A stretch of 60,138 bases of DNA, the filler included, from Leucoraja ocellata (taxonomy: Eukaryota), in the NCBI GenBank assembly GCA_036785375.1. It is 2 parts of 2 records of this genome, joined end to end, with 100 filler letters (N's around TTAATTAATTAA, not from the genome) between each part and the next. Parts side by side here need not be neighbours in the genome. Positions count along the whole stretch, not along the records: positions 30,984 to 60,138 come from JAWMAR010003146.1; 1 more part is not named here. The stretch is one strand, 5' to 3'. The notes under the pieces were generated by a model. That model had not been told where the DNA came from, ran no database searches, and saw only the letters and a program-made list of their open reading frames with translations. This document shows, piece after piece, positions 1 to 60,138 of this stretch (position 1 is the first letter of the stretch; each line of letters opens with the position of its first letter). The position numbers and the translations under genes were made by a program.

Positions 1-904
1 ATCAAGAAGCGGATTGAGATAAATCGTAACAGGAAGTATTTAAAAGGTAGGCAGGGATGTCGGATGTAATATTGGAGAATTGGGGCCTAGTGTGGAACTG
101 GCACACAGCAAGAGTTGAGACCTGGGGTAGAATCGGCATCATCACACTGAATAGAGACAGTTTCAAATGCCAGTTGTGATCCTTCTGCTCATGTTATCTG
201 TAGCAGAGAGAGAGACAGAAGGAGGGGTGGCTTCCACCACTAAAAAATGTCGGGATTGAATGGCCCTTGTGCAACACAGAATGTGTGGAGGATCGCGATT
301 TTAGGGTCGCTGAAGGTCAGGGGATTCATTGGTGGAAATGATCCTGGACCTGTAACCAAAAATTCATTCAACTCTGGCTAAACCAATATATGGGCTTTCG
401 AGAGGCATTGGATATGTTCCCTCATGGTGGGCGAGTGGCCACTGTCAGCCTCACTTGGTGTATTGTGTGTAGGTTGACACACTCAAGGAAGATGTGTTTG
501 TGCTGGAGAGGGAATTGAGGATATTCATTGGGATGTTGCTTGTGTTGGTGGACTTTCGTTACAGGGAGAAAATGGGCTCAAAATCTCAATTTTCAGGTGC
601 ATATGTGCAAGAGGATCTCATGGACAAGTAGCTGGGTGTTTTCCACCAAGACAAATGTCCAAACTGAGGTCAATGCTAGTTTCCCTAATCAATCTAATTC
701 AAACAATGCCTCAGTATGATCGAGAGTTAATAACAGTGAACCTCTCGATTCCCACAGGGGGGCAATACTGAGTTACCAGAAACTTCAGTCACTGACAGAT
801 CAGGCCGAGTTAAAGGGCAGATTTCTTCCATGAAGATCGCCATAAATGTTGACAACAATCCCGATCAGCTCATTGATAACGGATTTCAATCCATATCAGA
901 TCGC

Positions 905-1495
905 AAAGTTATAACTGATGGAAGTGGAATTGGGCCATTCAGCCCATTAAGTCTACTTAATCATGGCTGATCTATCTCTCACTCCTAACCCAATGTTCCT
1001 GCCTTCTCGCCATAACCTCTGACTCCTGTGGTAATCGTGAATCTATCCATCGCTGCTTAAAAATATTCACTAACTTGTGCTCCACAGATGTATGTGCAAA
1101 TAATTCCACAGATTCACCACCCTCTGACTAAATACACGTCTCCTCATCTCCTTCCTCAAAGACCATCCTTTAATTCTGAGGCTGTGCCCTCTAGTCCTAG
1201 ACTCTCCCACTGGTGGAAGCATCCTCTCTCCATCCACACTATCCAATCCTTTCACTATTCTGTATGTTTCAATGAGATTACCCCTTATCCTTCTAAACTC
1301 CAGTGAGTTCAGGCCCAGTGCCGACAAACGCTCATCGTGGGTTAACCTGTTAATTCCAGGGATCATTCGTGTAAATCTCATCAAGCCCTTCTCCTGAGCC
1401 AACACATCCTTCCTCAGATATGGTGTCCAAAATTGCTCACAAAATTCCAAATGCGGCTTTACCAGCGCCTGATAGAGCCTCACCATTACCTCCCT
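905..1495 (-). mobile_element. CR1/HER1-like LINE 3' fragment
   Basis: ORF 1070-1645 contains LYQALVKPHLEFC, SLEFRRIRGNLIETYRIVKG, TRGHSLRI and FSQRVVNLWN (CR1 ORF2 C-terminus), followed by a CR1 3'UTR. Confidence 0.85.
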
Positions 1496-1983
1496 GGCTG
1501 CCGTCAATGCGAGTGTGTCTAACGGGATATTATTTTGAGAAGCAAGGAGGGAAGAATTATCTATATTACTAAAAGTGTGATCTTGACTGCTTTTGGCCCA
1601 CTGTGCTGCGATTTCCGAGAGAACGCCGCCACCTACGGCCGTCATTTTGGCCGCTTCGATCAGAGCCCACGTCTGCCTTCTTGGACAGGAGTATTTTTCC
1701 CATCGATGAAAATTCAGAGAGAAATTAATGTTTTTAAAAATTCACCATTCTCCCTGCTGCCCCTGCTGGAGGGAGGGGGAGGGACTATAAAACCAGGAAG
1801 TGGTGTGCCTCAATCAGTCTCTGCAATATGGAGGTCACTGAGCTCTGAATGATACTGAACAAATGTCTACACAAATGTGAAACCCTTAATGTGGTTTGAA
1901 AATGAAAATATGGTTAGCCTGAAGTAAAAAACATTGCCTGCAAATGGTTGTTTGGGGGATTTGGGTTGGAGTAAAAAGGCACT

Positions 1984-2385
1984 CTCTCTCTCTCTCTCTC
2001 GCTCTCGCTCCCCTTCTCTCTCTTTCCTTATCCCTCTCTCTTCTCTCTCTCCTCACCCCCGTCTCTCTCCCTTTCTCTCTCTCTCCCATACTCTCTCCCC
2101 TCCTCCCTCCCCATCTCTCTCTCCCCATCCCCCCTCTTCTCTCCCCTCCACCCTCCCCTGCCCCCCCCCCCCCCCTCTCGCCCCCCTCTCTCCCCCCTCT
2201 CCCTCCGTCTCTCCCCTCCCCCTCTCTCCTTATCCTTCTCTCTTTCTCTCTCTACCCCGTCTCTCTCCCTTTCCCTCTCTCTCCCCTCCTCTCTCCCCAC
2301 TTCTCTCCCCATTCCCCCGTCTCCTCTCCCCCTCTACCCCCCACCCCCCGCTCCCCCCCCCCCACACTCTCCCCCCCTCTCTCCT
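1984..2385. repeat. Polypyrimidine (CT/CCT-rich) low-complexity tract
   Basis: About 400 bp almost entirely C/T on the + strand. Confidence 0.9.
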
Positions 2386-3058
2386 GGGTTAATAGTGGAA
2401 ATTCCTGGGGTTCTGGTAGAACTACCTGCATCGGAGCACAGGTTGAATATGAGGTAATCACTGGGTTAGAGAGGATGGCAATTCCAGACATTAGAATAAT
2501 CATCCGTGAGCCGGATGAATCCCCCAGTCTGGGCTAGGAGCATCTTGCAATTCTCAGTATTGGGAAGGAAATCACGAGATTGTGGATCAGTGTTGGGGGC
2601 AATCCTTGATTGAGGTAGGCTGCAAATTCCTGGGATTGGGATAATCTAGGTATGTTACAAAATTTATGTTAAGCAGCGTTGCAGTTCTGCCACTAGCCGT
2701 GTGCGTGACCTTGGCGCCTTTTAGAGGGGAGCGGGATTAAAATGCAGTTTTCTCCTGCCTGTCGGAGTCTATCTTTCTCAGCCCGTTCAGCTGCTGCAGA
2801 AAAATCGCTCCGACATCTGTACTCTGAAGTTTTTTTTAAAAACGTCGATGGACAATTTAATGGCTGGAGTAAAATAAAAATCGACTTCTAACGCCGTCAA
2901 CGCTGACAACGGGACGGATCTCCCGTACGGGACAAATAAAGGTAAACCGTTTATTTTACATATAAGATTGCTTCTTAGGATTACTTTAATCCAAATTTTA
3001 TCTTGCAAAAAGGTGATTTAGGCCCCAGACGAACCGGCAGTGTTTTTCCTGCCATTAT

Positions 3059-4720
3059 CAAGTCAAGTCAAGTCAAGTCACATTTATTTATATAGCACAT
3101 TTAAATTAGAACTCTCGTTGGCCAAAGTGCTTTACATTTGTTATAAGAATAGTGTAAACAAACAAACTACATACATTTAAACATATAACCCTCGCTCAGT
3201 GGACGTCAGGAAAGACTTGCGAGTATAGATAAGATTTTAGTCTTGACTTAAAGGAGTCGACGGAGGGAGCAGTTCTGATGGGAAGGGTGATGCTGTTCCA
3301 CAGTCTAAGAGCTACAACCGCAAAGGCTCGGTCGCCCCTGAGCTTATGCCTAAACCGTGGGATATTAAGCAGCCCCAAGTCGGCCGATCTGAGGGACCTG
3401 GAGGTGGAGTGGTGGTGAGAAGATTTTTAATGTGGGAGGGGGCAAGCCCATTGAGGTCTTTGTAGACATAGAGGAGGGTCTTGAAATGTATACGGAACTG
3501 CACAGGGAGCCAGTGGAGAGAGGCCAGGATCGGGGTGATGTGGTCCCTTTTGCGGGTACCCGTCAGTAGTCTCGCTGCGGCGCTTTGGACCAGTTGCAGG
3601 CGGGACAGGGAAGATTGGCTGATGCCAGTGTAAAGAGAGTTGCAGTAATCTAGGCGGGAGGAGATAAATGTGTGGATGATCTTTTCCAGGTCATCAAAGT
3701 GGAGGAATTGTTTTATTTTAGCTATCGTCTGAAGCTGAAAGAAGCTAGCTTTTACCACGGCATTGACTTGTTTGTCAAATTTCAGTGCCGAGTCAAATAT
3801 CACGCCGAGGTTTTTGACGTGAGGTTTGAGTTGTGGGGTAAGGCTTCCAAGACTGCCTGCTATCATTTTGAATGAGCCCGAGGGGCCGAGATGGATGACC
3901 TCAGACTTACTCTCGTTTAGTTGGAGCAAGTTCTGGACTATCCAGCACTTTATATCCTCGAGGCAACGGGTAAGGTTAAGTAGATTTGATTGGTTTTTGG
4001 GCTTCATGAGTAGGTAGAGTTGTGGATCGTCTGCATAGCAATGGAAGGAAATGCCGTGCCTTTCAAAGACTTGGCCTAAGGAGAGCATATACAGGGAGAA
4101 GAGAATGGGTCCAAGGAAGGAACCTTGTGGAACCCCACAGCAGAGATTAGCTGGGGAGGAGAAAGAGTTGCCTATGTTAGTCGAGAAACTCCTACCTTTG
4201 AGGTAAGAGATGAACCGTCTCAGGGCAGCGCCATCAATACCAACCCAGTACCGGAGACGGTCAATTAGGATGGTGTGGTCGACAGTGTCAAATGCTGCGC
4301 TGAGGTCAAGAAGGAGCAGGATTGCAGTCGCCGGAGTCAACGGTGAGCAGTAGGTCATTATGTACCTTTAACAAGGTAGACTCTGTGCTGTGGTAAGCCT
4401 TGAAACCTGATTGGAAAGATTTCAGGATCGTGTTTTGGTGAAGGTAAGGCATACGTTGACTTAAAATTACCTTTTCAAGGGCTTGTGAGAGAAAGGGCAT
4501 TTTTGAAATGGGTCTGTAGTTGCTTGGCAAGGTGGGGTCGAGGTTAGGTTTTTTCAGGAGTGGCTGGACCACCGCATGCTTGAAGCAGGTAGGTACAGTG
4601 CCAGTGGCTGTTCAAGATGGCTCGGATGCTTGGACTGGCTGTTGTAATTACATCCTTTAGGAGGGCAGAGGGGACAGTGTCGAGGGGGCAGATAATAAGT
4701 TTCATGGTGGTGATCAGTTT
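3059..4720 (-). mobile_element. L2-clade LINE, 5'-truncated, frameshifted RT
   Basis: [48 protein letters not shown] and LHWLPV motifs across ORFs 4306-4572, 3312-4358 and 3196-3378; (TTGAC)n 3' tail at 3059-3080. Confidence 0.9.
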
Positions 4721-4759
4721 TACAAGGGAGGGTAGGGATTATAGGGTTTAAATTCACCG

Positions 4760-5990
4760 CAGACCGCAACGTTCCAAACGATCGCGTTCCACAAAATCCC
4801 ACTCGCAAGATGAGTTAAATGGTCATTAATTTACGGGAATTAAACACTAAATTCCTTCCATTTGGCCTATAAACCCATGACAATGAGATTTTAAAATTAT
4901 GTTATATTCTGAATTATTGTGTGAATGTTATTGGGACACTTAGGCTATTTAAAAATGTTAATCTATTCTTAAGAAATGGATAGATGTCTAGATCTAGTAA
5001 TTGCATTTTGTAATTAGCTACAATTAGGTAACTAACTAATTATATGCTTTAATTTCAAGTCATCTAAGTAAGATTGTTTCATATTTGTTTCAGAATGATT
5101 CAATCTATAATAACTGAAAATGTATTTCAGTTTTATTAAATTTTTTAAAAGTTGTCAGCTTTTAAATGTTCTCGATCACAGTTTTTGTGTGAAGTCAATG
5201 AAAAAGCAATAGGGAACAAGATGCCGATTTCCGAGTATGAAAATGGCCGTAACTTTTTTAATACTGAAGATATGAAAGTGAATTAGGTGTCAAATTAAAC
5301 TTATTTTTATGCTTTATCTGATGGGATAAATTACAGACTTGATTTTTAAAATCTCAAAAGTTTGTAACATTGCTCTATGAAGATGTACTGGAAACCAAGA
5401 GGGCTGAAAGATTAGAGGAGGTGGCGTCACTGACAACATTAATGTTTCCTTTTAATCCAATCTGACGACCACAGGTTAGGTGCATACATCGCAAACAGTT
5501 TTGCTGGTTTTACATTTCATTCTGGCAGTGAATGCCAAATGCAAAATGAAAACAAAACTCCATAATCCCCCACCCCCAGTTCCTTTCCCCTCCTCCAACC
5601 ACTCATCTCCCACCCTTCCCAATTCCAAAGCACAAATCTACCGCAATGTGAACGTTCTAACCAGCGCGTTCACAGGATCCCACTAAAAAGCTGATTTAAA
5701 TGGATTTTACTAAATTCCTTCCATGTGGCCTATAAATTAATGTACATGAGATTTAAAATTCATGTTTTATTGTGAATTATTTATGAATATTATTTGGACA
5801 CTTAGGCTATTTAAAAATGTTAATCATTTATTAAGAAATGGATAGATGTTTAGATCTAGTAATTGAAGTTTGAAATTATCTACAATTGGGTAACTAACTA
5901 GTTATATGCTTTAATTTCAGGTCATCCAAGTAAAATTATGTTATATTTGTTTCAGAATGCTTCATTCTATGATAACTGAAAATTTCATTC
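4760..5990. repeat. Two diverged copies (about 4760-5130 and 5640-5990) of an AT-rich interspersed repeat
   Basis: Shared blocks such as GGACACTTAGGCTATTTAAAAATGTTAATC and AAGAAATGGATAGATGT.TAGATCTAGTAATTG in direct orientation. Confidence 0.75.
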
Positions 5991-6990
5991 CTCCTGTAGC
6001 CGCGCCCACCCAGGGCGCTCCCTCCCCATGTAGCCCCGCCCACCCCGGGCGCCCCCCTCCTCCTGTAGCCCCGCCCACCCTGGGCTATCCCTCCCTCCCT
6101 CCTCCTGTAGCCCCGCCCACCCAGGGAGCCCCCTCCCCATGTAGCCCCGCCCACCCCGAGCGCTCCCTCCCCCATGTAGCCCCGCCCACCCCGGGCGCTC
6201 CCTCCCTCCTCCTGTAGCCCCGCCCACCGCGGGCTCTCCCTCCTCATGTAGCCCCGCCCACCCCGGTATCTCCCTCCCCCTGTAGCCCCGCCCACCGCAG
6301 GCGCTCCCTCCTCCTGTAGCCCCACCCACCACGGGCGCACCCCCCCCCCTGTAGCTCCGCCCGCACCGGGCGCGCCCTCCCCCTGTAGCCCCGCCCAAAC
6401 CGGGCGCTTCCACCCCCTGTAGCCCCGCCCACCCCGTGCGCTCCCTCACCATGTAGCCCCGCCCAACCCGGGTGCTCTCTGCCCCTGTAGCCCGCCCACG
6501 CCGGGTGCCCCCTCCCATGTAGCCCCGCCCACCCCGTGTTCTCCCTCCCCCTGTAGCCCCGCCCGCCCCGGGCGCATCTCCCCCATGTAGCCCCGCAGAC
6601 CCGGGCGCTCCCTCCCCCTGTAACCCCGCCCACCTCGGGCGCTCCCTCCCCCTGTAGCCCCGCCCGCCCCGGGCGCATCTCCCCCATGTAGCCCCGCCCA
6701 CTCCTGGCGCTCCCTCCACTGTAGCCTCGCCCACCTCGGGCGCTCCCTCCAAATGTAGCCCCGCCCACCGGGCGCTCCCTCCCCTGTAGCCACGCCCACA
6801 CCGGGCGCTCCCTCCCCCTGTAGCCCCGCCCACCCTGGGCGCTCTCTCCCCTGTAGCCCCACACACCCCGGGCGCTCCCTCCCCCTGTAGCCCCTCCCAC
6901 CCCGGGTGCTCCCTCCCCATGTAGCCCCGCCCACCCCGGTAGCTCCCTCCCCCTCTCCCCTTGTAATCCCACACACCCACCCCGGGCGCT
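5990..6990. repeat. GC-rich minisatellite, about 35-bp unit (CCCCTGTAGCCCCGCCCACCCCGGGCGCTCCCT), roughly 25-30 copies
   Basis: Tandem periodicity read directly; explains the overlapping Gly/Arg/Pro-rich ORFs. Confidence 0.95.
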
Positions 6991-7425
6991 CCCGCCTTCC
7001 CTATTCTCTGTGAATATGTTATGTGAAACGTTGCTTGACGAGTTCAAAAAGGTTTTAATCTAGAACTCATCAGGCATTTAGCATGAAGAGCGAGGGGAGG
7101 GGGAGGGGAGGGTAGTGGAGGGGAGGTGTCGCACGGCCTTGGTTCCTTCCTTCTCCCCCCCCCCCCCCCCCCCATGGTCTAGCTGGGTTTTCTCCGGTTT
7201 CTCCGGTTTACTCCCACACCCCAAAGTTGTCAGGAGCTGAGTTCCGCCAGTCATGGAGGATAAGTGTACACAATCTCTTTGCCGTGTACAAAAGATGGTG
7301 GTAATAGTGAGGTGAGACTTCCACTGCTGAATCACTATCGCTGAATTAATACATGTACTCATTCCAGATTCTTTAAATCCTCCTGCAGTCTGTACAGTAA
7401 TATCAATCGGCTAATTGTGCTACAG

Positions 7426-7504
7426 ATTCCCGCCCCTCCAATGGTTGTACTACTGATCGAAGAGGAGGATTTACCAGGAGCCCTGCTGCAGTTATGTTGC
7501 ATAG
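7426..7504 (+). CDS. Putative exon A of an unidentified gene: IPAPPMVVLLIEEEDLPGALLQLCCI
   Basis: ctaat branch-like motif + tacag acceptor (weak pyrimidine tract), AG|gtaggt donor, 79 bp, phase 0 to 1. Open when spliced to exon B. Confidence 0.5.
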
Positions 7505-8365
7505 GTAGGTTCAGAATTGCCATGTGATTATGTATCCCATATAAATTACATCATTAAAAATCTGGTTATACATGGTTTAAAATTAATTTGCACAAGTTGT
7601 CTTTGAAAGCGAATCAGATGGTCGAGACACTTGCACACTTTTGCCAACGTTACTGATTTGAATGTTGCCAAATCAACCTCAAAGTTGCTGATGTTAAGCT
7701 AAAGTCGACTGATTAAAAGAAAGGAATAGAACAAAGAAAATTATGACCCCGTGGCTAACAATGTCTGTGCCGAACATGATGCCAAGATAAACTAATCTCC
7801 TGCCTGCACGTGATCCATGCCCCTCCATTCCCTGCATATCCAGGTGCCAATCGAAGGATATCGAAGAATGCCATAGAACTAGCAAAGAAAATCATAAATA
7901 ACTAATTGTTGAGTTCAGCATCTTAAATTGTTTTACTCACTCCCCTAACCAGCAGGGAACAACTTGCATTTCAGTCGTTTAGTCTTGGCCTTGATGCTTC
8001 CTGTAGCACCAAATGATAATTACACTTCTATAACAGCAGCATGATTCTCAATTTCACTGCCTACTAAGTTGGGCAGCAGTTTTGAGTGACGCTAAATATC
8101 TAGGCTTTGGGTTAATTCCAGAGGATCGTCGAATGAAATTCAACTGTTGCAGCTCTACTTCGACACACATTGTTTTTAAAATATTTACCCTCTCCTCTGG
8201 TTATCTCCTCTTTACACTCTCAGTCCTGGTGCAGGTTCTCGACAAGATACATGGATTATTCCCTTGTTTCCACAGTACTTGGAAATACCCGCTGAGTTTA
8301 TCCAGTAATGTTGCAGTATAATAATGCTATTGTCAATGATACCCGGAATTCTTTTCTCTCCACAG

Positions 8366-8436
8366 TCAAGTATGGACAGATTGCCTCTATAAACAACATT
8401 GGCAGGAAATTCGACACTCGTGCCCTGATGTCCAAG
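8366..8436 (+). CDS. Putative exon B of an unidentified gene: VKYGQIASINNIGRKFDTRALMSK
   Basis: Strong ttcttttctctccacag acceptor, AAG|gtaaaa donor, 71 bp, phase 1 to 0, unique non-repeat sequence. Confidence 0.6.
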
Positions 8437-10154
8437 GTAAAATAGGGGAAAACTTATTATTGGAATTAGCTTTTATTTCAATGTATTACAGGAGTACAAT
8501 TTACTGTGCCGTTGTGTTGGTTACTGCACTGGAGCTATCACTTCATATTCACTTTGCCCCTCATTGTTTAACCTCCCCACCATCTTTCAAATGAAAGAAA
8601 AACATTGTGGACGTTCCCCCAAACAATAGGAGAGATTAGACAGCAGATGGTGTAATGTCAATGATAATGAAGGGATGTTGCTCATTTAGTGGAGATTACA
8701 GACTTTGTTTGTCTGAAAGTTTTTGCTTGTATTGGTCATTGTTCAAATTCTTGATCACTTTTAACAGAAATTTTCAACAACCAGCTTTTAATATTCATAA
8801 ATTTGGGGACAAATGGATTAATTTAGCAATAATTTGTGAATCTTGTCCTCTCCATGACAAAGGTTGCATAGCACTAGTGTAAGGAAATTGCCTCTAAATT
8901 ACCTACGTGTTATCTCGTTGATAGCTTTGTAAAAGTTGTTTTACTCTCACTAAATGGAAAAGTATATTATGTCTCTTCTGTTGACCAAAATCCTTCCCTG
9001 AATATTTTCGTCTTTTCCTGAAGTAAAATTTCACGTTTTTCTACCGATACCTAATCATTTTGAGAACTCTTCTAGTGTATCCATATTTTTTTTAACACAA
9101 CACTGTGTTTTTGAAATGTTGGTTTTGTCCCACTATAAATATGTTCAATTTGTTTTTGCTTGGACCTTTTAATCCATTTCATGATCTTTTGTATATTTGT
9201 AAATTCATTTTTTCCTTTTAGATTCTTAGATAGCTAGCCTAGGATTTTGCCACATCAGAAAAACAAGTGTTGCAAAGTTGAAAATAGTATTAATGTGACA
9301 TCATGTAATTTTGCACACATTTTTTGGTGTATTATTTTAGTGAGTGATTTGTTAACTTAACATCCAGCTCAGAAAAATAATGGCAAAGACCAAATTCATC
9401 TCCAGGGAGATTTTCAATGACGTTGGTCTAAATGACGACTGCCATTGATCACGGAGAAGAACCAGCTTTTATTAATCAAGCTGAAACTGAATATCGTTAA
9501 ACAGCAAATGTATATTCTTGTAGTCTGATTGTTGCATGCTGTAAGCATGTTTATAGAACAGTACAGCACAAGAACAGACCCTTTGGACCACAGTGTCTGT
9601 GTTGAACATGATGCCAAGACCATGTCTTGCTCACCTGTGTATTTAATCCATATCCTTACATTCCTTGCACATTCATGTGCCTATCAAAAAGCCTCTTAAA
9701 TGCCACTATTGTTTCTATCTCATCCCCAACCTTGGCAGTGCATTTTAGGCACTCAACCTGTGCAAACAATTAAATAAAAATAGATCTATAAAGATTGTCC
9801 TCCACATCGCATTCGAACTTTGCAGCCCACACCTTAAAGCTATGCCCTCTAGTATTTGATTTTTCCATTCTGCAGATTAAAAAGATTCTGATTGTATCTG
9901 ATCTATGCCACCCATTTTATATATTTCTATCGGGTCTCGGTGAAACCTCTGACGTTCGAGCGAAAACAATCTTAATTCTGACTAACCTCTCCTTGTAGCT
10001 AATACCCCCTAACCCAGCCAAACTTAACAATTCCAGCCATTTGCAATCACAAATATCTTATAGTGCCTATGGATCTTACACTCCTAATCATAGTTGTCAA
10101 GAAGTTAGTCCTCAAGACAACATAGGTTAGTATTTATTTCTGAAGAGGTGGAAA

Positions 10155-10410
10155 TGAGAAAATCATTTTTTACACAGAGAGTGGTGAATCTGTGGAATTC
10201 TCTGCCACAGAAGGTAGTTGAAGCCAGTTCATTGGCTATATTTAAGAGGGAGTAGGATGTGGCCCTTGTGGCTAAAGGGATCAGGGGATATGGAGTGAAG
10301 GCAGGGATGGGATATTGAGTTGGATGATCAGCCATGATCATGTTGAATGGCGTTGCCTGCTCGAAGGGCTGAATGGCCTACTCCTGTACCTATTTTCTAT
10401 GTTTCTAATT
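10155..10410 (+). mobile_element. CR1/HER1-like LINE 3' end
   Basis: TTTACACAGAGAGTGGTGAATCTGTGGAATTC ... GAATGGCCTACTCCTG ... TTCTATGTTTCTA tail. Confidence 0.85.
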
Positions 10411-10445
10411 AAAATTTCAAAGTTACTGAGTTTTGATTCTGCTTC

Positions 10446-10962
10446 ATATAACCATATAACCATATAACCATATAACAATTACAGCACGGAAACAGGCCAT
10501 CTCGGCCCTACAAGTCCGTGCCGAACAATTTTTTCCCCCTTAGTCCCACCTGCCTGCACTCATACCATAACCCTCCATTCCCTTCTCATCCATATGCCTA
10601 TCCAATTTATTTTTAAATGATACCAATGAACCTGCCTCCACCACTTCCACTGGAAGCTCGTTCCACACCGCTACCACTCTCTGAGTAAAGAAGTTCCCCC
10701 TCATATTACCCCTAAACTTCTGTCCCTTAATTCTGAAGTCATGTCCTCTTGTTTGAATCTTCCCTATTCTCAAAGGGAAAAGCTTGTCCACATCAACTCT
10801 GTCTATCCCTCTCATCATTTTAAAGACCTCAATCAGGTCCCCTCTTAACCTTCTGCGCTCCAGAGAATAAAGACCTAACTTATTCAACCTATCAGAATGA
10901 AGACCTAACTTATTCAACCTATCACCTAACTTATTCAACCTATCACCTAACTTATTCAACCT
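10446..10962 (-). mobile_element. CR1 LINE 3' fragment (second family, (GGTTATAT)n tail) with 21-bp tandem duplications at its 5' junction
   Basis: ORF 10540-11037 contains LYSLERRRLRGDLIEVFK and FFTQRVVAVWNELP; ACCTAACTTATTCAACCTAT occurs four times at 10873-10963. Confidence 0.88.
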
Positions 10963-11507
10963 ATATGTGGCAAGAAGTGTGTTTTTACATGGAGGCATTG
11001 GAGAGGATACAAACATGATCAACAGGTGTGGTACCAAAATTAGGAATTACTACTCAATTTTGAACAATGAGTTAATTTGGCTGGGAACAACAGGAACTTA
11101 ACAAGATACTTGGGTTCTCCATTTCACCAACTACCAAACCCTTACAGACAACCATGGCTTATTCCAGACCGAACAATATGTCACTTTAACCACTTCTTTG
11201 CTGTGGCGAGCCAGAAAGGGCTGAGGCCCTCATTTAGGGTCCCAGTGTAGTAGTGGAGAGGGCAGTGACCCATGCTAAGTTCCTTACACAGCAGTGTCAT
11301 CACTGACATATCTAAACAATAAAGCAATGATGATCTATTTTATCATAATTCCACTCCATTATTCCATTCCTGGACACATCCTGAGCAGTAAACAAAATGC
11401 TGCGTAGCATCAATCCTTTTACTTAGGTCCATTCACTTTGTTTGATTCTGTGTGGCACTTTAATGAAGGCCTTCGAAACATCTCTTCTTCTGATGTATCT
11501 TTTGCAG

Positions 11508-11567
11508 GTTAAGAGTCGTGTAGACGAGGCGGCCATTTCACCAAACATTTTCGCTTGTTTCGCTAAG
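11508..11567 (+). CDS. Putative exon C of an unidentified gene: VKSRVDEAAISPNIFACFAK
   Basis: tcttttgcag acceptor, AAG|gtctgc donor, 60 bp, phase 0-0, CpG-retaining island within AT-rich intron-like DNA. Confidence 0.5.
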
Positions 11568-13605
11568 GTCTGCATCTGTTTTTGTGCCCCCCCCCCCCCC
11601 CCCCCCCAGATGCACTCTAATTTCTCCCACCATCTAATTCCTCCCACCTTCTTTAACCCTCTCCGTCCTATCTATATAGAGACATAGAACATATGTGCAT
11701 GATTCAGCCCATGCAGCCTGTAAATCCTGGACCATGGTAGCATATATTATTCACCATGCACACTACAGATTGATGCAAGCATGTTTTCTGTGAAGGACTG
11801 AAAGTTATCATGACATGGCCATAGCATGGGTCGTTATTGGTACATAAACTCTCTTGCTTCCCACATAATTTATCCACAACAAAATATACAGGTTGCAAGG
11901 AAATTTCTAAAGGCATGTTATGATAATAGCTGTTAAAACCGACGATACCCATCTGACAGGTTAAACATTACACTAAATGACAAGAACTGTCTGTGCAATT
12001 TTCAATTTCAGAGGGCGGTGGAGGCCGGTTCTCTGGATACTTTCAAGAGAGAGCTAGATAGGGTTTTAAAGATAGCGTAGTCAGGGGATATGGGGGGAAG
12101 GCAGGAACGGGGTACTGATTGGGGATGATCAGCGATGATCACATTGAATGGCGGTGCTGGCTCGAAGGGCCGAATGGCCTACTCCTGTACCTGTTGTCTA
12201 TTGTCTATAAGAGATGGCCAAATGACATATCTGCAGCAGATGTTCTTTTGGCAATATGTTTAAAGGTGTCAAAAAGCCACATTACCGGACATTCAGATTA
12301 GATGTATGTGTTGTGAACAGCAATGAAGATACCAAGTTTGTATTTAAAAATATATATATTGATAAGTGCTGTTTCCATCATTCCCACTTTAGGTGGCCAT
12401 TGGCAATTGGGCAATCGTTAATTTTGAGCCCTGCTGTATGTTTTATCTTTGATGTGCTAGTTGTAAATGTGCGCTGCATCTGCTAAATTATTTAGTTTTT
12501 ATGTACCCTACTACCATATCTTTAATTAAGTCCACAGTCTAGCATTTCCCGAATGCTGATGCCAGCCTAACTGACCTGCAGTTCCTCATTTTCTATCTCC
12601 CTCTCTCCAGAAAAAGTGAGGCATCATTTGCTCTCTTCCAATTTGTGTGAACCATTCTGCAACCTACGGAATTTTGGAAGATGATGAACAGTGCGCCTGC
12701 CTGAAAAGCTATGGACCAAGTTCTGGAATTTGGGCAGCTATTTTCCAGCCGGCACTGACTCCATCTTCTATGTCATCAACTCTACGTTTCCGTGAAACTG
12801 GCAAGATGTCTGATTGACACAACACAGTGGACGTCTGGAGCGATCTCCCCAAAAGGCTTTTTGGATGCTGTGGGCCAGTTGGTACTTTCACTGCCATGTT
12901 CGATAGGAATTTTGGTGGGAGGGTTAATGAGGGATTTGGAGCAAATGTGCGTAAATTAATCTGAGCACAGGCCTTCCCTGACTAACAAATGGATTCCATT
13001 TGTACAGATGTTAATTTTTGTACATGTCAGAAAATAGACAAAAATCAGTCTGTGTTTACCATTTTGTAATGAATGGCATTAAAAAAAACACATCATGCTG
13101 ATAAGAAGGATCAACGTTAAAAGAGACAAAACTAGTTCTAACGTTCCTAGAAATGAACGTATGTATGTAGATCGGACTTTTGAATTTAATATTGGAGCTT
13201 TTCTGCATGTATGGATTTCTCGTAAGTAGAGCATTTGTTACTCTGGGATGGCCTGGGTACTATGTCATGGTCTAATTGAATGTCAAGAAAAATATTGGAG
13301 GAACTGAATTGATTATGCTTTTAGCTTTGAAGAGGGATGTTGTGCAGATCATCTAATTGAGGTATAGAAAAGTATTTATGGCACGGAATATAATGTTATA
13401 TTCAGGAGGGAGGGAGGGACGGAATGCTGAGCACAACAGATTTGCCATATGCTTGTTTAGTTTCTGTAATGAAGAATGAATTGTAATCTGGCTAGCAAAG
13501 TCATTAATGGATTGTCTCACGATTCCCAGGCATACTTTACACACGCCTGGCTATTTCACGTAATAGATCAAAAGTATTGCCTTTGATTCTTTTTCACTAA
13601 ATCAG

Positions 13606-13645
13606 TATCCCTTGGTTGGAAACCTTTATGCCTTTGGCAAGAAGC
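13606..13645 (+). CDS. Putative exon D of an unidentified gene: YPLVGNLYAFGKK
   Basis: ttctttttcactaaatcag acceptor, C|gtatgt donor, 40 bp, phase 0 to 1, continues the same frame. Confidence 0.5.
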
Positions 13646-14075
13646 GTATGTACGTGACACTTCTTTTAACCTCCTCTAAGCACGACAATCCCACTTTCTT
13701 TAGATTTTTCATGGAAGTGAAGCCTTTCATCTTGATACTATTCTTGTTGTTTAATGCAGTCGAACAGACTTGTGTAGAAGAGATTTGTAAAAACGTAGCA
13801 TATCTTGCTTTTATACTTTTCTTCTGTTCCAAAGGTTCTGTTTTCCGTTTTTAAACTGACTCCTCAACCAACTTGTTCTGCAATTGTTAAAAATTGCCTT
13901 TGTACACCTGCAGCGGTCTCTGTCCCAACATCCCCCATAAAATTGTACCATTTAATTTTCATGGTATTCTAGAGGTGAGAGCTATGTTACTGTTCCTTCT
14001 CCGTTGCTAATGTAGCACATCGTGCAGTGTAGCATTGAATCCACTGATGGGCTGATGTGGATTGCTTGGTTTTAG

Positions 14076-14098
14076 GTACTGGTCATTCCAACCAATGA
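14076..14098 (+). CDS. Possible terminal coding exon of the unidentified gene: RTGHSNQ*
   Basis: ggttttag acceptor and phase-1 compatibility only; short, could be chance. Confidence 0.2.
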
Positions 14099-14429
14099 CA
14101 GGACTCAGACACAAGTCATAGACAACTCTAGACTGTCAATAGAACATTGGACATTAAAAACTACTGTAGAATTGCATGTAAACATGGGTGACAAACTGCA
14201 TTAATATTTCCCATGATTACAAGCATCTGATAATAACACAAAATACTCCTGCCAGCAGTATGCAAAACACTTTTGCTTTAATGAAACTAATAATCCCATT
14301 ACAAATTGCCTAACTTGCAAAGCCTAGATGTTTTTGTGTCACCGTCAGAGTGGTAAATGTGACGTATCCTTCCTGAGTCATTGATTTAAAATGCGTTTAC
14401 AAGTTCAAAAGTCATTTGAGTTTATTTAA

Positions 14430-15025
14430 CCATTCGCCCCATTGAGTCTACTCCGCCATTTAATCATGGCTCATCTATCTTTCCTTCCCGACCCCATTCT
14501 CCTACTTTCTCCCATAACCTTTGACAACCTTCCTAATTAAGAACATGTCAATTTCTGCTTTAAATATACCCAATGACATTGCCTCCACAGCCACATGTGG
14601 CAATGAATTCCACAGATTCACCACTCTCTGACTGAAGAAATTCATCCTTATCTTTCTATAGGTATGTCCTTTTATTGCGAGGCTGTGCCCTGTGGTCCGA
14701 GATGCTCCCACTAGTGGAAACATCCTCTCCACATCCACCCTATCCAGGCCTATCATCATTCTGTAAGTTTCAATGAGGTCCTCTCCCGTCCCTCCAAACT
14801 CGAGTGAGTACAGGTCTCGAGTGGTCAAACGCTCATGCGTTAACCCAATCATCCCCGGGATCATTCTCATAAACCACCTCTGGATGTCGGCACAATTAAC
14901 CCCGCACCACAGATGTAGGCCTAAAAATGCTCACAATACTCCAAATGCAGTCTGACCAGTGCCTTCTAAAGCCGCAGCATTATATCCCTGTTTTTATATT
15001 CTAATTCTCTCGAAATAAATGCTTT
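14430..15025 (-). mobile_element. CR1/HER1-like LINE 3' fragment
   Basis: ORF 14502-14870 contains DLIETYR and FFSQRVVNLWNSLP. Confidence 0.85.
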
Positions 15026-15427
15026 TAGATCACTTGCCATGCTTTGTTTTCTCCCCCTCCCCCCTCTAGACAAGCCTGTCGGACACCTGCTTCACACTTA
15101 TGTTCTGCCTCCACAATCAGCAATTCTGAAAAACTGCAACGATTCCCACCGGATTTTAAAACCTTTTTTCTTGTTAAAAACAGACTTACTTCCAGGAAGA
15201 TGGCTCTTCTCCCTCTGGCTTCAGTTTTTGCATTAGAAATAATCCCAGTGACCCTTTGCTTCCATAGTATTTGATACTCCCACACTCTGGCCAGGGACCC
15301 CATCCACATCTGTGCTTTCTGCGAATTCACTCTCATGAAGTGATCTTGCATCTCCCAAAGTAACTGTTGGTGCAAGTGCATCCAACACTAGATGGATTCG
15401 TTCAAATTACTCAGCATCATATCTGGT

Positions 15428-18170
15428 AAGGTACACAAAAATGCCGAAGAAACTCAGCGGGTGCAGCAGCATCTATGGAGCGAAGGAGATAGGCAATGTT
15501 ACGGGCCGAAACCCTTTTTCAGACTGATAGGGGGATAAGTGGAGGCGGAGAGATGACAGGAAAACGGAGGAGGCGCACGAGAGCTGAGGTAGGAAGGGGA
15601 GGAGACAGCAAGGGTTAACAGAATTGTGAGAATTCAATGTTCATGCCACCAGGATGCAGACTCCCCAAGCGGAATATGAGGTGCTGTTCTTCCAATTTCC
15701 GGTGTTGCTCACTCTGGCCGTGGAGGAGGCCCAGGACAGAGAGGTCGGATACGGAATGGGAGGGGGAGTTGAAGTGCTGAGCCACCGGGATGTCAGGTTG
15801 GTTAGTGCGACCGAGCGGAGGTGTTCGGCGAAACGATCGCCAAGCCTACGCTTGATCTCACCGATATACATCAGCTGACATCTAGAGCAGCGGGTGCAAT
15901 AGATGAGGTTGGAGGAATGAGGCGAGAGGGAAGGGAAGAATTGACAAGGGAATTGCGGAGGGATCGTTCTTTGCAGAAGGCAGACGGGGAGAGATGTGGC
16001 GAGTGATGGGGTCACGTTGGAGGTGGAAAAACTGATGGAGGACTATTTGTTGTATGTGCCGGCTAGTGGGGTGAAAGGTGAGGACCAGGGGGGCTCTGCC
16101 CTTGTGACGAGTGGGGGGATGGGGAGAGAGAGCAGTGTTCCGGGGTATGGAGGAGACCCTGCTGCGAGCCTCATCTATAGTAGGGGTGGGGAAGCCCGTT
16201 CTCTGAAGAATGAGGACATTTGCGATGCCCTGGTGTGGAACACCTCATCCTGGGAGCAGATGCGGCATAGACGGAGGAATTGGGAATAGGGGATGGAGTC
16301 CTTACAGTGGGTTTATAGTGGATGTCGGTCAGAAGTCTATCACCTGCGATGGAGATAGTGAGGTCAAGGAATGGTTGGGCAGTGTCACAAATGGTTCAGG
16401 TGTATTTGAGTGCCGGATGGAAGTTAGTGGTGAAGTGGATAAAGTCAGTCAGTTGTGTGCGGGTGCAGGAGGTGGCACCAAACAGTCGTCAATGCAACGG
16501 AGGTAGAGGTCGGGGATGGGGCCATGGTACATATTGAACAAGGATTGTTCGACGCACCCGACAAAGAGGCAGGCGTAGCTGGGTCCCATGCGCGTGCCCA
16601 TAGCTACGCCTTGTGTTTGGAGGAAATGGGAGTAGTTAAATGTGAAGTTATTGAGGGTGAGGACCAACTCCTCTAGGCGGAAGAGAGTATCAGTGGCTGG
16701 GTATAGGTTGCATCTCCGGTCGAGGATAAACCGGAGGGCTATGAGACCATCCTGGTGGGGGAAGGAGGTGTAGAGTGACTGGACGTCCATGGTGAAGATG
16801 AGAGGATGTGGGCCTAGAGAATGGAATGCGCGGAGACGACGGAGAGTGTCTGAGGGGCACGAACAGGCAGAGACAATGGGCCTGCCAAGACAGTCAGGTT
16901 TGTGGATTTTGGGGTGAAGGTAAAATCGGGCCTTGCGGGTCTGGGAAACGATGAGGTTGGAGGCTCGGTCGGGCAGGGCGTCGTAGTTGATGAAGTTGGT
17001 GATGGTGCTAGAGATAGTGGCCTGGTGCTCGTCAGTGGGGTCATGGTCCAGGGGTAAGTAGGAGGAGGTGTCCGAGAGTTGGCACGTGGCCTCGGCTTTG
17101 TAGAGATCGACGCGCCAGACTACCACGGCACCTCCCTTGTCGGCTGGTTTGATAACCCAGTCTGGGTTGTTGCGGGGTGAGTCGATGTCGCGACGGCAGT
17201 TTTGGATAAAAAGTTCTAAAGCCGGAGGGTCACGATGGGGGGTCCACGAGGAGGGGGTTCGTTGGAGACGGGAAAAGGGTTCATGAATAGGGAGCGAGGA
17301 CTCCTTCCCGTGGAATAACGCTGTGATGCGGAGGCGACGGTAGAAGAGCTCCAAGTCGTGGTGGGCGCGGAACTCATTGAGGTGGGGACGGAGGGGAACA
17401 AAGTTAACGCCTCTGCTGAGGACAGACCGTTCGGTGTCGGAGAGGGGGAGGTCGGGGGGGGGGTGGTGAACACACGGCAGGGATGGGGGTTGGGGCCGGA
17501 GGAAGGCTGGTGAGTGGACTGAGGACAAGGCGATGTGTGGTGGGGGTATGGAATGGTCAGGGGGTGGGCGTATGAGGGCTGTAGTGTGGGTAGGGAAGAC
17601 CAGGGATCAAATAGTTTGAGGGGGACGGGGAAGACCCAGTGGAACAGCCACTGTGGTTACCAGGGTTGGGCAGATTAGCACTAGGACCCAGTGCAGTTAA
17701 ACCCAGAAGAGTGGGAATCAGCATCGTGGCGGCTTCAGGCCCAGTGCAGAGTCCAGTTTGCAGGTAAGGCGACGGCTGTGGGCTTCTGGAGGGAGGTGGA
17801 GTGGCGAGGGTCGGCGGACCCGATGGTAGGAGTCCGTGGGCAGTGGAGTGCGATGTGTGGGAGTTCCCAGTGGGCAGATGGGGCGGCGCGATTCGGCCAA
17901 CCCGGTGAGGTGACGAGGTGAGTAGGGTGCGGTGCTGCGGCCATGTTCGGGGAGCCCCGGGTCCGGCGGCCATGTTCAGTTGGTCCGGTCCGGCGGGCAT
18001 CTTAGGTAGGCCCGGTTCGACGGCAATGCTGGATGGGCCCGGTGGGGAAGTGATATTAGGCGGGCCCGGTGCGACGGCAATGCTGGATTGGTCGGGTGCG
18101 GTTGTGGTATTTGGCGATGGTCTGCATCACAGTGTCCCCAGGGAGGTGGCTCTAGAAATAGTGGACGCAT
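15428..18170 (-). mobile_element. Penelope-like element (Neptune type), degenerate: RT + GIY-YIG endonuclease + 3' pLTR
   Basis: IKPADKGGAVVV, GRPIVS, MDVQSLYT, GVAMGTRMGPSYA and YLRCIDD (ORF 16449-17528); NLIYCTRCSRCQLMYIGEIKRRLGDRFAEH (ORF 15641-16015); the 3' end (15428-15620) matches the short repeats scattered through the window. Confidence 0.92.
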
Positions 18171-18171
18171 T

Positions 18172-21100
18172 GTTTCTTGTTCTTGGTTCTTGGTTTCTTG
18201 GTCCTCCTAAATATTCCAACTGGAATTTAAAGTGGAGGTGGTGAAGGGAGGGATTAAACCAGAAAGGGTTATTGGGAAGAAAGAGCTACTTTAAATTTAG
18301 TTGCATCTGGTTGGGTAACTATAGTTGGGTGGAGATTATTCCATGCTTTAATTGTGCGTGGGAAGAACGAATTGCTGCACGCATCTGTCTTTGTAGCTGG
18401 GTTCACAAATTGGATCGAATGCCCTCATCTGCACCTAATTGGTTTGGGTTTGGTGTAGGTCTTGTAGTCTATGTCGAGCTGACCATTTAACATTTTGTAA
18501 AAACAGGTCAAACGGTGAGCTTCACGTCTGGCTTGGAGAGGGTTCCACCCCAGAGAATTCAGAAGTTTGGTGACAGTCGTTTCTCTCTCACAGGTGTTAG
18601 TAACAAATCGAGCTGCCTGTCTTTGGACACGTTCGATGGATGAAATGTTTTTATTTGTGTATGGGTCCCATGCTGCAACTGCAGTCTAAATGAGGTCTAA
18701 CGAGGGTAAAATATAGCTTCTCCTTGATAGAAGTTGAACAATGATGAAAGTTGAGCCTCAGGAAGTTTAGGACACCTGTTGCGTTCACCGTTGCATGATG
18801 AGTCTGACCATTCCAACGCCGATCATTCTGCAATTTGATGCCAAGATACTTGGTTTGTTTGGATTCTTCAAGGATGGCACCAAGTATATTGTAAGATGTT
18901 TCGCCTGGATTCCTCTTTCTGGTGACACGCATGGTTTCACATTTGGAAGGGTTGAACTGCATGCCCCATTGTTGTGACCACTCAACCATAGTATCGAGAT
19001 CCTTTTGGAGAGCATCTTCATCATCAGCTGACTTAATTGGACGGTACAGCAAACAATCATCACCGAATAGTCTGGTCGTACTTGCGACTTTTTCATGGAT
19101 GTCATTTATGTAAAGCAAAAATAGGTGTGAGTCAAATACTGTGCCCTGAGGTGTACAACTCAACACTAGATGCCAATTGGAGCTATTTCCGTTCACACAC
19201 ACACGCCGAAGACGTTTTGTCAGGAAACTGGAAATCCATCGTTTCGTGTTGGAACGAATACAATAGAAGTCAAGCTTCCGAAGCAGTCTCTGGTGTGGAA
19301 TGACATCAAATGCTTTAGAATAGTCCAGCACAACTAAATCCATGATGACGTTACTATCAAGAGTCAGGTCATTTGTCGTCAGGATAAGCTGAGACTCGCA
19401 TGATCTATGCCTCCTAAATGCATGTTGGTTGTCGGCAAGAATGTTATGTTTGCTCACGTGTCGAATCGGATTACTATCAATGATATGCTCCAGCAGCAAG
19501 TACTTGTTAATGAAACAGGACGATAATTCGCTGGGTTGGTGGTTGAACCCTTCTTAAAGAGAGGAGTGATGTTGTCCTTCCTCCAATCCAGCGGAACATC
19601 ACTCGATTCAAGCGATTGTTGAAAAATGAACTGCAAAGCTGGAGCCAGTTCTTCGGCTGCGATCTTGAGGGCTTGATGCTGTATCTGATCTGGTCCAATT
19701 GCTTTTGTGGTATTGATGTTGAGCAATAACTTCTTGACACCTTCAACCTCAATTTTAATAGCAGGCATATCAGCATACGGGCTGGGCGGTAGGACTGGGA
19801 ATGATGAAGGCTCCACATCTCCCCGGGTGAAAACGTGTTGAAATTAGTTTCCAAGAGCTTCTGTTTTCGCCTGGTCCTCAGTGATCAGACAGTTGTTCAC
19901 TTTAAGCATCTGGACACCAGTGTTGTCTGTCCGTCTATATTTCACATATCTCCAAAAAGCCTTGGGTTGCTCTCCCCCAAGAATAGAAGACACATGTTGT
20001 CTTTGAGCGCTCCAAATAGCACGATCAACTTGCTTTCCCTCTCTAGTAATCTGAACAGATTTTTCAACAGATTTGACTGCCCAACACAATCTCAGCCTCC
20101 CCCACCTGGTCTGCTGACCGTTGATGCTTCCTCACCATCTCCCCTCCCTCTCTCCAATACTCCTGAGATGTCATCTGCACGGGGTCCCCCCTTCCCACCT
20201 ACTACTACACCACCAGCCCTACCTATGACTCTTCATACTGCGCAGGTCAAGATGATGCTGGACAGACTGAAGCCAGGGAAAGCAGTGGGGCCCGATGACA
20301 TCAGCCCAAGGCTACTGAAGACTTGCTCCTCAGAGCTGTGTGGTATTCTAACACACCTGTTCAACCTGAGCTTTCGTCTACAGAAGGTCCCAAGGCTGTG
20401 GAAAACATCGTGCCTGGTACCTGTCCCAAAGAAGACCTATCCCACTCACCACAATGACTACAGACCAGTAGCGCTCACTTCACATATTATGAAGACATTT
20501 GAGAGACTTGTCCTCTCCTACCTCAGGACTAGTGTGTCAACTCAAATGGATCCTTTACAGTTTGCATATCAGCCCAACATCAGTGTCGATGATGCCCTTA
20601 TTTACATGCTGCAGAGGGCGTATACACATCTGGACATCCCTGATGCATCTGTAAGAATTACAGTCTTTGACTTCTCTAGCGCTTTTAACACAATTCAGCC
20701 TCGACTGCTAGGGGAGAAGATGGAGAAGATGAAGGTGGATCCATTAATGGTACTGTGGTGTTTGGATTACCTTTTCCTCAGACCACAGTATGTGCGCCTA
20801 CAGGACAATGTCTCAAGCACCATCGTGAGCAGCACAGGGGCTCCACAAGGAACTGTGCTGGCTCAATTCCTGTTTACCATCTACACAGCGGATTGTCAAT
20901 ATAACACCAACAGCTGCTTTTTGCAGAAATTTTCAGATGACACAGCTGTTGTAGGCCTCATCAAAGGGGGCAATGAGGAGGAGTATAGAGACACAATTAA
21001 CAACTTTGTGGAGTGGAGTGCACACAATAATCTCCATCTCAACACCAAAAAAACGAAGGAGATAGTTGTGGATTTCAGGAGGGGGAGGAGGAGGACTCAA

Positions 21101-22196
21101 CCAACACCAATCACCATCAGGGGCACTGAGGTGGAGGTGGTCGCCAACCACAGGTACCTTGGTGTGCAGCTTGACAGTGAGCTGGACTGGAAGAGTCATA
21201 TGGAGGCGGTGTACAGGAAGGGACCAAGTAGACTGTATTTTTTAAGGAGGCTAAAGTCATTTAATATCTGTCAACCCCTACTGTGCAGTGTCTACCATTC
21301 AGTGGTGGCCAGTGCTCTGTTTTTTGCTGTGGCCTATTGGGGAGAAGGCGCCCGAATAGCGGACAAAAACAGACTGGATAAGCTGATCAGGAAGGTCGGC
21401 TCAGTGGTTGGGGCAGAGCAACTAACGGTCAAGCAGGTGGCAGAGGCCAGAACTCTGAAAAAACTAGGCTCAATAATGACCAACCCCGCTCACCCACTCC
21501 ACGCCCTGAAGGTGATCAAGTGCAGCATCTTCAGTCAGAGACTGATTGCACCAATGTGCAAAACGGAGAGACATAGGAAGTCTTGTATACCAGCTGCTAT
21601 AAGGTTTTATAATGCACAAACATTTTAACATTATGTATTGAAGATATCTGTTGAAATGTGTGGTGTTATGTCGGTCTTGAAGCTGTTGTGGCACTGTAAT
21701 TTCCTGTAAAGGATTATTAAAGGTTATTAAATAAAATAAAATAAATTAAATAAAAAAATTAAATTAAATTAAAAATAGTAAAGTTGTCCCAGTCCAGTTT
21801 TGTACCCCTTTTATTGGCGCGGATATAAAACTTATCTTTCTTACTGCAGAGACGTTTCAGTTTTGCAGAAAACCAAGGAGGACGCACACGGCCCTTATTT
21901 AGTATTTGAGGAACATGATTTGTAACAATATTATTGAAGGAGTTTCTCGGCCACACCCAGTTGTCATTTACGGATCTTTTATCTGGTTGCAGTTTGAAGA
22001 AATCTTTTCCCAGTTTTTTTGCTAAGACTTTAAATTCCTCGCTGTTCACATTTTTCCCCAGAGGGAAATTTTACGCGGTGGGTTTGAAGGAACTTTAAGC
22101 TTTAAGTGCAGTTTTGTTTGGATAATATAAGGATCGCTAATTCCAGCACACGATGAAACTTCCGAAATTAAATCTGGGTGTGAAGTGAACAGGAAA
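18172..22196 (-). mobile_element. CR1-clade LINE of invertebrate-like type, degenerate, split by a Rex1 insertion
   Basis: Endonuclease C-terminus (FTSHPDLI..GISD, about 22120-22196), PWFS, KAFWRYVK, KAIGPDQI, NYRPVSLTS, LDYSKAFD, RLFGDDCLLYRPI, SFFPRTIKAWNNL; (CCAAGAA)n-like tail at 18172-18201. Confidence 0.8.
20050..21775 (+). mobile_element. Rex1/Babar-clade LINE, 5'-truncated, uninterrupted RT ORF, 6-bp TSD TAGTAA
   Basis: NDYRPVALTSHIMKTFERLV, DPLQFAY, FDFSSAFNTIQP, GAPQGTVL and KFSDDTAVVGLI; stop-free to 21628; (TAAAA/TTAAA)n tail; TAGTAA at 20044-20049 and 21776-21781. Confidence 0.92.
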
Positions 22197-22199
22197 CCC

Positions 22200-23040
22200 T
22201 TGACTGATGAGGGCAGCGGAGTGAATGCAGGTGTAACATGATTACATCAGGGAGGAATGTGGAGAGTCTCAACTATCTGGAGACGCGGCAGGTGTGACGG
22301 GAGCCCCCCCCCCACCCCCTCCCCCCCCCCCCCCCCCTTCTCACACGGACACCTCCTGGCCGTTGTTGCTGTTGATGAAAACCACGGATGAGGGAAGGGT
22401 CCAGGATGTCACGGGCAGGGATCCAGCTCCTCTCCTCTGGTCCGTTGCCCTCCCAGTCAATCAGGTAGTGGACCCTCTGCCACGCCGCCGGGACATCAGC
22501 AGCCGCTTCACCATGTACACGGGACCACCGTCAATGATGCGGGCTGGCGGAGGTAGCACAGGAGCGGGACACAGGGAGCTGGAAGATTCACGCTTAACCC
22601 GGGATACATGGAGGTGGGATGAATACACATAGACCGGGGCAGTCTAAGGCGGACAGCAGAGCGGTTGATGACTCTTTAGAACAATGAATGGACCAATAAA
22701 CCGGGCGCCAACTTACTGGACTCAACGCGGAGGACGAGGTCTCGGGTGGACAGGCAGACCCTCTGCCCAGGGCGGTAGCGAGGGACAGGGGTCCGGTGAT
22801 GATCCGCCCGCCGTCTATACCTGGAAGCGGTGCGGAGCAGAACAGAACGGGCCTCCCTCCAGGTCTGACGACCGCGGCGCACAAACCGCTGGGCAGAGGG
22901 AACGGAGACCTTCTTCTCTTGGTCTGGGAACAGAGGTGGCTGGTAACCTCGGGAGTGTGATGGAGCCAGACCGGTGGCAGAACCGGGCCCGGAATTGTGG
23001 ACATATTCAATCCACACCAATTTAATGAATCAGGAGGTAG
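22200..23040 (-). mobile_element. Ty3/Gypsy chromovirus (sushi-like) fragment: integrase C-terminus, chromodomain, PPT and LTR remnant
   Basis: GYQPPLFP...RRRADHHR...[14 protein letters not shown]...KLAP (ORF 22676-23020). Reverse reading gives a frameshifted chromodomain ([23 protein letters not shown]). G-rich tract followed by GTCAC at about 22295. Confidence 0.75.
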
Positions 23041-23127
23041 GATTGGCGGACACCAGGCAACGTAGAGAGGTCTCTGGGTTCTGGTTGTCTGTCTCCGGCT
23101 GGACATTAGATTGTGGAGAGAACATAC

Positions 23128-23585
23128 ACATAGAAACATAGAAAATAGGTACAGGAGTAGGCCATTCGAGCCTGCACCGCCATTCAATATGATCATGTTT
23201 GATCATCCAACTCAGTATCCCATCCCTGCCTTCTCTCCATACCCCCTCATCCCATTAGCCACAAGGGCCACATCTAACTTCCTCTTAAATATAGCAAATT
23301 AACTGGCCTCCACTACCTTCTGTGGCAGAGAATTCCACAGATTCAACACTCTCAGTGTAAAAAATGATTTTCTCATCTCGGTTCTAAAAAACTTCCCTCT
23401 TATCCTTAAACTGTGATCACTAGTTCTGAACTTCCCCAACATCGGGAACAATCTTCCTGCATCTAGCCTGTCCAACCCCTTAAGAATGTTGTAAGTTTCT
23501 ATAAGATCCCCCTCAATCTTCTAAATTCTAGTGAATAGAAGCCGAGTCTATCCAGTCTTTCTTCATATGAAAGTCCTGCCAATCC
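23128..23585 (-). mobile_element. CR1/HER1-like LINE 3' fragment
   Basis: LSYEERLDRLG.YSLEFRRLRG motif; (ACATAGAA)n tail. Confidence 0.88.
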
Positions 23586-24228
23586 AGAGGAGAGGCTGAC
23601 GGAGGTGCCAAATAGGGAGCAGAAAGCTTTCCAGATACAAGACCGAAGATAGACACAAAATGCTGGAGTAACTGATCCGTTCAAGCAGCGTCTGTGGAGA
23701 GAAGGAATGACGGTCGCTTCGGGTCGACACCGTCTGAAGAAGAGTCTCGACCCGAAACATCACCCATTCCTTCTCTCCAGAGATGCTGCGTGTCCCGCTA
23801 AGTTAAGGGTCTGTCCCACGAGCATGCGACTGCATGCGGCTTGCGCGACCTAACGTGGTCGCTTGAGCCGTACGACGTCGCGGGGCCGGTCCAACTTCGG
23901 TCACCGAAGCCGTAAGGAATTGTGCGGAGCTGGTCCCGTCATTGGAAACACTGAGACTGTCCAAAAACCCCGCGCGCGAACGGCCTGCCGGCCCGCAGCG
24001 TCTTGACGGCGTACGCCTAGCACGTGGCGTTGCGTGATGACGTAACGCTCGACGCCGTGGGACGTCCAAATCCAGTCGGCCCGCCTCCTGCCCAGCTGAT
24101 TGGTGATTATGACGTCCAGACGGATCCGCGGTTGTAAGTGGGGCCGGCCCCGCGAGGATGTCCCGGCACCTTCGCCACACCCTCCCCCGGCGTGTCCACA
24201 CTACCCCCCTCCCCATGGCCGTGATCCC

Positions 24229-24445
24229 TCAGCCCCCAATCGCCGTGACCCTCACTCTCCCAACGTCCATGACCCCCCACCCCCCAATCACAGAGACCCC
24301 CCCATCCCCAATCCCAGTAACCCCCCACCCCCCAATCCCAGTGTCCCCATGCACCCCCCCCCCCAATCCCAGTGACCTCCACCCCTCAATCCCCGCGAAC
24401 ATCCCCCCCACCCCAATCCCAGTGACCCCCATCCTTCAATCCCTG
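24229..24445. repeat. C-rich minisatellite (CCCCAATCCCAGTGACCCC-like unit)
   Basis: Repeated CCCCAATC core at about 22-25 bp spacing. Confidence 0.8.
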
Positions 24446-24484
24446 TGAACTCGCCCCCAGAACCACAAGCAGCCACGGACAAAC

Positions 24485-24923
24485 AGCTGGAGAACACTGG
24501 ATTTTATTGAACATTTATGTGGCGACAGTGAAGCAGAACACGCCCCCCAGCAAAGAATCACATTCCCTGATCATCCCCCAGCAAAGAATCACATTCCCTG
24601 ATTCCCCCAACCCCCCAGCAAAGAATCACATTCCCTGATTCCCCCCCCAGCAAAGAATCACATTCCCTGATCACCCCCCCCAGCAAAGAATCACATTCCC
24701 TGACCCCCCCCCCCCCCCCCCCCCCCCCCACCGCCGCCCACAGTCCACAGGTGGATGTGATGTCACAACGCCAGGAACCCCCCCACGCCGTCTCCGGGCC
24801 TCGGGTCAACCAGCGCTGCAACGCTCCAGCTGTGATTCATTCCCACCAGATGTTGATCAGGACTGTTCCCCCCTGAACCCCGTCATTGCAGGAACATTAC
24901 GGGCAGCACGGCACACGGCGGCC
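24485..24923 (-). other. Putative 3'UTR exon of the MHC class I gene, AATAAA at 24503-24508 (- strand)
   Basis: Strong (CT)-rich acceptor ending ccccag at 24924-24929; a donor directly follows the stop in the previous exon; poly(A) hexamer downstream. The 3' end is approximate. Confidence 0.6.
24543..24705. repeat. VNTR, 5 copies of CCCCAGCAAAGAATCACATTCCCTGA, inside the putative MHC class I 3'UTR
   Basis: Five near-identical cores separated by variable C-runs. Confidence 0.92.
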
Positions 24924-25577
24924 CTGGGGGAGACAGACAGACAGAGACAGAGAGAGCGAGAGTTGGTTACAGAGCGACACAAGCCCACCCGTGTAGCAGT
25001 AGTACTGACCCCCCGCCCCCTGCCGGCAATACACTACCCCAGCACCACAGGACAGTACAGCAAAACAACTGGCCCTTCGGCCCACACTGTCTGTGCCGAC
25101 CATGCTGCCGACACCAACCATCTGTCTGCGCGTCACCCTCGCCCCCCCCCGCGCCCCGCATGTCCACGTGTCTACCCACAAGTCTCTTTAATGTCACTGT
25201 CGTGTCTGTGTCGCGCCCCCTCCCCCGTCCCCTCAATTATCAGCAATAAAACCAACCCCCCCTCCCCGGGAATAATTGCCCCCGCGGGAATACCCACCCC
25301 TCCCCCCACTGAATATGATACCCCCCCCCAACACACACACACCGCTGTCATAACACCCCCCCCCCCCCCCACCACCACATACACACACACGGTAGCCCCT
25401 CCCCTCGCAACGGGGCATTAAACCCACATCTCCCCCGCCAGGAATTACCCCCTCCCCCCTGTTCCCCGGTGATAAACCTCCCCCCCCCCCCCACCGGGAA
25501 TGATACCCACTGCCCCCCTCCCTCCAGCAGAATAAACGCCACCCCCACAGGGTTTGCGGGGGGTCCCAGTTCCTACC

Positions 25578-25624
25578 TCAGGCTGGAGCAGAGGAGTTTG
25601 ATGAGTTTTCCCCGCGCTCCGAGG
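25578..25624 (-). CDS. MHC class I cytoplasmic exon 2 with stop: TSERGENSSNSSAPA*
   Basis: ctccttccctccgcag acceptor. Ser-rich tail resembling shark class I C-termini (recalled pattern SSNSSAxA). TGA at 25578-25580 is followed 1 nt later by a gtagga donor. Confidence 0.85.
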
Positions 25625-25774
25625 CTGCGGAGGGAAGGAGCGACGTTACACGTCAACTGGCGACACCGTGGGTGCAGTGAGGCGCGGACAGACGGACACG
25701 CGCACACACACGAGCACGGGGACACAGGGACTCGCACGGACACGTACACGTGGCGGGATCGCGCACAGACGGTC

Positions 25775-26272
25775 ACAGCCATAGAGGGAGTGCAGAGAAG
25801 GTTCACCAGACTGATTCCTGGGATGCCAAGACTGTCTTATGAAGAAAGACTGGATAGACTTGGTTTATACTCTCTAGAATTTAGGAGATTGAGAGGGGAT
25901 CTTATAGAAACTTACAAAATTCTTAAGGGGTTAGACAGGCTAGATGCAGGAAGAATGTTCCCGGTGTTGGGGAAGTCCAGGACAAGGTGTCACAGCTTAA
26001 GGATAAGGGGGAAATCCTTTAAAACCGAGATGAGGATAATTTTTTTCACACAGAGAGTGGTGAATCTCTGAGGGTAGTTGAGGCCAGTTCATTGGCTATA
26101 TTTAAGAGGGAGTTAGATGTGGTCCTTGTGGCCAAGGGGATCAGAGGGTATGGAGAGAAGGCAGGTACGGGATACTGAGTTGGATGATCAGCCATGATCA
26201 TATTGAATGGCGGTGCAGGCTCGAAGGGCCGAATTGCCTACTCCTGCACCTAATTTCTATGTTTCTATGTTT
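25775..26272 (+). mobile_element. CR1/HER1-like LINE 3' fragment in an MHC class I intron
   Basis: AIEGVQRRFTRLIPG...GDLIETYKILKG...FFTQRVVNL; (TTTCTATG)n tail; splits a CA/CG-rich simple repeat (25690-25775 and 26275-26500). Confidence 0.9.
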
Positions 26273-26508
26273 CTACACGTGGACAGATACGCAAGGGTCA
26301 CACTGACGCGCACAAAAATACACGGACACACACGGACACGCACAGTAGCACACGGACACGAGTAGACACACACGGACACACGTAGACACACACGGATATG
26401 CGCACACACACGCGGACATGTGCAGGAGCACACGGACACGCGCGCAGACACACACAGACACGCGCACAGACACACACGGACACGCGCAGACACAGACACA
26501 GTACTTAC

Positions 26509-26538
26509 TCTTGGTGGCATTGTAGCCGCTCTTCCCCG
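26509..26538 (-). CDS. MHC class I cytoplasmic exon 1: [10 protein letters not shown]
   Basis: tgtgttttacag acceptor, A|gtaagt donor, 30 bp, phase 1-1. Carries the conserved class I cytoplasmic Tyr (GY) motif. Confidence 0.85.
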
Positions 26539-26649
26539 CTGTAAAACACAGAGACAGTTGTCAACCCTCAGCTCTCAACCCAATGACACATCGGACACGC
26601 GCTGGGCTGTGACCGGGGAGAGTGGGACAGGCAGCAGCTCAGGGCTGGG

Positions 26650-27730
26650 CCCGGCCCCCACCCCCAAACCTGCCCCAACACCCACACCGGCCCCGACATC
26701 GGTTCCCACACCCACACCAGCCCCGACATTGGTTCCCAAACCCACACCGGCCCCCGCCCCCACACCGGCCGCGCCCCCACACCGGCCCCCACACCGGCCC
26801 CCACACCCACACCGGCTCCCGCCCCCACACCGGCCCCGCCCCCACACCGGCCCCCACACCGGCCCCCGCCCCCACACCCACACCGGCCCCCACACCGGCC
26901 CCCACACCGGCCCCCGCCCCCACACCGGCCCCGCCCCCACACCGGCCCCCACACCGGCCCCCGCCCCCACACCGGCCCCGCCCCCACACCGGCCCCGCCC
27001 CCACACCGGCCCCCACACCGGCCCCCACACCCACACCGGCTCCCGCCCCCACACCGGCCCCCACACCGGCCCCCGCCCCCACACCCACACCGGCCCCCTG
27101 CACCACACCCACACCGGCTCCCGCCCCCACACCGGCCACCGCCTCCACACCCACACCGGCTCCCGCCCCCACACCGGCTCCCGCCCCCACACCGGCCCCC
27201 GCCTTCACACCGGCCCCCACACCGGCCCCTGCCCCCACACCCACACCGGCTCCCGCCCCCACACCGGCCCCCACACCGGCCCCCGCCCCCACACCGGCCC
27301 CCACACCCACACGGGCCCCCGCCCCCACACCGGCCCCCACACCCACACCGGCCCCCGCCCCCACACCGGCCCTCGCCCCCACACCGGCCCCCACACCCAC
27401 ACCCACACCGGACCCCAACCCCACACCGGCCCCCACACCCACACCCACACCCACACCCACACCCACACCGGCCCCCACACCACACCGGACCCCAACCCCA
27501 CACCGGCCCCCACACCCACACCCACACCGGCCCTCACACCCACACCCACACCGGCCCCCACACCCACACCCACACCCACACCGGCCCCCACACCCACACC
27601 GGACCCCAACCCCACACCGGCCCCCACACCCACACCGGCGCCCGCCCCCACACCGGCCCCCACACCCACACCGGCCCCCATACCCACACCGGCGCCCACA
27701 CCTACACCGGCCACCGCCCCCCACCCCCAC
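26650..27730. repeat. C-rich minisatellite built from 6-bp modules (CCACAC, CGGCCC, CCGCCC)
   Basis: 6-, 12- and 18-bp variant units; lies in the intron between the TM and first cytoplasmic exons of the class I gene. Confidence 0.93.
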
Positions 27731-28634
27731 CGGCTCCGACGACACCCGCACAGAGATGCCCGGGGGGGCGGGAGATGGCGGGGTGAGGGAGAGTGAGGGG
27801 AGACGGGGGTAAGGTGTGAGGAAACTCAGGGAAGGGGATGGGGGGTAGGGGAGGGACGGGTCGGAGGCGATGAGGGAGGGAGAGAGAGATGGGGGAGTGA
27901 GGTGGACGGAGGGTGGTGAGGAAGGGGAGAAGGTGAGATGGAGGGGATGGAGGGGGAGGGGGAGATGGAGGGGGATATGGAGGGAGATGGAGGGGGGATG
28001 GAGGGGAAGGAGTGTGGGGCAGATTGAGTTGTACTCGGTGTTTCCGCTGGGTCAGGCCAAGGGGGTGGAGGTGCCCGGAGGATGATGCAGACACATGCGG
28101 CGGGCGGGAGGTCACGTTGACCCGGGGCAGAGCTGCGGTTTGAGGGAGGAGGATTGGAGAATAATCCCCCCTCCCCCGGGGATGCAATGTGTTTGCGCTG
28201 CACGAGGGGTGGGGGAGCAGAGACTCTCAGCCCGGTGGATGTCCGGCCCGGAGCTGCCAGGCAGAGAACCAGCGGCCCAGAGCCGGCAAATGGGAGCAAT
28301 GTCCACGGGCCCCTGACGGGCAGACACGGACACGGTGGGCCGAAGGGCCTGATACTGTGTTGGCTGGACCCCCCCCCTCCCCGTGTGCGCCTACCCCCAC
28401 GTGGCAGAAGGGGGGCGGGCGGAGAGAGGTTTGATGGGGGTCTGGGGGTCTGAGGAGGGAGCGGGGAGGAGACGGGAGACAGAGGAAACAACGTGACGTC
28501 TTGTATCAGAAGAGTCGGGGGTCGGGGGGAGGTTGAAGGTCGTAGTTCGGGGGCAGGTTGAGGGGAATGGGTCGTGGGGGGGGGGAGTTGAGGAGAGGAT
28601 GCCTCTCCACTGTCTCCCCCCCCTCCACTCGTAC

Positions 28635-28742
28635 CTTGTTTCTTCTTCCAGTAGAGGACTCCCCCCACAACAGCGGCCACCACCAGCACCAGGACAACGA
28701 GCACCAGGACAATGGCCATCACGGTGCTGCCCGACTTGCGGA
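28635..28742 (-). CDS. MHC class I heavy chain, transmembrane exon: VRKSGSTVMAIVLVLVVLVLVVAAVVGGVLYWKKKQ
   Basis: acag acceptor, AAG|gtacga donor, 108 bp, phase 1-1. Hydrophobic helix followed by a basic stop-transfer KKK. Confidence 0.9.
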
Positions 28743-29064
28743 CTGTCCCATATTCACAAACACAGGCGGATGAGAGACAAACACCGGGTTCCGGATCCCC
28801 CTCCCCCCAATCATCCTTCCCCTAGTCTCACTCACCCCCCTCCCCCTTCTCTCCCCCTCATCTCCCTCCCGAGCTGCTTTCCTCCTCACCCACCTGCCCT
28901 GAGCGCTACCCCACTCCTCCTCACCAACTCTCCCACCCTCCCCCCATCTCATGCCCCCCCTCCAATCTCCCGCTCTCCCCCTCCCTCACCCAGTCCTCTA
29001 TTTCCTAACCTTCCCCTATCCTCTCTCCGATCTCCCGCTCCCCCCTCACCCCGCCCCCACTCAC

Positions 29065-29328
29065 CTAGGAAGACCTCGAGGGGCTCGGACAGCCCCGGGT
29101 GCTCCACACGACAGGAGAGCGGGGCCGTGTCCCCGGGCTCCACGTGGGCCCAGCGGCGCTGCTGGAAGGTGCCGTCGTGGTTGGGCAGCGTCCCGTGGGA
29201 GCGGCTCTCATCCAGGACCAGGCCGTCCCGCACCAGGTTCACCTCGATGGAGCGCGGGTAGAAGCCCGTGGTGAAACACCACACGCGGCTCCCATCCCCC
29301 GACAGGAAGATGCTCACCTCCGGCTGAA
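29065..29328 (-). CDS. MHC class I heavy chain, alpha3 (Ig C1-set) exon, cartilaginous-fish UAA-like
   Basis: ccccacag acceptor, G|gtgagt donor, 264 bp, phase 1-1. Translation VQPEVSIFLSGDGSRVWCFTTGFYPRSIEVNLVRDG...LPNHDGTFQ...SCRVEHPGLSEPLEVFL, with CxxxGFYP, LPNxDGTFQ and CxVxH motifs. Confidence 0.93.
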
Positions 29329-29574
29329 CTGTGGGGAGAGGCTCAGTGAGGGGGGATAGTGAGGGGAGGACAGTGAGGGGGGAAAGTGAGGGGGGCCAGT
29401 GAGTGGGGACAGTGAGGGGGGGAGGAACAGTGAGGGGGGGGCAGTGAGGGGGGGGGGGCAGTGAGGGGGGGGGCAGTGAGGGGGCGGACAGTGAGGGGGG
29501 GAAGTGAGGGGGGGACAGTGAGGGGGGCAGTGAGGGGGGAGACAGATTGAGGAGACAGAGTGAAGAGTGCTGAC

Positions 29575-30150
29575 AAGTGTTTGCCAGACAGGAAACAGAG
29601 AGTAGCGAATAACGGGTCCCTTTCAGAATGGCGGGCAGTGACTAGTGGGGAACCGCAAGGGCTCGGTGCTGGGACCAGCAGTGAGTAGTGGGGAACCGCA
29701 AGGCTCGGTGCTGGGACCAGCAGTGACTAGTGGGGAACCGCAAGGCTCGCTGCCTGGGACCAGCAGTGACTAGTGGGGAAACCGCAAGGCCTCGGCTGGG
29801 ACCAGCAGTAACTAGTGGGGAACCGCAAGGCTCGGTGCTGGGACCAGCAGTGACTAGTGGGGAACCGCAAGGCTCGGTGCTGGGACCAGGCAGTGACTAG
29901 TGGGGAACCGCAAGGCTCGGTGCTGGGACCAGCAGTGACTAGTGGGGACCCGCAAGGCTCGGTGCTGGTACTGCAGCTATTTATAATATACATCAATGAT
30001 TTGGATGATGGGATTCAAAGTAACATTAGCAACATTGCAGATGACACAAAGCTGGGTGGCAGTGTGAACTGTAAGGAGGATGTTATGAGGATTCGAGGTG
30101 ACTTGGACAGGTTGGGGGAGTGGGCAGAAACATGGCATATGCAGATATAT
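29575..30150 (+). mobile_element. CR1 RT fragment containing an 8-copy 42-bp tandem amplification (29636-29975)
   Basis: VTSGEPQGSVLGP repeated, then LFIIYINDLD...ADDTKLGG. Confidence 0.88.
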
Positions 30151-30163
30151 TAATACAGATATA

Positions 30164-30320
30164 CAGTGGCTTGCAAATGTGTTCATATCCCTTGAACATT
30201 TCCACATTTTGTCACGTTACAACCACAAATGTAAATGTATTTTATTGGGATTTTATGTGATAGACCAACACAAAGTGGTGCATAATTGTGAAGTGGAAGG
30301 AAACTGATACATGGTTTTCA
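30164..30320 (+). mobile_element. Tc1-like transposon end fragment
   Basis: TA|CAGTGGCTTGCAAATGTGTTCATATCCCTTGAAC terminus followed by sequence resembling fish/amphibian Tc1 TIRs. Confidence 0.7.
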
Positions 30321-30883
30321 GTGAGGGGGGGGGGCAGTGAGGGGGGTTCAGCGAGGGGGGAGACAGTGAGGGCGACTCAGTGAGGGGGAAACAGTGAGGG
30401 GCGGCTCATTGAATGGGTGACAGTGAGGGGGGGGCAGTGAGGGGGGGCTCAGTGAGGGGGAGACAGTGAGGGGGGCACAGTGAGGGGGGAACGTGAGGGG
30501 GGAACGTGAGGAGGAGGCTCAGTGAGAGGGAGACATTGAGGGGGAGACAGTGAGGGGAGACAGTGAGGGGGGGACAGTGAGGGGGGGGCAGTGAGGGGGG
30601 AGACAGTGAGGGGAGAGCAGTGAGGGGGAGACACTGAGGAGGGGACAGTGAGGGGGGACAGTGAGGGGGAGACAGTGAGGGGGATACAGTGAGGGGGGTC
30701 CGTGAGGGGGGGGCTCAGTGAGGGTGGAGTCAGTGAGGGGGGGACGAGTGAGGGGGGACAGTGAGGGGGGGCAGTGAGAGGGGGGCAGTGAGGGGGGCAG
30801 TGAGCGGGGGGCAGTGAGAGGGAGACAGTGAGGGGGGTACAGTGAGGGGGGGACACTGAGGGGGGGACAGTAAGGGGGGCTCA

Positions 30884-30983
30884 NNNNNNNNNNNNNNNNN
30901 NNNNNNNNNNNNNNNNNNNNNNNNNNNTTAATTAATTAANNNNNNNNNNNNNNNNNNNNNNNNNNNNNNNNNNNNNNNNNNNN
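30884..30983. other. Artificial spacer / assembly junction: 44 N + TTAATTAATTAA + 44 N
   Basis: Exactly 100 bp and symmetric. The central 12-mer is palindromic and puts stop codons in all six frames, as used in contig-concatenation linkers. Confidence 0.97.
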
Positions 30984-32149
30984 TCAGTCTTTGCTATTCT
31001 TTTAAACTTGAAGCACCTGATCTGTGGAAGGTTTTGAACTTTTAATCACATGTTTTCCCTCTGCTTTTGAAGTATTCTGACAAGTGTGGCGAGCTTTCTG
31101 TAGGAGTGGCAGAACACTGCTGGTTTACACTTCAGAAGTCTGTTCATTGATCTTGGTTTAAGATCATCATGAAAGACACTGTGGTGTCTGTTCACCTGCA
31201 ACTCTCGTGGCTTTTGAAAACACGAGTTAATTGACTTTCCTCGTAAAGAGGTGTGAAGTACAATTTGATATATAAATATCAAAATTAATTTTGGTGTTGA
31301 ATTACAAGCACAATAACGGTGTCTCCCAAACAAAGATCTTATTATCTCTTGTCAAGATGTGAAGTGATTTTGTTGATTGTGACACGGCTCAGATTGCTGT
31401 AACAGGCTACAGAATGAAGTCGGCAGAGTTTGTGGCAATGACACATCTCTCCCTGATGAGCGCAATGTGTTTTGTGGTGATTTTGAACAGTAGATCAATG
31501 GGCTGATGTTGACTGCACCAACAGCCTCGGGTGTATCTCTACACACAGTCACCATCACACACATCAGATCGGTCTTTCTGAGATTGGAAACCCCTGGAAA
31601 CTGACTGGCAAGGAAGGAGACTTGTCTGTGTCCTCAGAACCTGTACGGACTAGCTGGCAGGAGCATCCGCTGACATATTTAACTTTGTCCTACTCCAAAC
31701 TGAGATTCCCACCTGATTGAAGAAGACCGTTATCCTCTTGGTGACAAGGTAGCGTGCCTTAGTGACTACTGCCCAGTGGATCTGACATCCATCATCAATC
31801 AGCATGTGCTTCAAGAGGCCGGTCATGGTGCACATCGTCATCAGACTCCCAGACAGCCTTGATCCACTGCCACAACAAGTCAATACACAATAGGTGCAGG
31901 AGTAGGCCATTCGGCCCTTCGAGCCAGCACCGCCATTCAATGTGATCATGGCTGATCATCCCCAATCAGTACCCCGTTCCTGCCTTCTCCCCATATCCCC
32001 TGACTCCGCTAGTTTTAAGAGCCCTATCTAGCTCTCTCTTGAAAGCATCCAGAGAACCTGCCTCCACCACCCTCTGAGGCAGAGACCTTGGCAGATGACA
32101 TCTCCATGGCCCCACCCTCGTCCCCAGAACATCAGGATAACAAGGACAT

Positions 32150-33670
32150 TGATGTAGATGTGACTCTATTCACTATGGGTCCACATTCAATGCCATAATT
32201 CCAACCAAACTCAAGTCCAGACTCCTGGACTAGGGCTCAGTGCAGCCCTCTGCAACTGGATCCTTGACTTCCTGATCCGGAGACTGCAATGAGCAAGGAT
32301 AGGCAACGAAACATCCTCCACAATTCTCAACACCAATGCCCCAAAGGGATGCATTCTCATCCCCTTACTTTCCTCCGTAAACTCTCAAGACTGTGTGGCC
32401 AAATTCAACTCGGACTCCGTTTATACATTTGCAGATGACAGCGCCATGCTGAGCTAGATCTCGACCAATGATGAAACAGAGAGCTTAGTAGCGTCACGTC
32501 AAGACAACAACCACTCCCTCAGTGACAGCAAATTACAAGAGTTGGTCAATAACTTCAGGAAGTGGGGTGGTGTACACGCCCCAGTCTACATCAGTGGGGA
32601 CGGTCAGAAGTTTCAGGTTTGCTCGGTGTAAATATCACCCACGGCAAGTATCACCTACTTTCCCAGCACGGCCAAGAAAGTACACCAACACCTCTACTTC
32701 CTCAGAAAGGGGCAGCGTTAGAGTTGCTGCCTCACAGCGAATGCACGCTGGAGACCCGGGTTCGATCTTGACTACGGCTGCTGTTTGTACGGAGTTTGTA
32801 CGTTCTCCCCGTGACCTGCGTGGGTTTTCTTTGAGATCTTCGGTTTCCTCCCACACTCCAAAGACGTACAGGTTTGTAGGTTAATTGGTTTGGTAAATGC
32901 AAAAATTGTCCCTAGTGGGTGTAGGATAGTGTTAATATGTGGGGATCGCTGGTTGACGTGGACCCGGTGGGCTGAAAGGGCGTGTTTCCACGCCATATCT
33001 CGAAACTAAACTAAAAAAAATTGATATCTCTCCAATAACTCTTACCAATTTCTACTGATACTCCAATATAATGTGATGTGTTGGAATGTATCACAGGTTG
33101 ATGTGGCAATTGTTTGGTCCATCACAAAAATAGCAGAGTTGTGAAAGCAGCAGGTCCAAACTTTAAATGTGACGTATTCATTAGCCATTTGAGTTACTTC
33201 TGTTAACTCTTTCTGCATTCAGTTTTGTATTCAGCTTGCTTTTAATTCTGCTACTTCTCATTCACTCCATATGTTCTATCATGGTTTGAATCTATTTTAC
33301 AGTACCTTTTTGAAGGCCTTATAATCAATTCCTGTTTTCAATAGAGTTGTGGTTCAGAACTTTTACAGTTCTGCTGGAGGTTCAACTTTTATAATTAGTG
33401 GTTTTTCTTTATTGGGATGCGTCGCAGCTTGGTTTGGGGCCAGCTTCATCCAAGACTGCAAGAAATGGCAGAGAATTGTGGACGCAGCCCAGACCATCAC
33501 ACAAACCAACCTCCCCTCTCTTCCATTGGCAAGGCCACCAGCATAATCAAGGATGAGTTGCACCTCTCTTCTCCCCTCTCCCATCAAGCAAGAGCTACAG
33601 AAGTGTGAAAACACACACCCCCACATTCAGCGAGTTTCTTCCCAGCTGTTATCAGGCAACTGAACCACCC
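32150..33670 (+). mobile_element. Old, degenerate Rex1/Babar-like fragments, interrupted by a SINE
   Basis: Decayed CNWILDFL, APKGCILIPLL, FADD and QRIVDAAQTITQT motifs. Confidence 0.55.
32710..33015 (+). mobile_element. tRNA-derived V-SINE (HE1-like)
   Basis: tRNA-like head with B box GGTTCGATC; V-domain GGAGTTTGTACGTTCTCCCCGTG...GGTTTCCTCCCACA; CR1-type tail ending (CTAAA)n. Confidence 0.85.
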
Positions 33671-33715
33671 TACTGGATAATTAGACAACTGGGATTCTTG
33701 AAACTTTAGACAACA

Positions 33716-34017
33716 CAGTGGTGCAGCAGTAGAGTTGGTGCCTTACAGCGCCAGATCCCCAGGTTGGATCCCAACCACAGGTGCTGTCTGTATGGAGTTT
33801 GTACATTCTCCCTGTGACCACATGGGTTTTCTCCGAGCACTCCGATTTCAGCCTACATTCCAAAGATATAGAGGTTTTCAAGTTAATAGACTTGCCCCTA
33901 GTGGGTAGGATATAAAACTGGGTAACATGGAACTTGGTGCTTGGGTGATCATTGGTTTGCACAGACTCGGTGGGCACAAGTGCTTGGTTCCATGTTGTAT
34001 CTCTAAAATAAACTAAA
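33716..34017 (+). mobile_element. tRNA-derived V-SINE (HE1-like)
   Basis: Same head, V-domain and tail architecture. Further partial copies at about 39140-39340, 43578-43775 and 60033-60138 (-). Confidence 0.8.
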
Positions 34018-34454
34018 TTCTAATGTGATGTTTATATTCAACTAAACTCTTTATAATTTCTTGGGAACTTTACTTTCAAAAAGAAAATAAATCTCTCTGA
34101 AAGGAGAAACAAAGTCAACCTGTATGGGTAGGAACTGTTTAAACCGAAGACAGACACTCAGCGGGACAGGCAGCATCTCTGGAGAGAAGGGATGGGTGCC
34201 ATTTTGGGTTGAGACCCTTTTTCAGACTGATTAGATTCAGTCTAAAGAAGGTTCTCGACCCGAAACATCACCCATTCCTTCTCTCCAGAGATGCTGCCTG
34301 TCCCGCTGAGTTGCATTTTGTGTCTAACAAAGTCAATATTTCAGGTTAAGACCAATCACCTAGTTACATTAATTCTTTGCTCTGGCCACAAGGCTGATGG
34401 CCTGATTAATCTTTCCAGCACCTTCGGTTTATCTCAGATTTGCCACGTTCCTAC

Positions 34455-35030
34455 GGCAGCTGAGGAAACACACAATCTGCCACAGGCAATGATGGTCCAA
34501 TTCTATACTGTCATCATAGAGTCTGTCCTCACCTTCTCCATCATGGTCTGGTTTGGCTCAGCCACCAAGCACGACATCCAGAGGCTGCAGCGAATAGTCC
34601 GATCCGCGGAGAAGGTTATTGGCAGCAACCTTCCCTCCATTGATGAACCATACACTGCAAGGGCCAGGAAGCGAGGGGGTAAGATTGTCTCTGCCCCTCA
34701 CACCCTGGCCACAAACTCTTTGAATCACTTCCCTCTGGAAGGCGACTCCGGACTGTCAAAGCTGCCACCGCCAGACATAAAAGCAGGTAGTAGCTCTACT
34801 TAATAACCAAAGGTCTAGCCTCCATTTGCTCTGGTATTTTATTTCATTCACATGTTTAAACTAAAATGTCTATTCTTAATGTTTTATGTTTTGTTATTAG
34901 TTGTTTACTGTATGTCGTGTTGTTACTTGTGAATGGAGCACCAAGGCAAATTCCTTGTATGTGTACATACTTGGCCAATAAACTTCCTTCATTCATTCAT
35001 TAGTTCATTAATTAATTCATTCATTCATCT
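34455..35030 (+). mobile_element. Rex1/Babar LINE 3' end
   Basis: FYTVIIESVLTFSIMVWFG...LQRIVRSAEKVIG (ORF 34291-34803); (TTCA)n tail. Confidence 0.8.
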
Positions 35031-35279
35031 GCGGTGTTTTGCTTTTGAAAAGGTTTGAAATTCATGTTGCTGCCAAGCCCAAAGGCACGAGTTGATTTAT
35101 GGAGAACTTGAAAAATAATATCTACCTGGCCGTCTGCTCCTGTAAAAAAACGTTTGTTTTTTTTATTATTGAAGTGGGTGGGGTGAAGATCAATGAAAAC
35201 TAAATGATCAGTACAGCTGCTGACATGCCTGAAGCTATGGCTGCACTCCCATTAAAACCTTTTGGTTTTATGCCATATG

Positions 35280-37017
35280 CATTGCCCTCCATAATGTTTG
35301 GGACAAAGACCCGTCATTTATTTATTTGATCTGTGCTCCACAATTTGAGATTTGCAATAGAAAAAAATCACATGTGGTTAAAGTGCACATTGTCAGATTT
35401 TAATTAAGGCCATTTTTATACATTTTGGTTTCACCATGTAGAAATCACAGCTGTGTTTATACATAATCCCCCATTTCAGGGCACCATAATGTTTGGGACA
35501 CAGCAATGTCCTGTAAATGAAACTAGTCATGTTTAGTATTTTGGTGCAAATCCTTTGCATGCAATGACTGCTTGAAGTCTGCGATGCATGGACATCAACA
35601 TTTGCTGGGTGACTTCTCTGGTACGGCTCTGCCAAACCTGTATTGCAGCCATCTTTAGCTTATGCTTGATTTGGGGGCTAGTCCCCTTCAGTTTTCTCTT
35701 CATCATATACATAGAAACGTAGAAAATAGGTGCAGGAGTTGGCCATTCAATATGATCATGGCTGATCATCCAACTCAGTATCCTGTACCTGCCTTCTCTC
35801 CATACCCCCTGATCCCTTTAGCCACAAGTGCCACATCCAACTCAAAATTCAGATCGGGTGATTGACTTCACCATTCCAGAATTGACCGTTTTTTAGCTTT
35901 GAAAAATTCCTTTGTTGCTTTAGCAGTTTGTTTGGGATCATTGTCTTACTGTAGAATGAACCGCCGGCCAATGAGTTTTTAGGCATTTGTTTGAACTTGA
36001 GCAGATAGGACGTGTCTATACACTTCAGAATTCATTATGCTACTACCATCAGCAGTTGTATCATCAATGAAGATAAGTGAGCCAATACCTTCAGTAGCCA
36101 TACATGCCCAGGCCACAACACCCCCACCACTGTGTTTCACAGATGAGGTGGTATGCTTTGGATCTTGAGCAGTTCATTCTCTCCTCTATACTTTGCTCTT
36201 GCCATCATTCTGATACAAGTTAATCTTCATCTCATCTGCCCACAAGACCTTTTTCCCGAACTGGGGTTGCTATTTTAAGTACTTCTTGGCAAACTGTAAC
36301 CTGGACATCCTATTTTTGCAGCTAACCAGTGGTTTGCATCTTGCAGTGTAGCCTCTGTATTTCTGTTCATGAAGTCTTCAGCAGACAGTGGTCATTGACA
36401 AATCCACACCTGACTCCTGAAGAGTGTTTCTGATCTGTCGGACAGGTGTTTGGGGACCTTTCTTTATTATAGAGAGAATTCTTCTGTCATCAGCTGTAGA
36501 GGTCTTCCTTGGCCTGCCAGTCCCTTTGTGATTAGTAAGCTCACCAGTGCTCTTTGTTCTTGATGATGTTCCAAACAGTTGATTTTGGTAAGCCTAAGGT
36601 TTGGCTGATGCCTTAACAATTTTATTCTCATAATGGATTATTTGACTTTCATTGGCACAACTTTGGTCCTCACGTTGATAAACAGCAATAAAAGTTTCCA
36701 AAGGTGATGGAAAGACTGGAGGAAAGACTAGTGATGAGAGCTGTCTTATACCTGCATTAAGAAGGCAATTAAACACACCTGAGCAATACAATGAAGCCAT
36801 CAAACATTATGGTGCCCTGAAAAGGGGGGACTATGTATAAACACAGCTGTAATTTCTACATGGTGAAACCAAAATGTATAAAAATAGCATTTAATCAAAT
36901 CTGACAATGTGCTTTTAACCACATGTGATTTATTTCTATCACATATATCAAATTGTGGAATACGGAGGCAAATAAATAAATGATGGGTCTTTGTCCCAAA
37001 CATTATGGAAGGCACTG
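35280..37017 (-). mobile_element. Tc1/mariner transposon, near full length, IR/DR-type TIRs, dead transposase; CR1 3' fragment inserted at about 35707-35843
   Basis: TIRs of about 220 bp (CA.TGCC.TCCATAATGTTTGGGACAAAGAC) with inner repeats; TA at the right end, TG at the left; motifs Q*DNDPK, W*SQSPDLN and RRLQAVIACKG on the - strand. Confidence 0.9.
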
Positions 37018-37571
37018 TATGCTGGATGTAGTTCATGTAATTATGCAATTTAATTACAGGGCTGCTTACTTTAAATTGGTTTTAAATGGCGTTAAAAGAG
37101 AGGACATTTGCATAAATACTGTGAGTGTTTATGTGAGGGTTGTGGCTGTTACAAAATGTACTTTGAGGTCTGCCAATGATGGTAGTTGGGATTATAATAA
37201 ACCTGCTTAATGACCGCAGTCAGCACGTGAAGAAAGAAACAATTATTCTGATTTATATTATCTCCTTTAGGTTCTTGTGCTGTTCCTTCAACAGCATAGA
37301 AATCATTTGTTCTCATCCTCTGTCTCGGCCTGAAATGTCACTTATCCATGTACTCCAGCACTCAGTGTCCTTTAGTGTATTAACCAGCATCTGCAGTTAG
37401 GGCATAAAGTCCTATGGGCTGCACAGTGAATGTGAATGCAGTCCTGAGTAACGTGCCTTACTCACCTTTACCTAACATGAGCGATAACTGATAATGTCAT
37501 AGCACAGCAGCAGCCTCAATATCCATGTCCCCATTGTACCCATCCATGCTAATCTCAGTTATCCACATTAA

Positions 37572-38128
37572 CATAGAAACATAGAAACATAGAAATTAGG
37601 TGCAGGAGTAGGCCATTCGGCCATTCGAGCCTGCACCGCCATTCAATACGATCATGGCTGATCATCCAACTCAGTATCTCGTACCTGCCTTCTCTCCATA
37701 CCCCCTGATCCCTTTAGCCACAAGGGCCACATCTAACTCCCTCTTAAATATAGCCAATGAACTGGTCTCAACTACCCTCTGTGGCAGAGAGTTCCAGAGA
37801 TTCACCACTCTCTGTGTGAAAAAAGTTCTTCTCATCTCGGTTTTAAAGGATTTCCCCCTTATCCTTAAGCTGTGACCCCTTGTCCTGGACTTCCCTAACA
37901 TCGGGAACAATCTTCCTGCATCTAGCCTGTCCAACCCCTTAAGAATTTGTAAGTTTCTATAAGATCCCCTCTCAATCTCCTAAATTCTAAAGAGTATAAA
38001 CCAAGTCTATCCAGTCTTTCTTCATAAGACAGTCCTGACATCCCAGGAATCAGTCTGGTGAACCGTCTCTGCACTCCCTCTATGGCAATAATGTCCTTCC
38101 TCAGATTTAGAGACCAAAACTGTACGCA
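37572..38128 (-). mobile_element. CR1/HER1-like LINE 3' fragment
   Basis: ORF 37671-37934; (ACATAGAA)n tail. Confidence 0.9.
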
Positions 38129-39547
38129 ACCTTAACCGATTAAGTCCGTAACCTTCTCTGCCTTGGTGAATCAGGTGTTTGTCTCTTGATGCTTCGTAAA
38201 TATTGTGTGTGTGCGCGTGTCTGTGCGTATGTCTGTGCGTGTGTGTACGCGTGTCTGCGTGTATACCTTCCCCATCTCTAGAACAACATATTTCAGACTG
38301 CACCAATCCTCTGTAACGAAAATTCCCCCTCGCATTGGTGTGATGTCTGTATGGTCGTGAGTAGTCGCCCAAAGAGTCGTACCTTTTTCTGGTCGCCGCT
38401 GGATTTTCAACATATTGAAATTTTTCGGCGACCTTCTGTGCGACTATGACGGGTGCCGGCAGTCGGCGAATAAAACGCATGTGGAACAGGTCCATAAGCA
38501 TACTACAACCCTGCAGGTATGCACGCCTGTAGCAGTGATGAAGAAATGAGATTTGAGAACTACATACCATGAAGAAGGATAAGAAGGCCTTTCACAACAG
38601 AAAAAAGAATTGCAGGATGTGGTCTCTCCAAACCCTATGAATGGTATGCTCTGTAGGAAGCAGGAGACTTCTAGCTAATTGGCTGCAGGTCTCATTTTGG
38701 CCTGATAATTGATTTAATTGTTACTTTGAACTCAGTAGCTACTTCTTGAAAGTACAGGTTTAATGAAACGCAATGCTTGCAGCTGTAATTTACAGAGTCG
38801 ATGAAAAATCTTGTACAAATTGTTAAAGGTAGTTTTACATGCATTGACGTTATTTTCGAAGTACCTGAATACAAAGGTGTCAGCTGTAATTGATTTAATG
38901 TTGTACATGTAACTGCCCCAAACCAATTTCATTTAGTATCTCAGAACAGAAAGACGTTTTTTATTCCTTTAATCATTTTAAGCTTTTAACGTATTGGTTA
39001 AAAATGTAAAATTCCATCAAAGTTTTCAAATCTCCATGTTAATATTCTTCAGAGCAGTAATAAAACGGTGGAGTTCAAAATACTTGACCTCGTTGTAAGG
39101 AGCTGAATGGTGCTGGTCTGGCCCCACACCTAGAATTGTCAGTGGCGCAGTAGTGGAACCGCTGCCTCACAGCGCCAGAGACCCAAGTTTGACCCTGACC
39201 ATGGGTGCTGTCTGTGCAGAGTTTCTACGTTCTCCCAGTGACCGCTTGGGTTTCCTCCCACATTCCAAAGACGTGCGGGTTTGTAGGTTAATTGGCCCCA
39301 GTGCGTAGGATGCAAAAGTGTGATAACATAGAACTAGTGTACGGAAATAGACACAAGCTGCTGGAGTAACTCAGCGGGACAGGCAGGAGAGAAGGAATGG
39401 GTGACCCTTCTTCAGACTGATGCAGAAGTGCAGTGTAGTTGTTCAGACTAGTGTATGGAAGATGGATGGTCGGAGTGGACTCAGTGGGCCAAAGGTCTGA
39501 CACTAATCTACCGGAGAAGAGAACTAATCTCACTTGCATTCTGTACC

Positions 39548-40380
39548 AGTACAATACAATACAATACAATATATATTACATGTCATTTGAACCTCAGCGA
39601 GGCTCAAACGAAATTCCGTTTCCACAGCCATACAAACAAAGATAATTTCCTACAGACATACACACAATTCAATTTACAGAAACATCCATCACAGTAAACC
39701 CACTGTGATGGAAGGCAAAGTCTTTTCTCTCCCCTGTTCTCCTGATGTCGAAGCCCCCAGGCGGGCGATGGTGAGTCCCATGGCCATTTTAGGCCGCGCC
39801 GGGCGATGTATGGCCCCGCTCCCGGTCTAAAAGTCACGAAGTTGGAGCCCCCGGCGGGCGTAGGAATGTCCCGCGGCCATTAAGCCGCGCCAGGCGATGT
39901 ACGGCCCGGCGCGTCTTAATATCGTTCCATCCCGCGACACGGGCGGGAGAAGTCGCGTTGCGGGAGCTCCGGAAAGCGGTCTCCATGCGGACCCGCGAGC
40001 TCCCGATGTCCCAGTCCACCTGGAGCCTCCAAGCTACGTGGTCGGGCTGCAGCAGCGAGTCACCACCGCTCCCCACGCTCCGATGCCAGCCAGCCCCACG
40101 GTGGTAAGTCCGCAGCTCCGCAGGCTCCGTGACTGGAGCCCCCAGGTCGTTCAGGCTGGAGGCCGCTCCACGGTGCTAGGCCCCAACGACAAGAAGAGAT
40201 TAAAAAAAGTTTCCCCCTTTCCCCCCCCCCCCCCCCCCCCCCCCACCCCCGTCCCCCACATATACACATTTAAAAACACTATTAAAAAACACAAACAACT
40301 ACATTTAACTAGACAGAAAATAAAAAAAAGACAGACAGACTGTAGGGGCCACTGCAACAGGTGAGTTACACCGCCATCCA
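39548..40380 (-). mobile_element. GC-rich non-autonomous LINE-like element (GATGGCG start, Rex1/L2-like 3' end, (TATTG)n tail)
   Basis: GGATGGCGG at the 5' end (40371-40379), CpG-rich non-coding body, terminal stem-loop and 5-bp tail at 39548-39620. Confidence 0.45.
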
Positions 40381-42420
40381 AATAAACCGTTGAACAGTGA
40401 AGTCTGAGTGAGGACTTGGTTTCACCGATGCAGGTGCTGACACTGTCACCCAGACAGGCTCAGACAGAAGATAAGGTGGGCAGCAGAGATTTGGCTCAAC
40501 ATTTGTTCTCTGATATTTAAAAACACAAAATTCTTAAAAATAACTAAAACATTAAAAAAAAACCATCTTTCTCTCCCCGTTCAAACCCATCAAAGTCTTT
40601 AGAATCTCAGATCTAAATTGTGTCTTAGTGTCGATACTGCTGTAGATTGGAAGGTAGTGATGAATTTGCTGCTATATGTTAGTCAATATGTTTTGGAATT
40701 CTGCAATGGCAAATTCAGTCCAAAACTTACTAAAATGTGCCAATAATATTTAGCCCAATCATTTAAGAGATGGATCCACAGCGATCCAGACCACATTTAT
40801 CTGGTGGAGAAAAGGAATGGGTGACGCTTCGGGTCGAGACCTTCTTCAGAATGAGGGTCGGGGGAGAGGGAAAATAGGGATATGAAAAGTGTTCCTTTTT
40901 CCACGCTGTGTCTCTAAACTACACTAAACTAAAAGAAAGTGACCAAATAGCTAGCCTGCCATTTTTGGCTTCACGTTTCTGGCAACTTGTTCGATATGTT
41001 TTTTGCTGAAATGAAAAATTTGCAAAACCCTGAAATAAAATGATTTGTGGAATTTAATCATGCCCATACACTGTCACTTTTTAATTACAACCTATTTCTC
41101 AGCGGAAAGAGCCATTGACCACTTTTTGTAATAAAAGTGGATGCCGGCCGGGTGGTATAGATTGTGGTGAATTGTAACTGCGCTAAATTGAATACAGTGT
41201 TATTAGTGGTGAGGCAGGCAGCTGCTGCCTGTTGGTCTGTTTAGAATGAACTATTATCAGATAGTTGTGCATCTTTGAAGTGCTGGTTGAGACTTGGCCT
41301 GAAGCTTTGATAGCAGAGGCATCGATCAGGCATTAGTCTGTTTTACTACCTTGTCTGAATATTGATTGCCCGTTGAATCTCTGCTTTCTCTGCTTCCTTG
41401 CTTACCTGCTGGCACAGCCGGCCCAAGAAGTCTTTTTGTGACAGCTGCTTTGGAGACACAGGAAGTATTATTAAGTTTTAAACAACAGAGCCATTGTAAA
41501 CTTCATTTGGCTCAGACCGACCTTCCCTTACTGTGGTCTTACAGTATATTCTGTAACCATAATATCCTGATTTGATCTATGTTTCCAGACCCTTGCTGTG
41601 ACAATAAATGGCCTTCCCCACTTGCGCAATTTTCTTCGGCGACTGCCGGCACCCGTCATAGGTCGCCAAAAATTGTCAAAATGTCAACATGTATGTATGG
41701 TTGTGAGCAGTCGCCCAAAGAGTCGTACCTTTTTCTGGCCGCTGTAGGATTTTCAACATTTTGAAATTTTCAGCGACCTGCTGCTACTATGACGGGGGTG
41801 GTCGGTGAGATTGCCACACACTAAAGGCAAATCTCCAGTCTATTTAATGTGTTGCCTTTAATGATGAGGATCAAAGAATCCCTGAACTACTTGGCCCATT
41901 GATCATTACAGGGTGACAACCACTACACACCTCAGTTTGCAACTCACCATTTCATAATGGATATCATAAAGGCTTTTTAACCTCCTCACATCAAGAGTAA
42001 CTGGCAGCATGCGTTTCTCAAAAGAGTCCGTTTTGTGATAGACTGAACCCATAGGATGGCCACAGCTCCACATAGAACCACATGGTACATCTGAACGACT
42101 ACCTGAACTAAAATCATAGCCTCAAACACATTGCTCCTTTGTGAGACTGGCATAGAGTCTTTGCTCACAGAAGATTCTTAGCAGATCAGCCCTCGTTGTG
42201 TGCACTTTGTAAGCAACTCTTGGTAGATGATTATTGGTGTTCAACTACATTGCCAACAACATTGCATTGGTGAAGTAATAGGTGTCCTATTCCTTCTCTC
42301 CAGAGACGCTGCCTGCTCCACTGACTTACTCCAGCTTCTTGTGTCTATCTTCGCTGTAAACCAGCATCTGCAGTTCCTTCTTCTCATTCTATTTATAATT
42401 TGTATTTGCATAACACTAAT

Positions 42421-42750
42421 GGCCCTGTCCCACAGTACGAGTTCATTTCCAAGAGCTCTCCCTAGTTTAAAAAAATCAAACTCGTGGTAAGCTCGGAGAA
42501 TGAACGTAGCGGGTACGTCGGAGCTCGGGGACGTCGCTTAGCGGCTGGTAACGCTAACGGCAGGCACTCGGGAAGACTCGCTAATGGCAGGTAAGCTCGG
42601 GAAGACCCGTGAAGATTTTTCGACATGTTGAAAAATGTCCACGAGAGCCCCGAGTACCGACGAGCGGCCATTACCGTAAATATCCGAGTTCGAATCAGGG
42701 CAAACTCGGGAGAGAGCTCTTGGAATGAACTCGTACCGTGGGACAGGGCC
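42421..42750. mobile_element. MITE (PIF/Harbinger-like), TIR of about 40 bp starting GGCCCTGTCCCAC
   Basis: GGCCCTGTCCCACAGTACGAGTTCATTTCCAAGAGCTCTC versus its near reverse complement at 42712-42750; TAA/TTA-type flanks; no coding capacity. Confidence 0.8.
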
Positions 42751-44581
42751 GTTAAATTGTCAGTATTAAATCCCAAGGAAGATGGATAAGGTCCATCAGA
42801 CGACATGAATGAATTTGGTGAAGCTGACACAGGCGGCCTTTAATGAAGGAGCCATGTACAAGCAGCTGCTTGTAGATGCTCTATTCTATGCTCAGTGTAC
42901 ATTGAGGAGGATTGCATATCTGTGGTTAGTAATAAAACCAGGTTGGATTATACTTAAGTAAAATATTTCTTCAGCGTGTAAGTTATGAACAATGTCACTA
43001 ACAGCATTGGCGTTGCAGTTTTAGAAAGTCGGCAGCTCAATCTCCCTCCTGGGATAAATAAAGTTCTATCGTATTGTAAAAGTTCTCCTGTAATGAACTG
43101 CAGAAAATAGATTAGATATTTTCACTTGCAACTATTTTTCTATAAGTAGGATTGCAGATTGTTTCATAATGCTCATGGTCGGTTAGAACTTATGAACAGT
43201 ACAACCATGTGTCGGAGGGAGATGCAGATATTGGTTTAGATGGAAGATAGACACAAAAAGCTGGAGTAACTCAGCGGGACAGGCAGCATCTCTGGAGAGA
43301 AGGAATGGGTGACGTTTCGGGACATTTGTGTCTAACAGTACACCCATGATCCTTTTCTTTCTGAATGAACAAAAATACTTTGGATTCAACACTTTTTGCT
43401 TCTCAAATGAAATTGCTCCTGTCAGGAACAGTTTGTTGTGCCCGGATGGAGCGTTGTGCATGGATTTTCCAGGAGCTACCTTGTCTCTCAAGCATAACAC
43501 ACACTGGTCGAAACGTCACCCATTCTTTCCCTCGATGCTGCCTCACCCGCTGAGTTACTCCAGCATTTTGTGGCTACGAGTAAGGAGTTTGTACGTTCTC
43601 TCCGTGACCTGCGTAGGTCTTCTCTTGGTGCTCTGGTATCCTCCCACATTCCAAAGACGTGCAGGTTTGTAGGTTAATTGGCTTGGCATAATTGGAAATT
43701 ATCTCTAGTGTGTGTGGAATAGTGTGAGTGTGCGGGGATCGCTGGTCGGCGCGGACTCGGTGGGCCGAAGGACCGGTGATTTAAAGTGTATTAAATATCG
43801 ACATGCGCCTGCCTGTTTTACCATAACGTTTATAGTCTCTTGCAACTTATCACTATTCTCTTTACATTTCACAATATTGCCACAAATCATCCCAAGAATT
43901 GTTTTTAAGTGAAACAAAATTTGAAGACGCCAATCTTTAGAGGACAGAATGTTACTTGTTTAATGATGCATAAATTAGTGTTAATGTTACTGTTTTGAGC
44001 AAATTTAAACTATTCCCCACTTGGTGTTTGGCAAAAACGGAGTTGTTTAAAGATGATGTGGCTTGTGGTTCGAGTGGAATACTTAATCAGTCTGTATCAT
44101 CCAGGTCATCAAGACAATCCCTTTCACAAAGATAAGCACACAGTGCTGGAGTAACACAACAGGTCAGGCAGCATCTCTGAAGAACATGGATAGGTGACGT
44201 TTTCTTCACATCCGAAACATTACCCGTTCATGTTCTCCAGAGATGTTCCCTGACCCGCTGAGTTACTCCAGCACTTTGTGCTTATCTTTGGTATAACCCA
44301 GCATCAGCAGTTCCTTTACATTACATCCTTTCGTTGAAGGGTTTTGGCCCGAACATTATCTATTTCCTTCGCTCCATAGATGCTGCTGCACCCGCTGAGT
44401 TTCTCCAGCATTTTTGTGTACACTGATCTGTTCTGTATTCATGCCTTCTATATTCTGTTGTTTTGTTTTTTTTTGCCCGACTGTTCAGGAATTGATTTTT
44501 TACTTGTGCTGCTTGTTTTACTGACAATTGCTAAAGATTGGTGAATTGTTTACTCTCTCTTTCCCTGCCTTTTTTGAACAG

Positions 44582-44646
44582 GGTGTCTGCCGATTACCAG
44601 AAGAGAGTGATGGCACTGAGTATCCATTCAGGAGAATTGACATCAG
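44582..44646 (+). CDS. POLB: DNA polymerase beta, internal exon (human exon 12 equivalent): GVCRLPEESDGTEYPFRRIDIR
   Basis: Polypyrimidine tract + acag acceptor, AG|gtgagt donor, 65 bp, phase 0 to 2. Contains RRIDIR with the third catalytic Asp (D256 in human Pol beta). Not in the ORF track; read directly. Confidence 0.95.
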
Positions 44647-44804
44647 GTGAGTTAATGAAATAATGATGAATCAAAATGCTCTATCCATCGGGTATTGGAC
44701 CAGCAGGTAGAAGATGGGTGGCACCGGTTAAAATAAAGGAACCAGGAACTTTAATTAAACTCACACTAAAGTGTCTGCAATTAATTAAAAACATTAAGAT
44801 CAAG

Positions 44805-45263
44805 AAAACATAGAAACATAGAAACATAGAAAATAGGTGCAGGAGTAGACCGTTCGGCCCTTCGAGCCTGCACCGCCATTCAATATGATCATGGCTGATC
44901 ATCCAACTCAGTATCCCATCCCTGCCTTCTCTCCATACCCCCGATCCCTTTAGCCACAAGGGCCATATCTAACTCCCTCTTAAATATAGCCAATGAACTG
45001 TGGCCTCAACTACCTTCTGCGGCAGAGAATTACAGAGATTCACCACTCTCTGTGTGAAAAAGGTTTTCCTCATCTCGGTCCTAAAAGATTTCCCCCTTAT
45101 CCTTAAACTGTGACCCCTTGTTCTGGACTTCACCAACATCGGGAATAATCTTCCTGCATCTAGCCTGTCCAACCCCTTAAGAATTTTGTAAGTTTCTATA
45201 AGATCCCCTCTCAATCTTCTAAATTCTAGCGAGTACAAACCGAGTCTATCCAGTCTTTCTTCA
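44805..45263 (-). mobile_element. CR1/HER1-like LINE 3' fragment in a POLB intron
   Basis: ORF 44969-45238; (AACATAGA)n tail. Confidence 0.9.
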
Positions 45264-45311
45264 ATAGTAGATAAACTGTAGATAAACTATAGATTAAGAT
45301 AAAGAGAAAAG

Positions 45312-45790
45312 GGTAGTATGGTGGAGCAGTGGTAGAGTTGTTGCCTTACAGTGCTTGCAGCTCCGTGTGCTGTTTGTAGGTAGTTTGTACGTTCTCCCTG
45401 TGACCCACGTGGGTTTTCTCTAAGATCTTTGTTTCCTCCCACACTCCAAAGATGTACAGGTTTGTAGGTGAATTGGCTTGGTGTAACCTTGCTGTCTCCT
45501 CCCCTTCTCAGCTCTCCCTCAGCCCTTGGGCTCCTCCTCTTCCTTTTTCCTTTCTTCTCCCCACCCTACATCAGTCTGAAGATGGGTTTTGACCCGAAAC
45601 GTTGCCTATTTCCTTGCTCCATGGATGCTGCTGCACCCGCTGAGTTTCTCCAGCACCTTTGTCTACCTGGTATAAATGTAAATTGTTTCTTGTGTGGGTA
45701 GGATAGTGTTAATGTGCGGGGAACACTGGTCGGTGCAGACTCGGTGGGCCGAAGGGCCTGTGTCCGCGCTGTATCTAAACTAAAACTAAA
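45312..45790 (+). mobile_element. V-SINE interrupted by a Penelope 3'-end fragment (45487-45667, TSD TGGTRTAA)
   Basis: SINE halves join across the insert; TGGTGTAA at 45479-45486 and TGGTATAA at 45668-45675; the insert matches the 3' end of the PLE at 15428-15620. Confidence 0.82.
45576..45603 (+). ncRNA. Minimal type I hammerhead-ribozyme motif (PLE-associated)
   Basis: CTGAAGA-T-GGGT TTTG ACCC-GAAAC-GTT: intact CUGANGA/GAAA core, 4-bp stem II, palindromic AACGTT in place of stem III. Confidence 0.6.
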
Positions 45791-46283
45791 GTAAAATCAA
45801 TTTTAACCTTGGAATAAAAATAAAGATGATTGAGAGGAACTCAGCAGGTCAGTCAGCATCTGTGGAGAGGAATAGCCGATGAACAAGTGGATTGCTAAAT
45901 TGCACATGAGATTAAAACATTAAAAAATGATTTTGGTTTAGTGCATAACTGTAAAAATTAACAATATATGCCGAAATCTAACTCTTTGTTGGCTGTTTCA
46001 GGAAGAAAGGATGTTAGTCTTCAATTGGTTTTATCTCGATGGTCATTAGGAGCGCTTTGTTGCTCCCAACAATAGTGGTCGTGATAGCTAGCTTTGCCAT
46101 TGCCTTTATGTACTTGTATTCATGTATATTTAAAAGGGATATACCAAATGGAAACTATTTCAGAAATTGGGCAAGTGAACACGATCCCAAACGCAAATGA
46201 TTTGAGGAATGAACCACCTCCATTGTTCAGTAGCTTATGGTCCTTTGGCTAAAGGTTGCTAACTGTGGACGTTTCACCTGCAG

Positions 46284-46423
46284 GCTCATTCCAAAGGATC
46301 AGTATTTCTGTGGCGTGCTTTATTTCACCGGAAGTGATCTTTTTAACAAGAACATGAGGACCCAGGCCCTGGAAAAAGGCTTCACATTGAATGAGTACAC
46401 TATTCGTCCATTGGGAGTGACAG
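46284..46423 (+). CDS. POLB: DNA polymerase beta, internal exon (exon 13 equivalent): [47 protein letters not shown]
   Basis: cctgcag acceptor, CAG|gtagga donor, 140 bp, phase 2 to 1, compatible with both neighbouring exons. Pol X motifs LYFTGS, NKNMR and NEY. Confidence 0.97.
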
Positions 46424-47309
46424 GTAGGAGCTGAATCCTTTTGGAAGCATAGAGACACAAGAAACTGCAGGTGCTGGAATCGTGAGCAAAGCATAAAGTG
46501 CTGGAGGAACTCGGCTGGTCAGGCAGCATCTGTGGAGAGAACAGATGGACCTGAGGACCTCCTGGTGGGGAGCGGGGGTGCAAAGGGACTGGACATCATG
46601 GTGAAGATGTGGAGATGGTGCCTAAAAACTGAGGTTGCTGACATGCTGGAGAACATGTGAGGTGTCTCGGATGTAGACTAGGACTGGACAAGGTAGAACT
46701 GAGCTATTTGGTGATGAGTTACTGGAGAGTATTCTGAGGGGTAAGACAAATATATGTATTTGGGTAGACAGGGGCTGACCAGGCTAGTCAACATGGTTTT
46801 GTATACGGGCGATTGTGCCTTATGAATCTGAGTTTTTTGAGGAAACAAAGCAAAAAGATGATTGAGAACAAGGCCATGGACGTCTATATGGACTCGACAA
46901 GCATTTGATAAGGTGATTTGATTTGGTAGGCTGGATTGAGACACTTCTTCAGATGTAGGTTAGATCTTATGGGATTCACAGAGTCAAATAAATGCGCAGT
47001 CTTTTACTCAGAGTAGGGGGATTCAAGAACCTGGGGAGAGAGGTTTATGATGAGATTTGAAACTTAATAGGAACCTGAGGGGCAACCTTTCCCACAGAGG
47101 ATGGTGGGTATATGGAATGAGCTGCCAGACGAGGTGGTTGAAGCAGGTATTATAGCAACATTTAAAAAACATTTGGACAGGTTCATAGATAGGGAAGGTT
47201 TAATGGGCATGGGCCAATTGTGGGCAGGTAGCACTAGTAGATGGGGCATCTTGCTCAGCATGGGCAAGTTGGGCCGAAGGGCCTGTTGCTGTGCTGTTTG
47301 ACTCTTATT

Positions 47310-48276
47310 TTTATTTAGCGAATGCAAAGTCCTTTAGCCAAGCAGTTGCCTCTTGATCTGCTGTATGAAGGGTGACAAGTCGTCCTTTGAGTCTTTGTTA
47401 AGGGCATGCTTCAATGATGTGTTGCATTGTTTGCTGCTCTCCACAAGCACACCATGGGGTTGGACTGCTGCCCCATTTGTGAAGGCTGGCCAAGCAGGGG
47501 CCATGTCCAGTCCTGAATCTATTCAGCGTCGTCCACTGCTTCCTTGGGAGATTAGTGCCAGGGACCGGTAGGGTGGGGTCTGACACCAGATGTTTATTTG
47601 GGACGTCCTTGGACTCCCATTCCTTTTTCCAAGCTGATTGGATGGTGAAATCAGCTGGTGGTGGGTTCTTCCAAATTGGTCGTCTAGATGGAAGTCGAGT
47701 AGTGAGTGGGTTGAAGATGTCCATGTGAATTGGCAGGTGAGGGGAGTTTTTGGTCTTTTGGAGCATCCTTTGAGTGAGGACTACTCGCCGGATGTGTGGA
47801 GGGGCTATGTTGGATAGGACAGGGAGCCAGGGGAGTGGTGTTGAGTGGATTGTTCCTGTGATGATCTTCATTGTTGAGTTCAGTTGAGTGTCCACATGGT
47901 GTGTGTGGGATGACCTGGACCAAACAGGGGCACAATATTCGGCTGAAGAAAATGCAAGGGCTAGTGCTGAAATGCGCAGTGTGGGGCTGCTGCCCCCCAC
48001 TTTGAGCCAGCAAGCTTTCTGAGGAGATTGTTTCTGGACTTCACCTTAGCTGCTGTTCTTTTGAGATGTTCCTTGAAGGATAGGGTCCTGTCAAGGGTCA
48101 CTCTGAGGTAGGTTGGAGTGGGGGCATACTTCAGTTTGGTCCTGCTCAGATAGATGTTTGGTTCTCTTGTGGCTTCTGCATTATGGAGGTGGAACGCACT
48201 GGAGACCGTTTTTTCTGGGCTTGGTTTTAGGCGCCAGGTTTTGCAGTACTTGTCCAGTTTAGCAAGGTCTTTAGCA
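47310..48276 (-). mobile_element. Vingi/Ingi-type (I group) LINE, 5'-truncated, 11-bp TSD TGACTCTTATT
   Basis: YCKTWRLKPS.EKT, YLRVTLDRTLSF, SAEYCAPVW, LNRFRTGHG and CACGEQQTMQHIIEAC (CCHC). TSD at 47299-47309 and 48277-48287. Inserted at the tail of a CR1 fragment (47040-47300). Confidence 0.8.
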
Positions 48277-49797
48277 TGACTCTTATTACTTTATTATAAC
48301 TATTTTGCAGAATGTGCAAAGTTTTAAACTTATCATTTATTCTCATATAACACTCCAAACCATGAAGGAATTGTAGCCAATATTACCAATGCTGGTGAGC
48401 GATATGGGAACAAGAGCGTGCTTAAAATATTGCGGCTAAAATCACTGAATAGCTGACAAAATTATGTGGTCTCAATGCTGGCATTGGTGAGAAGCAGATT
48501 ATCATAATGTGCCAACGCCAAGCTTCATCTGCAAGTGAAAAAAGATCAACAAACATCAAAGATGGACACAAAATGCTTTAATAACTCAGAGGAACAGGCA
48601 GCATTTCTGGATGGATGGAATGGGAGATGATTTGGGTCAAGACCCTTCTTCAGATGTCAGCGTCTGAAGAAGTGTCTCAACCTGAAATGTCACCCACTCC
48701 TTCTCTCCAGAGATGTTCCCTGACCCGCTGAGTTAGTCCAGCTATATGTGCCCAACGTTATCGCTAAGAAAATCAAGGGATATGGAAAGAAAGCATTTGG
48801 ATGATCAGCCATGATCGTATTGAAAAACGTACAACTCTTTGGGCGACTACTCACGACCATACAGGCGTCATGTGTCGACATGTCATGGGGTGATGCCCGT
48901 ATGGCTTGTGAGTAAGTAGTCACCCAAAGAGTCTTCCCTGTGTTTGGTCGCCTCTGGATTTTCAACATTTTGAGACATTTCGGTGACCTGCACACAATAC
49001 TCCAGGTGCTCCTGATGCTGTAAACTCCTTGTGTGGAGGAAATTGATAACAATCTGGAGAGAGTAAAGTTGGATATGATTGGTGGGTGGTTGATGGTCAG
49101 TATCGAGTCAGTGGGCCGAAGGGCCTGTTTCAGTGCTGTATTTCTCTTTGACTACAATAGTTTATGAAGTTGGGAGTAGAGGATGGGAGGCATATGTCGA
49201 GCAGGAGAACTTGGTTGAAAAACACGTTTGTTATAGATTTGATACCACGTATGTTAGACAACATTTAAAGATGTTGGTTTCAATAAAATACTTTTTTTTA
49301 ATATTTCTCTTCAAAGAAACCTTAGAGAGAATTCAATAAACTTCTGTACTGTGGTATGATATGTTTTTGATTGTGGTGTGAAAATAGCTCTCCAATCTCA
49401 CCGAGTTATATCTATTTTTATGGTTTGGGTCACCCTTACTAAGAGAAATGCAATTTAAATAATTTAGTTCTGGGTGGTAAGAAAGGGATGCTTCCACAGA
49501 TGGTCATTGATGGGAGAGATTCTAAATTACAAGTGGTAAATACATTGAAAACTGAAAGGTCTGTTTCATTGTGAAGTTACATGTGTGGGAAGAAGGTTTC
49601 TATGCCAAACTGACCACTTTCTGATGTGAAATTAGTGTGTTAGGCTGCCCTAGACTGCATGGGATGCAAATGAATGTCTGGCACCAGACCTACCAGTGAG
49701 GTTTTCAAATCCCTTGTACAACATAAGCTGTGGAGAAAAACACAAAATGCTGGAAGTCAGTGGGTCGAACAGCATCTGGGGGGGAATCGACAGACTA

Positions 49798-49990
49798 AAG
49801 GACCTGTCCCACATGCGTTTTTTATTTTTTTGGCGACTGCCGGCACCCGTCATAGTCGCAGCAGGTCGCTGAAGATTTTCAAAAATGTTGAAAATCCAGA
49901 GGCGACCAGAGAAAGGTACGACTCTTTGGGTGACTACTCACGACCATACAGGCGTTACCCCACGACATGCCGACATGTGATGCCTGTACA
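49798..49990. mobile_element. MITE fragment starting GGACCTGTCCCAC; related copies at about 38315-38495, 41608-41800 and 48825-48990
   Basis: Shared internal blocks GGCGACTGCCGGCACCCGTCATAG and GTACGACTCTTTGGG.GACTACTCACGACCATACA. Confidence 0.65.
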
Positions 49991-50387
49991 GCGGGTGAGG
50001 CAGCATCATGCAATCCTTGCATCTCACCTCCTGAGTTTCTCCTGCATTTTTGTCTACCATCGATTTTTCCAGCATCTGCAGTTCTTTCTTAAACGTATTG
50101 ATAGAAGGTGCGTGGTCGTGCCGGGGGCTTTGCGCAGGATACGGTACGGCCAGAGCCTGCCGCCTGTCGGGCCGGATGATTACGGGTTAGGGGTAGCATT
50201 CGGCCTGGGGGCCGCAGGTTGCCGACCTCTGCTCTACACATTGTACAGACAGCACCTGAGGGAAGGATCAAAGCAAGGTCTCTGATGCTGTAAGATGGCA
50301 ACTCTAGTGCCATGCAGTTTTCTTGCACACTGATGTATTGAGTGAAATGGTTGTTGCATCATTGACATTGTGCTGTGTTGACGGCAG

Positions 50388-50482
50388 GAATCCCTGGCGA
50401 GCCACTACCAGTGGAGAGTGAAAGCGACATCTTTGAATACATTGAATGGCGATACAAGGAACCGAAAGAACGAAGTGAGTGA
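50388..50482 (+). CDS. POLB: DNA polymerase beta, last coding exon: [31 protein letters not shown]
   Basis: ggcag acceptor, phase 1. Closely matches the Pol beta C-terminus ([28 protein letters not shown]). TGA at 50480-50482. Confidence 0.95.
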
Positions 50483-50693
50483 TTGCGTGCCACCTGACAA
50501 CCACGCACAGTCACCTCACAGAACACGCCGGGGTTTAGTGGGAGCGAGAATGTGCTGAATCTTGACAAGTAAAGAACCAAGTGAAATATTCCAGAAGGAA
50601 TTCTCAATAACTTTATTCAAGACCTGGGTTTTGGCTAGCATGTTATGTATTTATAGAGATCAACTTTTGTACAAGGTCCCATGCAGTAATATC

Positions 50694-50752
50694 AATAAAG
50701 CACAATTAGGGATCTGCGGTGTAGTATTTAATCATGAATGAAAAATAATAAA
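50694..50752 (+). terminator. Candidate POLB polyadenylation signals (AATAAA at 50694-50699 and 50747-50752)
   Basis: Canonical hexamers about 210 and 265 nt after the POLB stop, before the next CR1 insertion. Confidence 0.55.
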
Positions 50753-52001
50753 TACAAATATTCACATCATGTTGGTAAAAAGAGTGGAGCAGAAGGGAAG
50801 TACTGGTCAGATAACATCATAGAAACATAGAAAATAGGTACAGGAGGAGGCCATTCGGCCCTTCGAGCCAGCACCGCCATTCATTGTGATCATGGCTGAT
50901 CGTCCCCTATCAATAACCCGTGCCTGCCTTCTCCCCATATCCATTGACTCCACCAGCCCCTAGAGCTCTATCTAACACTCTTAAATCCATCCAGTGACTT
51001 GGCCTCCACTGCCCTCTGTGGCAGGGAATTCCATAAATTCACAACATCAAACTATGCAAACCACTGCAACATTCACAGTTAGACCATCTCCAAACTTAAC
51101 TCAACATCACTGATAATTTCCAATCAATCCCCTTTAATTCTTTTGATAAATGAATACAGTATATAGATTGTTTACTTAGTTGATCATTGCAAAGACAATA
51201 AATATTAGTGTCCCATTCTCCGCTTGGCTTGTACGCGGAATACTTTCACAAAAGATTTGCAAGAGGTCAACTTTGTGGTGGCAATGTGGGCCATCGTACC
51301 TCTGGCTAACGTGGATACTCTGAGTCGTACAGAGCTCCCACCTGGCTGTATGCAGCCATGTTGAGTCAGAGGGTGGTGAACTACATTGCCTCGGAAGGCT
51401 GTGGAGGCCAAGTCAATGGATATGTTTAAGGCAGAGATGGATAGAGTCTTGATTAGTACGGGTGTCGGGGGTTATGGGGAGAAGGCAGGAGAATGGGGTT
51501 AGGAGGGAGAGATAGATCGGCCGTCATGGAATGGCGAAGTAGACTTGATGGGCCGAATGGCCTAATGTTGCTCCTCTCACGTATGAACTCATGTCTGTCT
51601 CACAAGTTAGGGTGATAGAGTCATCACTTTGGCCCAACGTACCCATGCCGACTAAGATGCCTCATCTAGGGGGATCTTGGCCGGCATAGACAATTTGACC
51701 CATGCTGACCTGCCTGCTTTTGGCCCATATCCCTCTAAACCAGTGTCACCTTGCCACATTTGGCTCAGATCCCTCTACATCCAGCTGTGATGCTTTAGGT
51801 CACCTGCAACAGTGCTTGGAGCATAGCTTCTCTATCATTGGCATGAGCACCATTCAGCTGCTGTGTCTTGCTCTGTGAGCCTCAACTGTTTCTGGCATGT
51901 GTGGGAAGGAACTTGCGTGTGCTGGTTTAAACCGAAGATGGACACAAAATGCTGGAGTAACTCGGCGGGACAGGCAGCATCTCTGGAGAGAAGGAATGGG
52001 T

Positions 52002-52029
52002 GACGTTTCGGGTCGAGACCCTTCTTCAG
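52002..52029 (-). ncRNA. Minimal type I hammerhead-ribozyme motif within a PLE-derived repeat (51900-52033)
   Basis: Minus strand reads CTGAAGA-A-GGGT CTCG ACCC-GAAAC-GTC; intact core and GUC cleavage triplet. Confidence 0.65.
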
Positions 52030-52427
52030 ACTGTTGATAGAACCTAGATTTTTGAAGAAGGGTTTTATTTCCAGAAACTTGAGACGTTGTTTTGATTTGA
52101 GTTAAACTATGTGACGTATACTATGAGCCCAGTTCTCTAAAAATCATGAAATATTACCTGAAATTTGGCAAATGTTTGTTTTACTAATTGAGTGCATGCA
52201 TCAATATTTTGAGGTTGGATGTAAGTGATGGATGTGTGATTCTTTTTTCAGTTTGTCAGATCTTTAGGTTGTCTACTCTGTTGGTGGGTGGGGTGGGGGG
52301 GGAACATGAACTATATATTACGGCTTTGAGAGGAAACATTCATTAGATTTAACGGAGGTTAGACTGCAGGTATTGTAATCTGGAGCAAAAAAACAAACTG
52401 CACCAATCTCTCCCTCAATGTCAGTAA

Positions 52428-52716
52428 AATAGACAATAGATAATAGGTGCAGGAGCAGGCTATTTGGCCCTTCGAGCCAGCACCACCATTCAATGTGATC
52501 ATGGCTGATCATCCCCAATCAGTACCCCGTTCCTGCCTTCTCCCCATATCCCCTGACTCCGCTATTTTTAAGAGCCTTATCTAGCTCTCCCTTGAAAGCA
52601 TCCAGAGAACCTGCCTCCACCGCCCTCTGAGGGAGAGAATTCCACAGACTCACCACTCTCTGTGAGAAAAAGTGTTTCCTCGTCTCCGTTCTAAATGGCT
52701 TACTCCTTATTCTTAA
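52428..52716 (-). mobile_element. CR1 3' fragment; similar short CR1 ends at about 11995-12210, 31885-32085, 50817-51045, 51360-51590, 57903-58080 and 59776-59875
   Basis: Conserved CR1 3'UTR GGCC.TTCGGCCCTTCGAGCC.GCACCGCCATTCAAT and 8-bp tail repeats. Confidence 0.8.
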
Positions 52717-54659
52717 TGAAGTGGGGTGGCTATATCAACGGTGCTGAAGCGTTGATGGTTGAGAGCGTCAGGTTCCTCGGCATAAATCCCGCCAACAATT
52801 GATCCTCATCCAGACACCTTGAAGCTGGAGCCAGGAAGGCAGGACAATGCCTTTAGCCTCGGAAGGCTAAGGAAGTTCGGCATGCCACCTCTCCCTCCTA
52901 CTAATTTCTACAGATGCACCATAGAAGGCATCTAGTCAGGATGCAGGTAGACAAAAATGCTGGAGAAACTCAGCAGTTGTGGCAGCATCTATCAGGATGC
53001 AGCACAGCTTTGCCCAACACTGCACTGAACTGCAGACAGTTGTGAATCATGTAGACCTCCCCCGACTCTCAGTCTGAAGAAGGGTCTCGATCCAAAGAAG
53101 GATCTCAACCCAAAACATCACCCATTCCTTCTCTCCAGAGATGCTGCCTGTCCCACCGAGTTACTCCAGCATTTTGAGTCTAGTACTAACTTTTATTCTT
53201 GTATTTTATACTTGTCTTATTTTATTTTAGCATGTTTTTATTTTCTATTCTTTTTAGTGACTGTTTGTAATTGCTTTTGATTGCTCTTTAATGCTTTGTG
53301 TAAAGCACTTTGAATTGCCTTGTTGTTGAAATGTGTTATATAAATAAACTTGCCTGCTATCTTCGGTGTAAACCAGCATCTACAGTTCTTTCTTACACAT
53401 AGACCAGCCCCTGTTAACTCCTTCTATACTTCCAGTTGATCTCTCAGTCTGCCTTGTTTTGGCCCTTGCACTTTTCATGTATCTGCAGTTCCTCTGTTGC
53501 TGTTACACTATTCTCCACTCTGTTTATTTTCTCTTTTGCACTACCTGAGGTACTCGTGTCTGCCGTGAATCGCTTGGATAGCACACATCAATGTCTCTTG
53601 CTACACACAAGAATTAACAAACACCAATATTCTTATGAGTGACACACATTCTAGATCGGGTTGAGAGCTGCTTACTTATGGTAATAAAATATCAGTGGTG
53701 AAAAGTTCTGCTCCTCTCCCAACTTATAAATTGAGTAGCTTATGTTCCATTTTAAGGACAGTATCACTAATAACTTTGTGCTACAAACTTCACAAGTTAT
53801 GTTCAACTCACAACCTTTTATCCTTTGATGTAAGTGCTGGCGTTTGTGGACAGAAACTTTATTTTTCTTTTTGCAATCATTTGCAGAGGTATAAGAAGAA
53901 AGAACAGCTTGGTTGACTTTACTGTTGTGTGTGTAATAGTGTGCATTCTCTTTCACTATACTTTATAATATATGTTCCCTTTCAGCTAATAAAATATTAA
54001 TCTGAATTGACATTGGAAGAAGTTGTATCAAATTTAATTTCACATTGGTCATGCAAAATTCTATTTAATGTAGAAAATAATATGAACATCTGCAGTTCCA
54101 GATACAAACATATCACATTTAGAAATTTGAACACTCCACACAACTGCTTAAAAAAATGAATTTTCATTTTTGCGCCATTTCAAGTGATTTTGTTTATTTG
54201 ATCTTTTTGATTGATTTGAAATATTTTAAGTTTATAAATTATTAGAGTGTTAGATTATTAAATTGTTAAATAGCTTGAAATGCAGAAATAGTTACATAGT
54301 TTTGAAAAATAATAATACAAAATCAATTGATTTAACAAAAGATAGCATTTGTATATCGTTACAAATTGATACAGTAACTGAGCAGTGTATCCTGTAGCTG
54401 CGGAAAGCTAGACTGTACGAAAGATATTTTTGGACAAGCTATGTTTGGAGTATTACATGGTGGTTTGGTCACCCTATTACAGGAAGGATGTGGAGGCTTT
54501 GGAGAGGGTGTAGAAGGTGGTTTGAGGGGAGAAATATATACAATTTTGAGAGGCATCAATAGAATATTCAGGCAGAACCTTTTTCCCAGGGTAGTCACGG
54601 CTTTACGGCCAACGAGATGTGTGACAACTTTACCACAATCCACCACAGTCCCCAAGAAT

Positions 54660-54839
54660 CTCTGCGTAGGAAGGAACTGCGGATGCTGGTTTAAACCGAA
54701 GATAGACACAAAATGCTGGAGTAACTCAGCGGGACAGGCAGCATCTCTGGAGAGAAGGAACGGGTGATGTTTCATCAGTTTCGACCCAAAACGTCACCCA
54801 TTCCTTCTCTCCAGAGACGCTGCCTGTCCCGCTGAGGTA
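54660..54839. mobile_element. Head-to-head PLE-derived hairpin element, TSD CCCCAAGAAT
   Basis: Inverted arms of the pLTR repeat; direct repeat at 54650-54659 and 54840-54849. Confidence 0.75.
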
Positions 54840-55045
54840 CCCCAAGAATTTATGTTATCTTTGGTGGTGGATATAATCCTAGCACACGCTGGAGTGGCTA
54901 AGTCTTTATCCTGTTGCAGCATCCCTGTGTTCATTAAGTAATGAACCCTGCACATCCATGTTACAGCCATTTCAAACATGTTACATATGTCATTATACTG
55001 GATGTGTCGACTTTCGATTTAAACCAGCATCTACAGTCCTTTCTA

Positions 55046-55271
55046 AGCCCCTGTCCCACTTAGGAAACCTGAAGGGAAACCTCTGGAGACTTTGCGCCCC
55101 ACCCAAGGTTTCCGTGCGGTTCCCGGAGGTTTCAGGTGGTTGCCGGAGGTTGCAGGTGGTGGAAGCAGGTAAGGAGACTGACAAAAACCTCCGGGAACCG
55201 CACGGAAACCTTGGGTGGGGCGCAAAGTCTCCAGAGGTTTCCGTTCAGGTTTCCTAAGTGGGACAGGGGCT
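55046..55271. mobile_element. MITE with near-perfect TIRs of about 85 bp starting AGCCCCTGTCCCAC
   Basis: Arms 55046-55132 and 55185-55271 are reverse complements with about one mismatch; short spacer. Confidence 0.88.
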
Positions 55272-56218
55272 ATTATACTATCGTTTGATTTATCCTTTAC
55301 TGTAATTATCTTTAATTATTTTGTTATTTGTATAGGTTCAAGACTGCAACCCTTTTTTTGTTCGTGAATCTACACAATTGGATTTATTTTTAGTTTCTGT
55401 GTGCTGGATTGCTGTTGATACAGTGTTACTGTAAATCAGATGTCAAAAATGGGAACGAAAGTTGTTGAATATTTCAACAGAAAATACTCTCCCATCCCCC
55501 CCCTCCCCCCAAAAAAATACTTTTCATTTAAAAAAAAAATCAGAAGATCCATAGTCTACTTTTTCAAGTATATGTCTAAATCATTGTGCTGCTGCAAGTA
55601 AGAATTTAAGCGTTCTATCTGGGATATATGACACTAAAACACTCTCGACTCTTGACCAAGCTTCATTGCTTATAAAGAGGTCGCTGTAAGTTTGTGTAAC
55701 AGGGGATGTGCACTCGATAATTCCCTCTCTGGGACACTTGCCTACAAAGCTATTTTGACTATTGAATTACAAACAAAAGTAGTGGAAAGAAAGAAATGCT
55801 GCCAGCACTGGAGATGTGGAATAATGCAGGTGATAACAGCATGAAAGATTTAAATTAATGCCAACCATAGGTCTTCCTCAAAGAAGGTCCACAAGTAGCA
55901 GAATGTTTTTTTTTCATGTATCCTCGAGATTGGGCTACTGTCTACAGCCATCTATATTTTGATGCACCAATTTATTTGGTATACAAAAATGCTGGAGAAA
56001 CTCAGAGGGTGAGGCAGCATCTATGGAGCAAAGGAATAGGCGCCTATTTCCTTCGCTCCATAGATGCTGCCTCACCCGCTGAGTTTCTCCAGCATTTTTG
56101 TGTACCTTCGATTTTTCCAGCACCTGCAATTCATTTGGAACAGCTTTGCTTAATGGTTTTATTGTGATTGGTGCAGTTTGCGACGTGGCTGCAGCAAGTA
56201 TTCGGAGCTCAGCCCTCA

Positions 56219-56472
56219 CTAGACGCGTTGGCAGACCCGTAGCCTCGAGTTGCCTTGAGACGAGTCTTCGTTCTGGTGGCGGCAGGCCAAGCCTGGTCCG
56301 CAGGCACACCGCTGGAAGATCTCTGGCCCCTGAGGGCCATCCTTCCTCCCTCGTTTCGAGCAGACCTGGCCTTCTTTCAGGACAGGCCGGCAGATCTTCG
56401 ACCAGAAGTGACGGGCGCAACACAGTCCAGCGGAACAATCTGAAGTTCGCAGGCACGTCTCCCCTTCCAGAC
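56219..56472 (-). CDS. DKK4: Dickkopf-4, last exon (Cys-rich domain 2, colipase fold)
   Basis: ccttgcag acceptor, phase 1. Translation [65 protein letters not shown]...RLRVCQRV*. The RGxKDxxQxPEIFQRCxCGPGL segment is DKK4-like rather than DKK1/2-like, and the gene converges on POLB as in mammals. Upstream exons not found in the window. Confidence 0.88.
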
Positions 56473-56561
56473 CTGCAAGGTGAAGAGTATTTATGAGCAA
56501 GGACATTTGCTCAGCTTATATCATTAAATCTCCATATACACAGCTTGCACGAGCACATATT

Positions 56562-56842
56562 TCAAAGTCAAAGTCAACTTTATTCGTCACGTACACATAT
56601 GAGATGTGCAGTGAAATTAAAAGTGGCAATGCTCGCGGACTTTGTGCAAAAAAAACTGCAAAACAGAATGGAATAGAATCACATATTCACATATTGCATA
56701 TTTGTGGGAGGAATAAAAGAAAAAAAACAGCAATTTAAAAAAGTCACCACACAACAGTTCAGTAAAGTTAGTCCCTGGAGAGATAAGTTTACAGTCCTAA
56801 TGGCCTCTGGGAACAAACTCCTTCTCATCCTCTCCGTTTTCA
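56562..56842 (-). mobile_element. Rex1/Babar LINE 3' end in a DKK4 intron
   Basis: TERMRRSLFPEAIR motif on the - strand; (TTTGAC)n tail. Confidence 0.6.
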
Positions 56843-57198
56843 GCATTTGCCTGCAGGATGTTCCATCACACAGCTAGCAATTGGTTACCACAGTTTAGTT
56901 TGCCCACACTGAACAAGAAGGGTCTCGACCCGAAACGTCGCCAATTCCTTCGCTCCTAGGCCCTGCCTCACCAGCTGAGTTTTTCCAGCATTTTTGTCGA
57001 CCTTCAGAGAGATTGCATTCATCGAAACAGGTGTAGGTTGCAATCAATCTGGCGTCAACAATCAAATAGAACAACTTGTCCTACAACATTAGGCTGTGCA
57101 CGCCATACGCAAGAAGAAGAGGTCTACCTTTGATTTTTCCAGCATCTGCAGTTCTATCTTCTACGGTCTGGAGAAGACTGGTCTGTACAGCAATATGT

Positions 57199-57357
57199 TT
57201 AAGAAGGAACTGTGCAGATGCTGGAAAATCGAAGGTAGACAAAAATGCTGGAGAAACTCAGCGGGTGCAGCAGCATCTATGGAACGAAGGAGCATCTATT
57301 TCCTTTGCTCCATAGATGCTGCTGCACCCGCTGAGTTTCTCCAGCATTTTTGTGTAC
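57199..57357. mobile_element. Head-to-head PLE-derived hairpin element, 16-bp TSD CTGTACAGCAATATGT
   Basis: Direct repeat at 57183-57198 and 57358-57373; inverted arms. Confidence 0.82.
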
Positions 57358-59086
57358 CTGTACAGCAATATGTCTGGAGAAGGGTTTCGGCCTGAAAAGT
57401 CGCCTATTTCCTTCGCTCCATAGATGCTGCCTCACCCGCTGAGTTTCTCCAGCATTTTTGTCTACCTTCGATTTTCCAGCATCTGCAGTTCTTTCTTAAA
57501 CACTCTCTGGACTGGTTTGATTTCACTGAATTTTTATTTTATCTGTGTATTGAGTTAGCATTAATTTCAGGGATTTAACTATCATCCTTGTCATAAACAG
57601 TAACCAGGAAACAATATTCTTCCTTTTTATATTATAGCCCATAATTTAAAAATGCAATCTAATTGACAAGACAAGATTTATTCAGACATAATCTTTGGGA
57701 GCCCAGTCACAAACTTAAAATCAGAAATCTTATTGTTATAAAATTGTTGATTTCACAAATTGATTCATCCAGTTTCAATTTGGTTTACTGTCACGTGTAC
57801 CGAGGTACAGTGAAAAGCTTTTGTTGCGTGCTAACCACTCAGCGGAAAGGCAGTACATAATTGCAATCCAGCCATTCACAGTGTACATACATGATTAGGG
57901 TAAGGCTATATTTACGAGGGAGTTAGATGTGGCCCTTGTGGCTAAAGGGATCAGGGGGTATGGAGAGAAGGCAAGTACAGGATACTGAGTTGGATGATCA
58001 GCCATGATCATATTGAATGGCGGTGCAGGCTCGAAGGGCCGAATGGCCTCTACTCCTGCACCTATTTTCTATGTTTCTATCTAAGGGAATAATATTCAGT
58101 GTTTCTCCCGCTCATTGGATATCTAACAGAATAATGATTAGGAAGTGATGTAAGTAAATGAATGTAGTTTGCAGTTAATGATATTTGCAGTGCAAAGATT
58201 AGTACAATAACAGTTAAAACTAGAAAGAAGGGTCTCGACCCGAAACATAACCATTCCATGTTATGCAGGGCTGTGCAGGAAGGAACTGCAGATGCTGCTT
58301 TAAGCCGAAGATAGACACGAAAAGCTGGAGTAACTCAGCGGGACAGGCAGCGTCTCTGGAGAGAAGGAATGGGTGACATTTCAGGGACCCAAAACGTCAC
58401 CCATTCCTTGTCTCCAGAGATGCTGCTTGTCCCGCTGAGCTTCCTCCAGCTTTTTGTGTCTTTCTCCAGCGATGCTGCCTGACCCAAGTTATGCATCAAC
58501 CAGCATCTGCAGCTCCTCGTTTCCACATCTGGAAAGAAAGGTAGCAGATTTCCTTTTTTCTCTCCTTCTATTCCCTCTCTGTAAATGCATACAGTGTTCC
58601 CACCACTTAAAGCTCCGTAGGCAAATTCCCACAGCATTTAATCTGATTATCTTGAGAACAGGGTCGACTCCTGTGCAGTGAGGCTAATATAAAGAATATG
58701 ACAATACCAAGCCCTGTAATTTAACATGTCGGGTCACAATTAGAAGCTCTACCACACTCTTAAAAACTAAACTCTCCACATATTTAATAAGTTATAAACA
58801 TATGGAATTGATTCACTGGATGCATTTTTTAAGTTGCCATTAGGGCACTCACTCACTACAAGGTGGTAAAGAAATGTTTTGCTGTAATTTCCCGAGTCAT
58901 ATTTATAAATGAGGGGAAGAGCAGGAGGACTCTTAATTCAGTAATTACAGCTTTCTTTAGTTCCCCTCCTGAATGTGTTGGCACTGACGCCCAATGTCCC
59001 ATTAAATCCTCAACCAAATCCTGCACTCTTTAGATGTGGGCTTTGTGAATTAGTAGAGGATCCATATCCAATTCCTGCATGGCTGA

Positions 59087-59330
59087 AGGTACACAAAAAA
59101 GCTGGAGAAACTCAGCGGGTGCAGCAGCATCTATGGAGCGAAGGAAATAGGCAACGTTTCGGCCCGAAACCCAGAAGGGTTTCGGCTCGAAACGTTGCCT
59201 ATTTCCAGAAGGATTTCTGCCCGAAACGTTGCCTATTTCCTTCGCTCCATAGATGCTGCTGCACCCGCTGAGTTTCTCCAGCTTTTTTGTGTACCTTCGA
59301 TTCTCCAGCATCTGCAGTTCCTTCTTAAAC
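59087..59330. mobile_element. Head-to-head PLE-derived hairpin element, 13-bp TSD CCTGCATGGCTGA
   Basis: Direct repeat at 59074-59086 and 59331-59343; near-perfect arms of about 75 bp; duplicated partial hammerhead stems in the loop. Confidence 0.85.
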
Positions 59331-59474
59331 CCTGCATGGCTGATATTCTTCCCCCTTCTTTCACAACCTGATACCACAGGGTCAATCACTGACCACAAAT
59401 TGCTGCCTTATTTAATGTCTGACACCCTCCTAGTTTAGACTCAAAAGGCGGGACAAGCAGCATCTGTATTCAGA

Positions 59475-59502
59475 CTGAAGAGGGGTCTCGACCCGAAACG
59501 TC
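59475..59502 (+). ncRNA. Minimal type I hammerhead-ribozyme motif within a PLE-derived repeat (59445-59605)
   Basis: CTGAAGA-G-GGGT CTCG ACCC-GAAAC-GTC. Confidence 0.62.
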
Positions 59503-60138
59503 ACCCATTCCTTCTCTCCAGAGATGCTGCCTGTCCCGCTGAGTTACTCCAGCATTTTGTGTCTATCTTCGGGTTAAACCAGCATCTGCAGTTCCTTCCT
59601 ACACAACCTCCCTAGTTTGTTACCTTCTGATACGAGAGTCATAGAGTCATGAGAACAGGCCCTTCAGCCCAACGTGCCCCATCTACACTTGTCCCTCCTG
59701 CCCATAATGAACTCAACCTATCCTATCCAGGTACCTGTTCAACCTTTCTTTATAGCTGGTACCCTCTAATCAAGGCAGACAATAGACAATAGGTGCAGGA
59801 GTAGGCCATTCGGCCCATCGAGCCAGCACTACCATTCAATATGATCATGGCTGATCATCCACAATCAGTACCCCGGCAGCGCATATAATCGGACATAACT
59901 TTTCTTCAAATTAGTTTTGATTTACACCGCTGAGATTTTGAAGACCTACAACTTGATGAAATTTAACTGAAGTGAGTTTAATTGCAAAAACAATATGGTT
60001 GGTGTAGGTCCAACTCTGAATGATGTAATAGCTTAGTTTAGTTTAGAGATACAGCGTAGAAACAGGCCCTTCGTCCCAGCAGGTCCGCGCCGACCAGCAA
60101 TTCCCGCACATTAACACTATCCTACACACGCTGGGGAC

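Follow-up and report, generated by a model that had tools for sequence, protein, structure and literature searches.

Short head-to-head hairpins in the genome of Leucoraja ocellata are the short extreme of ordinary insertions of a Penelope-like element (PLE), each being a single insertion of two head-to-head copies of the PLE end, and their repeat unit consists of the pLTR of a Neptune-type PLE together with its 35-nt tail. We consider it probable that hairpins are made anew at each landing, with both cut ends of the target priming reverse transcription on one PLE RNA and the cDNA ends then being joined. Arm ends are labelled T where they fall at the tail site, at unit position ~128-137, and S where they fall at the short site, at ~94-101. 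The window, meaning the whole analysed stretch of 60,138 nucleotides, was joined from two stretches (1-30883 and 30984-60138), and the census of adjacent arm pairs covers a sample of 1.358 Mb containing 716 arms.

All nine head-to-head inverted pairs of the preliminary description are present in the window, some with re-set ends (55978-56135 and 58273-58465). Its other observations also held, namely the asymmetry of tailed and short arms, the match of the repeat to the 3' end of a PLE at 15428, and three exact flanking direct repeats (TSDs), verified as 10, 16 and 13 bp at the hairpins at 54660, 57199 and 59087; its figure of about 20 repeat copies was an undercount, as 38-41 arm matches were found. 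Pairs of sequence group B lie at 23642-23805 (right arm stopping early, TSD not found), approximately 34130-34326 (left arm with a deleted tail remnant, right arm with an S end, 8-nt central insert), 44129-44316 (old, with the S arm on the left and the tail arm on the right) and 48559-48750 (old; tail unrecognisable, through either decay or an exception to the one-tail rule). The group B hairpin at 54660-54839 (54650-54849 with its TSD, 54650-54659/54840-54849) has its tail arm on the left and an internal end on the right; its TSD was read directly from the sequence, since the early stop of the right arm hid it from the automated TSD search. Another group B hairpin, with the tail arm left and the S arm right (58273-58465), appears to sit inside an older B arm (58225-58257 ... 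58463-58485). In group A, the hairpin at 55978-56135 (S arm left, tail arm right; 55968-56140 overall) is centred at the predicted ribozyme cut site and has a possible 11-bp TSD with one mismatch, and that at 57199-57357 (tail arm left, S arm right, 4-nt central insert) is bounded by its TSD at 57183-57198/57358-57373 (57183-57373 overall), immediately 3' of which follows a single A arm with tail (57374-57502, + strand). The third, at 59087-59330 (S arm left, tail arm right), carries a 34-nt templated duplication in its centre and a TSD at 59074-59086/59331-59343 (59074-59343 overall). Further single arms on the + strand were found at 56915-57005, with an S end, and at 59465-59605, a complete B unit from ribozyme-like core to tail end.

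The degenerate Neptune-type PLE of the window occupies 15428-17606 on the minus strand, with an RT region (17606-16449), a GIY-YIG region extending to ~15618, a pyrimidine-rich 3' UTR and a pLTR (15527-15428) that ends at the S site. This copy contains stops and frameshifts and lies within a segment duplicated, with the same flank, at at least 11 other loci; a DNA search with it returned mostly such segmental duplicates rather than independent insertions. An intact relative in the genome (L115) has a single ORF of 1230 aa starting from Met, whose RT region precedes a C-terminal GIY-YIG region. Its Pfam matches are both below the cut-off (RVT_1, E 1.9e-6, 28.2 bits against a cut-off of 29.6; GIY-YIG, E 0.013), and DKG and YIGET motifs are visible. 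Upstream of the GIY-YIG region it has CX4CX2C, which fits the CX2-5CxxC linker between RT and EN described as a Neptune/Nematis feature (PMC8557442). The predicted source is accordingly a Neptune-type EN+ PLE, placed by domain order and by a linker trait common to Neptune and Nematis. In L115, L121 and L125 the order is 5' pLTR, tail and ORF start, the pLTRs deriving from a partial tandem and the tail being the start of the body, and the 3' pLTR of L115 ends at S. Of 39 C-terminal PLE matches, 13 are followed downstream of the ORF end by a group A arm and 13 by a group B arm, which bears out the proposal of two subfamilies. ORF-bearing copies of 2-4 kb show the same two-armed architecture as the hairpins; the S arms of the long copies L129 and L130 measure 2.4-3.6 kb and their inverted T arms 0.6-1.3 kb.

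Adjacent head-to-head pairs numbered 126 in the 1.358-Mb sample (null mean 8.1, maximum 14 in 200 runs), as against only 8 tail-to-tail adjacent pairs. Twelve sampled pieces of 100 kb held 93 hairpins, between 1 and 20 in each, which corresponds to ~78 per Mb, and the copy number is ~10^5 per genome. Flanking direct repeats were enriched among the sampled pairs, a TSD score of at least 9 being reached by 42 of 125 same-subfamily pairs and by 0.13 with shuffled flanks. TSDs measured 9-22 bp with a mode of 14-16 and were 65% AT. For young hairpins, the second allele was an empty site with one TSD copy in two of the four cases tested and was filled in the other two; one single arm likewise had an empty allele with a single TSD copy, and for the hairpins of the window's second stretch no indel of hairpin size separated the two haplotypes. 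The earlier view of the units as abundant, asymmetric, non-coding and PLE-derived, each landing in a single event flanked by long TSDs of variable length, is borne out. That the units are a DNA-transposon MITE with terminal inverted repeats is hardly credible: a palindromic look is all that speaks for it, whereas the TSDs vary between 9 and 22 bp instead of being short and fixed, the termini are unequal and the sequence is that of a PLE pLTR.

The two arms of a hairpin obey a one-tail rule. One T end was paired with one S end in 34 of 35 classifiable group A pairs (37 examined; p 1e-9) and in 53 of 67 classifiable group B pairs (88 examined), and this held for every TSD-bounded pair (A 24/24, B 16/16). 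The 14 group B pairs with like ends (10 SS, 4 TT) include none bounded by a TSD and therefore may be decayed copies or chance neighbours. An independent set of 50 hairpins sharing the commonest junction, 45 of them with a TSD, contained 37 T+S pairs, 12 with T and another end (11 internal, one at 119, just below the T cut-off), one with S and an internal end, and no TT or SS pair. Among TSD-bounded single arms of group A, 14 of 16 ended at S, so S is itself a priming site. The overlap between target and element averaged 1.4-1.7 nt against a null of 0.38, a figure that includes some ascertainment bias.

Arms of one hairpin are also closely related. Diagnostic alleles were common to both arms (mismatch 9.5% vs 42%), the site that splits the youngest subfamily was concordant in 29 of 29, and eight singleton variants were common to both arms (null 0.18). 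Arm-to-arm conversion would also account for these private variants, as would fold-back or a pair of RNAs from a single source locus. In the last case each DNA end would prime on its own RNA from one active locus, and an asymmetric protein dimer would set the T/S rule. Allele concordance would follow if one locus dominates in the germ cell, and a symmetric centre would be accounted for; yet an extra rule is needed against TT and SS pairs (0/50; 1/35), whereas one RNA with two sites yields T/S directly, and we regard this alternative as unlikely.

The junctions differ among hairpins: 86 of 87 junction keys were distinct, and the window junctions of the 55978 and 57199 hairpins occur genome-wide only in the two haplotypes. 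Junction centres were variable, with overlaps and templated inserts, and clustered at palindromic stretches of the pLTR; later deletion of the centre in unstable palindromes could account for part of this variety. The commonest junction, at the unit start, has 634 exact copies. This recurrence would suit a non-autonomous SINE- or MITE-like hairpin family, whose members would be transcribed and then re-inserted in one piece by the PLE machinery, and because the units do retain an initiator-like motif and the RT start site, they may now and then be re-mobilised. The 634-copy class is, however, uniform neither in its centre base (from the T arm in 18 and the S arm in 19, split inside subfamilies too) nor in either end or its subfamily alleles; the remaining junctions are unique, and long ORF-linked copies carry the same sets of alleles. 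Across 125 hairpins A>G changes (211) were no commoner than T>C changes (231), so there is no strand-biased excess of ADAR-type scars, which would be a sign of whole-hairpin re-insertion. Mobilisation of the hairpin as a unit, which the preliminary description allowed, is thus not supported, given the distinct junctions, the even centre base and the equally two-armed ORF copies, and such a family is very improbable.

The 5' ends of the arms bear on a further alternative, in which RT would run from the tail site to the 5' end, turn on its own cDNA and stop at S, with centre deletions diversifying the junctions later. Fold-back makes the T+S combination automatic and accounts for the shared private variants, the internal ends of the non-tail arm and the clustering of junctions at palindromic pLTR stretches. 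Against it, the S arm reached further 5' than the T arm by at least 5 nt in 41 of 87 hairpins (T arm further in 20, equal in 26), and by kilobases in L129 and L130. Moreover, in 19 of 37 hairpins the S arm supplied the centre base, the loop would be 1 nt, and the TSD-bounded single A arms mostly end at S. We therefore judge fold-back improbable, more so than priming on two RNAs.

Under the favoured reading of double priming on one RNA, the GIY-YIG endonuclease would cut the two strands 12-16 bp apart, consistent with the TSD mode and the empty alleles. One DNA end would then prime at T and the other at S or, less often, at an internal site, in line with the one-T rule and the mean target/element overlap of 1-2 nt. 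Both cDNAs would mostly run off the 5' end at the ribozyme-like unit start, probably the start of pLTR transcription. A sharp step is seen here, as coverage of A arms climbs from 20 to 97 of 146 between positions -10 and +20, and positions 1-9 hold the start of 8 of 13 TSD-bounded single arms in A and of 9 of 11 in B. Finally, the single-stranded cDNA ends may anneal through short self-complementary stretches and be repaired by microhomology-type end joining, as suggested by the variable centres, overlaps, templated inserts and the 18:19 centre base. Single arms with a TSD would be events where one primer failed, and the 2-4 kb copies would reflect RT extending further along a tandem RNA. In L1 twin priming, both target ends likewise prime on one RNA and the inversion is joined by microhomology; different RNA parts are copied there, whereas here the two primers, starting from two fixed sites, would copy one and the same ~100 nt and so produce a palindrome.

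The layout of an inverted pLTR with a one-sided tail is already published: Pen2a_Av of Adineta has an adjacent inverted, 5'-truncated pLTR and a one-sided tail of 30-40 bp (PMC3846280), and a general scheme is given in fig. 2 of PMC8557442. Of the earlier suggestion of an abundant, poorly described family, the abundance stands and the novelty of the layout does not. The hairpins resemble published EN+ PLE insertions in the inverted 5' pLTR, the tail at one end, a TSD enclosing the entire unit, an overlap at the point of inversion, partial tandems (L115) and an empty allelic site. They differ in that most are ORF-less and 100-250 bp long, in a TSD mode of 14-16 rather than 8-10 bp, and in their ~10^5 copies; the tail is optional in the published elements (PMC3846280, PMC8557442), whereas young two-armed copies here almost always have exactly one. 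A literature search found no account of the ORF-less hairpin class or of a two-ended mechanism.

According to the available portion of the in vitro study of Poseidon PAc from Anolis, a PLE of a different clade from the hairpin source, the protein nicks and extends both strands, initiates RT internally at two sites bounding the tail, and is predicted to form a dimer (PMC11167929). The hairpins share with it the two start sites bounding the tail, an internal start near the pLTR/ORF junction, two extended strands and AT-rich targets. The same portion leaves the inverted arms unexplained and reports neither a strand difference in start sites nor target/RNA homology, which, set against the anti-correlated ends and the overlap of the hairpins, counts against double priming (PMC11167929). 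Minimal hammerhead motifs of PLE pLTRs include, in Schistosoma, pairs on opposite strands separated by 100-700 bp (PMC4209133). Our units resemble these in the ribozyme-like core at the unit start, and the published motifs are mostly single ones from truncated PLEs, as well as the opposite-strand pairs; that study did not analyse them as TSD-bounded insertions, and in our material an arm seldom begins where cleavage is predicted. Like the hairpins, non-LTR retrozymes are short, non-coding, pLTR-related vertebrate repeats dependent on PLEs, and they bear a hammerhead (bioRxiv 10.64898/2026.07.22.740005); they form head-to-tail tandem arrays, whereas the hairpins are head-to-head with no sign of self-amplification. 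This comparison covers head-to-head units, the 1.358-Mb sample also holding 55 same-strand adjacent pairs.

The origin of tandem and inverted PLE structures is still undefined (PMC8557442), and the available part of the sole in vitro study leaves the second-strand steps open (PMC11167929). These stubs give countable rules, namely one tail per pair, a common template, either arm longer and a random centre base, which reject simple fold-back and predict the products of a reconstituted reaction. More tentatively, and on balance short of being our expectation, PLE integration in general may be two-ended and symmetric, in contrast to LINE TPRT. A dimer on one RNA would assign each cut end to one of two start sites 35 nt apart, annealed head-to-head 'strong-stop' copies of the 5' leader would be the default product, and full-length copies would arise only by loading on the downstream pLTR of a tandem transcript. 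If so, the ~10^5 hairpins per genome would be a fossil record that solves the origin of PLE inverted repeats and tails. Hairpins also serve as polymorphic presence/absence markers.

The unit core, read by eye, contains CUGANGA, a 4-bp helix II, GAAA, NUH and a 2-bp helix I, and is a putative hammerhead only. Rfam searches of 31000-60138 and of the L115 pLTR detected no hammerhead and gave only sub-threshold miRNA-like matches, attributable to the hairpins, which can thus be mis-annotated as miRNA precursors as well as MITEs. Minimum-free-energy (MFE) folding of the pLTR gave nothing unusual (z -0.2) and did not form the hammerhead. Ribozyme cleavage was rejected as the main source of 5' ends, as only 7 of 146 arms start at positions 32-35 and, by exact-match counts, the predicted clean cut-site junction had 0 copies vs 634 for the unit-start junction. 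The unit start bears an initiator-like motif, which we take to match the consensus. RNA reads from another organism piled over the unit on both strands with no pile-up at the start and are uninformative on a promoter; loose ends, in that organism as in a third, again coincide with the T, S and 5' positions.

The hairpins, in which two pLTR-end copies (arms) stand head to head, exist in large numbers and are well accounted for as the smallest version of an insertion type already known for Penelope-like elements (PLEs). The window consists of the whole contig C5384 and C3146:62001-91155, the latter with a near-identical second copy on C33; the 3.44-Gb assembly includes haplotype-like duplicates of this kind. 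All nine head-to-head pairs and all three exact TSDs of the preliminary description were found in the window, and its figure of about 20 repeat copies was too low, about 40 arms being present. In a 1.358-Mb sample (both window contigs together with 36 kb of C33, plus twelve blocks of 100 kb at arbitrarily picked positions), 716 arms formed 126 head-to-head adjacent pairs against a null mean of 8.1, and 8 tail-to-tail pairs, with both arms from the same sequence group (A or B) in 119 of the 126. The expected enrichment of flanking direct repeats was borne out for 125 same-group pairs, of which 118 lie in this sample and 7 at PLE-centred loci: a TSD score of at least 9 was reached by 42 versus 0.13 with shuffled flanks, and the share climbed with youth (13/22, 16/31 and 13/72 from youngest to oldest pairs). 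The twelve blocks held 93 hairpins in 1.2 Mb, coarsely about 2-3 x 10^5 per assembly. Of the proposed abundant non-autonomous family the abundance stands; the separate class gives way to a minimal known PLE insertion. Same-strand adjacent pairs in the 1.36-Mb sample (43 ++, 12 --) are possibly short tandem pLTR arrays of the retrozyme type.

Protein search located numerous PLE copies with long uninterrupted reading frames, and 20 loci were retrieved. One of them, L115 (C10:3746500-3756499, minus strand), is an intact full-length Neptune-type PLE. On its 5' side, a partial copy ending in a pLTR is followed by the 35-nt tail and then by the ATG of a 1230-aa ORF (locus 2733-6422) in which a CX4CX2C linker separates RT from GIY-YIG; on its 3' side, a pyrimidine-rich UTR precedes a pLTR stopping at the short site, and a 14-bp TSD encloses the whole, partial tandem included. 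Such a linker is a mark of Neptune/Nematis (PMC8557442). Because L115 is intact and many further copies have frames of >900 aa, the family is probably still active. The L115 layout defines the group A unit as the pLTR from its ribozyme-like core to the short end S (position ~95-100), plus the tail, with which the element body begins, to the tail end T (~132-137). Group B, older and mixed, also has arms downstream of PLE ORF ends (13/39 C-terminal matches). The two-armed form with TSDs occurs in long copies, as an S end with an inverted tail arm (L129, L130) or a tail end with an inverted short or truncated arm (L134, L131), and other long copies have one arm and a TSD. Since long copies share this form, hairpins are the short extreme of a PLE insertion continuum.

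Flank search of four young hairpins revealed an empty second copy with a single TSD for two (C30:4052494 versus C814; C609 versus C439) and a filled one for the others; a single arm of 135 bp, flanked by a 15-bp TSD, was polymorphic too. Two further insertions on C3146 are missing from C33, namely 572 bp at window 37567-38138 and 456 bp at C3146:27934-28389, the latter (TG...CA, 5-bp flanking direct repeats) looking like a polymorphic solo LTR.

As for their origin, we infer an order of steps in which a staggered cut would leave two 3' overhangs, each likely priming reverse transcription on PLE RNA, one at T and the other at S; most simply, both primers would sit, dimer-held, on one RNA molecule, both cDNAs would mostly reach its 5' end, and the cDNA ends would be joined through microhomology-type repair. 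The evidence shows directly the geometry, the TSDs, the empty sites and the following regularities of arms, ends and overlaps. One tail per pair was found in 34/35 classifiable A pairs (37 examined), 53/67 B pairs (88 examined) and 40/40 TSD-bounded pairs; the 14/67 old B pairs breaking this rule count against two-ended priming. Arms within one copy were closer than arms of different copies, as anticipated for hairpins created at each insertion (diagnostic-site mismatch 9.5% versus 42% in A, 31% versus 43% in B). The site splitting the youngest subfamily was concordant between arms in 29/29, and singleton variants common to both arms numbered 8 against 0.18 expected; other differences were mostly private to one arm (57/62), so arm conversion is not pervasive. 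These patterns suggest a common template for both arms. The use of two RNAs, one per DNA end, appears unlikely. S is a start site in its own right, because 14/16 TSD-bounded single A arms end there, and target/element overlap averaged 1.7 nt for T ends and 1.4 nt for S ends, where chance would give 0.38. Among 87 T+S hairpins, the S arm reached further 5' in 41, the T arm in 20, and 26 were equal. The 5' arm coverage has a sharp step at the unit start, and 17/24 TSD-bounded single arms start at unit positions 1-9. This step may mark the transcription start, the sequence at that point matching the initiator consensus YYANWYY, or alternatively a stall of RT at the C-rich UTR; RNA reads taken from a different organism revealed no accumulation at a start site.

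Junctions were mostly not common to copies, as an amplifying hairpin would have them: the 87 T+S hairpins had 86 distinct junction keys (overlap of at least 2 nt in 19, near blunt in 17, inserts in 51), and two window junctions were confined to the two haplotypes genome-wide, the second search pattern containing a private deletion. Later palindrome deletions may inflate this variety, which counts against hairpins being made anew. If any hairpin acted as a master, it would most plausibly be the one with the commonest junction, which has 634 exact copies and lies at the 7-nt quasi-palindrome opening the unit. Among the first 50 listed of these, ends were T+S in 37, T+other in 12 and S+internal in 1, with no TT or SS; both ends were ragged, and 45 had TSDs (mode 14-16). 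Of the 37 copies that could be classified by their centre base, 18 had it from the tail arm and 19 from the short arm, a split that holds in each subfamily. This base would be fixed if a master hairpin or fold-back were at work, but not if two cDNA ends of identical sequence paired in antiparallel orientation around a mismatch at the centre. A self-amplifying family is extremely improbable, and fold-back with later deletion of the centre is very unlikely. Hairpins are likely built anew, not amplified.

The anole PLE in vitro agrees with two-ended priming (PMC11167929): its protein, a predicted dimer, nicks and extends both strands and starts internally at two sites that delimit the tail, although that study found no strand asymmetry or target homology. 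Other reports describe a TSD-flanked unit with an inverted pLTR and, optionally, a tail on one side as typical PLE structure (PMC3846280; PMC8557442), opposite-strand hammerhead pairs 100-700 bp apart in Schistosoma (PMC4209133), very short PLE insertions through 5' truncation in Chlamydomonas (PMC9977147) and tandem retrozymes as PLE derivatives (bioRxiv 10.64898/2026.07.22.740005). No account of an ORF-less hairpin class or the two-ended mechanism was found in the literature listings searched or in the papers cited here, which do not extend to key subscription papers, supplements or Repbase/Dfam. With these arm and junction rules counted, a question about the mechanism of PLE insertion that is acknowledged to be open becomes directly testable.

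The hairpins at window 58225-58520 and 57122-57502 sit within or abut older arms of their own repeat, a hint that the element inserts into its own pLTR, as reported for PAc. Tail-to-tail elements at 55046-55271 (near-perfect terminal inverted repeats of 87 bp, 99%; directly after a PLE tail fragment) and 42417-42754 (31 bp, 94%) resemble genuine DNA-transposon MITEs. The first window stretch lies inside a segment duplicated at at least 11 loci, and an exon at 28949-29641 (-), probably MHC-class-I-like, matches the Pfam Ig C1-set domain (E 1.2e-8). Non-LTR RT open frames (RVT_1) at window 19808-21628 (+), 3312-4367 (-) and 18651-19553 (-) are unrelated to the PLE.
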